Shown: positions 1 through 58,077 of the stretch, in pieces
How positions within the stretch are numbered: position 1 is the stretch's first letter
How the letters are laid out: every line of letters begins with the position of its first letter
DNA from: a virus
Taxonomy: Duplodnaviria; Caudoviricetes
Virus record (IMG/VR): IMGVR_UViG_3300036819_000091
Span: 1 to 58,077 of that record
Strand: one strand, 5' to 3'
Length of the DNA: 58,077 nucleotides
The notes under the pieces: generated by a model
Seen by the model: the letters and a program-made list of their open reading frames with translations, nothing else
Databases searched by the model: none
What the model was told of the DNA's origin: nothing
Position numbers and translations under genes: made by a program

Positions 1-270
1 GTGTCGGACGAGTTCGCCCGGATGATGCAGGCCGAGGGCATGGCCGGCGCCAAGCCCGACTCGCGGGGCCGCATGTACGCGCTGCTGGCCGAGGTCCCCA
101 ACGTGGGGCTGTCGGTGCTGGAGATCGGCGCCCGGCTGGAGCGGGAGCGCATCGGCGTGGACCGGGGCACCATCCACCGGTGGCTGCGCGCAGACCTGGA
201 GGCGGTCCCGCCGCGGATCGTCAAGAGGGGCGACGGGCAGGGCGCCCGGTACCTGCTGGCCAAGCAGTGA
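1..270 (+). CDS. C-terminal fragment of a protein ending in a probable winged HTH
   Basis: Frame open from the window edge; 'GLSVLEIGARL...VDRGTIHRWL...RYLL' has an HTH-plus-wing pattern. Confidence 0.5.
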   Translation: MSDEFARMMQAEGMAGAKPDSRGRMYALLAEVPNVGLSVLEIGARLERERIGVDRGTIHRWLRADLEAVPPRIVKRGDGQGARYLLAKQ

Positions 271-488
271 GCCCGCGCCGCCCGGTGCCTGCGGGCAGGT
301 GCGCGGTGCTGTCGCATGAGTGGGACAACGGGTGGGGCGGGCTGGTCGTCCTGGAGTGCGACCAGCCGCCCGGGCACCGCGGCGTAGAGCTGGCCCACGG
401 GTTCCTGCTGACCGCGCCGGGCCTGCACCACGACCCGCACGGCATCGTCTGGATGGACTGCGGCCGGGACCACCCGCACTGCTCCTGA
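267..488 (+). CDS. Small Cys/His-rich hypothetical protein
   Basis: GTGA overlap with the upstream stop; C..CDQPPGHRG..HHD pattern. Confidence 0.6.
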   Translation: MSPRRPVPAGRCAVLSHEWDNGWGGLVVLECDQPPGHRGVELAHGFLLTAPGLHHDPHGIVWMDCGRDHPHCS

Positions 489-557
489 GCGGCGTATAAC
501 TGGGGGTCCGGCCGCGCTGGCGGCCGGGGGGCGCTGCCCCCAACCGGAAGGACATCC

Positions 558-1181
558 ATGATCCGCACTCTCAGGCGGGCGCTCGCGCTGCTCGCCGTGC
601 CCGCCGCCGCCGTGGCGCTGGTGGCGCTCCCGCAGGCCGCGCAGGCCGCGCCGGCGCACCCGGCCCGCCATGCCGTGGTCAAGCCCGACGCCACGTTCGG
701 GGCGTTCTACATCTGCGCCAACGGGGGCGCCGGGCTGTGCCTCCAGAACAGCGGGGTGACCAACTCGTTCGTCGCCAACGACGTGATGGCGGCGGGCGGC
801 CCCACCAAGCAGGAATGGAAGCTGGTAGAGGTCGGGTTCGCTGACCACTCCACGTACCCGTTCGCCACCAAGGCGCTCAACCAGCAGGTGGCGGCGGGCC
901 GGACGGTCTACACCATCCACAACACGTACAGCAACGTCGAGTGCCTGAATGCCTCGACCAGCTTCGAGACGATCATGGAGCCGTGCACCGGGCCTAACCC
1001 GGTGACCGGGCAGCTATTCGTGGCCACCGGGTCGGGGCGGCTGGTCAACGTCGCGTTCTCCAACGCGCAGGGCGCCCTGATGTTCTACTTCTCCAGCGGC
1101 ACTGACGGGGGCCGGCCCGGGTTCACGTCGGTGGGCACGCACCCGTGCCCGGCGTTCTGCTGGGGCAACGTCGATCACTAG
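558..1181 (+). CDS. Secreted protein, probable ricin-type beta-trefoil lectin-like
   Basis: RBS GGAAGGA; signal peptide ending AQA; GLCL..QEW and ECL..C..QLF repeats resemble QxW subdomains. Confidence 0.6.
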   Translation: MIRTLRRALALLAVPAAAVALVALPQAAQAAPAHPARHAVVKPDATFGAFYICANGGAGLCLQNSGVTNSFVANDVMAAGGPTKQEWKLVEVGFADHSTYPFATKALNQQVAAGRTVYTIHNTYSNVECLNASTSFETIMEPCTGPNPVTGQLFVATGSGRLVNVAFSNAQGALMFYFSSGTDGGRPGFTSVGTHPCPAFCWGNVDH

Positions 1182-1308
1182 CCTGACCTGCGCCGCTGGC
1201 GCATAGCAGGGCGTACTGGCCCGTCACCCGGCACACCGGGCGGCGGGCCAGTACCATTCCGGGTGTCCGGGCCGCCGTGGCCCGGCCTGGCGAGGGGAAC
1301 ACCGCAAC

Positions 1309-2151
1309 ATGAGAGCAACACGGTTCACTGCGCCGCTGCTGGCGCTGGCCGCTGCTGGCGCGCTGGCGCTGGCTGCCGGCGCGCCCGCCGGCGCGTCCGG
1401 GGTGCAGAGCTGCGCCACCACTGGCGCGTCTGCCTGCTACACCGACCTGGCCACGCAGGCCCTGGCGGGCCGCATCGTCGCGGGGAACAACGGCGAGGCG
1501 TTCAACAACGTGCGCGGCACGTTCCACCCCGCCGTGGGGTCCACGTCGAACGCGGCGGTCACGCTCCAGACCAGCCTCACCACGGGCGGGTTCACCGCGG
1601 AGGAGGCCATGGTGCTGGGCGGCGGCACGTGCCCCGCCGACGAGTGGGCCGTGGAGGGCGGGCTGGGCACCACCACCGCGCCGGGGCCGCTGGCGCTGGT
1701 GTCGCTGCACCAGCTCCCCGGCAGTTTCTGCGTGGCGGCGGGCGGGTCGTTCTACCTCGACCTGTACTACTCGACGCTGCGCCGGCAGATCGACTTCCGG
1801 GGCGGCCTGGCCGAGTTCACCAACACCAACGTCCTGGAGTCCGACTTCGTGGGGCTGCGCGTGTTCCGCGATCCCAGCGTGGGGGTGCACTACACCGCGG
1901 CGCTGCCCACCGTGGATCAGTCGCAGTTCTGCTTTACCCGCGACGGGCTGACCAAGCTGAACCACCCGCTGCTGCGGGCGGGCAGCACCAACTCGCGGCT
2001 GAACCTGGCCAGCGTCAACGCCAACGACGTGCAGGCCCTGGTGACCGCTGACGGCCCCCCGGACCACCCCACCGCGGGTGACCCGGTGTTCCTGCGGGCC
2101 TCTGCGGGGTACGGCACGGGCGGCTCATTCTGCGTGGCCGCGACCGGCTGA
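1309..2151 (+). CDS. Secreted beta-rich protein (weak resemblance to peptidase G1/A4 fold)
   Basis: RBS GAGGGG; signal peptide; 'LAGRIV...AFNNVRGTF' loosely matches the G1 N-terminus; high GC3. Confidence 0.55.
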   Translation: MRATRFTAPLLALAAAGALALAAGAPAGASGVQSCATTGASACYTDLATQALAGRIVAGNNGEAFNNVRGTFHPAVGSTSNAAVTLQTSLTTGGFTAEEAMVLGGGTCPADEWAVEGGLGTTTAPGPLALVSLHQLPGSFCVAAGGSFYLDLYYSTLRRQIDFRGGLAEFTNTNVLESDFVGLRVFRDPSVGVHYTAALPTVDQSQFCFTRDGLTKLNHPLLRAGSTNSRLNLASVNANDVQALVTADGPPDHPTAGDPVFLRASAGYGTGGSFCVAATG

Positions 2152-2169
2152 CCGGGCCAGCACCAGAGC

Positions 2170-2211
2170 TGCAACAGCCCCGCCACACAGTGCTGTGGCG
2201 GGGCTGTTGCA
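2170..2211. terminator. Strong hairpin between convergent gene blocks
   Basis: TGCAACAGCCCCGCCACA-cagtgc-TGTGGCGGGGCTGTTGCA, perfect 18-bp stem. Confidence 0.85.
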
Positions 2212-2335
2212 TGCGCGTGGCATGCGGTGTGGCGCCACGTGGCGCCCGTGTTGTATCCGCAGGTCAGCGGCCCCGTGCCCGCCCTGGAGAGGGGCCGGCG
2301 GGCACGGGGCCGCTGAGCCTGTGGCGGTGTGGCAG

Positions 2336-3170
2336 CTAGCGGGCGTATACGTGGGCCTCGGTCAGCTCGGAGCCGTCCACGTCCAGCGCCCATGCCACCT
2401 CATAGACACGGGCTGCGGCCACGTCTCTGGTGCGGATCAGGTCCCCGATGCGGGGCACGGCGGGGAGCGTGTAGTGGGCGGGGCGGATGCCGGGCCGGTC
2501 GATCCACACCTGGACGGGGATCACGGTGTCTCCTTCGGTGCGGCGGTGTCGGCCAGGTAGCGGGCACCGTCAGCGGCGTGGCGCAGTTCGCTGGTGACGG
2601 TGCCCAGCCGGGCGGTCTCCTTCTTGGTGATGCCGGGCTGGTGGTGCCTGGACCACACCAGCGCGGCGGCTGCGTCGGCCTGCACTGCGGCTATGCGCAG
2701 GGTGTTGGCGGTGGCCTGGTCAATGGCCACGGGGGGTGTCCTGCGGGGCGTCGGGCGCGTGGGCGGCCAGGGCGAGCGCGGCCTGGCAGAGGCGGACCAG
2801 CTCGGCTACCTGGCCGGGGTCCATGCGGACGGTGCCCACGGTGGTGGTGCCGTCGCTCCAGGCCGTCACCGGGAACCTGTAGCCGCGGTGGCCGCAGGCG
2901 GTGCCCAGCTCTACGCGGGCCAGGTCAGGTGCCATCGGCGCACCGCTGCCCGGCCAGGCACGCCGCGACGATGGCGGCCTGCTGGATGCGGATGGTGTCG
3001 CGCCAGTCCTCAAACCGGCGCTGCTGGCGGGCGGCTATCTCCCTGACCGAGTTGCCGGGGGTGATGATCGCCATGGGCGCCGGGGGCGGCCGGTAGTCCA
3101 GCCATGCCTGCCACTGGCGGTAGTGCTCGGCGCAGAGTGGCCGCTGGGCGGCGGTGTCAGTGGCTGGCAT
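2336..3170 (-). CDS. Four small hypothetical proteins (2336-2524, 2521-2730, 2720-2935, 2925-3170)
   Basis: Contiguous ORFs with short overlaps and non-shadow amino-acid composition. Confidence 0.6.
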
Positions 3171-3978
3171 GGTCGGGCTCCCTGCTGGTCGCGGCGGCGA
3201 TGACGCGGGCGGCTGCCCGGCGGTTGCCGCCTAGGTGCATGTCGGCTAGCTGCCGCGCGGACAGCGCCCGGCCGCTGCGGGCGCTGATGGTGTAGGCGTC
3301 TGCTGCGGCGGCCAGCGCGGCGGCCTCTGCGGCCGGGCCGGCGGCGCGCCTGCGCCGCGGTGCGGGCCGGCGCGGCGGCCCGGGGTCCGGGTCCGGGCCG
3401 GGGCGCGCCGGCGGCGCGGCGTAGGCGTACGGGTCGGGGTCGTCGGGGAACGACGGCACGCCCGGGTGCGCCGCCGGCGCGGGCTGGCGGGCCTGCTGGC
3501 GCAGGTACCGGCGCAGGGCGGCGCGGGCGCGCCACCCGGGCCGGGCCGCCGGCTGGCGCGCACGGGCGGCGCGGATCAGGCGCTTGAGCATGCCCAGCCC
3601 GACCGCCAGCAGCAGCGCCGCGGCGAGCGGCGGCACCGCGGCGGTGGCGCGCCAGGTCCAGGCGTCTGCCCATGCGTGGCCCACGTTGCCGGCCACGCTG
3701 GCGGCCAGCCCCGCGGCGGTGATGATCCACGCGGGCCACCTGGCCCGCCACCCGTAGCCGTCCAGCACCATGACGAACAGCACCATCTCGCCCACCACGG
3801 TGAAGCTGTCCACCATCAGGGGCCAGATGTACGCCCAGCCGCCGGGCAGCCCGTGGGCAGCCGCCCAGCCGAGCAGCGACCGGAACGACTCGGACAGGGC
3901 CACCGCGGTGGCCGCGATGATCCCCGCGGCGGCGACGGCCAGGGCGGCGGTGCGGACGGCGCGCTGCACGGCGCTCAT
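3157..3978 (-). CDS. DUF2637-family membrane protein with C-terminal HTH-like segment
   Basis: Four TM segments; 'SFRSL..WAAAHG..AYIWPLMVD' and 'SVAGNVGH..AAVPPLA' motifs; Pro/Ala linker, then 'LSARQLA..LGGNRRAA'. Confidence 0.75.
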   Translation of the reverse strand: MSAVQRAVRTAALAVAAAGIIAATAVALSESFRSLLGWAAAHGLPGGWAYIWPLMVDSFTVVGEMVLFVMVLDGYGWRARWPAWIITAAGLAASVAGNVGHAWADAWTWRATAAVPPLAAALLLAVGLGMLKRLIRAARARQPAARPGWRARAALRRYLRQQARQPAPAAHPGVPSFPDDPDPYAYAAPPARPGPDPDPGPPRRPAPRRRRAAGPAAEAAALAAAADAYTISARSGRALSARQLADMHLGGNRRAAARVIAAATSREPDHASH

Positions 3979-4696
3979 GCGGCTGCCTCTGCCGCGGCGG
4001 CGGCGGCCACGGCGAGCCGGTCAGCGTCGAATCCGGCCCCTGTGCGGTGGGCGCGGACCAGCGCCCGCGCCGGCGGGTGCACGGCGGCTAGCTGCTCAAG
4101 CAGCCTGAGCGGCCGCTCGCCGCAGCCACGGCATACAGAGCCGGGCCACGGGACTGGCAGGCAGGTGGTTAGTGCCAGGTGGCCTCTGCGGGCCGCACAG
4201 TCGATCTGAGGGCCGCCGCGGGGGCAGGCCAGGGTGCCGTCCGGTGCGCGCCCGTACCCGCCGGTCACGGCGTCCACCGGAACACGCTGCCCTGCGCCCG
4301 CATCATGGCCGCAGACTCGTCCCAGACGTGCCAGTCGGGGGAGTCGTCCAGGTCAGTCATGGTGACCCGCACGCCCATGACCTGGTCGGGCATGCCGGGG
4401 TACGGCTGGCCGCCGCCGGGCAGCAGGGCCGCGGCGATGAGGTCAGCGGCGTCGCGGGCCAGCACCAGCACCAGGGCGCTGCCGGTCCGGCCGGGGGCGG
4501 GGCCGCGCAGGTACTCGTCGGCGGCCTGGAGCGCCACCGCGCGGACCATGGCCTCCGCGCTGGCCCGGGTCATGTTCTCCATGACGGCACGGGCGGCGTG
4601 GTCGGTGGCCAGGGCGTCCATGGCGTCCAGCTCGGGGGTGCCGTGCATGGCGCGGCGCACGTCTGCCAGGCGCACCCGGCTGGCGGGGGCGGTCAC
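3975..4696 (-). CDS. Two hypothetical proteins (3975-4268, 4265-4696)
   Basis: GTGA-coupled ORFs. Confidence 0.6.
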
Positions 4697-5208
4697 AGCG
4701 CCGCCACCCCGCACGCGGCGGCGGCGCGGACCACCGCGTCGGCCAGGCCGCCCGCGTCGTCGGCGCGGCCGGCCATGGGCATGGCGGCGGCCAGCAGGTC
4801 GCGCCACGCCGCGGTGGCGGCCACGGTCGCGGCGGGGTCGTGGCGCTGGATGTGGCGGGCCACCTGCGGGGTGAGGTCCTGCACGTCGGTCAGGGCCAGG
4901 TTGCAGAGGCCCCGGCCGCCCATCGCGGGGTACTGCTGGTCTGAGTACAGGCCGGCGCTGTAGCTGCCGCACCCGCTGCGGGTGCCGTCGCCGGGGTGGT
5001 ACAGGATCTCCTGATTGCCGGCGATGGCCAGGCCGGGGTCTAGCAGGGTGTCGTCGTGGGCGCAGTGCCACCGCCACGTCTCGGGCTCTGCCGCGGGCTG
5101 CCCGGGCCGGCCGCAGGCGGCCATGGCGGCCCGGTCCTCGTCGTTCAGGGCGGCCAGTATCAGGGCGGCGGCCCGGTGCATCTGCGCGGCGGTCAGTCGG
5201 TCGGTCAT
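4693..5208 (-). CDS. DUF6221-like protein
   Basis: 'ARHIQRHDPAATVA' motif; CTGGAGAGG RBS. Confidence 0.6.
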   Translation of the reverse strand: MTDRLTAAQMHRAAALILAALNDEDRAAMAACGRPGQPAAEPETWRWHCAHDDTLLDPGLAIAGNQEILYHPGDGTRSGCGSYSAGLYSDQQYPAMGGRGLCNLALTDVQDLTPQVARHIQRHDPAATVAATAAWRDLLAAAMPMAGRADDAGGLADAVVRAAAACGVAAL

Positions 5209-5303
5209 GGTGTTGCCTCTCCAGGGTTGGCCTCGGTCAGCGGATCGTGAATGCAGGGGGCTAGCGGAGCGCCCACGCGGCGCGCAGCCACCCCCACCTT
5301 TGG

Positions 5304-6200
5304 TCACAGGTAGTCGTCCGGCGGGCCGTCCGGTGACCCGTCCGGCCAGTCCTCGGCCAAGGAGACGGCAACTGCCCGCTCCAGTAGCGGGTAAAGCGGG
5401 GACTCGTCCGTGGCGTCCGGCGCGAGCCGGGCGAGCCGGTCCGCCAGCTCGATCAGATCTTCTAGGGCCTGCTGCACCTCGGCTGCCTGCCGCTGGCGGT
5501 GCGTGATCATCTCGCGGTACTGGCCTAGCGTGGCCTCACCGCATCGGATATGCAGCCAGCTACCCTCTGCATCACGGATGGTGACCATGGCCGGGCACAG
5601 GCCGATCTGGTCATCGCGGTCACCCCGGATTACCCCGGCGATGGTGGCGCGTAGCCCGGCCGGCACCGGACCACCCTTCAGCAGGTCTGCGTCGATGTCC
5701 AGCTCGCTGGCCAGCCCTGTGACCATGGCGGCCATAGTCACAGGGCCATCCGTCCCGTGGACGATCTTGGCCGCCGCTTTCCTGAACCGCGTGCCGCCAC
5801 TACTGAGCCGGGCCAGCGTCCGCTTACGGCGGGCGGCCTGGTAGTAGGCAGTGGGACTCGACACCGCTCGAAGCTCCCGGATGAAGTCGCTGAAATCCTG
5901 ATCGGTCATCTCCGCGTACCAGGTCGCGGCCCTGCGCTCGTGTCCCTCATACGGATGCCAGCCGAGCTGTGCCATGCGCCGCAGGGCCGTACATTCCAGG
6001 CGGGCTGCCTCCAGCGCAACGTCAGCAGCGGTCTTCTTGATCTTTGCCCATGTCCGCACCAGCTCTGCCTTCTCGCGGGCCGCACCGGCATCGGCAAGCG
6101 GCGCGGTGCCCATCGACTCCCGTACGGCTCGCATCTGCCCTATGAGCAGGCTGCCATCAAGATGGCCGCCGTCAGCGGGCACCGCTAGCTCAGCGCTCAT
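5304..6200 (-). CDS. Hypothetical protein with atypical (lower GC) composition
   Basis: RBS GGAGGG; 298-aa ORF with visibly more A/T third positions than its neighbours. Confidence 0.7.
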   Translation of the reverse strand: MSAELAVPADGGHLDGSLLIGQMRAVRESMGTAPLADAGAAREKAELVRTWAKIKKTAADVALEAARLECTALRRMAQLGWHPYEGHERRAATWYAEMTDQDFSDFIRELRAVSSPTAYYQAARRKRTLARLSSGGTRFRKAAAKIVHGTDGPVTMAAMVTGLASELDIDADLLKGGPVPAGLRATIAGVIRGDRDDQIGLCPAMVTIRDAEGSWLHIRCGEATLGQYREMITHRQRQAAEVQQALEDLIELADRLARLAPDATDESPLYPLLERAVAVSLAEDWPDGSPDGPPDDYL

Positions 6201-6218
6201 GTGTTTCCCTCCACGTCC

Positions 6219-6791
6219 CTATCGAAGTTCCCACGCGGCGCGGAGCCACCGGGCCGGGTTCAGCCGGGCGCGCCGCTCGGCCGCGAGGATCTGCGCGGCC
6301 ACCGCGGCGTCAGCGGACCCCGGCCACGACCGGTACACCACCAGGCCGCTGCGGTACCGCCAGTAGTTCGACTTGATGCGGTTGCACCGGCCGCAGAGCG
6401 TGACGAAATTCCACAGCACGTTCAGGCCGCCGCACGACCACGGGCGGACGTGATCGAGCTGGAGCTGCCACCCGTCGCCGCACCAGAGGCAGGCGTCCCG
6501 GTCGGCGGCGTACACCGCGCGGCGCAGCAGCACCGGGATGTGGGGACGCCCCTCGCGGCGGTCACGGTGCCACATGCGCCACCGGCACGGCACCAGGCCG
6601 CCGGCCAGGCCGGGCAGCCCGTACACCACGGCCACGGCCAGCAGCGGCCAGCACGGCAGCACCAGCACCGCGGCGGCAGCCAGCCCAGCCCAGCCCAGCG
6701 GCCGGGCCTCGTGCTGCCACCCTGCGGCCAGGCCGGCCAGCAGGCAGGCGTCTGCGCCCAGCAGGTGCAGGCGCGGCCTGCGGCGGGTCAC
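6219..6791 (-). CDS. HNH endonuclease with hydrophobic N-terminus
   Basis: CLWC..QLDHVRPWSCGG..NFVTLCGRCNRIKS; N-terminal hydrophobic stretches; GTGA coupling. Confidence 0.85.
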   Translation of the reverse strand: MTRRRPRLHLLGADACLLAGLAAGWQHEARPLGWAGLAAAAVLVLPCWPLLAVAVVYGLPGLAGGLVPCRWRMWHRDRREGRPHIPVLLRRAVYAADRDACLWCGDGWQLQLDHVRPWSCGGLNVLWNFVTLCGRCNRIKSNYWRYRSGLVVYRSWPGSADAAVAAQILAAERRARLNPARWLRAAWELR

Positions 6792-7413
6792 TGCGGCCAC
6801 CCCCCGTCGTCTTCCAGGGTGTCGGCCTCGGGCAGCAGCGGCAGCCCGGCGGCGCGGCGGTGCGGGTTGGCGGCGCGGCAGCAGTCGGGGCAGACCGGCT
6901 CGAAGCTGCACGGCTGGCCCGGCGCGGGGACGGTCGGCTGGCCGTCCACGTAGATCACGCCGATGGTGGGCACCCGGTCGGGGTCGCACATGAACACCCG
7001 GCCACAGCCAAGGCACCTGGCCAGCAGCATGGCGTACCCCTCGCCTGGCAGCCTCATGACCAGCCGTCCTCTCCGCGCTGCACCGGGTGGCGGTGCTCGC
7101 GCTTCCGGGCCTTGTCGTCAGCGGTCAGCAGGGTGGCGCGGTGCCCGGCGCCGAGACGCGGGTCAGGGAACGCTGCCTGCTGCTGCTGGAAGCACGCCGG
7201 GCACAGCGGCAGCCCGGCGGCGCGGTCGTACTCGTCCTGGTCCCCGGTGCCCAGCCAGGTGTCCGGGTCGGTCTCTGCGTCGGGGTCCCACTCGTGCAGG
7301 ATCCGCTGGGAGCCGTCCTCGTGGCGCAGGTGCGCGTGGCTGCCCCCGGCCTGGTACACCCGGGTGAACACGGGCGCCTGGCCGGGGGGCGAGTCGTAGG
7401 CGTCGGGGGTCAC
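6788..7413 (-). CDS. Two small CxxC hypothetical proteins (6788-7057, 7054-7413)
   Basis: Coupled ORFs with CLGC/CPDC and CPAC motifs. Confidence 0.6.
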
Positions 7414-8432
7414 TTGCAGGTCCACGGGTCCAGGGCGGTCGGCACCAGCGCCAGCGCGGCGCCGGGCTCGGCCTTGCTGCCCGTCCACCGGTCCACCAGC
7501 ACGTAGCTGGTGCCGTTCAGCGCCAGGGCGGTGCGGGGCTGCCCGGTGCAGGTGCCGCCGGGCAGCACGCCCCGGTAGGTCCACGGGCCGGCCAGGGTCG
7601 CGGCGGTGGCGTACCCGGCGCTGACCGCGACCGCCCCGGCGGCGGCGGCCCGGGTGCCAGAGCAGTACCCGCAGTTCGGGGTCGAGAGCACCAGCGTGTA
7701 CCCGCCAGAGCTGTGGTACACCCCGTCTCCCTCGCCCACCGCGCCGGGCACCGGGATGTCCTTGTCGGCGCCGTTCGTCATGCCCGTGGCCAGGGGCTCC
7801 AGGTGAATGGCGCGGCTGGTGCCGGCGCACACCAGGTACCCGGTGCCGCCCTGGAGGGCCAGCGAGAAGTCCCCGCCGGCCTTGCACGCCGAGTAGATCG
7901 CCGGCTTATGGGGGCTGCCGCACGGCCCCGCAGGCCCGGAGCACGTCATGATCCAGTACGGGTTAGCGTGGCGGCCCTTGTCGCCGGGGGCGTTGAACCA
8001 GAGCAGCCACCGGCCGTTCGGGGTGTGCAGCATCCGCGGGTTGAAGCACCCCTGCCCGTCGCCGCCGCACATCTGCGCCCACGTCTTCCCGTTGTCGCCG
8101 GGCCAGTTCGCGGAGATCTTCGCGCCGGGGCTGAACAGCAGCTTCGGGGTGGCCCACGGGCCGCCCGCAGCCTTGGCGGTGCTGACGCCGAACCCGCACC
8201 ACGGGGTGCCACGGGTGCCCCACGTGAACCCGCACCCGTACCGGGTGCCGTACAGGTAGTCGGTGGTGCCGCTGGTCAGCGCGGTGCCGTCGTGCAGGTC
8301 CAGGCCGGCCAGGGTGATGGTGGCCGGCGCCGGGGCAGTGGCGGCGCGGGCCGGGCCGGGTGCAGCGGCAGACGCGCAGGCCACCAGGCCCGCGCAGGCC
8401 AGGGCAGAGGCCATGGCAGTGAGCAGTTTCAT
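7410..8432 (-). CDS. Secreted GH43-like five-bladed beta-propeller glycoside hydrolase
   Basis: Signal peptide; 'LHDG..YLYGTRY', 'FNPRM..WLLWFN', 'GDFSL..GYLV', 'EGDGVY..YTLVLS', 'ATLAGPW' follow the GH43 blade pattern with candidate D/D/E residues. Confidence 0.7.
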   Translation of the reverse strand: MKLLTAMASALACAGLVACASAAAPGPARAATAPAPATITLAGLDLHDGTALTSGTTDYLYGTRYGCGFTWGTRGTPWCGFGVSTAKAAGGPWATPKLLFSPGAKISANWPGDNGKTWAQMCGGDGQGCFNPRMLHTPNGRWLLWFNAPGDKGRHANPYWIMTCSGPAGPCGSPHKPAIYSACKAGGDFSLALQGGTGYLVCAGTSRAIHLEPLATGMTNGADKDIPVPGAVGEGDGVYHSSGGYTLVLSTPNCGYCSGTRAAAAGAVAVSAGYATAATLAGPWTYRGVLPGGTCTGQPRTALALNGTSYVLVDRWTGSKAEPGAALALVPTALDPWTCK

Positions 8433-8447
8433 GTCTTGTCCGTCCGG

Positions 8448-9280
8448 TTAGTGATCGTCTCGGATGAGCTGGCAGCGGATGCAGCCAGCGGGGCCGCCCG
8501 CGGTGTGGGCGGCGTGGAACGGGGGCAGCTCGGCTATCTCGCGGGCCACGGTGACCCGGAACCGCTCGCCGCCGGGCAGCACGGTGATGGTGAACCACGC
8601 GGTGCCGTTGGCGTGGTTGACCACCAGCACCCCGTCTGTGGTGACGGTGCCGCCTACTTCAGCGTCCACCGCCTCGATAGCCTCGGCGGCGGCCTGCGCG
8701 GCGGCGGCCGGGGTGGCGGCGGGCATCAGAGCACCGCCAGCCGGGTGCCGCACTGCCGGCAGGTGAACCCGCTGGGGCGCAGCAGCGCGGGCCACCCGCA
8801 GCACTCTGGCACGGCGGGCCCGGTGTAGAACGGGGCCCGCCCGGCGCCGGGGTGGTGCTGGTGGAACGTGCCGCCCAGGTCTAGCCGCACCTTGAGCGAC
8901 GAGTACTCGCCCATCAGCGCGGTGGCGGCGGCCTGATCGCGCTGCCGCTTCGGGCCGGTCATCAGGGCCATGGCCCGCTCGCCCAGCGCGGTCAGGTAGG
9001 CGTACGGGTTCGGCAGCAGGTGCGCCACGTCGGGGTCGTCGCCGCAGGCGTGGCCGTCGCGGTCTGCCCAGCCCCACTCGTCGGCGCCGGGCACGGGGGC
9101 GCGGTGCAGCAGGGCGGGGCACAGCGCGCAGGTGGTCTCGGCGGTGGTGTCGAGCCACGCGGCGGGCACCTGCCAGGCGGCCTCCAGGGCCTTGGCGTAC
9201 TGCGGGTCGCGGCTGGCCAGCAGGTCGCGGGTGTGCTCCCGGTTGGCGGCGGCCCTGCGGTCGCGCGTGGTGGCGGTCAT
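8448..9280 (-). CDS. Two hypothetical proteins (8448-8726, 8726-9280)
   Basis: TGATG coupling; strong RBS before 9280. Confidence 0.65.
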
Positions 9281-9333
9281 GTTGTGCTCCCTCTCCAGTG
9301 GGTGCCCGGGCCGTGGTGCGCTGGCCCGGGGCC

Positions 9334-9359
9334 AGCATACACCTACGGGTACCCGTTCT
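9334..9359 (-). promoter_or_regulatory. Putative promoter (-10 TATGCT) with repeated operator AGAACGGGTA-N3-GTAGGT
   Basis: Intergenic; the motif recurs at 14458-14476 and 15465-15483. Confidence 0.7.
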
Positions 9360-9371
9360 AGGCCGGGCTGG

Positions 9372-10375
9372 TCACCACAGAGTGTCCAGGGCCGGCGCCG
9401 CAGCCGCGTACGGGCACCCGGTCACCGGCTCGCCCCAGTGCTCCCCATCGCACTCCGTGGCCGGGTCCATGACCCGCCACGCCGCGGTCATCTTGCGGCG
9501 CAGCCCGCCCAGCGCCTGGTCTATCTCGTCGCCGCGGATGGCCTCGTAGTGCTCGCCGTCCGGCATCACTTCCTGGTCGGGGAACGCCAGGTGCCAGGCC
9601 CGCAGGTACAGGCCGTGGCCGGTCGGGTTGAGCGGCGCTAGCTGCGACGCCCCGGCGCATGCCAGCACAACCTCCGCGGCGGTCGCGGGGCGGGTGTCGG
9701 CCCCGGCGGCCAGCCGGTCGAGCAGCTCCCGGCAGTGCCCCGCGAACACGAACGGCGCCCCGCCCGTCATGCGCGGGTGGGTGGGCGCCAGGAGCTGGAA
9801 GCCGTGCCACAGCGCCAGCGCCTGCGCGGGGTGGCGGGCCTGCGCGGCGCGTACGGCGTCGTCGCCGGCCTGCCACGTGCTGGTGACCTGCACCGCCTCT
9901 GCGGTGGCCGCCGCGATGACGGCGGCCAGCTCGCCGCCCATCACAGCACCAGCTCGCGCAGGCCGAGCGCCGCGATCATCGCCGCCGTGGTGGCCTGCGC
10001 GGCCGGGTACATGGCCGCCCAGCAGCCAGGGCCGAATCTCTCCAGGATCTCGGCGCGGGCCGCCTCGGCGCCGGGCGCGTCGATGATGACGTACCGGCGC
10101 GCCAGCGGGATGCCCCACCCGGGCGGCGTCGGCCCCATGCCCTCGGCGGTGTTCACCACGCGGAGCCAGTGATCCTCGCCGAACGTGACCACCCACCGGC
10201 CGGGCCGGCCCGGGCGCGGCGCGCCGTAGTACGGGTCCGGGGTGATGGCCGCCGGGGGCAGGCCCGGCTCGATGCGGCCGGCGTGCAGCTCTGCGTGCTG
10301 CGCTGCGGCGCGGACCCCGCCCAGCAGCTCCAGCAGGCCGGCGGTCAGGTAGGCGTGGGCGGCGGCGTCAGCCAT
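9372..10375 (-). CDS. Two hypothetical proteins (9372-9941, 9941-10375)
   Basis: Coupled ORFs with globular-type composition. Confidence 0.7.
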
Positions 10376-10652
10376 TGTTGTCCTCCTCGATTGCCTGCCG
10401 CAGGCGGCGCATGCAGCCCACGGCGCGGTCCTTGGTCCAGCCCAGCCGGGCGCCGACCTGCGCCCAGTTGTCCTCGGGGTGGGCCACCCGGGCGATGGCC
10501 ACCCGGTACCACGTGCCGGGCCACCCGTCCGGCCACTCGTCGGCGGCGGCCAGGGCCAGCGCCCACCGGGCGGCGGTCACGTCCCGGCCGGCGGCGGCGT
10601 CGCGGCGGCCCCGGTTGGCGGCGCGGAAGTTGGCGCGGCCGGCGTCGGTCAC
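10368..10652 (-). CDS. Stand-alone WhiA C-terminal-type HTH protein
   Basis: 'ANFRAANRGRR..AA...RVAHPEDNWAQVGARLGWTKDRAVGCMRRL' matches the WhiA HTH pattern (AN..R / R..HPE / TK..V..RRL). Confidence 0.7.
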   Translation of the reverse strand: MTDAGRANFRAANRGRRDAAAGRDVTAARWALALAAADEWPDGWPGTWYRVAIARVAHPEDNWAQVGARLGWTKDRAVGCMRRLRQAIEEDNNG

Positions 10653-13600
10653 GGGGTGCCGGCCTGCATGCGGCGGGCGGCCTCCAGTGCGGTGGTCAGC
10701 GTGGCCCCGGTGGTGACCGCCCAGACGCGCCGCCGCGCGGTGGCGCTGCCGCCGCCCATGGACCGCACGAACCTGACCCGCCACGGCTCTGCCTCCGCGT
10801 GGTCGAACCAGACCTGGACCGCGGCGGGCAGGGCGGTCAGCGCGGCCGGCTGGTGCGGGCAGTGGTGCTGCACGGCGCGGGCCAGCGCGGTGAGGCCGGC
10901 CTCGTGGTCGCGCGGCGGCGTGAGCTGGTAGCCGCAGTCGGTGCCGTCCGGGGCGATGCCCGGGCACTCCCACCCGCCGTCGCGCAGGCGGTCAAGCTGG
11001 TGGCGGGCGCCAGAGCGGTGGCGCCGGGGGCAGGCGGGCTCGGCCGGGGTGAAGTCGTGCAGGCCGCCTGCGTGGGGGTGCACCGGGCAGTCGCCGCCGT
11101 GGGTGCAGGCGGCCGGGTCGCCGTGCAGGCAGTCAGCCGCCCAGTTGCACCGGCCCGCCGCCACGGGCGGGGCGTCCTCCCGGGGCGGCACGGCGGCGGC
11201 CATGGCGGCGGCCAGGCACATCCGCCACGACGTGTAGTTGATGCCGTGGGACTCGATGGTGGCCTCGGCGCCGGGCTCCTCGCCGCGCGCCCACCGCAGC
11301 AGTGCGTAGTCGATCACCACCAGGGCCTCCGCGCCGAACCCGATCTGCCGGGCCTGCTCGATGCCCGCCGCGATGTTGAGGCCGTCCGCGTTGGTGCCGG
11401 GGGTCAGCGCCCGGCCGTGCATGTCCCGGCGCGGGGACAGCGGCGGGGCCAGCGGCGCGCAGGTGCAGGCGTACTGCGGGGACGGGGCGTGCCCGAATGA
11501 CGGGCAGCCCGGGGCGTGGTACCGGGTGGCCACGGGCGGTGTCAGCAGCTCTGGCGGTCCCTCGCCTGCCGGGTAGTGCAGGTGGGGCGGGCGGTCATCT
11601 CCGGGGACGAACGGCGGGTGGCCCCGGTGGCCCCGGCCGGGGGTCTCGGGCAGCGGGTGCGGGTGGGGCATGGGGTCGGTCATGGCGTGGTGTCCTCTCC
11701 TGGTGGCGGCACTTCGCGGAACGCGCCAAGGCGGCGCATGATCTGGATGAACGCGGTAGGCCGGGGCAGGTCGTAGAACCACCGGCACAGCGCCTCCCCG
11801 GCCTGCGGGTGCTGCCCGTCGCGCAGGGTGGCGTGGCACACCAGGTAGCTCTCCTGGCGGCGGTTGACGGCCACCAGCTCGGCCAGGCGGCCGGGCTCCA
11901 GGTGCATGGGGTTGCCGGGGCGGCCCACGCAGGTGGCGCACATCTCGGACAGGAGCCGGACGCCGCCCAGCTCCTGGTCCCACGTGTCGCCCTTGCGCAT
12001 GGTCACAGCCCGCTGCCCGCCCCGCCGTGGCTGCGGCCCGGACGGGCCTCCGGGCCGGTGCCCTGCGGGCAGCCCGTCCGGTGGAACAGGACGGCCGCGC
12101 CGCGCCGGGTGAGCTGCCGGGTCCGCTCGCCGCAGTCGAGGCACCGGGCGTGGCCCGACACGGTCCACCCGTCATTCGGCACGGTGCTCAGGCCGGCCGC
12201 GTAGGGCGGCGGGGCGGTGCCGGGCCGGGCGGGCATGGTCTCGTCGTCAGGCACTCTGGGCCTCCTGTTTCGCCGGGGTGCGGGGCTGCACCTGCGCTTC
12301 CACGCGGGTCAGCTTGACCTGCGTGCGCTCGCGGTTGTACGCCAGCACCCACCGGCTGGCCCCGGCGAACGCGCCGGCCGGGCAGTCGGGGGTGTGGATG
12401 CGGGTCTCGGCTACCAGCTCTACCTCGCGGGGGGTGCCGGCGCCGTCGCCTGCCGCGCGGGCCAGCAGGGCCTGCGCGGCGTCTGCGCTGACGCGGAGCT
12501 GCCCGCGCAGCATGGCCACTGCCTCCGGGCCTGCCTTGGACCCGAACACCGGGTGCGTGCTGCTGGCGCCCATCAGGCGTCGCCGCCGTTGTACTCCACG
12601 CTGGTGTAGGGCAGCGGGTCGCCGGCGCAGGTGCCGCCGCCGTGCCACTCGACCCGCACGTCGGGCTGGCCCATGGGGTCCGGGCCGGCGTGCTTGGTGT
12701 GCGGGTAGTGGCCTAGGCCCTTGTCGCACATGGTGCCGTACGGGTCGCTGGCGGGGCCGGTGGCGAACTGGGCGCCGCAGAGCGTCATCTGGTGGGCCAG
12801 GTGGGCCTCGTACATCAGGTCCCAGCCGTCGTCTTCGGGTAGCTGCTCAGCGGCCCACTGGTCGTCGGGCAGGTCTTCGCTGGCGTACTCCAGGGCTTCC
12901 ACGTCGTCGCGGTACAGGCCGAGCAGGTGCCGGTGCGCGGCCACGTGCAGGCCGCGCAGCGCAGCGGCGCTGTGCTCCTCGTCGGCGGTGACGGGCCACG
13001 CGTGGCCGTCCTCGTCGTAGGTGGCCACGTGGCGGGCCAGCTCGGCCACGTCCCCGGCGGCCTGCTCCCGCCAGCTCTGCGCCTCTTCCAGCTCGTGCTC
13101 GGCGGCGCGGACCAGTGCCCGGGCCTGCTCGACGGGGTCTGTCTTGTCGTTCATGGTCTCCCTCTCCAGTGGTGCCGGGTGCCGGGGCTGGGCGCCCTGC
13201 CGGCCGCGCGTCTGGGGCCGCGCGGCCTACAGGGGGCTCAGCGGGTGTACCAGGCGCCGTTCATGCGGCGCAGCACCAGCATCATCAGGGCCTCCTGGTC
13301 GGCGTGGGTGCGCAGCTTGCCGGCGATGGCCAGCAGCGGGGCCAGGGCCTCGTCCAGCTCGTTGGCCTTGGCGGCGTCACGCTCCCGCCGCCTGGCGCTG
13401 GCGCGCGTCCTGGCGGCCCGGTCCTCTGCGCGCCACTGGTCGGCCAGGGCGTCGCCGCGGCCGGCCTGCCGTTCGAACTGCACGGCGCGCAGGCTAAGCC
13501 CCTCGCCGTCGTCGTGGCGCAGCACCGTGGCGGTGTAGTACCCGCCCACGGCGCCCCCGGCGGTGCTGGGCTTCGCCGCGAAGTACAGCGGCTGCCCGGC

Positions 13601-15425
13601 GGGGTCCTGCCAAGTGTTGTGCCGGTCACCCTTGGTGCCCGTGCGCTCGCCCATCCACCGCCACGTCTCGGTGGTGTACTCGGGCTCTGCGGTATCGGCG
13701 GTCATGGTGCTGCGGGTCCTTCCGGGTAGCTGTCCAGCAGGGTCAGGCGGTAGGCGCTGCGGCCCATGTCGAGGCGGCGGGCGCGCCAGAGGCATTTCGA
13801 TACCTGCTCGCCGCGGGCGCCCCGGCTGGTGCCGGCGCGGGTCTCGGTGGTGAAGTCGAGCGGGGCCGGGGCCACCCTGGCAGCCTGCGCGGCCAGGGCG
13901 GCCCCGTCTGCGCCGCGCACCCCGCACTCGCGGGTGATCACGGCGGCCAGCTCGGTGGTGCCGTTCGCGGTCCACATGGCGGTCACCGGGCACCTGCGGG
14001 CTGGCGGGTGGCGCTCACCGGGTGCCGTCCCACGGGCAGGTCCACGGGGTGGCCTCGGCCACTGCCTGGTCCGGGTAGATCGTCCCGGCGGTGGTGTGGT
14101 GGCCGGCGCAGTACCGCAGCCAGCCCATGTCGTACTTGCTGGTGAGCCGGTAGTCGCACGGGGTGGCGGCCAGGCCGGGGACGGCTGCCTTGTTGCGGCG
14201 GCGTACCTCGGCGGCGGCACCGCGGCGGGCGCAGTCCTCGGCGGCGTCCCAGTTCAGGTGCTGGTGGCCGCAGCGCCAGTCCTCGATGCTGGTCGCGCCG
14301 GGCTCGGCGGCGGCCGGGCTGTACAGGGCGGCGGTGCCCTCGTAGCGCGGCAGCTCGATCAGTTGGACGTCTACGCGGCCGGTGCTGTACGGGGGGTCGG
14401 GCTGGTGCTTCATGGTCTGCCTCTCCAGTGGCGTTTCGTGCAACGCCACCATACCGCAGAACGGGTATGTGTAGGTACCCTGGCGGGCATGCAAATGCGC
14501 TGGTCACCACGCGTGTCGCGGCGCCCAGCGCATCTGCGCAGGTGACGGGTCAGGCCCGGTCTCCGGGGTAGCCGTCAGCGGCCATGAAATCCGCCGCGGC
14601 GCGGTCAGTGCCGGCCCAGTACGCGGCTGCCTCTTCGGCGGCCAGGCGCTCCGGGGTCATGGCGCGGGCGGCGCGCTGCTCGGCTGCCCCGGTGATGAAC
14701 GGGTCCAGGCCGGCGTCTGCCTGGCTGGCGGGCTCGGGCGCCCACACCAGGCAGGTGCCGTCGTAGCCGCTGCGGTCCTTGATGACGCGCATGCCGGGGG
14801 TCACCAGGTGGGCGGCCACGGTCTGCGCGGTCACGGCGGGGGTGGGGCTGGTCATGGCGGTCGGGTCCTCTCCGGGGCGGGGTCTAGCGGTCGGTGCGCG
14901 GGTCGTACGGGCCGCGCGCCCGGGCCAGGTAGGCGTCAAGGGCGGCGGGCAGCGGCGGGTAGTGGCTGCACTGGCGGGCGTCGTGGGCGGGGTCCAGCCC
15001 GTCGCGCAGGGCCTCGCAGTCGGGCGCGGGGGCCGGGGCGGTGCGCTCGTCGGCGATCACCAGTATGGCGGTGCCGTCCGGGCCGTCCGTGATGTCGAGC
15101 ACCGTGAACCCGTCGCGCACGGCGGCGGCCTCTGCGGTGTCGTCGTCGGCCGCGCGGTAGGTGGGGCCGGTGCCGCCGCCCACGGTCATGGTGGCGTAGG
15201 CGGTGGTGGCGGTGGCTGGCTGCGTCATGTCGGTGTCCTCTCCAGGGGTCCGGTTGCGGGCGGGGGTCAGGCGGCGGCGCGGGCGGCGGCCAGCGCCTTG
15301 TTAGCGGCGGACACGGCGGCCAGGGCCTGCTGCTCGGCGGGGGTGCCGGGCTCGGCCTGGACCCATGCGCGGCGGGCGGCGCGGGCGGTGTCCTCTGCGG
15401 CCTGCACGGTGGCGGTGGTCTCCAT
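10649..15425 (-). CDS. Run of 11 hypothetical proteins (10649-11683, 11680-12006, 12003-12254, 12247-12573, 12573-13154, 13238-13705, 13702-13986, 14015-14413, 14550-14855, 14884-15228, 15267-15425)
   Basis: Coupled starts/stops or GGAGAGG-type RBS; many carry Cys/His clusters. Confidence 0.65.
14448..14476 (-). promoter_or_regulatory. Putative leftward promoter (-10 TATGGT) with inverted operator copy
   Basis: AGAACGGGTAtgtGTAGGT on the + strand at 14458-14476, intergenic. Confidence 0.65.
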
Positions 15426-15457
15426 TGCGGTTCCTCTCGGTAGGTGGTGCAGGCACC

Positions 15458-15483
15458 ACGCTACACCTACCCGTACCCGTTCT
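15458..15483 (-). promoter_or_regulatory. Putative promoter (-10 TAGCGT) with operator copy
   Basis: AGAACGGGTAcggGTAGGT on the - strand, same spacing to the -10 as at 9334-9359. Confidence 0.7.
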
Positions 15484-15733
15484 ATTACGGGGGCGCGTGC
15501 GCAGGCCGCGGCGCGTGTCGCGGGCGCGCGTGCGGGGCTCGCTCAGGCCGACTCAGCCGGGCGCCGGCGGCTGCCCCGCCGCCTGGTGCCAGCGGGCCGC
15601 GGCGGGGCGCAGGCGCCGATCTGGCGGTGCCGCCCGGGCAACGGTGATCGCACGCTGCGGCGATGCGCGCGGCGGGCACGGCAAGGGCGCCCGGGCCGGG
15701 TGGCCGGGGCGCCCTGGTCGCGCTGGGGGACTG

Positions 15734-16120
15734 TTACCGAACCGCAACCTCGTAGCCGGGTGCCAGGCGCGCCAGCTCGGCCCACGTGCCCGCCATCTCG
15801 GTGAACCCGCCGTCCCGGCTGAGCAGCACCCACGAGCCCAGCGGCTCGTGCCACATGGGCACTTCCAGGGGGTCGGCCCACGACGCCACCAGGTAGCCAA
15901 GGTGGGTGGCCGCTCCGGGCTCGGCCACGTGGGCGCGCCAGTGGCAGCCCGGCCCCGCGCCGCCGCCGCAGAGGCCCGCCCGGTTGTGCGGGGCGTCGGG
16001 GCCGCCGCGGGACTTGAGCTGCCGGTGGTGGCACGAGTCCCGCTCGCCTAGCTGCACCTGCGCGCACCACACGCACTGCATGTCGCGGGCGAGCACCACC
16101 GCGCGGATCAGGTCAGGCAT
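15734..16120 (-). CDS. HNH endonuclease-like protein
   Basis: RD..CVWC..HHRQLKSRGG..N..LC..CH..H. Confidence 0.8.
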   Translation of the reverse strand: MPDLIRAVVLARDMQCVWCAQVQLGERDSCHHRQLKSRGGPDAPHNRAGLCGGGAGPGCHWRAHVAEPGAATHLGYLVASWADPLEVPMWHEPLGSWVLLSRDGGFTEMAGTWAELARLAPGYEVAVR

Positions 16121-17962
16121 CGAGCACCCGCACGGTGAACGTGTCGCCGGCGCCCTGCTCGGTGTCCAGCCGGTACGCCATGGACCGCTGTACCTCGTCC
16201 GGTGCCAGCACCACCGACCCGCCCAGCCGGCGCACCAGCATGGTGATCAGCAGGGCAGCCTCGGCCCCGGTGGCGTAGCCGCCGCTGCCCAGCAGGTCCA
16301 GCACCGCCTGCGCCTGGACGTACTCCAGTGACAGGCCCGCGTACAGGCCCGGCCGGCAGCCCCGTGCCTCTGCCCCGTAGGCCAGCTTCGCGCGGGCCAG
16401 CACGCCGGCCACCGCCTCTGCGGTCTGCGGGTCATGTGCCATCGCGGGCCGCCTCGTGCTCGTGGGGGGTCAGGTAGCACCAGGGCCGGTGCCAGGCGCC
16501 GAGGGTGCCGCAGCACCCGGCGCCGCCCTGCCCGGTGCCCTGGTCGTGCAGGGCGTGCATGGCGGCGCCCACGTGGGTGCGGTCAGCGTCGCTGGCGGCG
16601 GCCCACCACCGCAGCCACCCCTCGCGGGTGCCGGTCAGCGCGGCGGCCAGGCCGGCGGTCGCGGCGGCCAGGTCGGTGTACCGGGCCGGGAACTGGGCCG
16701 GGTAGTGCTCCGGGTGGCCGCACACCCGCAGCTCGCCGTCCACTGGCCTGGCCATGCCGGGCGGGCGGTGCTCGTCAAACTCGCAGCCGTCCGACAGCAC
16801 CACGCGGAACCTGTCACCCACTGGTCCCTCCCCACGGGTCATCGAACAGCCCGGCGCGGATAGCCGGGTGGTCTGCCACGGGCGCGCCGGCGGGGCGCAG
16901 CTTCCCGCACCAGCACGACCCGGTGCGGGCCATGCCGGTGCGGCACACCCGGTCGATGCGGATGCGCCGGTCCCGGCCGGGGTGGTCCAGGATCAGGGCG
17001 GTGTGCGCGTTCGACGGGCACACCCACGGCACCCGGCGCAGCCAGTGCCACACCCGCCAGCCGGCCCGGTTGTCCATGGGCAGCGCGGTGACCGCCCGCC
17101 AGGGCAGGTTACGCATGCAGGGCCACCTCCAGCCATGCCTCGGACTGCCCCGGCCGGGTGCCCAGCGGCGCCAGCCACGCCCGGCCGCCGGTCAGCATCA
17201 GCTCGACCACGGCCGGGCCGTCGCCGCCGCCCGCGATGATCCGCGCGGCGGCGTCTGCGGGCAGCGGGCCGTCGCGCTGGCCGGGCGCCGCCGCGCGGAT
17301 CGCCGCCGCGGTGGCCATCAGCGCCCGCCCCGCCGACTCCAGGGCGGCGGCGGCCGGGGTGACCTCCTGCTCGCGGACCCGGGCCAGCGCGGTGCGGGCC
17401 AGCGCCTGCGGCAGGGTCACCCCGTCGTACGGGCCGTCCACGTCGAACGGGCCGCCGCGGGCCTCCCAGTCGCCGGCCACGGCAGCCAGCGCCATGGCCA
17501 GCGCGTCCTCTGCGTCACTCACTGCATCACTCACTTGCCGTTCTCCCTGTCGATGATGATGACTGCCTCTGCCTGGTGGGTGATGGCGTCCCGGAACGTG
17601 ACCGTCTGCATGTCCTCGGGCCGGCCGGGGCTGACGGTGATCCACTCGGCGGCGGGGTGCTCTGCGCGCAGGGCGCGGACCCACGCGGCGAACGGCAGCA
17701 GGGCCGGGCACCGGGCGGTGATCAGGTGCTGCTCGCCGGCGGCGGCAGCCCGGGCCTCGTGCCTGGCCGCGCAGCACGGGCCGATGGCCTGTGACCACCC
17801 GAACAGGTACCCGCCGCTGCGCGGGTCGGCGGTCAGGTCGGCGCCGCAGAGGTCGCATGCCACGGCGCCGCCCAGCCAGATGACGCCGCCCTGCCCGGCG
17901 GCCACCACCGCCCGGTACTCGGCCCGCACTTCGGCCCACGTGCGGGCCGGCAGGCTAGTCAC
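16113..17962 (-). CDS. Five hypothetical proteins (16113-16442, 16432-16842, 16814-17116, 17109-17534, 17531-17962)
   Basis: Overlapping chain downstream of recT. Confidence 0.6.
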
Positions 17963-19217
17963 CGGGGGTCCACCCGCCCGCCGCGGCGAGCCGCAGCATG
18001 CCGTCGTACAGGGCGGCCTCGGGCTCGCCGGCGGCGCGGATGTCGGTCAGCTTGGCCACCACCCGGGCCACCTGCTCGGGGGTCAGGTCCTTGCTCGACT
18101 TGATGGGCAGCGCCGGGTCGCCGTCGCCGGCGCGGGCCAGGAACGCGACCACGCCCAGCCGCTGGTCCCGGTGGGCGGTGCCGGCCAGCCCGCACTCTGT
18201 GAGCAGGGCCTGCATGCGGCGCGCCTGGCCGGCCGGGTCGGGCTGCGGCTCGGCCGGGCCGGGGTCGGCGGGGTCCTGCCCCCACCGGGTGTCCTCGGTG
18301 GCCCCGGTGGCGTCCTGCCCGTCTTCGGCGCTGTCGTACAGGGCCTCCCCTTCCAGCACGTCGGCGCCGCCCAGGTCGGACGGCTTCGGCGGCGCGGCGG
18401 CGGGCGGGGCGTGCACGTCGTCGCGGGCGGCGGCCAGCAGCAGCTCGGCCATCATGGCCGACTTGCGGACCCGCCCGGCGCCCTGCCGGATGGCCGTCTT
18501 GAGCCACATGGGGTCAAACTCGGTGTGCCAGGTGCTGTTTTTCCTGCCGTTGTTCTCGGCCCGCCGGTAACTCTTGGAGTAGGTGTCGCGGACCCGCTCC
18601 GCTTCCTGCCGGGTGACCAGCGTCACCGCCGACCGGGACCCGTCCCGGTACACCACGTAGAAGTACGCCAGGATGCGCGGCCCCCGGTCCTCGTCGCTGA
18701 CCGGCTCCCCCTCCGGGGTGATCAGCAGCGGCACGTGGCGGAACCCGCCGCCGTCGCCGTAGGCCAGCGACCAGGTGTCGTTCTTGTGGATGTGGCGGGC
18801 CTCCACCGCGGCCACGTCCCCGGTGTTGTGCATCATCTTGACCAGGCCCTGCCACTGGGGGATCCAGGTGGCCTCACCGCCGAACGCCACCACGGCGCCC
18901 TCCTCGGTGAACGGCATCAGCCCGAACCTGGCCGCCTCCAGCAGGGCCGCGTAGATGCTGGCGCGGCCCCGGTCGGTGCGGGCCACGTTGGCCAGCTCAG
19001 GTGACTTCCGCAGCCCCGTCAGCACGGTGCGCGAGAAGTACTCCACCGGGATGTGCGGCGGTAGCTGCTTGGCCAGCTCCCCCTCGATCTTGGTCACGAA
19101 CGTGCGCACGTTCTGCTCCGCGGCGACTGCCGCGTCAACCTCCGCGCCGCCCTTCTCGCGGGTGGCCAGTGCCCCCGTGACGGTCTGCCCGGCGGGGCCG
19201 GTCTGCCTTGGTGCCAT
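17955..19217 (-). CDS. recT: RecT-family ssDNA annealing protein
   Basis: 'QLPPHIPVEYFSR..SIYAALLEAARFGL..WQGLVKM..W.TEFDPMWLKTAIRQ'; adjacent to an exonuclease. Confidence 0.9.
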   Translation of the reverse strand: MAPRQTGPAGQTVTGALATREKGGAEVDAAVAAEQNVRTFVTKIEGELAKQLPPHIPVEYFSRTVLTGLRKSPELANVARTDRGRASIYAALLEAARFGLMPFTEEGAVVAFGGEATWIPQWQGLVKMMHNTGDVAAVEARHIHKNDTWSLAYGDGGGFRHVPLLITPEGEPVSDEDRGPRILAYFYVVYRDGSRSAVTLVTRQEAERVRDTYSKSYRRAENNGRKNSTWHTEFDPMWLKTAIRQGAGRVRKSAMMAELLLAAARDDVHAPPAAAPPKPSDLGGADVLEGEALYDSAEDGQDATGATEDTRWGQDPADPGPAEPQPDPAGQARRMQALLTECGLAGTAHRDQRLGVVAFLARAGDGDPALPIKSSKDLTPEQVARVVAKLTDIRAAGEPEAALYDGMLRLAAAGGWTPGD

Positions 19218-19259
19218 GGTGGTGCTTCCTCTCCAGTTGGGTTGCTACTGAGTAGCGGG

Positions 19260-20399
19260 CTACTTCTCGCCGTCCTGCTCGGCCCTGGTCAGCTTGCCGC
19301 TGCCCCACGGGCCGGGCCGCATCGATTCCACCCACTCGGCGGGCGTCACGCTGTACCCGGCGCGGGGGCCGCCGCTGCGGGTCACCAGCACCCGCTCGCG
19401 CTTCATGCCGGGGTCCCAGCAGGTGACCTGCCCCGCGTTGCCCGCGCGCAGCCGGATCTCGTTCTGCGCCTGCCTGACCCGCCGCTCGGCGGCGGCCTGC
19501 GACCGCCGCGCCCGGGTCAGCCGGTGCCCCAGCCGCCACGGCACCTGCACCCGCTCGCCCGGGTCGATGCGGGCGTACAGGTGCTTGAGCGTCTCCGCGG
19601 TGCTGGGCCGCCAGTCAACCTCGGGTACCTCCTCGCGCTCCAGGCACCGCACAAACTCTGCGCCCGCCTGGAGGATGGCGTCTATGTCGCGGTCGGCGGC
19701 CTCGTCCCGCTCGATCACGAACGTGACCACCTTGCCGCTGGGCAGGAAGATCACCGGCAGCCACCCGATGTCCGTGCCCAGCACGGCCATCTCCACCAGG
19801 AGCTGCACCCGCAGGTACACCGGCATGACGCCGCTGCCCGCCTCGCCGAAGTCGGCCCGCTGCGCCCAGCTCTTGATCTGCACCGGCCCGGCGGGCTGGT
19901 ACGTCTCGGCTATGTCCTGGCGGCACCCCGGCTGGTGCCCGGCGCCGGCGCACTGCCCGTCACAGTCGAACCGCACGTCGTAGGCGATCCGGTCGAACGT
20001 GGCCGCCAGCCACGGGTGCGCGTTGCTGACGTACAGGCCGCCCGGCCCCAGCTCCAGGTCAGGGTTGGCCGCCGCGAACCGCCGCGACACCAGCCCCTCC
20101 AGGTACAGGCCAAGCTCGGTGCGCTCGTTCCCCTCGAAGGTCGTGATGCCCTCGGTCTTGTCGTAGTACAGGCTGAACGGGGACCCGTGGCTGTCGGGGG
20201 CCAGCCCCAGCACCACCGCCAGCTCCGACGCGGTGACCCGCCACTGCCCGGTGTCCTGGTCGCGGCGCCGCTCGTCCAGCCACGCGTCTTTGTCGTCGTC
20301 TATCTCGGGCTGCGACAGCACCAGCCGGGCGGCGGGGATGTGCTCCCGGTCAAGCTGGGCGGCCGGGTCGGGGTGCGGCAGCCGGGCTACGTCAGTCAT
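19260..20399 (-). CDS. YqaJ-like viral recombination exonuclease
   Basis: 'WLDERR..VTASELAVVLG..SPFSLYYDK..G..LE..HPWLAATFDR..QIK'. Confidence 0.9.
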   Translation of the reverse strand: MTDVARLPHPDPAAQLDREHIPAARLVLSQPEIDDDKDAWLDERRRDQDTGQWRVTASELAVVLGLAPDSHGSPFSLYYDKTEGITTFEGNERTELGLYLEGLVSRRFAAANPDLELGPGGLYVSNAHPWLAATFDRIAYDVRFDCDGQCAGAGHQPGCRQDIAETYQPAGPVQIKSWAQRADFGEAGSGVMPVYLRVQLLVEMAVLGTDIGWLPVIFLPSGKVVTFVIERDEAADRDIDAILQAGAEFVRCLEREEVPEVDWRPSTAETLKHLYARIDPGERVQVPWRLGHRLTRARRSQAAAERRVRQAQNEIRLRAGNAGQVTCWDPGMKRERVLVTRSGGPRAGYSVTPAEWVESMRPGPWGSGKLTRAEQDGEK

Positions 20400-20967
20400 C
20401 GTCGGTGTCCTCTCCGGGGGTCACTATGGTGCCGTCGAGCACCCGCTCTGCCTCTGGCCGCCGCGACTGCGCCAGCATGAAACACGGGGTGCAGGTGCCG
20501 CCGGTCAGGTGGTCGGGGCCGGCGTTCAGGTACGGGTCCTCGGGGCTGGCGTCCCACTCGCGGCGGCACTCCCCGCACTGCACCGGCAGCCCCATGGCCG
20601 GGAGGCTGGCCCGGCCGCCCCAGACGCGCTCGGCCTCGGCGGCGGCCGGGCCGGCCATCAGCACCACCGCGGCGCGGCGGGGCAGGTCGGCCAGGTGCAG
20701 ATTGTGCAGCAGGAACCCGGCCGCGTTCCGCACCGCCGTGAACCGCCACGCCGGCCGGCTCACCGGGTCGGGCAGGGCGGCCAGCTCGGTCGGGGCCAGG
20801 TCTGCGTAGCGCTGCCCGCCGCGGTCGTCGGGCAGGCCCGCTGTCACGTCGCGGCGCATCTCGGGGATGGGGTACAGGGCGTCGGCCAGCTCCTGGTCAT
20901 GCACCACCTGGCCGATGGTCCGGTCGTCGTCGGGCTCGGGCCAGGTGCTGCCGTCGTGGCGGGCCAT
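20392..20967 (-). CDS. Hypothetical protein with C-terminal zinc ribbon
   Basis: CGEC..CTPC; coupled to lsr2. Confidence 0.65.
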   Translation of the reverse strand: MARHDGSTWPEPDDDRTIGQVVHDQELADALYPIPEMRRDVTAGLPDDRGGQRYADLAPTELAALPDPVSRPAWRFTAVRNAAGFLLHNLHLADLPRRAAVVLMAGPAAAEAERVWGGRASLPAMGLPVQCGECRREWDASPEDPYLNAGPDHLTGGTCTPCFMLAQSRRPEAERVLDGTIVTPGEDTDDD

Positions 20968-21317
20968 CAGTGCGCCGCCTCGTACTTGGCTACCACCGCG
21001 ACGGGCAGCCGGCCCCGGTCGGACACCTCGATGCCCTGCTGCGCGGCCCACCTGCGCACGCTGGCGGCGTGGTCCCGGCTGGCCTTGGACCGGCGCGGCC
21101 GGCCGGTGGCGGCCAGCCCGGCGCGCCTCTGCATGCGCCGCGCGCCGGCGGCCCTGGCCCGGGCGCCGTACACGTCGATCATCGGCCCCATCGCCGCGGC
21201 GTGCTCGCCGCAGAGGTCAATGTCGAACGCCCGGCCCCCGAAGTCGAACCGCACCGTCTCCGCGGCATCACCGTCGCCTAGGTCGCAGACGGTGGTCTCG
21301 GTTACTGTCCTGGTCAT
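20967..21317 (-). CDS. lsr2: Lsr2 nucleoid-associated protein
   Basis: 'ETVRF.FGG..FDIDL' dimerisation domain and 'VRRWA..GIEVSDRGRLP..V..Y' DNA-binding domain. Confidence 0.93.
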   Translation of the reverse strand: MTRTVTETTVCDLGDGDAAETVRFDFGGRAFDIDLCGEHAAAMGPMIDVYGARARAAGARRMQRRAGLAATGRPRRSKASRDHAASVRRWAAQQGIEVSDRGRLPVAVVAKYEAAH

Positions 21318-21515
21318 GCTGGCTGCTCCTCTCCGTGTGGCTGTACTGACTGTACGAACCCGCAGGCAGCGGCACGCGCGGCCCTGCTTGGTTGCATGCC
21401 CGGCGGGCGGGTAGCATCAGCGGCAGGTCCCCGGTGCTCTGCACTGCGGTTCCTCTCCAGTGGGCGCCCCGTCTGCCTCGTGCAGGCGGGGCGCGCCGCT
21501 TTGCGCGGGCACGCA

Positions 21516-21548
21516 GCAGCCCCGGCAGCACGTGGCTGCCGGGGCTGC
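21516..21548 (-). terminator. Hairpin, probable terminator
   Basis: GCAGCCCCGGCAGC-acgtg-GCTGCCGGGGCTGC just after the stop at 21564. Confidence 0.7.
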
Positions 21549-21563
21549 GCCGCGCCGGGCTGG

Positions 21564-21974
21564 CTAGCCACGGCCCCACCGCTTGAAAGCGGCAGTCTTG
21601 GTCACGGGGGCCTCGGGGCGGGTGGCGCCGTAGGCGATCTCGGCCCACGAGAAACCCTGCTCGTTCAGGCTGGCGGCGGTCTGCGCGATCACCTTGTCCA
21701 TCTCGTCGCGGATGGCCAGCAGGCCCGCCAGGTCGCTGGGGTCCTCGGCCTGCACCCGGCGCCCGTAGGCGCGCAGCATGCGGCGGGCGAACGCGAAGTA
21801 CTCGCGGTTGTCCTTGTCCTTGGTGGTGGCCTTGCGCGTTGCCTTGCGGGCAACGGCTGATTCGGCCTGCGCGCCGTTCTGGCTGTCCTGCGGGCCATCG
21901 GCCGGGGTGCCATTCTGGGCGCTTACGTTCGCGCTGAGCGAGGCGGCCGGGGCGGTGGCGGTGGTGGTCTGCAT
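21564..21974 (-). CDS. HTH DNA-binding protein, first gene of the leftward arm
   Basis: 'NREYFAFARRMLRAYGRRV..GFSWAEIA..VTKTAAFKRWG'; strong RBS. Confidence 0.75.
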   Translation of the reverse strand: MQTTTATAPAASLSANVSAQNGTPADGPQDSQNGAQAESAVARKATRKATTKDKDNREYFAFARRMLRAYGRRVQAEDPSDLAGLLAIRDEMDKVIAQTAASLNEQGFSWAEIAYGATRPEAPVTKTAAFKRWGRG

Positions 21975-22310
21975 TTGCTTTGTGCTCCCTCTCCAGTGGG
22001 TGCCATAAGCATAGCAGCGGGTGCCGACAAACGGCGCCATTCTGGGGGCCATTATGTTGCGACTCGGCCTCGGTCTGCCGGCCTGGCCGCCGGGGGCGCC
22101 GCGCCGGCCGTGATCACATGCGGGTACCGCAGGGGCGCAAGCGCGCTAAAGTGCCCAGACATGCGAGAGGCCCCGGGCGCGAACCCGGGGCCGTCTCAAA
22201 GCTCTGCCCGTGCCAACGAGAGGAGCCCAACCGGTGCACACACTACCGGAAGCCGCCGACAACAGCACCGCGACCCGCCGCAAGGGTGCCCGCCTCCGGG
22301 CGCGCACGGC

Positions 22311-23135
22311 ATGAGCTGGGCGCAGATGGACGACGGATTCCACGACCATCCCAAGGTGCTGGCGCTGTTCGACGCCGGCGACCCGCTCGCCGCCGCCGCC
22401 GCGGTGGGGCTGTGGTCGCTCATGCTGGCGTGGGCCAAGTCGCACGCTGACCCGCAGCGCCCCGACCAGGCCGGCCACGTGCCGGCCGGCCTGGTGTACC
22501 GCACCATGGGCGGCCGGGACGCCGGCGACCGCATCGCCGGCATGCTGGTGGGCGCCCGCGCCGGCCGGGAGCACGGCCTGTGGGAGCCGTGCGACCCCAG
22601 CGGCTGGCGGTTCCATGACTTCGCCTACTGGCAGGAGCTGGAGCAGTGGAAGGCCAGGTCAGAGGCGGGTAAGCGGGGCGCCCGGGCCAGGTGGCAGCCC
22701 CCCGGCCCCGACCTGTTCGGTGGCGACCCCAATGCGGGCGCTATGGCAGCCGCATCGCAGCCGCATGGCAACCGCAATGGGGTAGCCAATGGGGGAGCAA
22801 TGCCCACCACACCACACCACACCACACCACAAAAGAGCTTGGCCGCCGCGCTGCCGCGCTGGAGAGAGTTCTACGGGACCTACCCCCGCAAGGCCAAGCC
22901 CGGCGACGTGGAAAAAGCGTGGGGCCAGGTGCTCCGCGCTGGTGCCGATCCAGACCAGGTGATCGCAGGCGCCCGGCGGTTCGCCGCCGACCCCAACCTG
23001 CCCGAGAAGGGATTCATCCCGTACCCGGCCACGTGGCTGCGCGCCCGCTCGTGGCTCGATGAGGCCCTGCCGCCCCGCCTGGCCGCCAGCGGCCGGCCGG
23101 CGCAGGACGAGGGCGAAGCGCCGTGGGACGCATGA
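22311..23135 (+). CDS. Phage replication initiator / helicase loader
   Basis: N-terminal 'W..MDDGFHDHPK..GLW', C-terminal 'FYGTYPRK..KAW..FIPYPATWL'; precedes the helicase. Confidence 0.8.
   Translation: MSWAQMDDGFHDHPKVLALFDAGDPLAAAAAVGLWSLMLAWAKSHADPQRPDQAGHVPAGLVYRTMGGRDAGDRIAGMLVGARAGREHGLWEPCDPSGWRFHDFAYWQELEQWKARSEAGKRGARARWQPPGPDLFGGDPNAGAMAAASQPHGNRNGVANGGAMPTTPHHTTPQKSLAAALPRWREFYGTYPRKAKPGDVEKAWGQVLRAGADPDQVIAGARRFAADPNLPEKGFIPYPATWLRARSWLDEALPPRLAASGRPAQDEGEAPWDA
22729..22830 (+). repeat. Iteron-like repeats and (CACCA)5 tract; candidate origin
   Basis: Recurrent CAATGG/CATGGC units, then 5 tandem CACCA at 22805-22829 in the initiator linker. Confidence 0.6.
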
Positions 23136-24496
23136 CCGACCGGAGAGGAAACCGCCCCGTGCCAGACGACGAGTACGACGACTACGAGGAAGGCGGCGGC
23201 GGCCCGCTGCCCGTGCACGACATCGAGGCCGAGCGGTGGTGCCTTGGCGGGTGCATGCGCAGCCGCGGCGCGCTGAACGAGGTAGCCGAGCTGCTGGTGC
23301 CCGATGACTTCCTGCGCCCGGCGCACGGCATGATCTACGAGGCGATGATCGTGCTGTTCGCGCAGGGCATCCCGGTTGACCCGGTGACGCTGAACGCGGA
23401 GCTGCACCGCCGCAATCAGGTCGGGGTGACCGGCGGCCCGATGTACCTGGCGGGCATGTACGGCGACGCGGTAGCCGTGACGGCCCCGGCTGCGGTGGCC
23501 CACGCGGAGGTAGTCCGGGAGTGCGCTGCCCGCCGGCACGTGGGCGAGATCGGGTCGCGGCTGGTGCAGGGCGCCAGGGAGCGGCACACCGACCTGGCCG
23601 AGCTCGTGACCGGGGCGCAGGCAGACGTGGGCCGGGCCGTGGCCACCGCGGCGGCGGCGCGCAGCCACCTGTCGCAGGTCATGACGGTGGACCGGTTCTT
23701 CGCGCTGGACACCACCCGGCTGGGCCCGGTGATACCGGGCCTGCTCGACCACCAGGACCGGGTACTGGTCTGCGGCTACGAGGGTGACGGCAAGACGACC
23801 CTGGCCTACCAGGTGGCGGTGGCTGCGGCGGCGGGGGTGCACCCGTTCGCGTGGTCGGCCATCCCCCCGGTGCGGGTCATGATCATGGACTTCGAGAACC
23901 CGACGCACCTGATGCAGCGCAAGCTCCAGCGCCTGGTAGACGTGGCCGCGCGGTCGCCGCGGTGGACCCCGGAGAATCTCTACCTGGCCAGCATGCCGGG
24001 CGGCACCGACGTGACCAAGCCCGCCGACGTGATGCGCCTGGCCGACATGATCCGGCTGGCGCAGCCCGACCTGATCATCGCCGGCCCGATCTACAAGATG
24101 TTCCTGGACCGGGGCCAGGGCGCCGAGGAGCTGCACAGCCAGGTGACCGGGTTCTGGGACATGATCCGCGAGCGGTACGGGCCGGCGATGTGGCTGGAGA
24201 CGCACCCCCCCGGCTCTGCCGCCGGGGGCGCGCGGCTGCTGCGCCCGGCCGGGTCAGCGATCTATATGCGGTGGCCCGAGTTCGGGTTCGGGCTGGCGCG
24301 CGGCAAGCGGGGCACCCTCAAGATCCAGCGGTTCCGCGGGGACCGCGAGGAGGGCCGCCCGTGGCCGGTGTCGATCACCCGGAACGGCACGCCCGGCGGG
24401 TGGCCGTGGGCCGCGACCTACGATAACGGGATGTTCCTGGATGAGCCGGCGGCCATCGAGCAGGGCGCAGGCGCGTACGCGGCGGCGGCCGGGTGA
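23132..24496 (+). CDS. Replicative helicase (DnaB N-terminal domain + RecA/AAA_25-type ATPase)
   Basis: 'PVHDIEAE..LG..DFLRPAH..IYEA..PVDPVT'; Walker A GYEGDGKT. Confidence 0.85.
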   Translation: MTDRRGNRPVPDDEYDDYEEGGGGPLPVHDIEAERWCLGGCMRSRGALNEVAELLVPDDFLRPAHGMIYEAMIVLFAQGIPVDPVTLNAELHRRNQVGVTGGPMYLAGMYGDAVAVTAPAAVAHAEVVRECAARRHVGEIGSRLVQGARERHTDLAELVTGAQADVGRAVATAAAARSHLSQVMTVDRFFALDTTRLGPVIPGLLDHQDRVLVCGYEGDGKTTLAYQVAVAAAAGVHPFAWSAIPPVRVMIMDFENPTHLMQRKLQRLVDVAARSPRWTPENLYLASMPGGTDVTKPADVMRLADMIRLAQPDLIIAGPIYKMFLDRGQGAEELHSQVTGFWDMIRERYGPAMWLETHPPGSAAGGARLLRPAGSAIYMRWPEFGFGLARGKRGTLKIQRFRGDREEGRPWPVSITRNGTPGGWPWAATYDNGMFLDEPAAIEQGAGAYAAAAG

Positions 24497-25467
24497 CCGG
24501 CTACCAGCGGGCCGGGCTGAGCGCGGAGCCGGGGTTCCGCGCGTGCCCCGACTGCGGGTCTGCCTCTGCCGCGCCGGGCACCGCGGACGGCGCCCCGTGC
24601 CCCAGCCCGTGGCACACCAGCCTGGTGGCCCGGGCGCAGGGCCGCACCCTGGCCCCGGCCGACCTGGAGCCGGCGCACGCGGCCAGCCCCGGCCCCGACG
24701 CGCTGGTCACCAACCGCCACGGCGAGCGGGTGCTCGGCCCCGGCACCACGGTGCACCCGCTGCACAGCCTGTGCGGCGAGTGCGCCTACCCGGTCACCCT
24801 GGCCGAGGCCGCCGCGCGGTGGACGCACGACGACACCGGCCGGTACGTGCTGGTGCCCGAGAGCCGCCAGCCGGTGGCCTGGGTCGGCCCGCCGGACGGG
24901 GCGCGCACCGTGGGCGGCATGGGCGTGGGCGTGACCCTGTTCGGCACTGAGCCGCCCGCCCCGGTGGTGGCCGTGACCGTGGCCGGGCGGGTGGCGCCGC
25001 AGGGCTCCAAGTCGGCGTTCAGCCCGTGCTACCAGGACGCCGCCCGGTGCACCCGGTGCCGCCGCGCGCACCTGGTGAAGATCAACCAGGTGGAGAAGTC
25101 GAAGTACCTCAAGGCGTGGCGGGAGGCGGTGGCCGCCGCCGCCCGGCAGCAGTACGACGGGCCGCTGCTCGACGGGCCGCTGTCCGGGTCGATGATCTTC
25201 TCGCTGGAGCGGCCCGGCAGCCACTACCTGCACCGCAAGGCAGGCGACGTGATCCGCCCCGACGCCCCGCTGTACCCGGCCGACACCCCCGACCTGTCGA
25301 AGCTGCTGCGCGCCACCGAGGACGCGCTGACCGGCACGGTGTGGGTGGACGATGCCAGGGTGGTCACCTACACGTGCCTGCGCATGGTGTACGCGCAGGA
25401 CAGCCCCCTGGTGCCCGGCGCCCCGCCGGGACCCGGGGCATCGATCGTGGTCACGCAGCAGGCGTGA
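24493..25467 (+). CDS. rusA: RusA-family Holliday junction resolvase with N-terminal extension
   Basis: 'G..APQGSK..WR..V..RP.SH..PDLSKLLRATEDALTG.VW.DDARVV'. Confidence 0.85.
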   Translation: MTGYQRAGLSAEPGFRACPDCGSASAAPGTADGAPCPSPWHTSLVARAQGRTLAPADLEPAHAASPGPDALVTNRHGERVLGPGTTVHPLHSLCGECAYPVTLAEAAARWTHDDTGRYVLVPESRQPVAWVGPPDGARTVGGMGVGVTLFGTEPPAPVVAVTVAGRVAPQGSKSAFSPCYQDAARCTRCRRAHLVKINQVEKSKYLKAWREAVAAAARQQYDGPLLDGPLSGSMIFSLERPGSHYLHRKAGDVIRPDAPLYPADTPDLSKLLRATEDALTGTVWVDDARVVTYTCLRMVYAQDSPLVPGAPPGPGASIVVTQQA

Positions 25468-25486
25468 CCTGGAGAGGAGCAGGACC

Positions 25487-26148
25487 ATGGCACAGACGGC
25501 AGGGCTCGCGCTGGAGATCTCGTGCATGCGCCGGGTAGACAACGTGCTGGGCGACCCCAGCGTGCCGGTGGGCATCCGCCGCCGGGTGTACGCCCGGCTG
25601 ATCGAGGCGTACGGCCCGGACCTGGACCCGGACGGCCGGGTGGTGGCAGACGCCGCCGCGGCGCAGCAGTCCGCGGCGGCGGCCCGCGTCAACGCGGAGC
25701 TGTTCAGCGGCGGCAAGCACAACGGGGCCGCCCCCGACGACGACACCGACAAGGCCGCCGCGCCCGCTGCGGCCCGCAAGTAGCCAGGAGGCCAGAGCAC
25801 ATGCCACGCACACCGAAGGACCCGCCCGACGCCGGCAACGCGGTGGCGTTCGCGGGGACCGTCCCGCCGGACCACGGGCTGGGCGCCATCCGCCAGCACC
25901 TGATCGACCATCCCCGCGACCGGCACTGGGCCATCGTGGAGCTGGTCAGCATGGAGACCAGCATCAAGCACCCGCTGGCCGACGAGGACAAGCACCGGCC
26001 GACGATCCAGTTCCTGTCTATCGAGGCCATCACCACCCCGGCCGAGCAGGACCAGCTCCGCGCCATGCGCGACACCGCGCGTGGCCGCCGGCCGGGGCAG
26101 GGCAGCCTGGAAGAGGCGGGGCTGGGCGAGGCCGGCGCTGCCGGGTAG
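25487..26148 (+). CDS. Two hypothetical proteins (25487-25783, 25801-26148)
   Basis: Clear RBSs (CTGGAGAGG; AGGAGG). Confidence 0.7.
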
Positions 26149-26170
26149 CCAAAGTGTCTGCGGCCCTGTG

Positions 26171-26189
26171 TATATTGGGTACCGGTAGG
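26171..26189 (+). promoter_or_regulatory. Putative -10 (TATATT) followed by operator core GGGTAccgGTAGG
   Basis: AT-rich intergenic patch before the DUF932 gene; core matches the repeated motif. Confidence 0.65.
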
Positions 26190-26227
26190 CGGCGCAGGGC
26201 CGCAGGCCACCTGGAGAGGACCACAGC

Positions 26228-27499
26228 ATGAGCGACACGCAGAACGGCATCACCCTCGCAGCCCGCGCCACCGACCTGGCCAACCTGCGGGCGGTCCTGG
26301 AGGACCAGCGCGCACGGGCCATCGACCTGGTGATGACCCCCGGCCACTACGCGGCCGATGGGGGCAGCATCGTCATCACGGGCGCCGAGCAGGTGCTGGA
26401 GGAGAACGGCATCACCGACCCCAACGGCCGGTATGCCCCCACCCGGGTGGCCATCGACGGCCTGGCCGAGAAGCTGGGCATCCACGCCAGCTACCTGCGG
26501 CGCATCGCCGCTGACCGGCCGGACCTGTTCGACCTGAACGTGAACGGGCTGCTGCACGGCACCCCCGGCCCGCAGGGCCCGGACGGTGCCCCGTACCCGC
26601 CGCTGGCCGCCAAGCTGATGCTGCGGCTGCTGCGCGGAGACCAGAGCGGCACCGGGGTACTGCGGGCCGTGCTCAGCAACAGCTACCAGCGGATCGACAA
26701 CCTGGACGTGCTGGTGGCCGCGCTGGGCGGCGTGCGGGACGCCGGCGTGGCGGGCCGGGTGACCCGGTGCGACCTGACCGAGACGCGCATGGTCGTCGTG
26801 ATCGAGGCCCCCGAGATCAGGGCGCAGGCCCCGGGCCTGCTGGCCGGGTACCGTGACCCGTTCGGCCGGGGCGGGGTGGAGCGCATCCGGCAGCTTGCGC
26901 AGCGCGAGGGCCTCGGCTACGAGCCCGGCACCGAGCCGGTGATGCACGCCGGCATCAAGATCTCCAACTCGGAGACGGGCGACGGCCGGTTCACGGTCAG
27001 CCCGCACCTGACGGTGCAGATCTGCCGCAACGGCTACACCGTCAAGATGGACGCGCTGGGCGCCACCCACCTTGGCGGCAAGCTGGAGGAGGGCCTGGTG
27101 CGGTGGTCTGCGGCCACGCAGCGCAAGGCCCTGGAGCTGGTGGCCAGCAAGTCGCAGGACGCGGTGGGCCAGTTCCTGTCGGGCGAGTACCTGGAGCGCA
27201 AGGTCGCGGAGTGGGCCGAGCAGGCCGGCACCCCGGTCAAGGCCCCGGCCGAGACCATCACCGCCATGGTGCGCGCCAGTGCCATCCCCAACGCCTACGC
27301 CGACGAGATCCTGAACTGCTTCATCGCCGGGGGCCAGCTCACGGCGGGCGGGGTCATGCACGCGGTGACCGCCGCCGCGCAGACCGTGCAGGACGGCGAC
27401 CTGGCCGACCTGATGGAGCAGGAGTCGGTGGGGGCGCTGGCCTACGCGGCGGGCAACGCCGAGCGCATCGCGGCCAGGGCCGCCGCGCACGCCAGCTAG
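26228..27499 (+). CDS. DUF932-like phage/plasmid protein
   Basis: 'QLA/LAEKLGI..Y..R' N-part; 'RAVLSNSYQRIDN', 'GIKISNSETG.G..V.P..C.NG..H.G'. Confidence 0.75.
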   Translation: MSDTQNGITLAARATDLANLRAVLEDQRARAIDLVMTPGHYAADGGSIVITGAEQVLEENGITDPNGRYAPTRVAIDGLAEKLGIHASYLRRIAADRPDLFDLNVNGLLHGTPGPQGPDGAPYPPLAAKLMLRLLRGDQSGTGVLRAVLSNSYQRIDNLDVLVAALGGVRDAGVAGRVTRCDLTETRMVVVIEAPEIRAQAPGLLAGYRDPFGRGGVERIRQLAQREGLGYEPGTEPVMHAGIKISNSETGDGRFTVSPHLTVQICRNGYTVKMDALGATHLGGKLEEGLVRWSAATQRKALELVASKSQDAVGQFLSGEYLERKVAEWAEQAGTPVKAPAETITAMVRASAIPNAYADEILNCFIAGGQLTAGGVMHAVTAAAQTVQDGDLADLMEQESVGALAYAAGNAERIAARAAAHAS

Positions 27500-27510
27500 C
27501 CGCACCCCGT

Positions 27511-27560
27511 GCCGCAGCCCCGGCCCTGGCCCCCAGCGGGCAGGGGGCCGGGGCTGCGGC
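27511..27560 (+). terminator. Hairpin, probable terminator
   Basis: GCCGCAGCCCCGGCCC ... GGGCCGGGGCTGCGGC after the stop at 27499. Confidence 0.7.
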
Positions 27561-27584
27561 CGATAACCCGGAGAGGAGACCGCA

Positions 27585-27875
27585 ATGCCCGCCACCATGT
27601 GGCCAGAGGACGTGGCCGCCGCCATGGGCGTGTCCCTGCGCCAGGTCCACAAGAAACTGCTTGAGTCCCGCACCCGCGCCGGGCAGGACCTGCCGCTGCG
27701 TGCCGGTGACCTGCCGCTGCCAGAGTCTGTGCAGCGCCGGCAGGTCAGCAACGGGCACCACCAGGTGACCGTCACGTCGCCGCGGTGGGCTGCCCCGGTG
27801 ATCACCGCGTGGCTGGCGCAGCGGCCCGGCCGCGGCGCCCCCGGCCGTGCCCGCACCCGCGAGGCCGCATCATGA
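27585..27875 (+). CDS. Small HTH (AlpA/excisionase-like) protein
   Basis: 'EDVAAAMGVSLRQV..LPLP..PRW..I.AWL..RPGRG'. Confidence 0.65.
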   Translation: MPATMWPEDVAAAMGVSLRQVHKKLLESRTRAGQDLPLRAGDLPLPESVQRRQVSNGHHQVTVTSPRWAAPVITAWLAQRPGRGAPGRARTREAAS

Positions 27876-29869
27876 CCGGCCCGTACCGGGAGGCCGACAT
27901 CCTGGCCGCCCATGCCGCGATACAGGCCGACCTGGACCGGGCCGTGCCCGAGCAGCGGTGCGAGAACTGCGGGTGCCTGTACGCCGCGCACTGCGGGCAC
28001 CACCTGCGCCCGTGCTGCCCTGGTCTCTGCCGCGGCGCCGGCCGGCCCGGCTCGCGGGTGACCCGCCGCAACTACCGGCTGGCGTGGGCGTTCGTGCTGT
28101 ACTCCTGCGGCGTGATGGAGTTCACCCGCACCGGGTTCACCTGGCCGCTGGGCCTGGCCCTGGCCCTGATGACGACGGCTCTGGCGGCCGGGCGCCGCTT
28201 CGGGCACGGCGGCTGGCGCGGGCCGTGGTGACCGGCCGCGAGGGCCGGCCCCGCCCGGCGGCGCCGCCCGTGCCGCGCCCGGCCGCCCGCGCCCAGTGGC
28301 AGGTCCCCGACGACGTGCCCGCCGAGCCCGAGCTGGAGCTGGAGCCGGTGTACATCCCCGACGTGGTGTTCCGCGGCGGGCTGGGCACCGGGTGGGACGG
28401 GCCGGTCAGGTGAGGCACCCCGGCCCCGACCCGGCGGCGATCATCGCCAGCCGGGGGCGCACCCCGGCGGCCCGGCCCATGGTGCAGGACGCCCTGTTCA
28501 CCGAGGACGAGGCCCGCCAGCCCGCCAAGTGCGGCCGCACTTCGCCGCCGCACATGCCGCTGCCAGACGGGGCGTGCACCTGCGGGGCGGCCGGGTGGCT
28601 GGCCCTGCTGACGTGCGGGTGCTGGTCGTGGTCGCACGGCCAGCCGCCCGTGGGCGGGTACGTCACGTGCGGCGCGTCTCTGGCCCACCAGACCAGCTAC
28701 CGGGTCCTGGAAGTCCGCGAGGGCCCGCCGTGACCGGCGTGCAGGGCGAGCTGTTCGCCGGCCCGACGCCGGGCACCCGCGCCGTGCTGGACTGGGCGCA
28801 TGTCATCCACCCGGCAGGCCCCCGGTGGGACTGGGCGGTGGCCGCCGCCGCGGCGCTCGATGCGGGCGGCCCCGACGCCGAGCTGCCGCCGTTCCCCAGC
28901 CACCTGCCCGCCACCCGCCGCGCCCGCGAGGCCGCGCTGCGCCGCGTCCACCGGGACGCGCGGCAAGTACCGACGACGCACCACCAAGGAGGCAGCCATG
29001 GCCACCACCCGGCCTGACCGGTACCGGCACGCAGAGGCGTTCGCGCTGATGACCTACCAGGCTGACGACGGCAGCGAGCGCGCCACGGTGTTCAACAGCC
29101 GCGACGGGGTCACCCCGTTCGTGGTCACCCTGCCGTCTGGCAAGGTGGCCAGCCACGTCAACTGGCAGGCCGACCGCGCCGCCCCGGACCACCAGCCCCG
29201 GCCCGGTGACCTCGTGTTCATCGACCTGACCCCGGAGCGGGCCAGGGCCAGGGCCGCCGCCAACTACGACCGGTTCGCCGCGGACCCCGACATGGCCGTG
29301 CACCTGCGCCGGCTGGGCGCCACCCGCGAGCAGGCAGAGGCGCGCCTGGCCGCCACGTACCTGGTGCCCGGCGCCCCCGACATGATCACGTGGCCCGCGC
29401 CGTGACCGGCCCGCAGGCGCTGGCTGCGCACCTGGCCGGGTGCCGCCCGGTGCAGGCCGCGCTGGTGGCTGACGGCAGCGCCGACGACACCGTGACCGCG
29501 ATGCTGGCCGCCGGGTGGACGCTGGAGCCCGGCACCGAGCTGGTGGCAGGCAAGCGCGTCCGGTACCTGCGGCCCCCGGCGGCGCCGTGGGATGCCGCCC
29601 CGGCGGTGCCCGCGCAGTTCGCCGTGGTGGAGGACTTCCTGCGGTTCCTGGTGGCCCGCCCCGAGCTGCTGGACGCGGCCCCGGACCCGTGGCCGGCCAT
29701 GGACACCGCCGGGCGGCTCGCGGCGGGGCACTCGTGCTTCCGGTGCGCCGGCGTGGCCCGCGCCGCCGTGGTGTGCACCGAGCCGCCGGACGCGACCTGG
29801 CCCACCCGGTACCGGTGGCTGGACCTGTGCTGGCCCTGCTACGACGACATCAGGGAGGCGCACCTATGA
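27872..29869 (+). CDS. Six hypothetical proteins (27872-28231, 28228-28413, 28410-28733, 28730-29017, 28998-29405, 29402-29869)
   Basis: ATGA/GTGA-coupled chain. Confidence 0.65.
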
Positions 29870-30567
29870 CCGACCCCGCGTTCCGCCTGGCCGCGCAGGA
29901 GTTTGACCCGGCCATCCCGGTGGCGTCTCTGGCCGAGCACCCCGACAACCCCAACAAGGGCGACACCGAAGTGATAGCCGAGTCGCTGGACGCGCACGGG
30001 TTCTACGGGGCGGTGCTGGCGCAGCGGTCTACCGGGCGGGTGCTGGCGGGCAACCACCGGCTCCGCACCGCGGTGGCGAAGGGCGCCACGACCCTGCCGG
30101 GGTTCTGGCTGGACGTGGACGACGGCGAGGCCGAGGCCATCATGGCCGCCGACAACGAGTCCACCCGCCGCGGCGGCTACGACGAGGGGAAGCTGCTGGC
30201 CCTGCTCCAGCGGCGCAGCGCCAGCAGCCAGGGCCTGTTCGGCACGGGGTTCACCGATGCCCGGCTGGAAGACCTGCTCCACAAGTGGCAGCCCGACCCG
30301 CTGAACGGGCAGGAGGGCGACTACCAGGGGCAGGGCGGCGCCGGGTGGAACGACCCCGACCAGCCCGGCGGCAACCGGGGGCCGGCGGGGCCGCCGCTGG
30401 GCGCAAGGGGCATCCGGGACATCATCCTGGCGCTGCCCAACGACCAGGCCGACCGGCTGGCCGCCGCGGTGCGGGCCCTGCGCCACGAGTGGGACGCTGA
30501 CATGACCCAGGGCGAGGTGCTGCTGCGCGCCGCCGAGCTGGCGGTGGAAGGGCTGGAGGGCAGATGA
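29866..30567 (+). CDS. ParB N-terminal domain protein
   Basis: 'L.EHPDNPN.GD..IAESL..HGF..VLAGNHRL.A..ADN'. Confidence 0.88.
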   Translation: MTDPAFRLAAQEFDPAIPVASLAEHPDNPNKGDTEVIAESLDAHGFYGAVLAQRSTGRVLAGNHRLRTAVAKGATTLPGFWLDVDDGEAEAIMAADNESTRRGGYDEGKLLALLQRRSASSQGLFGTGFTDARLEDLLHKWQPDPLNGQEGDYQGQGGAGWNDPDQPGGNRGPAGPPLGARGIRDIILALPNDQADRLAAAVRALRHEWDADMTQGEVLLRAAELAVEGLEGR

Positions 30568-31262
30568 CGGTGCGGGCGTTCTGCATCAGCGCGCGGCGGC
30601 CCAACGCGGTGCCCGCCATGGAAGCGCAGGGCCTGCCGCTGACGTGGCTGGTGCCCGCCGACGACGCCCCCGACTACCGGGCGATGGGCGCCAGCGTGGT
30701 GCCGGTGCATGATGAGCCGGGCGAGTACAACCTGCCGCGCGCCCGGAACCTGGCCCTGGACCTGGCCGCCGGCACCGGGCACGTGTGCGTGCAGACCAGC
30801 GACGACCTGCGCCGCCTCGACATGCGCCGCGACGACGGGTGGGCCACCGCCGACCTGGCCGGCGCGGCCCGGCACCTGTACGTGGTGCTGGCCGCGACCG
30901 GCGCGAAGCTGGCCGGGCTGCCGCCCACCGCTAACCGGTACTTCGCCCGGCCCGGCGTCATGACGCGCGGGTTCGTCGTGGGTGACCTGCTGGCGGTGGC
31001 GCCCAGCGCGCCCCGGTTCGACGTGACGCTGCCGCTCAAGGAGGACTACGACTTCACGTGCCTGCACCTGGCCGCGTACGGGCAGGTGGCCCGCACGGGC
31101 GACATGGTGGCCGACTACCGGCACTACCGCAACGCGGGCGGCGCGGTGGCGTACCGCACCGACGCCCTGGAAGACGACACCGCCGCCCGGCTGCTGGCCC
31201 GGTGGCCGCAGTACCTGCGGCCCAACCCGAAGCGCGCCCACGAGCTGCTGGTGCGACGGTGA
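30564..31262 (+). CDS. TET-associated (GREB1/J-GT-like) glycosyltransferase
   Basis: 'ISARRP..V..Y..ARN..Q.SDD..FD..KEDYDF..H..G.V.R..NAGGA' pattern; context next to TET/JBP. Confidence 0.8.
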   Translation: MTVRAFCISARRPNAVPAMEAQGLPLTWLVPADDAPDYRAMGASVVPVHDEPGEYNLPRARNLALDLAAGTGHVCVQTSDDLRRLDMRRDDGWATADLAGAARHLYVVLAATGAKLAGLPPTANRYFARPGVMTRGFVVGDLLAVAPSAPRFDVTLPLKEDYDFTCLHLAAYGQVARTGDMVADYRHYRNAGGAVAYRTDALEDDTAARLLARWPQYLRPNPKRAHELLVRR

Positions 31263-32242
31263 GGCCGCAGGCGCCGTACAGCATGCAGGTGGAGGCCACC
31301 GAGGGCTGCAACCTGCGGTGCTCGTTCTGCGGCATCCGGGGCATCCGCGAGGCGGGCGGCCGGGGTGACCTGTCGGGGCCGTACCGGTTCATGACGCCGG
31401 CCACCGCCGCGCTGGCCGCGCAGCAGGCCCGGCAGGCCATGTGGAACCCGCGCGTCGAGTTCGCCATGCACGGCGAGCCCGCCGCCAACCCGGACCTGCC
31501 GCTCCTGGTGTCGGCGTTCCGGCAGGCGCTGCCCCGGGCGCCCATCATGATCACGACCAACGGGATACCGCTGCTGGGCCGGTGGCGCTCCGCGGTGTCC
31601 GACCTGTACGACGCCGGCGCCGACACCATCGCCGTGGACAACTACCGCCCCTACCGGTGCGAGCCGTCCGTGCTGGGCACGGTGCTGCCCGGGGTGGGCG
31701 TGTACCGGTACCCGCAGGGCGGCCCGCTGGGCAACCCGCACCGCCGCCCGGCCCGGCACGAGCGGCGCCTGGTGCTGGTGCAGGACATCAGCCAGGCCGA
31801 GGACGGCACCCACGCGCACCTGTCCAACCACGCAGGCGCGGCCGGCCCGCCCGACCCCAGCCGCGACCGGGAGCGGTGCGCGCTGCCGTTCCGCGAGATC
31901 TCCGTCCGGTGGGACGGGTCCGTGGCGCTGTGCTGCAACGACTGGCGCGGCGCTTACAAGGCGGGCACCGTGGCCGACCCGGGGCTGCCCGCCATCTGGG
32001 AAGGGCCGGCGTTCGCCGCGGCGCGCAGCCACCTGTACCGGGCCACCCGCGATTTCGCGCCGTGCCAGGGCTGCACGCACCGCACCTACCGCAACGGGCT
32101 GCTGCCCGACAAGCACGGCCGGGAAGACTGGCCCGCCCCCACCGCGGATGACGAGGCGGCCATCGCCGCGGCGCTGGAAGGCGACCCGTACACCGCCCCG
32201 GTGCGCCGCAAGTGGGAGCTGCCCGTGGTGGAGGTCACATGA
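31259..32242 (+). CDS. Radical SAM enzyme with SPASM/twitch domain
   Basis: CNLRCSFC, HGEP, TTNG; C-terminal 'CALPF..V.WDG.V.LCCNDW..IW..PCQGC'. Confidence 0.92.
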   Translation: MRPQAPYSMQVEATEGCNLRCSFCGIRGIREAGGRGDLSGPYRFMTPATAALAAQQARQAMWNPRVEFAMHGEPAANPDLPLLVSAFRQALPRAPIMITTNGIPLLGRWRSAVSDLYDAGADTIAVDNYRPYRCEPSVLGTVLPGVGVYRYPQGGPLGNPHRRPARHERRLVLVQDISQAEDGTHAHLSNHAGAAGPPDPSRDRERCALPFREISVRWDGSVALCCNDWRGAYKAGTVADPGLPAIWEGPAFAAARSHLYRATRDFAPCQGCTHRTYRNGLLPDKHGREDWPAPTADDEAAIAAALEGDPYTAPVRRKWELPVVEVT

Positions 32243-33156
32243 TCAGCGTCAGGCTGCGGACCCGCACCCCCCGCCGGGAGCTGGACCAGGTAGCCGGCAT
32301 GGTGCTGGGCGAAGACGCGCACAACCTGCTGCTCACCGGCCCCGCGCAGGTGCTGATGCCAGACGGGCGCCCGCTGTGCGTGTACCTGCCCGGCTGGATG
32401 GCCGGCCACGTCACCGAGGAGCACTACCAGATCCTGCACGGGCTGCGGTCGCAGACCACCGACAATCGCGGCCTGGCCGCCGGGGGCAGGCGGATGCCCC
32501 GCGGCGACCAGAAGCGCACCCGCACCCTGAACGTGGCCAGCGCCATCCTCGGCGCGGTGGACCCCACCGGGACCACCCGGTACTGCCGGCTCACGTCGTG
32601 GACCGGGCAGAATCTGCCCGGCTGGCAGGAGCTGCACGGCCCGCTGCTGCGCGTGGCAGAGGCCATGCGCGAGTACGTGCCCGACCGGACCGCGGTGCAG
32701 CAGGCCGAGATCGACGCCACCCACCCCGACTGGGTAGTGCCCGGCACCCCGTTCACCACGGTGACGGTGAACAACACCTACCCGACCGGCGTGCACACCG
32801 ACAAGGGCGACCTGGCCGCCGGGTTCAGCAGCATTTTCGCCATCCGCCGCGGCGACTGGACCGGCGGGCGGCTGGTGTTCCCGGAGTGGCGGGTGGCCGC
32901 CGACCTGGCAGACGGCGACCTGATCCTGATGGACGCCCACCAGTGGCACGGCAACACGGCCATCACGTGCCGGTGCGGCACCCGCCTGGCCCGCATGTGC
33001 CCGGCCTGCGGCGCCGAGCGGGTCAGCGTGGTGGCGTACATGCGCGCCAAGCTGACCGGGTGCGCCAGCGAGGCCGAGGAGACCGCCAGGGCGATCCGGG
33101 CGCGAGAGGCAGGCAAGGGCCTGGAGCGGGGCCAGCAGCCGCTCAGCACCGAATAG
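32239..33156 (+). CDS. TET/JBP-family 2OG-Fe(II) 5-methylpyrimidine dioxygenase
   Basis: 'CRLT', 'FTTVTVN..HTDKGD' (HxD), 'WHGNT' (H), 'RVSVVAYMR' (2OG Arg). Confidence 0.88.
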   Translation: MISVRLRTRTPRRELDQVAGMVLGEDAHNLLLTGPAQVLMPDGRPLCVYLPGWMAGHVTEEHYQILHGLRSQTTDNRGLAAGGRRMPRGDQKRTRTLNVASAILGAVDPTGTTRYCRLTSWTGQNLPGWQELHGPLLRVAEAMREYVPDRTAVQQAEIDATHPDWVVPGTPFTTVTVNNTYPTGVHTDKGDLAAGFSSIFAIRRGDWTGGRLVFPEWRVAADLADGDLILMDAHQWHGNTAITCRCGTRLARMCPACGAERVSVVAYMRAKLTGCASEAEETARAIRAREAGKGLERGQQPLSTE

Positions 33157-33197
33157 GCGTTGCCCGCCGGGCAACGGCAGACCGAGAGGAGCACGAC

Positions 33198-35420
33198 ATG
33201 GGCAACAGCCACGGCACCAGGGTCATCAGCGGGGGGCACCTGGCCAGGCCGCGCCACACCTGGACCGGGAAGGCCCGCACCGGGGGCATGCGCGGCGCCG
33301 CCCTGCGCCGCGGCGTGGCGCAGCAGCAGCAGGCCGCCCGCCAGCAGCAGGCCGCCATGAGCCTGCTCGGCCGGCTCGCGTCGGCGCTGGGCACCCACCG
33401 GACCGCGCCGCCCGCGCGCTCCGGGTCGAAGTAACCGGTACAGGAATACGGTTAGCACGGGTACGGGTAACCCCCTCTGGAGAGGAGCACGGCATGGGCA
33501 GGTGCAGGTCGCAGGGATGCGACACGTTCATCGACTGGGCAGAGACGCGCGAGGGCGCCAGGATGCCCGTGGACCACGACAGCGCCGGGAAGCCCGGCGG
33601 CAACCTGGCCGTGTGGCGCGACCGCGGCAGGCTGATGTGCCGCGACCTGCGCCCCGGCGAGCAGCCCGCCGCGGGCGAGAAGTGGGGCGTTAACCACTGG
33701 GGCACCTGCGCCAACGCCGACGAGCACCGCGCCACCGCGGGGTGGTCGCACTCGCCGCGGCACTTCCGGTGGGAGTGGCGCAAGACGCGCGGCGGCCCGC
33801 CGGACGCGTTCTACGCCGACCGGGCCATAGAGGACGACCTGCCGGGGGTGCTCGCCGCGATAGCCGACCGGGACCTGCCGCCGCTGCCGCCAGAGGCCCG
33901 CAGCGGGCAGGCCGGCCTGGTGTTCGGCCCGGACACCGGGGGCAGCGCGTGACCCCCGCCGAGCTGGCCGAGGTGCTGGCCGCCGGCGCAGACGCCATAC
34001 CGTCCAAGTCTGAGCAGGCCGCCAACGCGCTGGCGCTGGCACTGGACGCCATGGCCGGCAAGTGCGCGGAGATCGCCGCCCGCCAGTCCCCCACCCACAC
34101 TGCGGACTGCACCCCCGGGTGCTTCGCGGACCACCGCAAGGACGGCTGACCAATGACCAGGCACACCCGGCTGGCGGCCCGGATCCGCCGCTCCCCGGCG
34201 CGGATGCTGCGCCGCACCCGCAACCGGCAGGCCCGCGCGGAAACCTGGCTGATGGCCCGCCGCCTGATGGGCGAGGGCCACGCCTGGCCCGACGCCGCCG
34301 CGACGGCCCGCGCGTACGCACGCGGCAGGGCCGCCCGGTGACCGGCGACTACGGCGGGTCGCTGGCGTGGCAGGCGCACCAGGCCCGCCACCGCGGCGGC
34401 CACCCGGCGCACGGGTGCCCGTGGTGCCCGCCCGCAGCCGCCGGGCACCGCGCCCCGCACCTAGACGACGTGCTGACCGAGGGCATCCGCCGGGTGGCGG
34501 CGGGCCTGCTCGCCGCGCCGCTGCTGCCCGCCGGGCTGGCCGACCTGATCCCCGACGACCCGCCGCCGGTGACCCTGACCGAGCTGACCGAGCTGGCCGC
34601 CCGCGCCGCCGCCGTGCCCGTGCTGGAGTTCCGGGTCAGCCAGGAAGTAGCCGACGCCCTGGACGGCGCCCACCCCGCCGGGCCGGTCCCCGCGATGCTG
34701 CCCGCCCTGTTCACCGCAGAGGTCCGCGTGGACCCCGACATGGTGCCCGGCCAGTGGCTGCTGCTGGCTGACGGCAACCTCACCGTGATGGGGTGGCTGC
34801 GGTGAACCCGCCAGCCGTCCCCGCCGGCATGCGCCTCACGACATGGGGACTGCTGGTCCTGGCGTGCGGCGGGCAGCCCCCCGACGACCGGGGCCAGGGC
34901 GCCAGCTTCACCGGCCGTCTCCTCGACCTGATGGAGCACGCCGACCCCCGCAACCGGCGGCTCCTCGCCATGGCCTACCCCGGCGAGTCAGCCGCCTGGC
35001 AGCTCTGGCACGACCACGCCCCCGCCATCACCGCCGGGGAGCTGCGCGCCCGCGTCCTGGAGGCGACCGGCTGTGCCTAACCCGCAATACTGGGCGCCGC
35101 TGCCCCAGTGCCCCGTGCACGGGCGCATGCACTGGCAGCCCCCCAGATTCGGCACCGACACCGGGGCGTACGCCTGCCGCGGATGGGACGGCGAAGGCTG
35201 CCCCGCCCCGCCCGTGCCCATAGAGGCGCTCGACTGGCTGTACATCGGCGAGGCCGCCGGCCCCCCCGCCTACGAGCTGCCCACCGGCCCCGCCACCGTC
35301 GCCGGGATGTGCGTCGCCACCGGGGAAGTCCGGCAGATACGCGTCACCGTGGACACCGAAGAGGCCCGCGCCAACCTCGAAATGCTGGGCATCCGCCTCG
35401 ACCCGCCCGCCACCCCGTAA
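33198..35420 (+). CDS. Seven hypothetical proteins (33198-33434, 33494-33952, 33949-34149, 34153-34341, 34338-34805, 34802-35080, 35073-35420)
   Basis: RBS or coupling on each. Confidence 0.6.
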
Positions 35421-35469
35421 CCACCCCGCCCTGCCTACACTGCACACACCCAACCCCCGGAGGGCACCC

Positions 35470-36456
35470 ATGGCCGACCTAGACCCACCCGCCGGCCTGG
35501 ACGACGCCCGCCGCGCCATCTGGCGCGCCACCATCGCCCAGGTACTAGAAGCCGGCACCATCGCCCGCCTAGACCTCAACTCCCTCACCGCCTACGTCTC
35601 CGCCGTCCACACCCACCAACGCGCCACCGAACTGATAGCCGCCTCAGACGTCCTCATAGAACGCAACGGCAAACCCGTACCCAACCCCGCACTCGCCGTC
35701 CAGACACAATCCGCCCAGACCATCGCCCTGTTCGCCCGCCAGTTCCGCCTCACCGCCCACACCACCCCAGACGGGCAGCCAGACGACACCCCGCCCCCAG
35801 AGCACCAGCCCCGCCCAGCCGTCGCCAACGGTGCCCCCGCTCCCAGGGATGAGCACCCCGGCACCTGGTGCGAGGAGCACCACCGCTGGGAATGCCGGGC
35901 GCCTAAGTCACGGGGGCGCGGCCCGTGCCACGGCATCGCCACCCGCAGCGGCCGGTGCAGCTTCCACATCGGCGGGCCGGCGGCGCGGGCCAACCACCTG
36001 GCCGCAGAGCTGGTGCGCCGCGACGCGGTGTACGGCACCCCGGAGAAGATCACCGCGGAGGACGCCCTGGTGGGTGAGCTGTGGCGCACCGCCGGGCACG
36101 TGCGGTGGCTGGGCGACCGGGTAGCGGAGCTGGAGGCCACCGCGCTGACGTGGGGCACCACGCAGACGGTGACCCGGTACTGGGGCGAGTTCCCCGGGCA
36201 GGAGCGGGTGGCACGGGCCGGGCCGCACATCCTGCTGGAGCTCTACGACCGGGAGCGCAAGCACCTGGTTCACGTCGCCGCGGAGATCATCCGGGCGGGG
36301 CTGGCGGCCAAGCTGCTCGACACGGCGCAGCGGCAGGGCGAGGCGTACGCCAAGTGCACCGACGCGATCCTGCATGACCTGGAGCTGTCGCCTGCGCAGT
36401 GGGCGCAGGTGCCGGTGGTGGTGCCGCGCCGGTTCAGGGAGCTGATGGCGTCATGA
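35470..36456 (+). CDS. Terminase small subunit (P27-family domain fused to a Cys/His domain and helical C-terminus)
   Basis: 'A..IWR..D..L.AY..NG..V.NPAL..FA.QF.LT', then 'C.A..G.PC..RC.FH.G'. Confidence 0.75.
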   Translation: MADLDPPAGLDDARRAIWRATIAQVLEAGTIARLDLNSLTAYVSAVHTHQRATELIAASDVLIERNGKPVPNPALAVQTQSAQTIALFARQFRLTAHTTPDGQPDDTPPPEHQPRPAVANGAPAPRDEHPGTWCEEHHRWECRAPKSRGRGPCHGIATRSGRCSFHIGGPAARANHLAAELVRRDAVYGTPEKITAEDALVGELWRTAGHVRWLGDRVAELEATALTWGTTQTVTRYWGEFPGQERVARAGPHILLELYDRERKHLVHVAAEIIRAGLAAKLLDTAQRQGEAYAKCTDAILHDLELSPAQWAQVPVVVPRRFRELMAS

Positions 36457-39400
36457 GCCGGCACACGGGCGGGCAGCCGGGCAGCACCATGCTGCGGGGC
36501 CGGTGCCCGGCCTGCGGCAAGGACATGCCCGGCGGCCGGGCAGTGGACAAGCCCGGCTACTGGGTCACGCTGCGGTACCACGGGCCGCGCAAGGCCCGGT
36601 GCCCCGGCAGCCGCGCCGTGGTGGAGATGGCGCCGTGAGCCGCACCGCCCGGTGCCCGGTGTGCCTGGTGCCGCCTCTGGTGCCGCTCACGGCCGAGACC
36701 GACGAGGAGCTGTTCGCCATGATCGCCAGCCACACCATGCAGGTGCACGGCGGCGGCCCGGCCGATGCGTTCAGCACGGCCGAGGACGCGCTGCCGCGGG
36801 TGGGCGCCGCGTACCGCCGCGACGCCGCAGAGCACCCGGAGAAGTACCGGTGACCGGCGAGCTGGACCGGCCGCCCGCGTTCCGGCCGCCGCCGCACGGG
36901 GTGCTGCCCGCCGCGCCAGACGGCCAGGAGGCAGCCGTGCCCGGCATGCTGGCCGCACCCGAGTGGGTGATCGCGGGCGGCCGGCTCACCGGCAGCCCGT
37001 ACCGGTACCGGCTGATAGCCAGCCGGGACCTGCGCGCCGCCGGGCTGACGTACGACGGCATCGGCCACGACATTGACTGGGCGGCGTGGGCGCAGCCCGG
37101 CGGCGGTGCCACCGTGGTGATGAACACCAGCATCCGGCTGACGTGCTGGCTGCGGTCGGGGTTCATGCTGGTGGACGGCAACAGCTACGGCGAGTGCCTG
37201 GCGGCCCTGTTCCGCAACTGGGCGCCAGACGGCACCGGGCCGCTGGCCCTGACCGCTGGCGGCGCCCGGTGACCGCCGGGCGGCACATGACCCCGGCCGA
37301 GTTCGCCGCGTGGCTGCTGCTGCCGTCCGAGGCGGGCACGCAGCCGGGGTGGGCGCATTCGGGCCGGCGCGGCCAGTGGGAGCTGTACGACGGGCGCGGC
37401 CAGCGGGTGCGGGGCACGTTCGTCACCGACGAGGCGCTGCACCGGCACGGCGCCGCGTACTTCCGCGCGCACGGGTTCTGGCTGCCGCCCGCCGCTGACG
37501 TGGCGTGGCGCTGATGCCGCCGCTGCGGTGGTGGCTGGCCGGGTACGCGGCGGCGTGGGCGGTGGCCGCCGCGGTGCTCGCACTGGGCGGCTGGTGGGCT
37601 GCGGCCGGGGTAGGCGCGACCGCCGCCGGGTGCGGCGCCGCGATGGCACGGGCGACCGCCGCGACCGACCGGGCCATGCGCGCCGGCTGCCCGTGGTGCC
37701 CGCCGTGACCGTGCACGACGCGCCCTGGCCCGGGCTGGTGGCCGTGGCCCGCGCAGAGGCCGCCCACGCCGAGAGGCTGATGACGGCCCACATCGCCGGC
37801 TGCCCCGCGCACGGCTGCCCGCAGTGCCTGTCGCTGACCCGCCACTGGGACCGCGCCCAGCGGCAGGTAGCCGTGCTGGCCAGCCCGGACCCGCCCGCGC
37901 AGGAGTCGCTGTTCACGTGACCGGCAGGGCTAGTATGGCTACCGTTAGGCAACCACTGGAGAGGTTGACGCCCATGCAGTGCAATCACATCGGATACCCC
38001 GCCTGCCGCCGCGCAGGCCGCGAGGACAGGTGCTCCCGCTGCGGGCACCGCACCGGCACGCGGGACAGCGCAGGCGCGTGGCAGCCGCCCGTGCAGACAC
38101 GGATGCTGCCGCCGTGGCGGTGGCCCGCCGAGCTGGCCGGCCGCCGCCGTGCCCGCCGCTGGGGCGCAGAGGTAACCGCCCGCCAGGCCGTGCGGCCATG
38201 AGCACCCCCGCCGAGCAGGAAGCGGTCGCCGCGGTGGCCGGGTCGGCGCTGCACTTCGTCACCGAGCCGCACATCTTCCCGCTGTTCGTGTCGTTCATGA
38301 CCCGGCACAACGATGGCGCGATCATCCCGCCCGGCCTGATCCGCGAGGCGGTGGCCAGGTGCCACGACCACATCGCCCCGGACTGCCCCGAGCCCATCGA
38401 GCGCCTGTGATGCGCGCCAGCCACCTGCGGTTCGGCATCCTCGGCGGCGGCCCCGGCACCACGTACCGCGGCATGGCCGACCTGCACGAGCCGGACGGCC
38501 ACGGCGGCGAGTACACCACCGGGTGGGAATGCGACCACCACCACCTGACCCCCGAAGCCGCCACCGCGTGCGCCCGGGCAACCACCAAGGCCATGGCCGC
38601 CGGCCAGGCAGACCAGGAGGCGTGACCCCCATGCTGTTCACTATCGGCCGGTGGGTGCTGGGCATCATGATCGTGGTGTGGATCGTGCATAACCCCACCG
38701 AGGCCGGGTCCACCCTCAAGGGGTGGTTCGACGGGGCCGCGACGTTCGTGTCTTCGCTGGCGTCGTGATGCCCGCCCTGCACCGGGCCAGCGCGCGGACC
38801 ACCCCGCTGGCGTGGCTGCTGCGCCGCCAGGCCGTGGCCATGGGCCGGGTGTTCGCGCAGCGGGTAGCCGAGCTGGCCTGCGCCGCCGACGAGTCCCACC
38901 GGGGTGCCAGCGCCCCGCGCTGCCCGGGGTGCCGGCAGGCCCGCAAGGACATCCGGCTGCTGGCCGACATAGCCAGGACCCGGCCGTGACCTGCCCGCCG
39001 TGGGACCCCGCCGCCCAGCCGCAGCACCCCGACCCCGCTACCCCGGACCCGCTGGTGCCGTGGGCGCGCCCCGACGCTGACCCGCTCGCTGACATCCGCG
39101 CGTGGAAGGCCGCCGCAGAGGCAGGCGCCGGCCACGCGGCGTACGGGCCTGCGTACGCCTACGTGGCGCCCATGCGCCCCCGGCCGTGGTGGCAGCGGCT
39201 GCGTGACCGGCTGACCCGCCGCCGCTGGCTGCGCGGGTGGGTGCAGCTAGGCGCCATGGACGCCGAGCCCGACCCCGGCGGCCCCGGCACGTGGACCGCG
39301 CCCGGCCCGGTGACGCAGGCGCAGATCCGCGCCGCCATGCAGACCGTGGCAGAGGGCGGCGCCCCGGAGGGCTGGACGTTCCGGCCGCTGGACGTGCCCC

Positions 39401-41135
39401 ACGGCGGCGACTGGCCCGGCCATGGGTGACCGCGGCGTGCTGCTGGCACCAGGCCCTGGCCTGTCCCTGGCGGCGCTGTGCGACTGCGGGCAGGCCACCA
39501 CCCTGGCGCTGCTGCCCGTCCACGACGGCAGGCCGATACCGCGCGGCACCCCGCTGGGGCCGCCCGCCGCCCAGGAAGTGGCCTACACCTGCACCGGGTG
39601 CGGCACAGCCCACTGGCTGACCATCGCCCCGCAGCCAGACGGCAACATAGCCGTGACCGCGCAGCGGCCCGGCCGCCACCAGCAGCCGCCGCGCCGGGTG
39701 GTGTCCTGGACGGACGGCTGGTACACGCTGCCGCAGTAGGCTCCGCTGCCCCGGCCGGTGACAGCGCCGGACAGCGCGCCGCCCAGATGACGGCACCCGG
39801 GCCGGGGCAGCGGACACCACCAGGAGGGCGCCGTGGGCGAGTGCCGCATCTGCCGGCCTCCCGAGCCCGTGCCCGACCGGGCCCTGCTCGACCACCTGCG
39901 GGTGCTGCACCCCGACCAGTGGGCAGAGCTGGCCGCGTGGCCGGACGGCTCCCTGGTCCTGGAGGAGCCCGACGCCGACCCCGGAGACTGCCCGACGCCG
40001 CCCCCGCGACGCTAGGATGACCGCTGCCGGGACGGGGGACCTGCCCGGCGCCCGTGCACCCCGCATCGCCCGGCCGCCCGGTCAGCGCCATTCAGCGTTT
40101 CCGGGCGGGCAACGCCCAATCGGCCCTGTACGCCATTCACCCCGATGCCCTGTAGGCGGCACCCATGACGTACCCGACCCCGCTGGGGCTGCCCTGGACC
40201 CCCGAGGACGCCGCCGCGGTCCTCGGCCCCGCCGCCGACGCCGCCCTGCTGCGCCTGCTGGTGGCAGAGCTGGCCGTCCCGCAGGTGGCGCCGGGCCGGT
40301 GGGACGCAGCCGACCTGCTGGGCCTCCACTGTGCTCTCGCGCCGTGGCTGGCGCGGCGTAGACTCCGCGTGACCGACCTGACCGGAGGGGCCAATGGGAC
40401 GCCTGCCGCTGCTGCGAGCGGAGACCCGCTGGGAGTGCCCCAACTGCCCGGAGACCGCCCTGACCACAGAGGCGCACCCGCATACCCGGTTCCACCAGTG
40501 CCGGGGACTGCACGGGCTGACTGTGCCGCTGGTGCAGGCCGGGACTGACTGCAAAGTCGAGGCCATCGACCGCGAGGACTACGTAGGCGCAGACCACGGC
40601 GCGGTGCAGCTCGCGCCGGGCAACGGGCGCCCGTACATGGCCGCCCGCACCACCCGCGCTGACGGGTCGAACGACACCACCGTGTATGCCCCCGTGGCGA
40701 GAGGAAGGCTGGCCCATGGCCGACGCCGAGTTTGACCGCCTGGTGCAGGAGCACCTGGACCGCGCCGCCCCGGCCTTCCAGGACCGGGTGGCCACGTTCA
40801 TGGGCGCCGCCCGCGACCACACCGCCGCGCAGGCCGCCGCGGCGGCAGAGGCGGCAGACAGCGCCCGGGCCAACGTGGACCACCAGCGGGAGGTAGCGCA
40901 GCGGCTGGTGGACACCGCCGCCGAGCAGGCCGAGAACGCGGCGGCGCAGGCGCAGGCCGCGCAGGCCGAGGCCGACAACTGGGCCGGGTTCGGCGAGGAC
41001 GCCCTGGCGCTGGCCCGCGAGACCGTGACCGCCGCTGACCTGGCCGCCGCGCGGCTGGCCGCCGCCGGGGAGCTGGCCGCAGGCGACACCACCGTGCAGG
41101 CCGGCGTGGCCAAGGGCCAGGCGAGCGCGTCATGA
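36453..41135 (+). CDS. Run of about 17 small hypothetical proteins (36453-36638, 36635-36853, 36850-37272, 37269-37514, 37514-37708, 37705-37920, 37974-38201, 38198-38410, 38410-38625, 38631-38768, 38768-38989, 38986-39429, 39422-39739, 39833-40015, 40165-40548, 40394-40735, 40716-41135)
   Basis: Nearly unbroken ATGA/GTGA/TGATG coupling; many CxxC; 38631-38768 has a TM segment. Confidence 0.6.
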
Positions 41136-41611
41136 GCTGGTCTGGCAGCCACATGTTCCGGCAGTGGATAGCGGACAACCTCACCCACACCGCGACGCCC
41201 AACTACTCGACCGACGCCCCGAAAGCCGCCCTGTACGGCAGCACCGGCACCCCGGACGAGAATGTCTCCGCGGCGCTGTCGGCGTACAACGCCGGCCAGT
41301 GGGTGACCGCCAACGAGGTTTTCCAGGCGGGCCAGTGGGCGCAGGGCGGCGTCGCGCTGGGCAGCCCCAGCGGGGTGACCCACTTCAACGACACCGCCGA
41401 CGCGGTGTGGTACGACGCCAACGACACCGCCTCTGGCACCGCGGCGACCCTGGCCGGCGTGTTCGGCACCGAGGTCTACGACGACACGCTCACCACCCCG
41501 GTGGCCGACCAGGGCATCTGCTTCAACTACTTCGGGGGCACGCAGTCGGTCACGGCGGGGCAGTTCACGGTGGTGTGGAACGCACTGGGCATCTGGCGCG
41601 TAACGCTGTAG
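41132..41611 (+). CDS. Probable minor virion / fibre-associated protein
   Basis: 'KAALY..NEV..GG..L..YDA.D..YDDT..FGG..G.FTVVW..GI' pattern that I recognise from phage structural regions. Confidence 0.6.
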   Translation: MSWSGSHMFRQWIADNLTHTATPNYSTDAPKAALYGSTGTPDENVSAALSAYNAGQWVTANEVFQAGQWAQGGVALGSPSGVTHFNDTADAVWYDANDTASGTAATLAGVFGTEVYDDTLTTPVADQGICFNYFGGTQSVTAGQFTVVWNALGIWRVTL

Positions 41612-41635
41612 GCCCGGCCGGCTGAGGAGGCGCCC

Positions 41636-43825
41636 GTGGCCGGCCCCGGCCTGATCTTCACCGCGACCACCGGGGCTGCGCTCACGGCCACCACCGGGCT
41701 GCACCTGGTGGCGTCTGCCACCGCGGCGCCGGCCGGGGTGGCGCAGGCCGCCGCGACCGCTGAGGCCGCCACTGTCCTGGCGGCCCCGCACCCGCCGGCT
41801 GCCGCGGTCACTGCTGCGGCAGAGGCACCGGCCGGGCGCACAGCCCCGCAGCCGGCTGCGGCCACAGCCGCCGCGGTGGCGCAGGCCCCGTCTGTCACGT
41901 CGGTGTCGCTGACCGCCGCGCCGGCCGGGCTGGCCGCTGCCACTGCGGCAGCCCCCGCGCCTGGTGCCCTGGTCGCGCCGGCGGCGGCGGCGGCGACACC
42001 GGGTGCCTCTGCGCCGCAGCCCGCCGCCGCGGTGGCCGCCCGCCCGCCGCAGGCCGCAGCCACCGCAGTGGCCGAGCCGCCCGCAGTCACCGCGGTGGCC
42101 GCCACCAGCGCGCCCGCCGGGCTGGCGTCTGCCGCTGCCGCAGCGCCAGGCCCTGCCGTGCTGGTGGGGGCGGCCCCGCCCGCTGCTGCCGCCGCCGCAG
42201 CCGGCGAGCCGCCGCTGGCTGCCGTGGCATCCCGCGCTGCCGTGGCCGCCGCCGTGGCTGCCGCACCCGGGCCGCTGCCCGGCGCGGCCGGCCGCCCGGC
42301 CGCTGCCACCGCTGCCACCGCGGCAGAGGCACCCGCGGCGGCCATCGCCGTTGCGGCGCAGCCCGCGCAGCCCGCAGCCACGGCACCCGGCCCGCTGCCC
42401 GCCCCGGGTGCCAGGCCGCCAGCCGCCACCGCAACGGCGACCGCCGAGCCGCCAGCGGTCAGCACCGTGTCGGCTGCCAGCGCCCCGGCCGGGGTGGCGC
42501 AGGCCAGTGCCGCAGCACCCGGCCCGGCTGTCCTGGTCGCGGCGCAGCCGCCCGCTGCCGTGGCCACGGGCACCGCAGAGCCGGCCGGCCCGCTGGCGGC
42601 GCCGCGCCCGCCGGCCGCGCAGGCCACCGCGACCGCTGAGCCGCCCCGCGCCGCGGCAGCCGCCACCCCGGCGGCAGCGGCAGCCGCCGGCACCGCACCC
42701 CAGCCAGCCGCCAGCGTGGCCGCCCGGGCACCGGCCGCCGCCGCCACGGCCACGGCCGAGCCGGCCGCCGTGAGCACGGTCACGAGCACCAGCGCCCCGG
42801 CGGGGGCGGCGTCTGCCACGGCCAGCGCACCCGGCCCGGGCGCGCACGTGGCCGCCGCGCCCGGCCCGGCCGCCGCTGCGGCCACCGCGCAGCCGCCGCG
42901 CCCCGCGCCCGCCGCCATGGCACCCGCAGCCGCCCCCGCCGCCGCGGCGCCGCAGCCGCGTACTGGCGTGGCCGGCCTGGCACCGGCCGCTGGCGCTGTG
43001 GCCGCAGCGCCGCCGCCCGCCGCCGGCATCGGCGCCCGGCCGGGCACGGCCACAGCGGGCGCCACGGCCCCGCAGCCGTCTGCGGCCACCGCGGCGTCGG
43101 TCAGCGCCCAGGCCGGGTGCGCGCCTGCGTCTGCTGCCGCGCCTGCGCCCGCCGCGGCGGTAGCCGCACGGCCACCCGCAGCCACCGCCGCGGGCGCCGC
43201 GCCGCCGCCGGCCCCGGCAGTGGCCGCCCGCCCGGCGCCTGCTGCTGCCACCGCCACGGCAGAGGCGCCTGCGGTCACCACCGCGGTGACCACCAGCGCC
43301 CCCGCCGGGGCAGCCGCTGCCGCCGCCGCCGCGCCCAGCCCGGCAGCAGCGGTGGCCGCGCCAGCCCAGCCAGCGCAGCCCGCCGCAGCCGCGCCCCGCC
43401 CGGTGCCTGCCGTGGCACCAGCCGCCAGCACAGCCGCAGCCGCGGCGACCGCGCCGCCGCCTGCCGCGTCGGCGGTGCCGGTTACCATGGCTGCGGCCGG
43501 CCTGGCGCATGCCTCTGCCGCCGGGCTGGCCGCTACAGCCGCCGTGGCCGCCCGCGCCGGCCTGGCCGCCGCCCTGGCCCTGGCCGTGCCGCCGTTCGCG
43601 CTGGTGCCCCCGGCGGTGCAGCTCTCGCCCATGGACGCCGGCGCCCCCCACGGCCGGTGGGCCGCCGGGCAGCCGCAGCAGCCCCGCGTGTCCGCTGCGG
43701 CGCCGGGCGCCAGGTGGGCGGGCGGCAAGCCAGCCGGGCGGTGGGACGCGGAAAGCGCGGCCGGTCGTTACGCTGCTGGTACCCCGGTGTCAGTGTGGGA
43801 CGCCGGGCAGCCCCACGGCCCGTAG
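41636..43825 (+). CDS. Ala/Pro/Thr-rich repetitive protein, probable fibre
   Basis: RBS GAGGAGG; repeated 'ATAE(P/A)PAV..V..SAPAG.A.A.A.AP' units. Confidence 0.7.
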   Translation: MAGPGLIFTATTGAALTATTGLHLVASATAAPAGVAQAAATAEAATVLAAPHPPAAAVTAAAEAPAGRTAPQPAAATAAAVAQAPSVTSVSLTAAPAGLAAATAAAPAPGALVAPAAAAATPGASAPQPAAAVAARPPQAAATAVAEPPAVTAVAATSAPAGLASAAAAAPGPAVLVGAAPPAAAAAAAGEPPLAAVASRAAVAAAVAAAPGPLPGAAGRPAAATAATAAEAPAAAIAVAAQPAQPAATAPGPLPAPGARPPAATATATAEPPAVSTVSAASAPAGVAQASAAAPGPAVLVAAQPPAAVATGTAEPAGPLAAPRPPAAQATATAEPPRAAAAATPAAAAAAGTAPQPAASVAARAPAAAATATAEPAAVSTVTSTSAPAGAASATASAPGPGAHVAAAPGPAAAAATAQPPRPAPAAMAPAAAPAAAAPQPRTGVAGLAPAAGAVAAAPPPAAGIGARPGTATAGATAPQPSAATAASVSAQAGCAPASAAAPAPAAAVAARPPAATAAGAAPPPAPAVAARPAPAAATATAEAPAVTTAVTTSAPAGAAAAAAAAPSPAAAVAAPAQPAQPAAAAPRPVPAVAPAASTAAAAATAPPPAASAVPVTMAAAGLAHASAAGLAATAAVAARAGLAAALALAVPPFALVPPAVQLSPMDAGAPHGRWAAGQPQQPRVSAAAPGARWAGGKPAGRWDAESAAGRYAAGTPVSVWDAGQPHGP

Positions 43826-43836
43826 GGAGGCACCCC

Positions 43837-44151
43837 ATGATCCCGGTCACGTCCACCGAGTACCTGTTCGTGCCGGTGTTCGGCCCGCAGGGCACCGACC
43901 CCACGCAGTACACCGCGCAGGTGGCCCTGGTAGCCGAGGGCCGCGAGCCCGGCGACGGCGACTGGCACGCGGCCACGTGGCTGGCCCCCGCGCCCGCGCA
44001 GGACCCGCAGGCCGCGCTGCTGGTTGGCCCGGGTACCGGCGCGGTGGCGTACCCGCAGGGCGAGTACGTGGCATGGGCCAAGCTGGCGGCCGGGTCAGAG
44101 GCCCCCGTGATGAAGTCCGGCCGGGTGCGCATTGGCGACGCTGGGCTCTGA
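43837..44151 (+). CDS. Small beta-rich (Ig/BppU-like) virion protein
   Basis: RBS GGGAGG; 'STEY..V..DPT..W..LLVGP..G.Y..W.K..E.PV..G'. Confidence 0.55.
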   Translation: MIPVTSTEYLFVPVFGPQGTDPTQYTAQVALVAEGREPGDGDWHAATWLAPAPAQDPQAALLVGPGTGAVAYPQGEYVAWAKLAAGSEAPVMKSGRVRIGDAGL

Positions 44152-45745
44152 CCTACAGCCCAGCCCCGGCGAGTGGGCCGCCCGGTACTTCGAGCCTAAG
44201 CAGCGCACGTGGCCCGGCCCGGGTGCCATGGCCCGCAAGCTCGACTCCAAGACGGTCAGCAGCGCCGCCCTGGACCTGATAGACGCGGAGCTGGTGGCGC
44301 TCACCGACGACCCCGACACCGACGCCCTGATGATCTTCCTGCCGCCGCAGGAGGGCAAGTCGCAGCGGGTGTCGCGCCGGTACCCGGAGTGGCGGCTGGA
44401 GCACGACCCCAGCCTGCGCATAGCGATTGTCAGCTACATGGAGGAGCTGGCCCTGCGGTGGGGCCGCGACATCAAGCAGGACATCCGCCTCGCGCAGGGC
44501 GAGCTGCCCATCAGCATCCGGCAGGACTCCGGGGCGGCGGGCCGGTGGGAAACCCCGCAGGGCGGCGGGGTGTACTGCGTGGGCGTGGGCGGCCCGCTGT
44601 CCGGCAAGCCCGTGGACCTGCTCATCATTGACGACCCGGTAAAGGACCGGGCCGCCGCCGAGAGCGCCACCGTGCGCGACAGCACCTGGGACTGGTGGGA
44701 GTCGGTGGCGCTGGAGCGCCTCGGCCCGGGCAGCAAGGTGGTGCTGGTGATGACCCGCTGGCACGAGGACGACCTGGCGGGCCGCATCCTGTCGCGCCCC
44801 AGCCCGCTGCGGTGGCGGGTGGTGAAGATCCCCGCGATAGCCACCGGCCCCGATGACCCGCTGGGCCGCCAGCCCGGCGAGGAGCTGGTGTCGGTGCGGG
44901 GCCGCGCGCCGGGGCACTTCACCAACATGCGGGCCGGGGTCAGCCCGTACGTGTTCTCCGGGGTGTACCAGCAGGACCCCACCGCCGCAGAGGGCAATTT
45001 CTTCCGCCGGGCCGCGTTCCGGTACTGGCGGGCCGCGCCCGGCGTGCCCGGCCGCGCCGGGGTGTGGATCGACATGGAAGGCCGGCAGTTCGACCTGGCC
45101 GACCCGGCCGTGTGGCGGTTCGCCACGGTAGACGTGGCCGCCTCGACCAGCACCCGCGCTGACTTCACCGTGTGCAGCGTGTGGGCCATCGACCGCGGCG
45201 GCGACCTGGTGCTCCTCGACCGGCGCCGCCAGCACGTCGAGATGGCCGACCACTTCGCCATGGTGGCGCCGCTGCGCGCCCGGTGGGGGTTTGACATCTG
45301 CTACGTCGAGCGCCAGTTCTACTCCAAGACGCTGGTCGCTGACGCGCAGAACGCGGGCATCCCGGTGGCCCTGGTAGACGCCGACACCGACAAGGTGACC
45401 CGCGCCATTCCCGCGGCCGGGCGGGTCCACGCGGGCCGGGTGTGGTTCCCCGCGCAGACCGCCGGGTGCGAATGCGGGCACTGCCCTGACGGGGCGTGGC
45501 TGGACGAGTGGTGCGACGAGCTGGCCGCGTTCCCCACCGGCACCCACGACGACCAGGTAGACACCCTGTCGTACGCCGCGCGGATCGCCGCGGCGCACTG
45601 GCTGCCGCCTGCGCCGCCGCCCCGGCCCCGCGCCATGCCCGCCGACCTGGCCGCCATAGACGAGGCGTACTCTGCCGCGATGGGCAACGGCCACGGCCCC
45701 GGCGGCGCGCCAGAGCTCGACCTGATGAACATGCCGCTAGGCTGA
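44132..45745 (+). CDS. terL: Terminase large subunit
   Basis: Walker A PPQEGKS, Walker B LLIIDDP, 'MTRWHEDDL', nuclease motifs 'VDVA..DFT..E..HDDQVD'. Confidence 0.95.
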   Translation: MATLGSDLQPSPGEWAARYFEPKQRTWPGPGAMARKLDSKTVSSAALDLIDAELVALTDDPDTDALMIFLPPQEGKSQRVSRRYPEWRLEHDPSLRIAIVSYMEELALRWGRDIKQDIRLAQGELPISIRQDSGAAGRWETPQGGGVYCVGVGGPLSGKPVDLLIIDDPVKDRAAAESATVRDSTWDWWESVALERLGPGSKVVLVMTRWHEDDLAGRILSRPSPLRWRVVKIPAIATGPDDPLGRQPGEELVSVRGRAPGHFTNMRAGVSPYVFSGVYQQDPTAAEGNFFRRAAFRYWRAAPGVPGRAGVWIDMEGRQFDLADPAVWRFATVDVAASTSTRADFTVCSVWAIDRGGDLVLLDRRRQHVEMADHFAMVAPLRARWGFDICYVERQFYSKTLVADAQNAGIPVALVDADTDKVTRAIPAAGRVHAGRVWFPAQTAGCECGHCPDGAWLDEWCDELAAFPTGTHDDQVDTLSYAARIAAAHWLPPAPPPRPRAMPADLAAIDEAYSAAMGNGHGPGGAPELDLMNMPLG

Positions 45746-45967
45746 CGCCGCCCCCCATGGCCCGGCCTGCCACCCCCCGGCAGGCCGGGCCGCCTGCTGC
45801 CTGCCACGGTCCACACGGGTGCAGGTGATGCCAGGGGTGTGTAGCATCCCTGCTGAGGAACGCGGACGCTGGACTGCACCGCCTCACCCGCACCGGGCGC
45901 TGGACCGGGCACTGGCCAAGCCCTACGGGGGAGGTGTCCCGTTCCCAGCGTCCGCCCGCTCCAGTCG

Positions 45968-48157
45968 GTGCCCACCGGCCCCGTTGGCGCCCCCGAGGAA
46001 ATCTGGGGCATGCCCGGCACGGGCGGCCTGCTGTCGGAGTGGGCCGAGACCGTACCGGCGCTGATGTGGCCAGAGACCATCCGCACCTACGGGCGGATGC
46101 GCCACGACCCCCGGCTCAAGGCGGTGCTGGCCGCGTACTTCCTGCCGATCCTGCGGACCACGTGGGCGGTGGACCCGGAGGGCATCTCCCGCGGCGAGGC
46201 CGTGGACCTGGTAGCCAGCGACCTCGGCCTGCCCATCCTGGGCGAGAAGGACCGCCCCGCCGCCGCCGCGGTGGAGGGCTTCAAGTGGTTTGATCACCTG
46301 CGCCTGGCCCTGCTTTCCAAGGTGTACGGGTTCTACCCGTTTGAGCGGTGGTACGACACCACCGGGCCGCTGACCCGCCTGGCCGGCGTGCAGGAGCGGC
46401 TGCCGCACACCGTGGCCAACATCCAGCTTGACGACCGCACCGGGCAGATCCTGTCTATCGAGCAGACCACGCAGACGGCGCCCATCCCCGCGCGGCGGCT
46501 GCTCTGGTACGTCAACGAGCGGGAGGGCGCCAACTGGGCGGGCGCGTCTCTGCTGCGCGAGAGCTACACCCCGTGGGTGCTCAAGCACGAGGTCATGCGG
46601 GTGCACGCCACCAGCATCCGCCGGTTCGGCATGGGGGTGCCCAACGTCGAGGCGCCGCCCGGTGCCACCCCGGCGCAGGTCACGCAGGCGCAGCAGCTAG
46701 CCGCAGGGATGCGCGTAGGCGACCAGGCCGGCGCGGGCCTGCCGCCCGGTTTCAAGCTGAACCTCACCGGGCTGACCGGCACCGTGCCCGACGCGCTGGG
46801 GTTCCTTAGCTGGCTCAATCAGGAGATGTCCGGCAGCGCGCTGGCGCAGATCATCGAGCTGGGCACCACCAGCTACGGGCCGCGCGCGCTGGGCGAGACG
46901 TTCCTGGACCTGTTCCTGCTGGCGCTCCAGTCCAGCGCAGACGCCATAGGCGACAACGCCACCTACGGCGAGCCGGGCATGCCGGGCCTGGCCAAAGACC
47001 TGGTAGAGCTGAACTGGGGCGAAGGCGAGCCGGTGCCCCGCATCGTGGCCACCGACGTGGGCGACCGCCACGAGATCACCGCGATAGCGCTGGCCGAGAT
47101 GGTCAAGGCGGGGGTGCTCCAGCCGGACGAGTCGCTGGACCAGTTCATCCGCGAGGCGTGGGGCCTGCCGAAGCGCACCGGGCCGTTCACGCCCACGGTC
47201 ACGCTGCCCGCCCCGGCGCCCACCGCACCCGAGCGGGCACCCGCCGGCGGTGCCCCCGCTGAGCCGGGCACGCCGGCGCCGGCAGCTAAGCCAGCGGCGG
47301 CGTCCGTGCTCCCGGCGCGGCCCGCCCGGGCGGCCCGGCGGCAGCGGCTGTGGCCGTTCCGTGCGGCGCCCCCGGCGGGGCTGCGCCGCAACCTCACCCG
47401 GGTGGAAGCCGCCGCCCAGTACGACCCGCTGACCGTGCAGGCGCAGTGGACGCAGGCCCTGGACCGGCTGCTGACCGCGTGGGAGCCGGTACGCGCCGCG
47501 CAGGCCAAGGCCCTGGCCGACCAGGTAGAGGCCGCCGTGGCCGGCGGGAAGATCGACCGGCTGGCCGGCCTGGCCGCCGACCCCGCAGACGGCACCGCCC
47601 TGCTGGCCGAGGCCATGGGCGCCCTGGCCGACGCCGCCGCGCAGACCATGATCCGCGAGGCGTACCGGCAGGCCGTGGACATCCCCCCCGACCTGGTGAA
47701 GATCAGTGACGCGCGGCTGGGGAAGGTCGCGGCGGCGCGGTCGCGGCTGGTCGCGGCGGGCCTGGCGCAGCAGGCGGGCACCAAGGCCATGCAGGTAACC
47801 GCGTCTGCCGCCGACGACGCCCGGCAGGCCGGCGAGCAGGTGGGGGTGTTCCTGGCGCAGCTCAGCCAGGCGCAGCTCAAGGACCAGCTCGGCGCGGCGC
47901 TGTCCACGGCGCAGAACGCGGGCCGCATGGCGGTGCTGGCCGCCGCACCAGAGTCTGCGGGCACCGCGGTGTACGTCGCCAGCGAAGTGCTCGACATCAA
48001 CACCTGCCCGCCGTGCCAGGCCATAGACGAGCACCAGTTCGGTGACCTGGCCGAGGCGCAGGCCGCCTACGTGAACGGCGGCTACCTCGACTGCGAGGGG
48101 TTCCTGCGGTGCCGGGGCACCGTCGCCGCGGTGTGGGGCGGGGTGACCCTGACGTGA
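45968..48157 (+). CDS. Portal protein (DUF935-like) fused to a minor-head (MuF-like) C-terminal domain
   Basis: Follows TerL; 'YGF..FE..RLP..G.SLLR..Y..W..K..RFGMGVP'; C-terminal 'SEVLD.NTC.PC..D..C.G..RCRG'. Confidence 0.85.
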   Translation: MPTGPVGAPEEIWGMPGTGGLLSEWAETVPALMWPETIRTYGRMRHDPRLKAVLAAYFLPILRTTWAVDPEGISRGEAVDLVASDLGLPILGEKDRPAAAAVEGFKWFDHLRLALLSKVYGFYPFERWYDTTGPLTRLAGVQERLPHTVANIQLDDRTGQILSIEQTTQTAPIPARRLLWYVNEREGANWAGASLLRESYTPWVLKHEVMRVHATSIRRFGMGVPNVEAPPGATPAQVTQAQQLAAGMRVGDQAGAGLPPGFKLNLTGLTGTVPDALGFLSWLNQEMSGSALAQIIELGTTSYGPRALGETFLDLFLLALQSSADAIGDNATYGEPGMPGLAKDLVELNWGEGEPVPRIVATDVGDRHEITAIALAEMVKAGVLQPDESLDQFIREAWGLPKRTGPFTPTVTLPAPAPTAPERAPAGGAPAEPGTPAPAAKPAAASVLPARPARAARRQRLWPFRAAPPAGLRRNLTRVEAAAQYDPLTVQAQWTQALDRLLTAWEPVRAAQAKALADQVEAAVAGGKIDRLAGLAADPADGTALLAEAMGALADAAAQTMIREAYRQAVDIPPDLVKISDARLGKVAAARSRLVAAGLAQQAGTKAMQVTASAADDARQAGEQVGVFLAQLSQAQLKDQLGAALSTAQNAGRMAVLAAAPESAGTAVYVASEVLDINTCPPCQAIDEHQFGDLAEAQAAYVNGGYLDCEGFLRCRGTVAAVWGGVTLT

Positions 48158-50274
48158 GCTATCACGTGGCCAAGCACGGCGACTGTCCCGCAGGCACCCC
48201 GCACGGCGTCATAGACGACACCACCGGCAAGCCGGTTAGCTGCCACGCCAGCCACCAGGCCGCCCACGACACCATGCAGTCGCTGCCCGAGCTGACCGAG
48301 GTCATACCGGGGGTGGGCACCATACCGGCCACCGCCCGTGCCGCCGCAGACGCGCCGGAAGAGGCCCCGGCAGGCCCGGTGCTGCCCGCGCTGGCCACCG
48401 TCCCGCAGGTCGATATCGTCGCCGCGGGGCAGTGGAACCTGTCCACCGGCCCGGCCACGTTCACCAAGGCAGACCTGGCCGCCGCGGTAGAGGCCAGCCG
48501 GTGCCCGGCCGTTGGCGCCCCGGTGATCAAGCTGGGGCACGTAGACACCCGGTTCGACGGCGAGCCCGCCGTGGGCCGGGTGCAGGGCATGGCCCTGTCA
48601 ACGCAGGGCAACAAGATCACCGCGGACCTGGCCGGGCTGCCCGGGTGGCTGCCCGCCGTGCTGCCCAGCGCGTACCCCAGCCGGTCGATAGAGGGCTCGT
48701 GGGACGTGAAGTGCTCGATCGGGCACGTGCACCCGTTCGTCATCTCGGCGCTGGCGCTGCTGGGCGTGGTCGCGCCGGGCGTGGGGGTGCTGGGGTCCAT
48801 CAACGACGTGGCCGAGCTGTACGGCATGGCACCCGCGCCGGCCGTGGCTGCTGCCGCCTGGAAACTCACACTGGGAGGAGCGCCGATGAACGGCGTTGCA
48901 ATGGCCGCAGGGGTCACCACCGAAGACGTGCGCCGCGCCTACTACGAGCAGCACACCACCCCGTACTCCTACTGGATCACCGAGATGCAGGTGGACCCGC
49001 CGCAGCTCATCGTCTGCGACGACGCGCAGGCCAAGGTGTACCGGGTGCCGGTCACCATCACGGACGGGGCGGTCACGTTCGGGGCGGCGCAGGAAGTCGT
49101 GGTCGAGTACATGGACGTGGCCAGCGAGGCCGCCGCCGCGGCCCGCGCGGCCCTGGCCCACGGCGGCGCCGGCCGGGTGGCGTTCGCGTCGGCGGCGGCC
49201 AGCAGGGCCGGGGTGGCGGCGGCGTGGTCCGGCCCTGCCGCGGTGAAGAACCTCGGCGATGACCCCAGCACGTCGGCGCTCAAGAAGCTGTTCGCGCTGC
49301 CCGGCGACACCAAGTCGGACAGCAAGCTGCCCCACCACGACGTGTCCGCTGACGGCACCGTGGGCGCCGCCAACGTAGACGGGTGCACCGCGGCGATAGG
49401 TGCCCTGAACGGCGGCCGGGGCGGCGTCGCGGGCCTGTCCGCTGACGACAAGTCCGCGGCGTACAGCCACCTGGCGGCGCACATCAAGGCCGCCGGCGGT
49501 GACCCGCCAGAGCTCAAGGCCGCCGGCCCGGAGCACCAGGACCCGGAGCCGCCCGCCGACCCTGACGCTGCCGCCGCGGCGCACGGCCCGTACAACGGCA
49601 CCCACAGCCACGCGCACCCGGCCAACGGCAGCCAGGGCGACGACATGACGCACACCCACGAGCACTCCCACTCCGGGGATGCCGTGCACACCCATGACCA
49701 CGCGCCGGCAGCAGCCGCCGCGAAGCCGCCAACCACGACGGAAGGGGCACCAACGGTGGACTTCACCGAGGACCAGCTCGCGGCCATGCGCACGCGGCTG
49801 GGCATCAAGGACGGGGAGGAGCTGACCGCAGAGCAGATCGCGGCCGCTTTCGTCCCGCCCGCCAGCGGCGAGGACCCGCTGGCCATCCCGGAAGGGGCCG
49901 GCGTCGTGATGGTAGACGCCAGCATCCTGACCGGCCTTCAGGAGCGCGCCGCCCGCGGCGAGGACGCCAGCAAGCAGCTCCGCAACCGGCAGCGCGATGA
50001 CGTGCTGGGCTCTGCCATCCGTGACGGCAAGTTCCCCCGTGCCCGGCTGGAGCACTACCAGCGGATGTGGTCCTCCGACCCGGAGGGCACCCGCCGCACG
50101 GTAGACGCCCTGGCCAAGGGCCTGGTCCCGGTGGACGGCCCGCTGGGCCACCACGGGGTGGACCCGGACATGCCGGGGACCTTCGAGGAGCAGCAGGCGT
50201 ACGGCAGCCTCTACCCGGAGGACATCGCCGCGGCCAAGGCTGCCCGTGACCGCGGGGCGGTGACCCGTGGCTGA
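48154..50274 (+). CDS. Capsid maturation protease-scaffold fusion (Mu gpI-like)
   Basis: GTGA coupling; 'IKLGH..EPAVG..YP.RSIE..ALLG..PGV'; scaffold-like C-terminus 'AIRDGK'. Confidence 0.8.
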   Translation: MSYHVAKHGDCPAGTPHGVIDDTTGKPVSCHASHQAAHDTMQSLPELTEVIPGVGTIPATARAAADAPEEAPAGPVLPALATVPQVDIVAAGQWNLSTGPATFTKADLAAAVEASRCPAVGAPVIKLGHVDTRFDGEPAVGRVQGMALSTQGNKITADLAGLPGWLPAVLPSAYPSRSIEGSWDVKCSIGHVHPFVISALALLGVVAPGVGVLGSINDVAELYGMAPAPAVAAAAWKLTLGGAPMNGVAMAAGVTTEDVRRAYYEQHTTPYSYWITEMQVDPPQLIVCDDAQAKVYRVPVTITDGAVTFGAAQEVVVEYMDVASEAAAAARAALAHGGAGRVAFASAAASRAGVAAAWSGPAAVKNLGDDPSTSALKKLFALPGDTKSDSKLPHHDVSADGTVGAANVDGCTAAIGALNGGRGGVAGLSADDKSAAYSHLAAHIKAAGGDPPELKAAGPEHQDPEPPADPDAAAAAHGPYNGTHSHAHPANGSQGDDMTHTHEHSHSGDAVHTHDHAPAAAAAKPPTTTEGAPTVDFTEDQLAAMRTRLGIKDGEELTAEQIAAAFVPPASGEDPLAIPEGAGVVMVDASILTGLQERAARGEDASKQLRNRQRDDVLGSAIRDGKFPRARLEHYQRMWSSDPEGTRRTVDALAKGLVPVDGPLGHHGVDPDMPGTFEEQQAYGSLYPEDIAAAKAARDRGAVTRG

Positions 50275-50647
50275 CTACACCCCCGTTTACGGGAAGCCGC
50301 AGTCTCTCACCTACACGGCGGGGGCGGCCATCACTGGCGGCCAGCTCCTGTACTTCTCGGCCGCTGACACCGTGTCGCCTGGCACTGCGTCGGCGACGGG
50401 CGGGTTCGCCGGGGTGGCCGGGCACGACGCCGCCAGCGGCGCGCAGATCACGGTGCTGGCCGGCGCGGGCCTGGTCCACGAGACCCCCGCCGGGACTGCC
50501 GTCACTGCGGGGGCGCCGGTGTACATGGGCGCCGCCGGGGTGGTGTCGGTGACGCAGGGCACGGTGCAGGCCGCCAACCTGGTGGGCTACGCGGTGCGGG
50601 CGCTGGCCGGCGCGGGCACGCTCCGCTGGAAGTCGTCGGTCGGCTGA
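50267..50647 (+). CDS. Capsid cement/decoration protein (DUF2190-like) 1
   Basis: 'DY.PV..T.TA..AITGG..GVA..DAASG'; located before the major capsid gene. Confidence 0.75.
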   Translation: MADYTPVYGKPQSLTYTAGAAITGGQLLYFSAADTVSPGTASATGGFAGVAGHDAASGAQITVLAGAGLVHETPAGTAVTAGAPVYMGAAGVVSVTQGTVQAANLVGYAVRALAGAGTLRWKSSVG

Positions 50648-50651
50648 AACC

Positions 50652-51092
50652 ATGACCGACTACGCCCCGGTATTCCTGCCCGGCACCGTCATCACGGTGG
50701 TGGCGGCGGGCACCATCACGGGCGGCGACCCGCTGGAGGTAGCCGCCTCCGGGACGGTGCAGAAATGCGCCGCCGCGGGGTCGGCCAAGTACGTGGGCAT
50801 CGCGCTGGAGGACGCGGTGGCAGGCAACCGGCTGACCATGGCCGCCAACAAGCCCGTGTTCGACGGGATCGCTGAGGGCACCGTCACCGCCGGGGACCAG
50901 GTATGCGCGTCGGCGGTGGCCGGCAAGCAGGTCAAGTCGGTGCCGGTGTCCGCGGTGAACCTCGGCGCCACCTACGACCAGACCGGTTCCGACGCCGCGC
51001 TGAACGCGGGCCTGGCGGCCATCCGGTCTGTGATCGGCGTGGCCATGTCCACCGCTTCCGACAACACCACCGTCCGGTGGATGCAGAGGTAA
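50652..51092 (+). CDS. Capsid cement/decoration protein (DUF2190-like) 2
   Basis: Paralogous N-terminus 'DYAPVF..ITGG..GIA..DA..G'. Confidence 0.75.
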   Translation: MTDYAPVFLPGTVITVVAAGTITGGDPLEVAASGTVQKCAAAGSAKYVGIALEDAVAGNRLTMAANKPVFDGIAEGTVTAGDQVCASAVAGKQVKSVPVSAVNLGATYDQTGSDAALNAGLAAIRSVIGVAMSTASDNTTVRWMQR

Positions 51093-51104
51093 GGAGAGGG
51101 ATAC

Positions 51105-51359
51105 ATGGCCAGCGGTGACACGGTTCTCAGCGCCGATGTGGCGGTGGAAATGGACCAGATCCAGACAGGGTGGGCTGCCGGTGTGGCCGCCGGTCCTGCC
51201 TACCGCGTGGTGCTCCTGGCCGTCACCGACCCGGTAGACGGCGACAGCAACCCGGTACCTCTGTCCACCATCCAGGCGAACGGATCTGCGGCTACCCCGG
51301 CTGCCACGTTCGCGCTGGACCCGACCAAGCAGTACACGCTGACGATCAAGGAAGCGTAG
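51105..51359 (+). CDS. Small hypothetical protein in the head module
   Basis: RBS AGGAGAGG. Confidence 0.7.
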   Translation: MASGDTVLSADVAVEMDQIQTGWAAGVAAGPAYRVVLLAVTDPVDGDSNPVPLSTIQANGSAATPAATFALDPTKQYTLTIKEA

Positions 51360-51429
51360 CCAACAGCCAGGCAGCCGCCCTGGCTGCACAGCCCGCAAGG
51401 GCCGGCAAACCGAAAGAGAGGATGCGGAC

Positions 51430-52374
51430 ATGCCGCACATTTACCCCCCGGCGCCGCCGACCCTGAGCGGCGACATCCTGACCATCAGCCGGTTCCTGAA
51501 CGCGCCCGCCCTGGTGCAGCGCCGCCTGCGGACCATCGCGGAGGCCCGGTTCCTGGCCGACTCGATCCTGACGGGCCGGTACGAGACCACGGGCGGCGCG
51601 CTGCTCTACGAGCAGACCGAATCGATCTACACCGCCAAGGCCCCGGAGGCCGTCAACGCGGGCGCAGAGTACCCGCGCTCCCCGGCTGCGCCCGGCCCGG
51701 CCGCGCTGGCGGGCATCACCAAGTGGGGCCAGGACGTGCCCGTGACCGACGAGCACATTCACCGGTACGGGCGGCGGGCGCTCGACATTGCCCTGCTCAA
51801 GATCACTAACTTCCTGGTCAAGCAGGTGGACACCACCGCCATGACCCTCATCGGCGCGGCGGTGCCCGCAGGCAACCAGATCACGCAGGTCGCTAGCTGG
51901 GCCACCCCGGCCAGCTCCAACATCCTGCTCGACCTGATGACCGCGGCAGCCAAGATCGCCAGCTACGACCAGGGGTACGAGGCCGACACCATCATCACCA
52001 CCGACCTTGGCTACGCCCGCATCGTGGCCGACCGGAACATCATCGCGGGCCTGTCCCGCGAGGACGGCACCGTGGTGCCCACGGCCAGCGGGTCGATCCA
52101 GTCCATCGCGGGCATGCGGGTGCTGCCCACGAACAACATCCCGGGGCTGTCGTCGTTCTTCGCGTTCGTGTGCGACAGCAGCATGCTGGGCGGCCTGGCG
52201 TACGAGCGGCTGGAGTCCCCCGAGTACAGCGGTGACCCGGCCAACGGCGTGGAGTCCTGGTCGCGGCGCGACCCCGCGGCGAACGACCAGTGGCTGATCC
52301 GCGGGCGCCGCCCGGTGGTCCCGGTGATCCAGGAGCCCAACGCCATCGCCGCCATCAGCGGCACCACCGGCTGA
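51430..52374 (+). CDS. Major capsid protein
   Basis: 314 aa; 'V..GAEYP..KWG..VTDE' and C-terminal 'P.I.EP.A'; position. Confidence 0.88.
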   Translation: MPHIYPPAPPTLSGDILTISRFLNAPALVQRRLRTIAEARFLADSILTGRYETTGGALLYEQTESIYTAKAPEAVNAGAEYPRSPAAPGPAALAGITKWGQDVPVTDEHIHRYGRRALDIALLKITNFLVKQVDTTAMTLIGAAVPAGNQITQVASWATPASSNILLDLMTAAAKIASYDQGYEADTIITTDLGYARIVADRNIIAGLSREDGTVVPTASGSIQSIAGMRVLPTNNIPGLSSFFAFVCDSSMLGGLAYERLESPEYSGDPANGVESWSRRDPAANDQWLIRGRRPVVPVIQEPNAIAAISGTTG

Positions 52375-52432
52375 CCCCGCCCGGGGCAGGCCAGCACCAG
52401 CAGCGCGAGGACACGCGAGAGAGGGCAGAGAC

Positions 52433-52987
52433 ATGGCCACGATGGATCAGGTGGTGTGGAGCAACTGCAACGTGATGGTGGACGGCGAGCACACGTCGTT
52501 CACGCGCGGGCAGCTTCTCCCCGCCGCCGCCAGCCAGGACGAGCTTGACCAGCGCACCCTGCTGCGGCTGGGCGGGGCGCTGCGCACGGTGGAGGTGGTG
52601 TACACCGCGGAGGAGCTGGCCGAGCAGGCGCAGCAGCGCGGCGAGGCCACCGCCGCGCGTGACGCCGCCTACGACGTGGACCCCACCCTGCCCAGCGGGC
52701 AGCAGATGCCCGGCACCATGGAGCCGGGCCGGCCCACCCTGATGGAGCCCAGCGGCAGCCCGGTGGTGCTGGGCACCGAAGATGACCGGAAGGCCGCGCA
52801 GCGCAGCTCGCGGAGCCGGCCGGGCAGCAAGCCCGCCGACCCCCCCGACAAGGACCCCGGCGCTGCTGCCGCGCGGGCCGGGGGCGTGGGCACCAGCTCC
52901 GGTGCCACCGGGGCCGGCGACGGCAAGGGCACCGGCAGCCCCGACGCCGGCAACTCTGGCAGCGCCAAGCCAGCCGGCAGCAAGTAG
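52433..52987 (+). CDS. Hypothetical virion protein with disordered tail
   Basis: RBS GAGAGGG; follows the major capsid gene. Confidence 0.65.
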   Translation: MATMDQVVWSNCNVMVDGEHTSFTRGQLLPAAASQDELDQRTLLRLGGALRTVEVVYTAEELAEQAQQRGEATAARDAAYDVDPTLPSGQQMPGTMEPGRPTLMEPSGSPVVLGTEDDRKAAQRSSRSRPGSKPADPPDKDPGAAAARAGGVGTSSGATGAGDGKGTGSPDAGNSGSAKPAGSK

Positions 52988-52996
52988 GCGCCTGGC

Positions 52997-53506
52997 ATGA
53001 CAGAGGCGTGGGCGCCCGCCCTGGAAGACGTGGGGCAGCGCATACCGACCCGGACGCGCAACGCGCGCAGCCCCGGCGACGATGCGCTGCTCGGCACGTT
53101 CACGGCGGACACCACGCCCAACGCCGACCAGGCGCAGGCGGTGATCGATAACGCGGTCAACGGGGTGCTGGCACTCTGCGGGCCGATGCCCGCCGCCGCT
53201 GACCCGGCCGGCCCGGTGGTGCGGCAGCAGGCCAGAGACGCAGCCGCGTGGCAGGCCGCCGCCGACATCGAGATTGCCTACCCCAACCGGGACGCTGACG
53301 TGCACGTGGCGCAGCAGCTCCAGGCGCGGGCTAACGCGGCGGTGGCCACCCTGGTGAAGTCGCTGGGCACCAGCGGGGAGGGCGAGGTTGCGCAGTACCC
53401 GGTGTGGTCGGCGCCGGACCCGCCGCCGTGGGCCGACCGTGACCCGGGCGACTTCACGCCGCTGCGCGGCGTGGGGCCGCCGGGGTACTGGACAGGAGGG
53501 CCGTAA
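52997..53506 (+). CDS. Head-tail adaptor
   Basis: 'W.P..DV..RT..GTF..DT.P..Q..I..A'; position. Confidence 0.7.
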   Translation: MTEAWAPALEDVGQRIPTRTRNARSPGDDALLGTFTADTTPNADQAQAVIDNAVNGVLALCGPMPAAADPAGPVVRQQARDAAAWQAAADIEIAYPNRDADVHVAQQLQARANAAVATLVKSLGTSGEGEVAQYPVWSAPDPPPWADRDPGDFTPLRGVGPPGYWTGGP

Positions 53507-53991
53507 TGGCAGGGCAGGACGTGCGGGTGGTCATTGACGACGCGCAGGTGCGGGCGCTGTGCAGTGCCGACAACCCGGCCATTGCCGCGATCATGGACCA
53601 CGCCGCGGCGGTGATCGAGAACGGGCAGAAGGTGCGGTGCCCGGTCAGCCCGGTGTACCCGGTGTACGCCAGCGGCGGCGCCACCGTGGCGGGCGGGCGC
53701 CGCCTGGCGGGCGACTTCCCGCTGCGCCCCAGCGGGTACCTGCGCAGCAGCATCCGGGCCATCCGGCAGCCGGACGGGTCTATCTGGATCGGCCCTACCG
53801 CGGACTACGGCGGCTACGTCAACGACGGCACCGTGCCGCATGTCATCGAGAGCAGCGGGCCGTGGCCGCTGCGCAACCGGGCCACGGGGCAGGTGTTCGG
53901 CCGGGTGGTGCATCACCCGGGCACGCGGGCGGTGCACTTCGTGGAGGACAGCCTGCACGACATAGACGGGGCGGTGTACCACGTTGAGTAG
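53506..53991 (+). CDS. HK97 gp10-like neck protein
   Basis: 'PV..G.LRSSI..Y..YV..GT.PH.I..V.HPGT..F'. Confidence 0.75.
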   Translation: MAGQDVRVVIDDAQVRALCSADNPAIAAIMDHAAAVIENGQKVRCPVSPVYPVYASGGATVAGGRRLAGDFPLRPSGYLRSSIRAIRQPDGSIWIGPTADYGGYVNDGTVPHVIESSGPWPLRNRATGQVFGRVVHHPGTRAVHFVEDSLHDIDGAVYHVE

Positions 53992-54105
53992 CCTCCCCGG
54001 CCCTGAGCTTGATTCTGCGGGCCGCCCGTGCCGGGGCCGCCCGGTTACCCCGGCAGGGCCGTCAGCGGCGACAGGCGTTGCCGCCGCGGCACCGGCAGGC
54101 CGACC

Positions 54106-54543
54106 GTGAGCGCCCGCGCCGACCAGGCCATGCGCGCATGGGTGAACGCCCGGCCGGGCCTTACGGGTCCGGGTAACCCGCTGGCTGCGGGCGCGTTCCT
54201 GCGCAGCCAGCGGTCCCCGGCGTCCGGGGCGTACGCGGTGCTGGCGGCGGGGCCGTCTTTGCGGGCCGGGCTGGCCGCCGAGGACGGCAGCGTGTCCACG
54301 CACCGGCTGACGTTCCTGGTGCACGCGGGCACGCAGGAGGCCTCCGAGGATGCGGTCACGGCGCTGGCCAACGCGGTGCGCACCCTGCGCGGCAACCCGG
54401 AGCCGTGCGGCGACACCGGGGTCATGGTGCTGGTCCACGACAACATGACCGAGCCCGCCGACGTGCCCATGCCCGCCTCCGGGGGCGAGCTGTACGCGTA
54501 CATGATCAGCGCAGATTTCGTGCTCTACCAGCCGCCCGACTAG
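54106..54543 (+). CDS. Tail terminator-like protein
   Basis: Size and position between neck and tail tube genes. Confidence 0.6.
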   Translation: MSARADQAMRAWVNARPGLTGPGNPLAAGAFLRSQRSPASGAYAVLAAGPSLRAGLAAEDGSVSTHRLTFLVHAGTQEASEDAVTALANAVRTLRGNPEPCGDTGVMVLVHDNMTEPADVPMPASGGELYAYMISADFVLYQPPD

Positions 54544-54562
54544 CGAAAGGACCGCAGCCGCC

Positions 54563-55453
54563 ATGACTGCACTTACCCCCGTTACCGCGTCTCGCGCCGC
54601 GGGCCTCGACAACACCGCGGCGGGCACCGTGACGACCAGCGGCGATACGTTCCCCGCCGGGCCTAACACCTACCTGCGGGTGCGGAACACCACCGGGTCG
54701 GCGGTCACCGTGACGGTGAACCCGCCTGCTGCGGGCGGCCCGTCCGGGACGACCATCGCCCCGGTGGTGCTGGCCCCGGCGGTCGCGGCGACCACGGGCG
54801 ACCGCACCTACGGGCCGTTCCCCGCCTACCCGTACGGCGACGCCAACGGCAACATCAACTTCGCGTGCGCGGCCAACGGGGCTGGCATCACCGCGCAGGC
54901 GATTATCTACCCGGGGGCGTGACCCATGGCCGACGACACCACCGCCCCCGCGCCTGCCGTGTCCGCGGCGAGAGGCCAGTGGGTGGACTACGCGGTGGCG
55001 CAGGGTGCCGACCCGGCCGCCGCGGAGGGCATGACCAAGGCGCAGCTCCAGGAGCAGTTCGGGCCGCAGCCAGAGCAGCCGCCCGCGCCGCGGACCCCTG
55101 TCACCGAGGGTGCCGTTGACGACCCCGCCGCCATGCACCAGGACCCGGGGCAGCCGGCCACGCTGACCATGTCGGCGGCGCAGCACGCGGCCATGGTGGC
55201 CGCCGCCGAGAACGCGGGCCCGGCCGAGCCAGAGGCCGACGACCCCGACCCCGACCCGCTGCCGTACGCGTGGGTGGCCGCCGAGGACCTGTACATCGGT
55301 GACCCGCTGGCGTCCGGCGTGATGCGCGCCCGGGCGTTCCGCGCCGGGGACATGGTTCCCCACCAGGACGTGGGCCGGCACGGCTGGCGCCGCCAGGTCC
55401 GGCTGCCCGACGACTACCAGGCCGCACCGGCCGACGACACCAAGGAGCAGTGA
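54563..55453 (+). CDS. Two probable virion proteins (54563-54922, 54926-55453)
   Basis: First is beta-rich ('GD.F..L.V.N..GPFP..Y'); second has a short helical 'W..YA...A..MTK..L' domain. Confidence 0.6.
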
Positions 55454-55456
55454 CAC

Positions 55457-56014
55457 ATGGCACGCGGAAACCCGTCTGCCCTGGCGCTCGGCCCGGGCTA
55501 CCTGTACATCGGCGCGCTGGGCCGCGCCGAGCCCACCGACCTGACCACCGCGTGGGCCACGGTGGACGCCGGGTGGGTGCTGCTGGGCTACACCGACGCG
55601 GGGTCGGAGTTCGATTACAACCTGGCCACCGCCACGGTGGACGTGGCCGAGGAGCTGGACCCCATCAGCAATCAGACCACCGGCCGCACGTCCAGCCTCA
55701 AGTTCGCGGCCAGCCAGGTGACCATCACCAACCTGAAGCTGGCCCTTAACGGCGGGGTGGTCACGGTGGGCAGCGGCGTCACCACGTTTGAGCCGCCGGA
55801 CCTCGGCACCGAAGTGCGGACCATGATCGGCTGGGAGGCCGAAGACCACACCGAGCGGTGGGTGTACCGGCAGTGCTTCCAGACCGGCACGCTGGCCATC
55901 ACCAGGGCCAAGGGCGCCGCGAACGCCACCCTGCCGGTGGAGTTCACGCTGGAGAAGCCCGCCACCGGGTCGCGCCTGTTCAAGGCGATGCTGGCCACCC
56001 CGCTGCGGGCCTGA
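55457..56014 (+). CDS. Major tail (tube) protein
   Basis: 'LGPG.LY..EP..W..LGYT..G..Y..V.EE.DP..T..NL.LA'; precedes the chaperone. Confidence 0.85.
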   Translation: MARGNPSALALGPGYLYIGALGRAEPTDLTTAWATVDAGWVLLGYTDAGSEFDYNLATATVDVAEELDPISNQTTGRTSSLKFAASQVTITNLKLALNGGVVTVGSGVTTFEPPDLGTEVRTMIGWEAEDHTERWVYRQCFQTGTLAITRAKGAANATLPVEFTLEKPATGSRLFKAMLATPLRA

Positions 56015-56065
56015 TCCGTCGTACCCTGGCGGCACAGCAGCCCCACCGGAGAGAGGACACCACGC

Positions 56066-56668
56066 ATGCGCGACTACAGCAGCAAGCCCGCCGCCGCGGC
56101 AGAGGGCGGCGGGCAGCCCCAGCCGCCCGCGGACGAGTACAACCCGCTGGAAGGGGTCACGTTCACGCTCGACGGGGTGACCTTCGAGTGCAAGGGCCGG
56201 GTCAGCATCCTGGACACCAGCGAGCTGGCCGCCGCCGCGGAGGCAGCCATGGACACCACCGACCCGGCGGGCATGGCCATCATCTCCGGTTTCCTCAAGA
56301 CGGCGTTCGGCCCGGTCGAGTACCGGCGGTTCCGGGCGCACCAGCGCGGCCACAGCACCCCGGACGAGACCGTGCTTGACATCATCAGCGGCATCGTTGA
56401 GGAGGTGGAGCTGTCGGTGCAGCGGCTGACCGGCCGCCCTACCCAATCGCCATCGGGCTCCTTGCCTGGGCAGCAGGGCCTGGGCGAGCGCGCGTCAGCC
56501 GTCATCGGCTTGCAGGGTGGGGACGTGTCGATCATCCCCGCTGGCAGGCCGGCGGACCCGGACCTGGCGAAGGAGCGCGACGACCAGCTAGCGGCCAAGA
56601 GGGAAGCGCAGGCCAGCAAGCGGCCGGCGCGGCGGGCGGCGAACGCGCGGATCACCAAGCTGGGCTGA
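56066..56668 (+). CDS. Tail assembly chaperone (short form)
   Basis: Between major tail and tape measure; 'TGRPT' motif. Confidence 0.8.
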   Translation: MRDYSSKPAAAAEGGGQPQPPADEYNPLEGVTFTLDGVTFECKGRVSILDTSELAAAAEAAMDTTDPAGMAIISGFLKTAFGPVEYRRFRAHQRGHSTPDETVLDIISGIVEEVELSVQRLTGRPTQSPSGSLPGQQGLGERASAVIGLQGGDVSIIPAGRPADPDLAKERDDQLAAKREAQASKRPARRAANARITKLG

Positions 56669-56937
56669 CCCCCGCAGATCAGTGCGACATCGCCGAGGCC
56701 GAGCTGGTGGCGTCCCGCACCGAGAACGACCACCTGCGGCTGCTGGCGGTGATAGCGCAGGGGCTGGGCGCCAAGGGCCTGGCTGACTACCAGCCGCCAG
56801 AGGAGACGTGGGAGGAAGCCGTGGAGGACGCGATGGCAGAGGCGGGCCTGGCCGGCCCGGAGCTGCCCGCGTCCGCGGAGGAGCGAGCCGAGCAGGTTAT
56901 CGCGTTCGTGGCCGCCGCCGGGGGCGACCTTGGCTGA
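56431..56937 (+). CDS. Tail assembly chaperone -1 frameshift extension
   Basis: The -1 frame is open from before 56431 to 56937 and reads 'PYPIAIGLLAWAAG...LTPADQCDIAEAEL'. Confidence 0.6.
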   Translation, partial: RPPYPIAIGLLAWAAGPGRARVSRHRLAGWGRVDHPRWQAGGPGPGEGARRPASGQEGSAGQQAAGAAGGERADHQAGLTPADQCDIAEAELVASRTENDHLRLLAVIAQGLGAKGLADYQPPEETWEEAVEDAMAEAGLAGPELPASAEERAEQVIAFVAAAGGDLG

Positions 56938-58077
56938 GATAGCGCAGGCGTTCATCCGGCTGCACCCCGACGACACCGGGTTCGGCCCGGAAGTTGAGGA
57001 GAAGGTCCGCAAGTCCACGCAGGGCACCAAGGCCAAGATCCCCCTGGCCGTAGACGACCAGCAGGCCACCGGGGCGCTCGACCGGCTCAAGGCCCGCCTG
57101 GTGGAGCTGTCCAAGCAGACGTACCGGGCGGGCCTCGACGTTGACGACAAGGCGGCGCAGGCCAGGCTGGCGGCGTTCGCGGTGAAGCTGGGCGACCTTA
57201 ACCGCAAGGTGGTCAACCCGAAGATAAGCGTTGACGGGGTGGTCAAGGCCGAGGCGCAGGTGCTGGCGCTACAGGTGCAGTTCGACAAGCTGAACCGCAG
57301 CCAGGACGGGGTCCGGGCCAGCAGCCTGCGGTTGCAGACGGCGCTCCAGCGGGTGACGCCCGCGTGGACGGGGATGCTTGCCGCGGGGCTGGCGCTGGGG
57401 CCGGCGCTGCTGCCCGTCCTCGCCGCGGTGACCGTGGCCACGCTGGGCATCGGCGCGGCGGCGGTGGCCGGCGGGGCGGCGCTGGGGCTGCTGGCCGCCG
57501 CGGCGACCACGCAGCTCTCTGCGGCCAGCACCGCCGCCAAGGCAGTGACCACCGCGCAGTCCCAGTACCAGGCCACGCTCAAGCAGGTCCACGGGCAGTA
57601 CCTGCTGAACATGGATGCCGCCAAGACAAGCGCCCAGCGCGAGGCGGCCCTGGCCACCGCGCAGAAAGCCACCGGGACCGCGCACCTGGCGCAGCTCAAG
57701 GCCGAGCAGATCGCCTACGCGGGGATGACCCCGCAGCAGATTGCCCTGTCTAAGGCGGTGGGGGCGCTCCAGGGCGCGTGGGACAAGTTCACGTCCTCCG
57801 GGGCGGTCACCACGGTGCTGGAGCGGGGCATCAGCCTGCTGCTGGTGGCCCTGCCGAAGCTGACCCCGCTGCTGAACCTGGGCGCTAACGCGGCGGGCCT
57901 GTTCGTGGGGATCCTCGACCGGTGGGTGCAGGGCGGCGGCCTCGACCGGCTGGTGCGCGGCCTGACGACCCTGGCCGGCGGCACGGCCATACCGGGCCTG
58001 GCGGCCATCGTGCACAACCTGGCTACCGCGTTCGGGGCGCTGGCGCCCAGCATCACCCGGTTCACGGGCGGGGCCGT
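56930..58077 (+). CDS. Tape measure protein, N-terminal part (absent from the ORF track; runs off the window)
   Basis: TTG start overlapping the upstream stop; 'MAEIAQAFIRLHPDDTGFGPEVEEKV', then Ala/Leu/Gly-rich helical sequence. Confidence 0.88.
   Translation, partial: MAEIAQAFIRLHPDDTGFGPEVEEKVRKSTQGTKAKIPLAVDDQQATGALDRLKARLVELSKQTYRAGLDVDDKAAQARLAAFAVKLGDLNRKVVNPKISVDGVVKAEAQVLALQVQFDKLNRSQDGVRASSLRLQTALQRVTPAWTGMLAAGLALGPALLPVLAAVTVATLGIGAAAVAGGAALGLLAAAATTQLSAASTAAKAVTTAQSQYQATLKQVHGQYLLNMDAAKTSAQREAALATAQKATGTAHLAQLKAEQIAYAGMTPQQIALSKAVGALQGAWDKFTSSGAVTTVLERGISLLLVALPKLTPLLNLGANAAGLFVGILDRWVQGGGLDRLVRGLTTLAGGTAIPGLAAIVHNLATAFGALAPSITRFTGGA

Follow-up and report, generated by a model that had tools for sequence, protein, structure and literature searches.

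Introduction

Base J of the kinetoplastids arises through JBP1/2, which hydroxylate T, and then through a glucosyltransferase (as summarised in PMC13229309), and in the ParB-dependent thymine dioxygenases (5mYOX clade C1) the dioxygenase is reported to be activated by ParB homologues (O'Toole et al., PNAS 2026, PMC13229309). The 5-NedU pathway of Pseudomonas phage M6 includes a radical SAM isomerase, gp53, and clusters of this kind are described as modular, in such a way that Tet_JBP can replace the dUMP hydroxymethylase as the feed (Lee et al., NAR 2021, PMC8989533). In other 5mYOX pathways, pairs formed by a glycosyltransferase (GT) and a sugar epimerase put diverse glycans on 5hmC (bioRxiv 10.1101/2023.12.21.572611). 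The locus considered here joins a TET/JBP dioxygenase and a ParB-like protein to a glycosyltransferase and a radical SAM enzyme.

The four-gene locus

The window, that is, the whole stretch analysed (58,077 nucleotides), is an entire IMG/VR virus record (IMGVR_UViG_3300036819_000091) with a completeness estimate of 79%. Its DNA has a GC content of 75% and carries the phage genes DnaB, RusA, TerS, TerL, portal, capsid, RecT and YqaJ, and a high-GC actinophage as its source forms part of the explanation that we prefer.

Table 1. Genes of the locus and the open reading frame that precedes them.
Feature	Position	Strand	Basis or remark
Upstream 159-aa ORF	29390..29869	+	stop inside ParB start (ATGA at 29866)
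ParB-like protein, 233 aa (P0001)	29866..30567	+	phrog_723, E 1.2e-31
Divergent TAGT-family GT-A glycosyltransferase, 232 aa (P0002)	30564..31262	+	family profile, fold
BtrN-like twitch radical SAM enzyme, 327 aa (P0003)	31259..32242	+	PF04055, PF13186, fold
TET/JBP Fe(II)/2-oxoglutarate dioxygenase (5mYOX), 305 aa	32239..33156	+	PF12851

The four genes had been described in an earlier note as joined by short overlaps, and on re-reading the junctions are indeed ATGA at 30564, GTGA at 31259 and ATGA at 32239. Since the third-position GC of the four frames lies between 0.83 and 0.97, as expected in DNA of 75% GC, these can be taken as real genes. Invariant residues in the family alignments bear out the claim that the catalytic motifs are intact in all four, and domain, profile and fold searches uphold each of the family assignments, "twitch" included. 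The 159-aa ORF upstream is coupled translationally to the ParB gene through its overlap, but probably lies outside the module; it matched no Pfam or PHROG family, and is not kept in 14 other TET-type loci.

The dioxygenase, its probable base and its predicted activator

Tet_JBP (PF12851) is recognised in the last gene with 56.8 bits against a cut-off of 34.9 (E 2e-15; 58.3 bits in a second search), and H186xD188, H237 and R261, which make up the iron triad and the 2-oxoglutarate arginine, are invariant in 53 TET relatives, all of which places the protein in the TET/JBP (5mYOX) family. Beyond the final conserved arginine of the core the protein continues for about 36 residues, and C275 and E281 are invariant in the relatives compared.

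The earlier note had allowed this enzyme either 5mC or T as its substrate. Among TET relatives at 40–65% identity, ParB is found in 35 of 62 loci, AADT in 48 and P-loop kinase3 in 52 (the AADT assignment was confirmed by Pfam in 4/4 loci examined), and this ParB-AADT-kinase architecture is, as reported, that of the ParB-dependent T-dioxygenases (PMC13229309). The window fits this subclass, with ParB upstream in the operon, no C5-methyltransferase (PF00145) found in the 79% of the genome that the record represents, and relatives accompanied by thymidine hypermodification genes. Because the record holds no PF00145 and the closest TETs lie in such cassettes, thymine/5hmU is the most probable target, and 5mC is disfavoured; further support comes from the partner module of glycosyltransferase and radical SAM enzyme, which elsewhere stands with HMUDK and a TS homologue. 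The dioxygenase is accordingly annotated as a predicted thymine dioxygenase forming 5-hydroxymethyluracil (5hmU) in DNA.

It could be argued that the enzyme oxidises 5mC supplied by the host, or by a methyltransferase encoded in the fifth of the genome that the record lacks, leading to a tailored glycosyl-5hmC, since a record only 79% complete leaves room for that gene in its missing part and phage TETs of other clades are reported to act in this way (PMC8256090; bioRxiv 10.1101/2023.12.21.572611). In one locus (L024), moreover, a C5-methyltransferase-like ORF adjoins the radical SAM gene. However, HMUDK and a TS homologue are present in this same locus, the closest TETs keep company with thymidine machinery (ParB, AADT and kinase3), and the other partners of the module are HMUDK and a hydroxymethylase homologue with Asn (see below), so that we regard the oxidation of 5mC as very improbable.

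As for the first gene, its product begins with a ParB/Srx nucleotide-binding domain, continues with a linker rich in Gly and Pro, and ends in a short helical part. It has no Pfam ParB match at E <= 1, which we count against the pathway proposed below. The profile of its nine homologues finds the Noc/ParB/Spo0J structures (E 5e-9 to 1e-6), all of these matches being N-terminal domains aligned with query positions 6–110 only, and G62 of the GNHR box, together with N28 and G32, is invariant in the family (n=9). The profile, the phrog_723 match and the G62-N-H-R box thus identify a ParB/Srx N-terminal domain with its GxxR box. That ParB-N genes accompany such loci had already been remarked, and one is present here, but the role of mere companion falls short, because its homologues are reported to activate T-dioxygenases; by analogy with them, P0001 is a predicted activator of the dioxygenase (PMC13229309).

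The glycosyltransferase

The identification of the second gene as a TAGT stands on profile homology, fold and motif, and not on its Pfam score, since PF20691 gives P0002 only 14.7 bits against a cut-off of 27.5 (E 0.03), a shortfall also counted against the pathway. In hhalign, the P0002 family (A3) and a PF20691-positive group (A4) align at 98.7% (E 2e-16, 223 columns); the first member of this group, in locus L011, carries PF20691 at E 6e-18, and the domain is also present in three database homologues. The DxD motif (D80-D81) and D161 are invariant in the glycosyltransferase family (n=43), and the AF2 model (pLDDT 97) has as its top Foldseek matches the GT-A glycosyltransferases AvpGT, LH3, ColGalT1, WrtF, RmlT and TarS. 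With full-length profile homology to the TAGTs and a GT-A fold bearing DxD, P0002 can be described as a divergent TAGT-family transferase, predicted to glycosylate 5hmU in DNA.

The radical SAM enzyme

BtrN and SpeY are twitch radical SAM dehydrogenases of aminoglycoside/aminocyclitol biosynthesis, in which a secondary alcohol becomes a ketone. P0003 contains PF04055 (43.5 bits, cut-off 29.5, E 5.1e-11) and SPASM PF13186 (41.5 bits, cut-off 21.5, E 1.7e-10), and its GTG start is supported by the conserved Q3 and P6, which precede the first Met. The cysteines of C17x3C21x2C24 and also C207, C225, C226, C269 and C272 are invariant in the family (n=53), so that there are only five invariant cysteines in the C-terminal part; four of these (C207, C225, C269 and C272) align with the residues of BtrN that we take to bind its auxiliary cluster. 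The mention of "Cys4 ligation" in PMC10337720 supports this assignment. P0003 thus belongs to the twitch subclass, with one auxiliary 4Fe-4S cluster and four cysteines, rather than to the two-cluster SPASM type with seven.

In the profile search against the PDB, BtrN is the top match (E 6e-20), and with the AF2 model (pLDDT 92.6) Foldseek also places BtrN first (E 4e-14, target-normalised TM 0.81), followed by SpeY, PqqE, DesII, AbmM and BlsE. As BtrN leads by both profile and fold, and SpeY, DesII, AbmM and BlsE are sugar or cyclitol enzymes, P0003 appears to act on a carbohydrate, and is predicted to tailor a sugar by radical chemistry. Its close structural relatives all use small molecules and not polymers, which is counted against the pathway, as is the presence in one operon of a dioxygenase that requires O2 and an Fe-S enzyme that is sensitive to it. 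A pI above 7.5 in 45 of 53 family members is a weak hint of a DNA substrate.

A tblastn search of 50,697 phage records with P0003 gave nothing at E 1e-5, and no enzyme of its type was found in the cultured phages of this collection; literature searches for such an enzyme likewise gave no description. A spore-photoproduct-lyase-like (SPL-like) isomerase of the M6 gp53 type was considered and rejected, given the null tblastn in a collection that does not necessarily include M6 and the lack of any SPL entry among the Foldseek matches listed.

Another proposal makes the base or its linkage the target of the radical SAM enzyme, which might for example form a C-C bond at the 5-methylene; the group moved by the GT-A protein need not then be a simple sugar. 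Of the radical SAM enzymes in DNA hypermodification only one has been characterised, and it is described as rearranging the linkage at the 5-methyl carbon (PMC8989533), the 5-hmdU kinase held by most relatives would activate that carbon, and nucleotidyltransferases, which turn up further down among the Foldseek matches of P0002, have the GT-A fold as well. Even so, P0003 is not SPL-like and has sugar dehydrogenases as its best matches, the window and the other TET-type loci are without the kinase, and a glycosyltransferase is favoured by the DxD motif of P0002 and by its alignment to the TAGTs in hhalign, for which reasons this proposal seems to us very improbable.

Gene linkage across loci

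The constant partner of the radical SAM enzyme is the glycosyltransferase and not TET. The earlier note had set as a test that the homologues of this enzyme should co-occur with TET and TAGT genes, and the outcome favours the note's reading through the TAGT side: of 80 metagenome loci, 76 have a glycosyltransferase next to the radical SAM gene (within 300 bp in 75 of those 76), and PF20691 co-occurs with it in 17 of 22 viral records. TET is present in only 4 of the viral records and TET/ParB in 9 of the metagenome loci. Conversely, of the 62 TET-relative loci only 2 contain this radical SAM gene. In all 100 loci with a glycosyltransferase within 600 bp, the nearest one is on the same strand as the radical SAM gene, and three database proteins (P0202, P0226 and P0046) are TAGT-radical SAM fusions; among the loci with all four genes, order varies while membership is constant. 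This tight linkage, the shared strand, the fusions and the kept membership indicate that the two enzymes work together.

The source of 5hmU, on the other hand, is interchangeable around this pair. In the 80 metagenome loci it is TET/ParB in 9 and a 5-hmdU kinase and/or a TS homologue in 65, but never both; HMUDK accompanies the module in 60 of these loci and in 16 of 22 viral records, and the TS homologue in 56 and 13, respectively. The TS homologue of L011 is closest to MilA, a pyrimidine hydroxymethylase (E 4e-20), with Asn in place of the MilA Asp. No AADT, kinase3 or PLP gene was found in any of the searched loci that hold the radical SAM gene, the window included. Most relatives carry a 5-hmdU DNA kinase, an activity that a glycosyltransferase pathway does not account for, while none was found in the window, and this too is counted against the pathway.

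Phage radical SAM genes with no assigned role are numerous, and viperin-like enzymes do appear, far down the Foldseek list of P0003, from which one might suppose an anti-defence or metabolic gene, unrelated to DNA modification, that sits in the operon by chance. The adjoining glycosyltransferase in nearly every metagenome locus, the 5hmU-generating module that is always present where the flank suffices, and the TAGT fusions make such a coincidence extremely improbable.

Proposed pathway

The explanation that we tentatively prefer for the whole cassette, at not far short of an even chance, is a post-replicative hypermodification of thymidine, in which thymine would be converted to 5hmU, this to a glycoside, and the sugar finally tailored by a radical reaction. 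The steps would be: (i) the TET/JBP enzyme, switched on by the ParB-like protein, would oxidise thymine in phage DNA to 5hmU, as its characterised homologues suggest; (ii) the TAGT-family GT-A enzyme, judging from family and fold, would move a sugar from a host nucleotide-sugar onto the 5-hydroxymethyl, giving a base-J-like glycoside; (iii) and finally, the BtrN-like enzyme, judging from fold and gene linkage, would abstract a hydrogen from the DNA-bound sugar, most likely taking a secondary alcohol to a ketone like BtrN and SpeY, with deoxygenation or epimerisation as alternatives. The final product, a tailored glycosyl-5hmU, would have no counterpart among described DNA bases, and its benefit would likely be the shielding of phage DNA from host nucleases. 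The glycosyltransferase and the radical SAM enzyme would form a portable decorating module, to which, in most other phages, 5hmU would be fed by a dUMP-hydroxymethylase-type enzyme and a 5-hmdU DNA kinase.

That the radical SAM enzyme supplies a third chemical step, as the earlier note proposed, is something we infer, and the enzyme might just as well modify the sugar donor ahead of transfer. In the latter case a host nucleotide-sugar would become a keto, deoxy or epimerised donor, which the glycosyltransferase would add to 5hmU, and the radical SAM enzyme would leave DNA untouched. BtrN, SpeY, DesII, AbmM and BlsE act on free or nucleotide-linked sugars; phage 5mYOX glycosyltransferases are reported to depend on a paired sugar epimerase, read as donor supply (bioRxiv 10.1101/2023.12.21.572611); and tight linkage and fusions would fit substrate channelling equally well. 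Against this, the enzymes known to tailor hypermodified thymidine, the radical SAM isomerase of M6 among them, are described as acting on the DNA polymer (PMC8989533), the radical SAM family is mostly basic, and in 76 of 100 loci the glycosyltransferase gene precedes that of the radical SAM enzyme, a weak point that concerns order only. Preparation of the donor is only somewhat less probable than the preferred pathway, and direct action of the BtrN-like twitch enzyme on a sugar already on DNA is a tentative choice, somewhat short of even.

If direct action on the DNA-bound sugar were true, a carbohydrate on a nucleic-acid polymer would for the first time be seen to be tailored by radical chemistry, and the resulting glycosyl-5-hydroxymethyluracil (keto-, deoxy- or epimerised) would be new. 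The pair, sometimes fused, would then mark an undescribed hypermodified thymine, found across hundreds of phages not yet cultured and ranging from prophages of soil actinomycetes to marine viromes, with 5hmU supplied either by ParB/TET or by dUMP hydroxymethylase.

Comparison with known systems

The locus resembles the ParB-dependent thymine dioxygenases as described (O'Toole et al., PNAS 2026, PMC13229309) in that Tet_JBP adjoins a short ParB, composed like P0001 of a nucleotide-binding and a C-terminal domain, in that there is no C5-methyltransferase and the genes adjoin packaging genes, and in the AADT and P-loop kinase of its closest TET relatives. It differs in its decoration, entrusted there to AADT, kinase and PLP enzymes and here to a TAGT glycosyltransferase and a twitch radical SAM enzyme; the main text of that article contains none of the terms "radical SAM", "rSAM" and "SPASM". 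The pairs of glycosyltransferase and epimerase are similar in placing a DNA glycosyltransferase and one sugar-modifying enzyme beside a TET-like dioxygenase, but rely on a C5-methyltransferase, 5hmC and an NAD-type epimerase instead of radical SAM, a term with 0 occurrences in the available text of the preprint (bioRxiv 10.1101/2023.12.21.572611). M6 also has a radical SAM enzyme within a 5hmU-based thymidine hypermodification cluster, although gp53 is reported to be spore-photoproduct-lyase-like and to act on an amino-acid adduct, while P0003 is BtrN-like and paired with a glycosyltransferase (PMC8989533).

With BtrN and SpeY, P0003 shares the CX3CX2C cluster and a four-Cys auxiliary cluster at aligned positions, but identity is about 19%, it is some 75 residues longer, a C-terminal extension included, and it has the additional invariant Cys226 and a phage DNA-modification context. 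Finally, as in base J, T would be converted to 5hmU by a TET/JBP enzyme and then to glycosyl-5hmU by a GT-A-type transferase, with the predicted differences that here this would take place in a phage, would depend on ParB, and would be followed by an extra radical SAM step.

The cassette and its place in the phage genome

The earlier note had described four overlapping genes at 29866-33156, and this observation holds as stated. The ORF calls recover a ParB-like protein (P0001), a TAGT-type glycosyltransferase (P0002), a BtrN-like radical SAM enzyme (P0003) and a Tet_JBP dioxygenase (P0004), joined in turn by ATGA, GTGA and ATGA junctions, while the ATG of P0001 overlaps the stop codon of a 159-aa ORF just upstream; third-position GC in the four frames is 0.83-0.97, and they are for that reason taken as coding. 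The GC content of the window is 72-77% over most of its length, and the completeness of the 58,077-bp IMG/VR virus record, all of which the window covers, is estimated at 79%.

The cassette lies after the replication genes and before those for packaging, with a RecT/YqaJ pair encoded on the opposite strand. Among ten flanking ORFs in the window only the small terminase recurs, as judged by tblastn against 14 TET-type loci, and neither Pfam nor PHROG scans of the cassette flanks found modification-related families. The window was also searched for a 5-hmdU DNA kinase, an amino acid:DNA transferase (AADT), a P-loop nucleotide kinase3 and PLP genes, all of which are absent, as is a C5-cytosine methyltransferase from the record.

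Some features of the surroundings may be recorded here. In two other loci, L004 and L026, the small terminase likewise comes directly after the TET gene. In the window the small and large terminase genes stand about 7.7 kb apart, with small ORFs and an Ala-rich frame between them; this 729-aa frame, composed nearly entirely of Ala, Pro, Thr and Gly and carrying degenerate 18-60-bp tandem repeats, falls within a stretch of 84% GC (42001-44000), between another 159-aa ORF and the large terminase, and as the opposite strand is also open its true frame is uncertain. On the replication side, a 423-aa protein belongs to phrog_1362 (E 1e-71), a family of unknown function, and a comparable position, close to the modification genes, is taken in the low-GC relatives by a DUF932 protein.

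Features of the window and of two related loci
Feature	Position	Strand	Remark
DnaB	23123-24496		replication gene
RusA-domain protein	24493-25467		replication gene
phrog_1362 protein, 423 aa	26228-27499	+	
P0001 ParB-like, 233 aa	29866-30567	+	ORF call
P0002 TAGT-type glycosyltransferase, 232 aa	30564-31262	+	ORF call
P0003 radical SAM, 327 aa	31259-32242	+	ORF call
Cys226 of P0003	31934-31936		
P0004 Tet_JBP, 305 aa	32239-33156	+	ORF call
Zinc-ribbon-like insert of P0004	32968-33012		residues 244-258
Small terminase	35470-36456		packaging
159-aa ORF	41132-41611		
729-aa open frame	41636-43825	+	
Large terminase	44132-45745		packaging
Portal	starts 45968		
Protease	starts 48109		
Capsid	starts 51430		
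Methyltransferase-like ORF, 231 aa	L024:6336-7031	+	Patescibacteria MAG
Second radical SAM gene, 434 aa	L027:1051-2355	+	Bacteroidales MAG

A predicted thymine dioxygenase with its ParB partner

P0004 is a Tet_JBP enzyme (E 2e-15) whose H186xD188, H237 and R261 do not vary across 53 relatives; its core also holds a CxC...CxxC zinc-ribbon-like insert, with a weak DZR match, that is not conserved among these relatives. The ParB-like protein matches the PHROG 'ParB-like partition protein' families (phrog_723, E 1.2e-31) and no Pfam model, and single-sequence phmmer searches with P0001 and P0004 against PDB sequences gave no match. A profile of nine P0001 homologues does match the N-terminal nucleotide-binding domains in structures of Noc, ParB and Spo0J (E 5e-9 to 1e-6), within query positions 6-110, and the rest of the protein is a Gly/Pro-rich linker followed by a short conserved C-terminal part.

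Seen from the side of the dioxygenase, 62 IMG/VR loci with P0004 relatives at 40-65% identity contain ParB in 35 cases, a TAGT-like glycosyltransferase in 10, and the radical SAM gene in only 2 (the contigs of L002 and L003). When ten intervening genes from four of these loci were searched with Pfam, AADT was present in all four, and kinase3, PLP enzymes and an FAD oxidoreductase also appeared; iterated local HMMs extended this to AADT in 48/62, kinase3 in 52/62 and a PLP enzyme in 19/62, and all three were missing from every locus with the radical SAM gene. The same ParB/AADT/kinase architecture is described for ParB-dependent thymine dioxygenases, where the in vivo yield of 5hmU rises with ParB from about 1% to 25-35% (O'Toole et al., PMC13229309). 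Since the relatives of P0004 share this architecture, P0004 is best read as a predicted ParB-activated T-dioxygenase, and the cassette would best be read as a ParB/T-dioxygenase system in which the decorating genes have been swapped.

Several lines point to thymine, rather than cytosine, as the probable modified base: the absence of the methyltransferase, the AADT and kinase genes of the TET relatives, the 5-hmdU kinase that usually accompanies the module, and the thymidylate-synthase (TS) homologue of the low-GC locus L011. The last of these has the pyrimidine hydroxymethylase MilA as its closest match (E 4e-20), with Asn replacing the MilA Asp; in this fold Asn marks the uracil-specific members and Asp the cytosine-specific ones.

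The glycosyltransferase and the radical SAM enzyme

Against the Pfam model of TAGT, a family reportedly named by Iyer et al. in 2013, P0002 scores only E 0.03; its family of 73 database homologues can be aligned from end to end with proteins positive for PF20691 (hhalign 98.7%, E 2e-16). The AF2 model (pLDDT 97) has a GT-A fold, with AvpGT, LH3, ColGalT1, WrtF, RmlT and TarS as its best Foldseek matches, and D80-D81 (the DxD motif) and D161 are invariant in the family alignment. Homologues are also found in eukaryotes, namely P0196-P0198 of Polarella glacialis, on contigs of 84-377 kb, and P0183 from an MMETSP transcript (E 1e-31 to 2e-10 against P0002, with weak PF20691 matches). One source of these proteins is a dinoflagellate, and dinoflagellate DNA is rich in 5hmU; the TAGT-like homologues hint at glycosylated 5hmU there.

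In P0003 both the Radical_SAM and the SPASM domains are above the Pfam cut-off, and eight cysteines (C17, C21, C24, C207, C225, C226, C269 and C272) are invariant in 53 homologues. A P0003 profile finds BtrN as the best of the PDB sequences (E 6e-20), well ahead of anSME, SpeY, MoaA and NifB, and BtrN is also the best fold match (E 4e-14, TM 0.81 on target) of the AF2 model (pLDDT 92.6), followed by SpeY, a 'twitch radical SAM dehydrogenase', and by PqqE, DesII, AbmM and BlsE. The cysteines C207, C225, C269 and C272 align with those of BtrN, leaving over the invariant C226, which adjoins an auxiliary-cluster ligand at a place where BtrN has Phe; by analogy with radical SAM epimerases, Cys226 could be a hydrogen-atom donor. 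In a longer homologue, P0214 (623 aa), the radical SAM core is separated from the twitch domain by an inserted intein that carries an HNH endonuclease.

Distribution and gene partners of the radical SAM family

Among the candidates scored, 552 proteins belong to the P0003 family at E <= 0.001, and 141 clusters at 50% identity have E <= 1e-30; at least 448 JGI metagenome stretches hold the family, and those members that are named belong to Actinomadura (A. graeca among them) and Nocardiopsis. A tblastn search of 50,697 GenBank phage records matched neither P0003 nor P0002, and with the radical SAM homologue of the low-GC locus L011 it yielded a single unannotated match at 22% identity, so that the family is tied to no cultured phage in the collection searched.

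Two surveys, covering the loci returned by pattern scans, describe the gene partners; they are not independent, as some contigs are shared (e.g., L102 = L023 and L106 = L006). Across 22 IMG/VR records with a radical SAM homologue, the 5-hmdU DNA kinase (HMUDK) occurs in 16, the TS homologue in 13 and Tet_JBP in 4. TAGT is found in 17 at E <= 0.05, of which 14 are above the cut-off, to which tblastn adds a P0002-type glycosyltransferase in L004, L016 and L017; L003 has a GT4-like gene in its place. The metagenome survey (80 loci with 74 distinct radical SAM sequences), made with local HMMs that were built from few sequences, finds a glycosyltransferase in 76 loci (TAGT-like 62, GT4-like 19), at most 300 bp from the radical SAM ORF in 75 of them, the four loci without one being 1.3-5.7 kb long. 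HMUDK is present in 60/80, TS in 56/80 and either in 65/80, with TET in 9/80 and ParB in 7/80; TET together with HMUDK or TS occurs in 0/80, and six loci, four of them shorter than 7 kb, have neither 5hmU source. Wherever the glycosyltransferase lies within 600 bp of the radical SAM gene both are on the same strand, the glycosyltransferase gene preceding the radical SAM gene in 76 loci and following it in 24.

All four genes occur together in at least L004, L023/L102, L101, L141, L145, L147, L157 and L158, which vary in gene order and in GC (48-70%), and in a related prophage of Actinomadura rayongensis DSM 102126 (L026) the order is radical SAM, ParB, GT4-like gene and TET. The low-GC locus L011, by comparison, has the arrangement HMUDK-TAGT-radical SAM-TS. 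Two loci carry further genes beside the module. In L024, which also has HMUDK and a TS homologue, a C5-cytosine-methyltransferase-like ORF (PF00145, 1e-8, N-terminal half only) directly follows the radical SAM gene; in L027 a second, different radical SAM gene (PF04055, weak DUF1848-like match) stands after a ParB-like gene and immediately before the TAGT-radical SAM pair.

Three database proteins unite the TAGT and radical SAM/twitch domains in a single chain: P0202 (588 aa) and P0226 (579 aa), found by Pfam, and P0046 (570 aa), found by local HMMs. No fused ORF appears among the 110 loci surveyed, and any single fusion may be an assembly frameshift; the three, however, fall in different 50%-identity clusters. 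When 97 distinct radical SAM sequences were placed in a tree, 10 of the 11 TET-linked ones formed one clade (support 97) nested among HMUDK-linked sequences, with that of L145 apart, a pattern that needs the 5hmU source to have changed at least twice; the tree, made with FastTree alone and having many long branches, is indicative only.

A proposed pathway

Gene content, motifs, folds and linkage are the observed basis from which the following steps are inferred. ParB and the TET enzyme would turn T into 5hmU, the glycosyltransferase would then add a sugar to the hydroxymethyl group, and finally the radical SAM enzyme would take a hydrogen from that sugar, the most likely product being a ketone, as with BtrN and SpeY. 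That the radical SAM enzyme tailors the sugar once it is bound to DNA is our tentative preference, held at somewhat short of even confidence. Rather less probable, and still a serious candidate, is that it prepares the donor nucleotide-sugar before transfer: all its close relatives among the fold matches use small-molecule substrates, and a glycosyltransferase with an epimerase offers a precedent (bioRxiv 10.1101/2023.12.21.572611). A complex predicted for the radical SAM enzyme and the glycosyltransferase scored 0.00, below the mark, and counts neither way; the pI of the P0003 family is a weak hint that cannot tell a DNA from a nucleotide-sugar substrate. Tailoring on DNA and preparation of the donor both predict a glycosylated thymine unlike any described base.

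Relation to known systems

Pathways of thymidine hypermodification are modular. Each of the families discussed here, this modular logic, and the ParB/TET pair, characterised in 2026, are already known. An account of August 2026 (PMC13458397) names as tailoring classes the radical SAM isomerases, PLP decarboxylases, flavin lyases and acetyltransferases, and a glycosyltransferase with a sugar-type radical SAM enzyme is missing from those classes. The only known case of a radical SAM enzyme working on a DNA adduct is gp53 of phage M6, which is SPL-like (PMC8989533). Full-text literature searches found no description of a TAGT and SPASM/twitch radical SAM pair, and supplementary tables (e.g., Dataset S10 of PMC13229309) may list Radical_SAM among the domains that co-occur.

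The pair is widespread, and the phage collection searched contains no cultured member. The cassette is also a natural setting in which to test how ParB activates T-dioxygenases, an effect found only recently, and a possible use would be as a reagent for DNA labelling or for restriction-resistant DNA. Set beside the systems already described, the pathway should yield a new DNA base and, for the twitch radical SAM enzymes, a new class of substrate.
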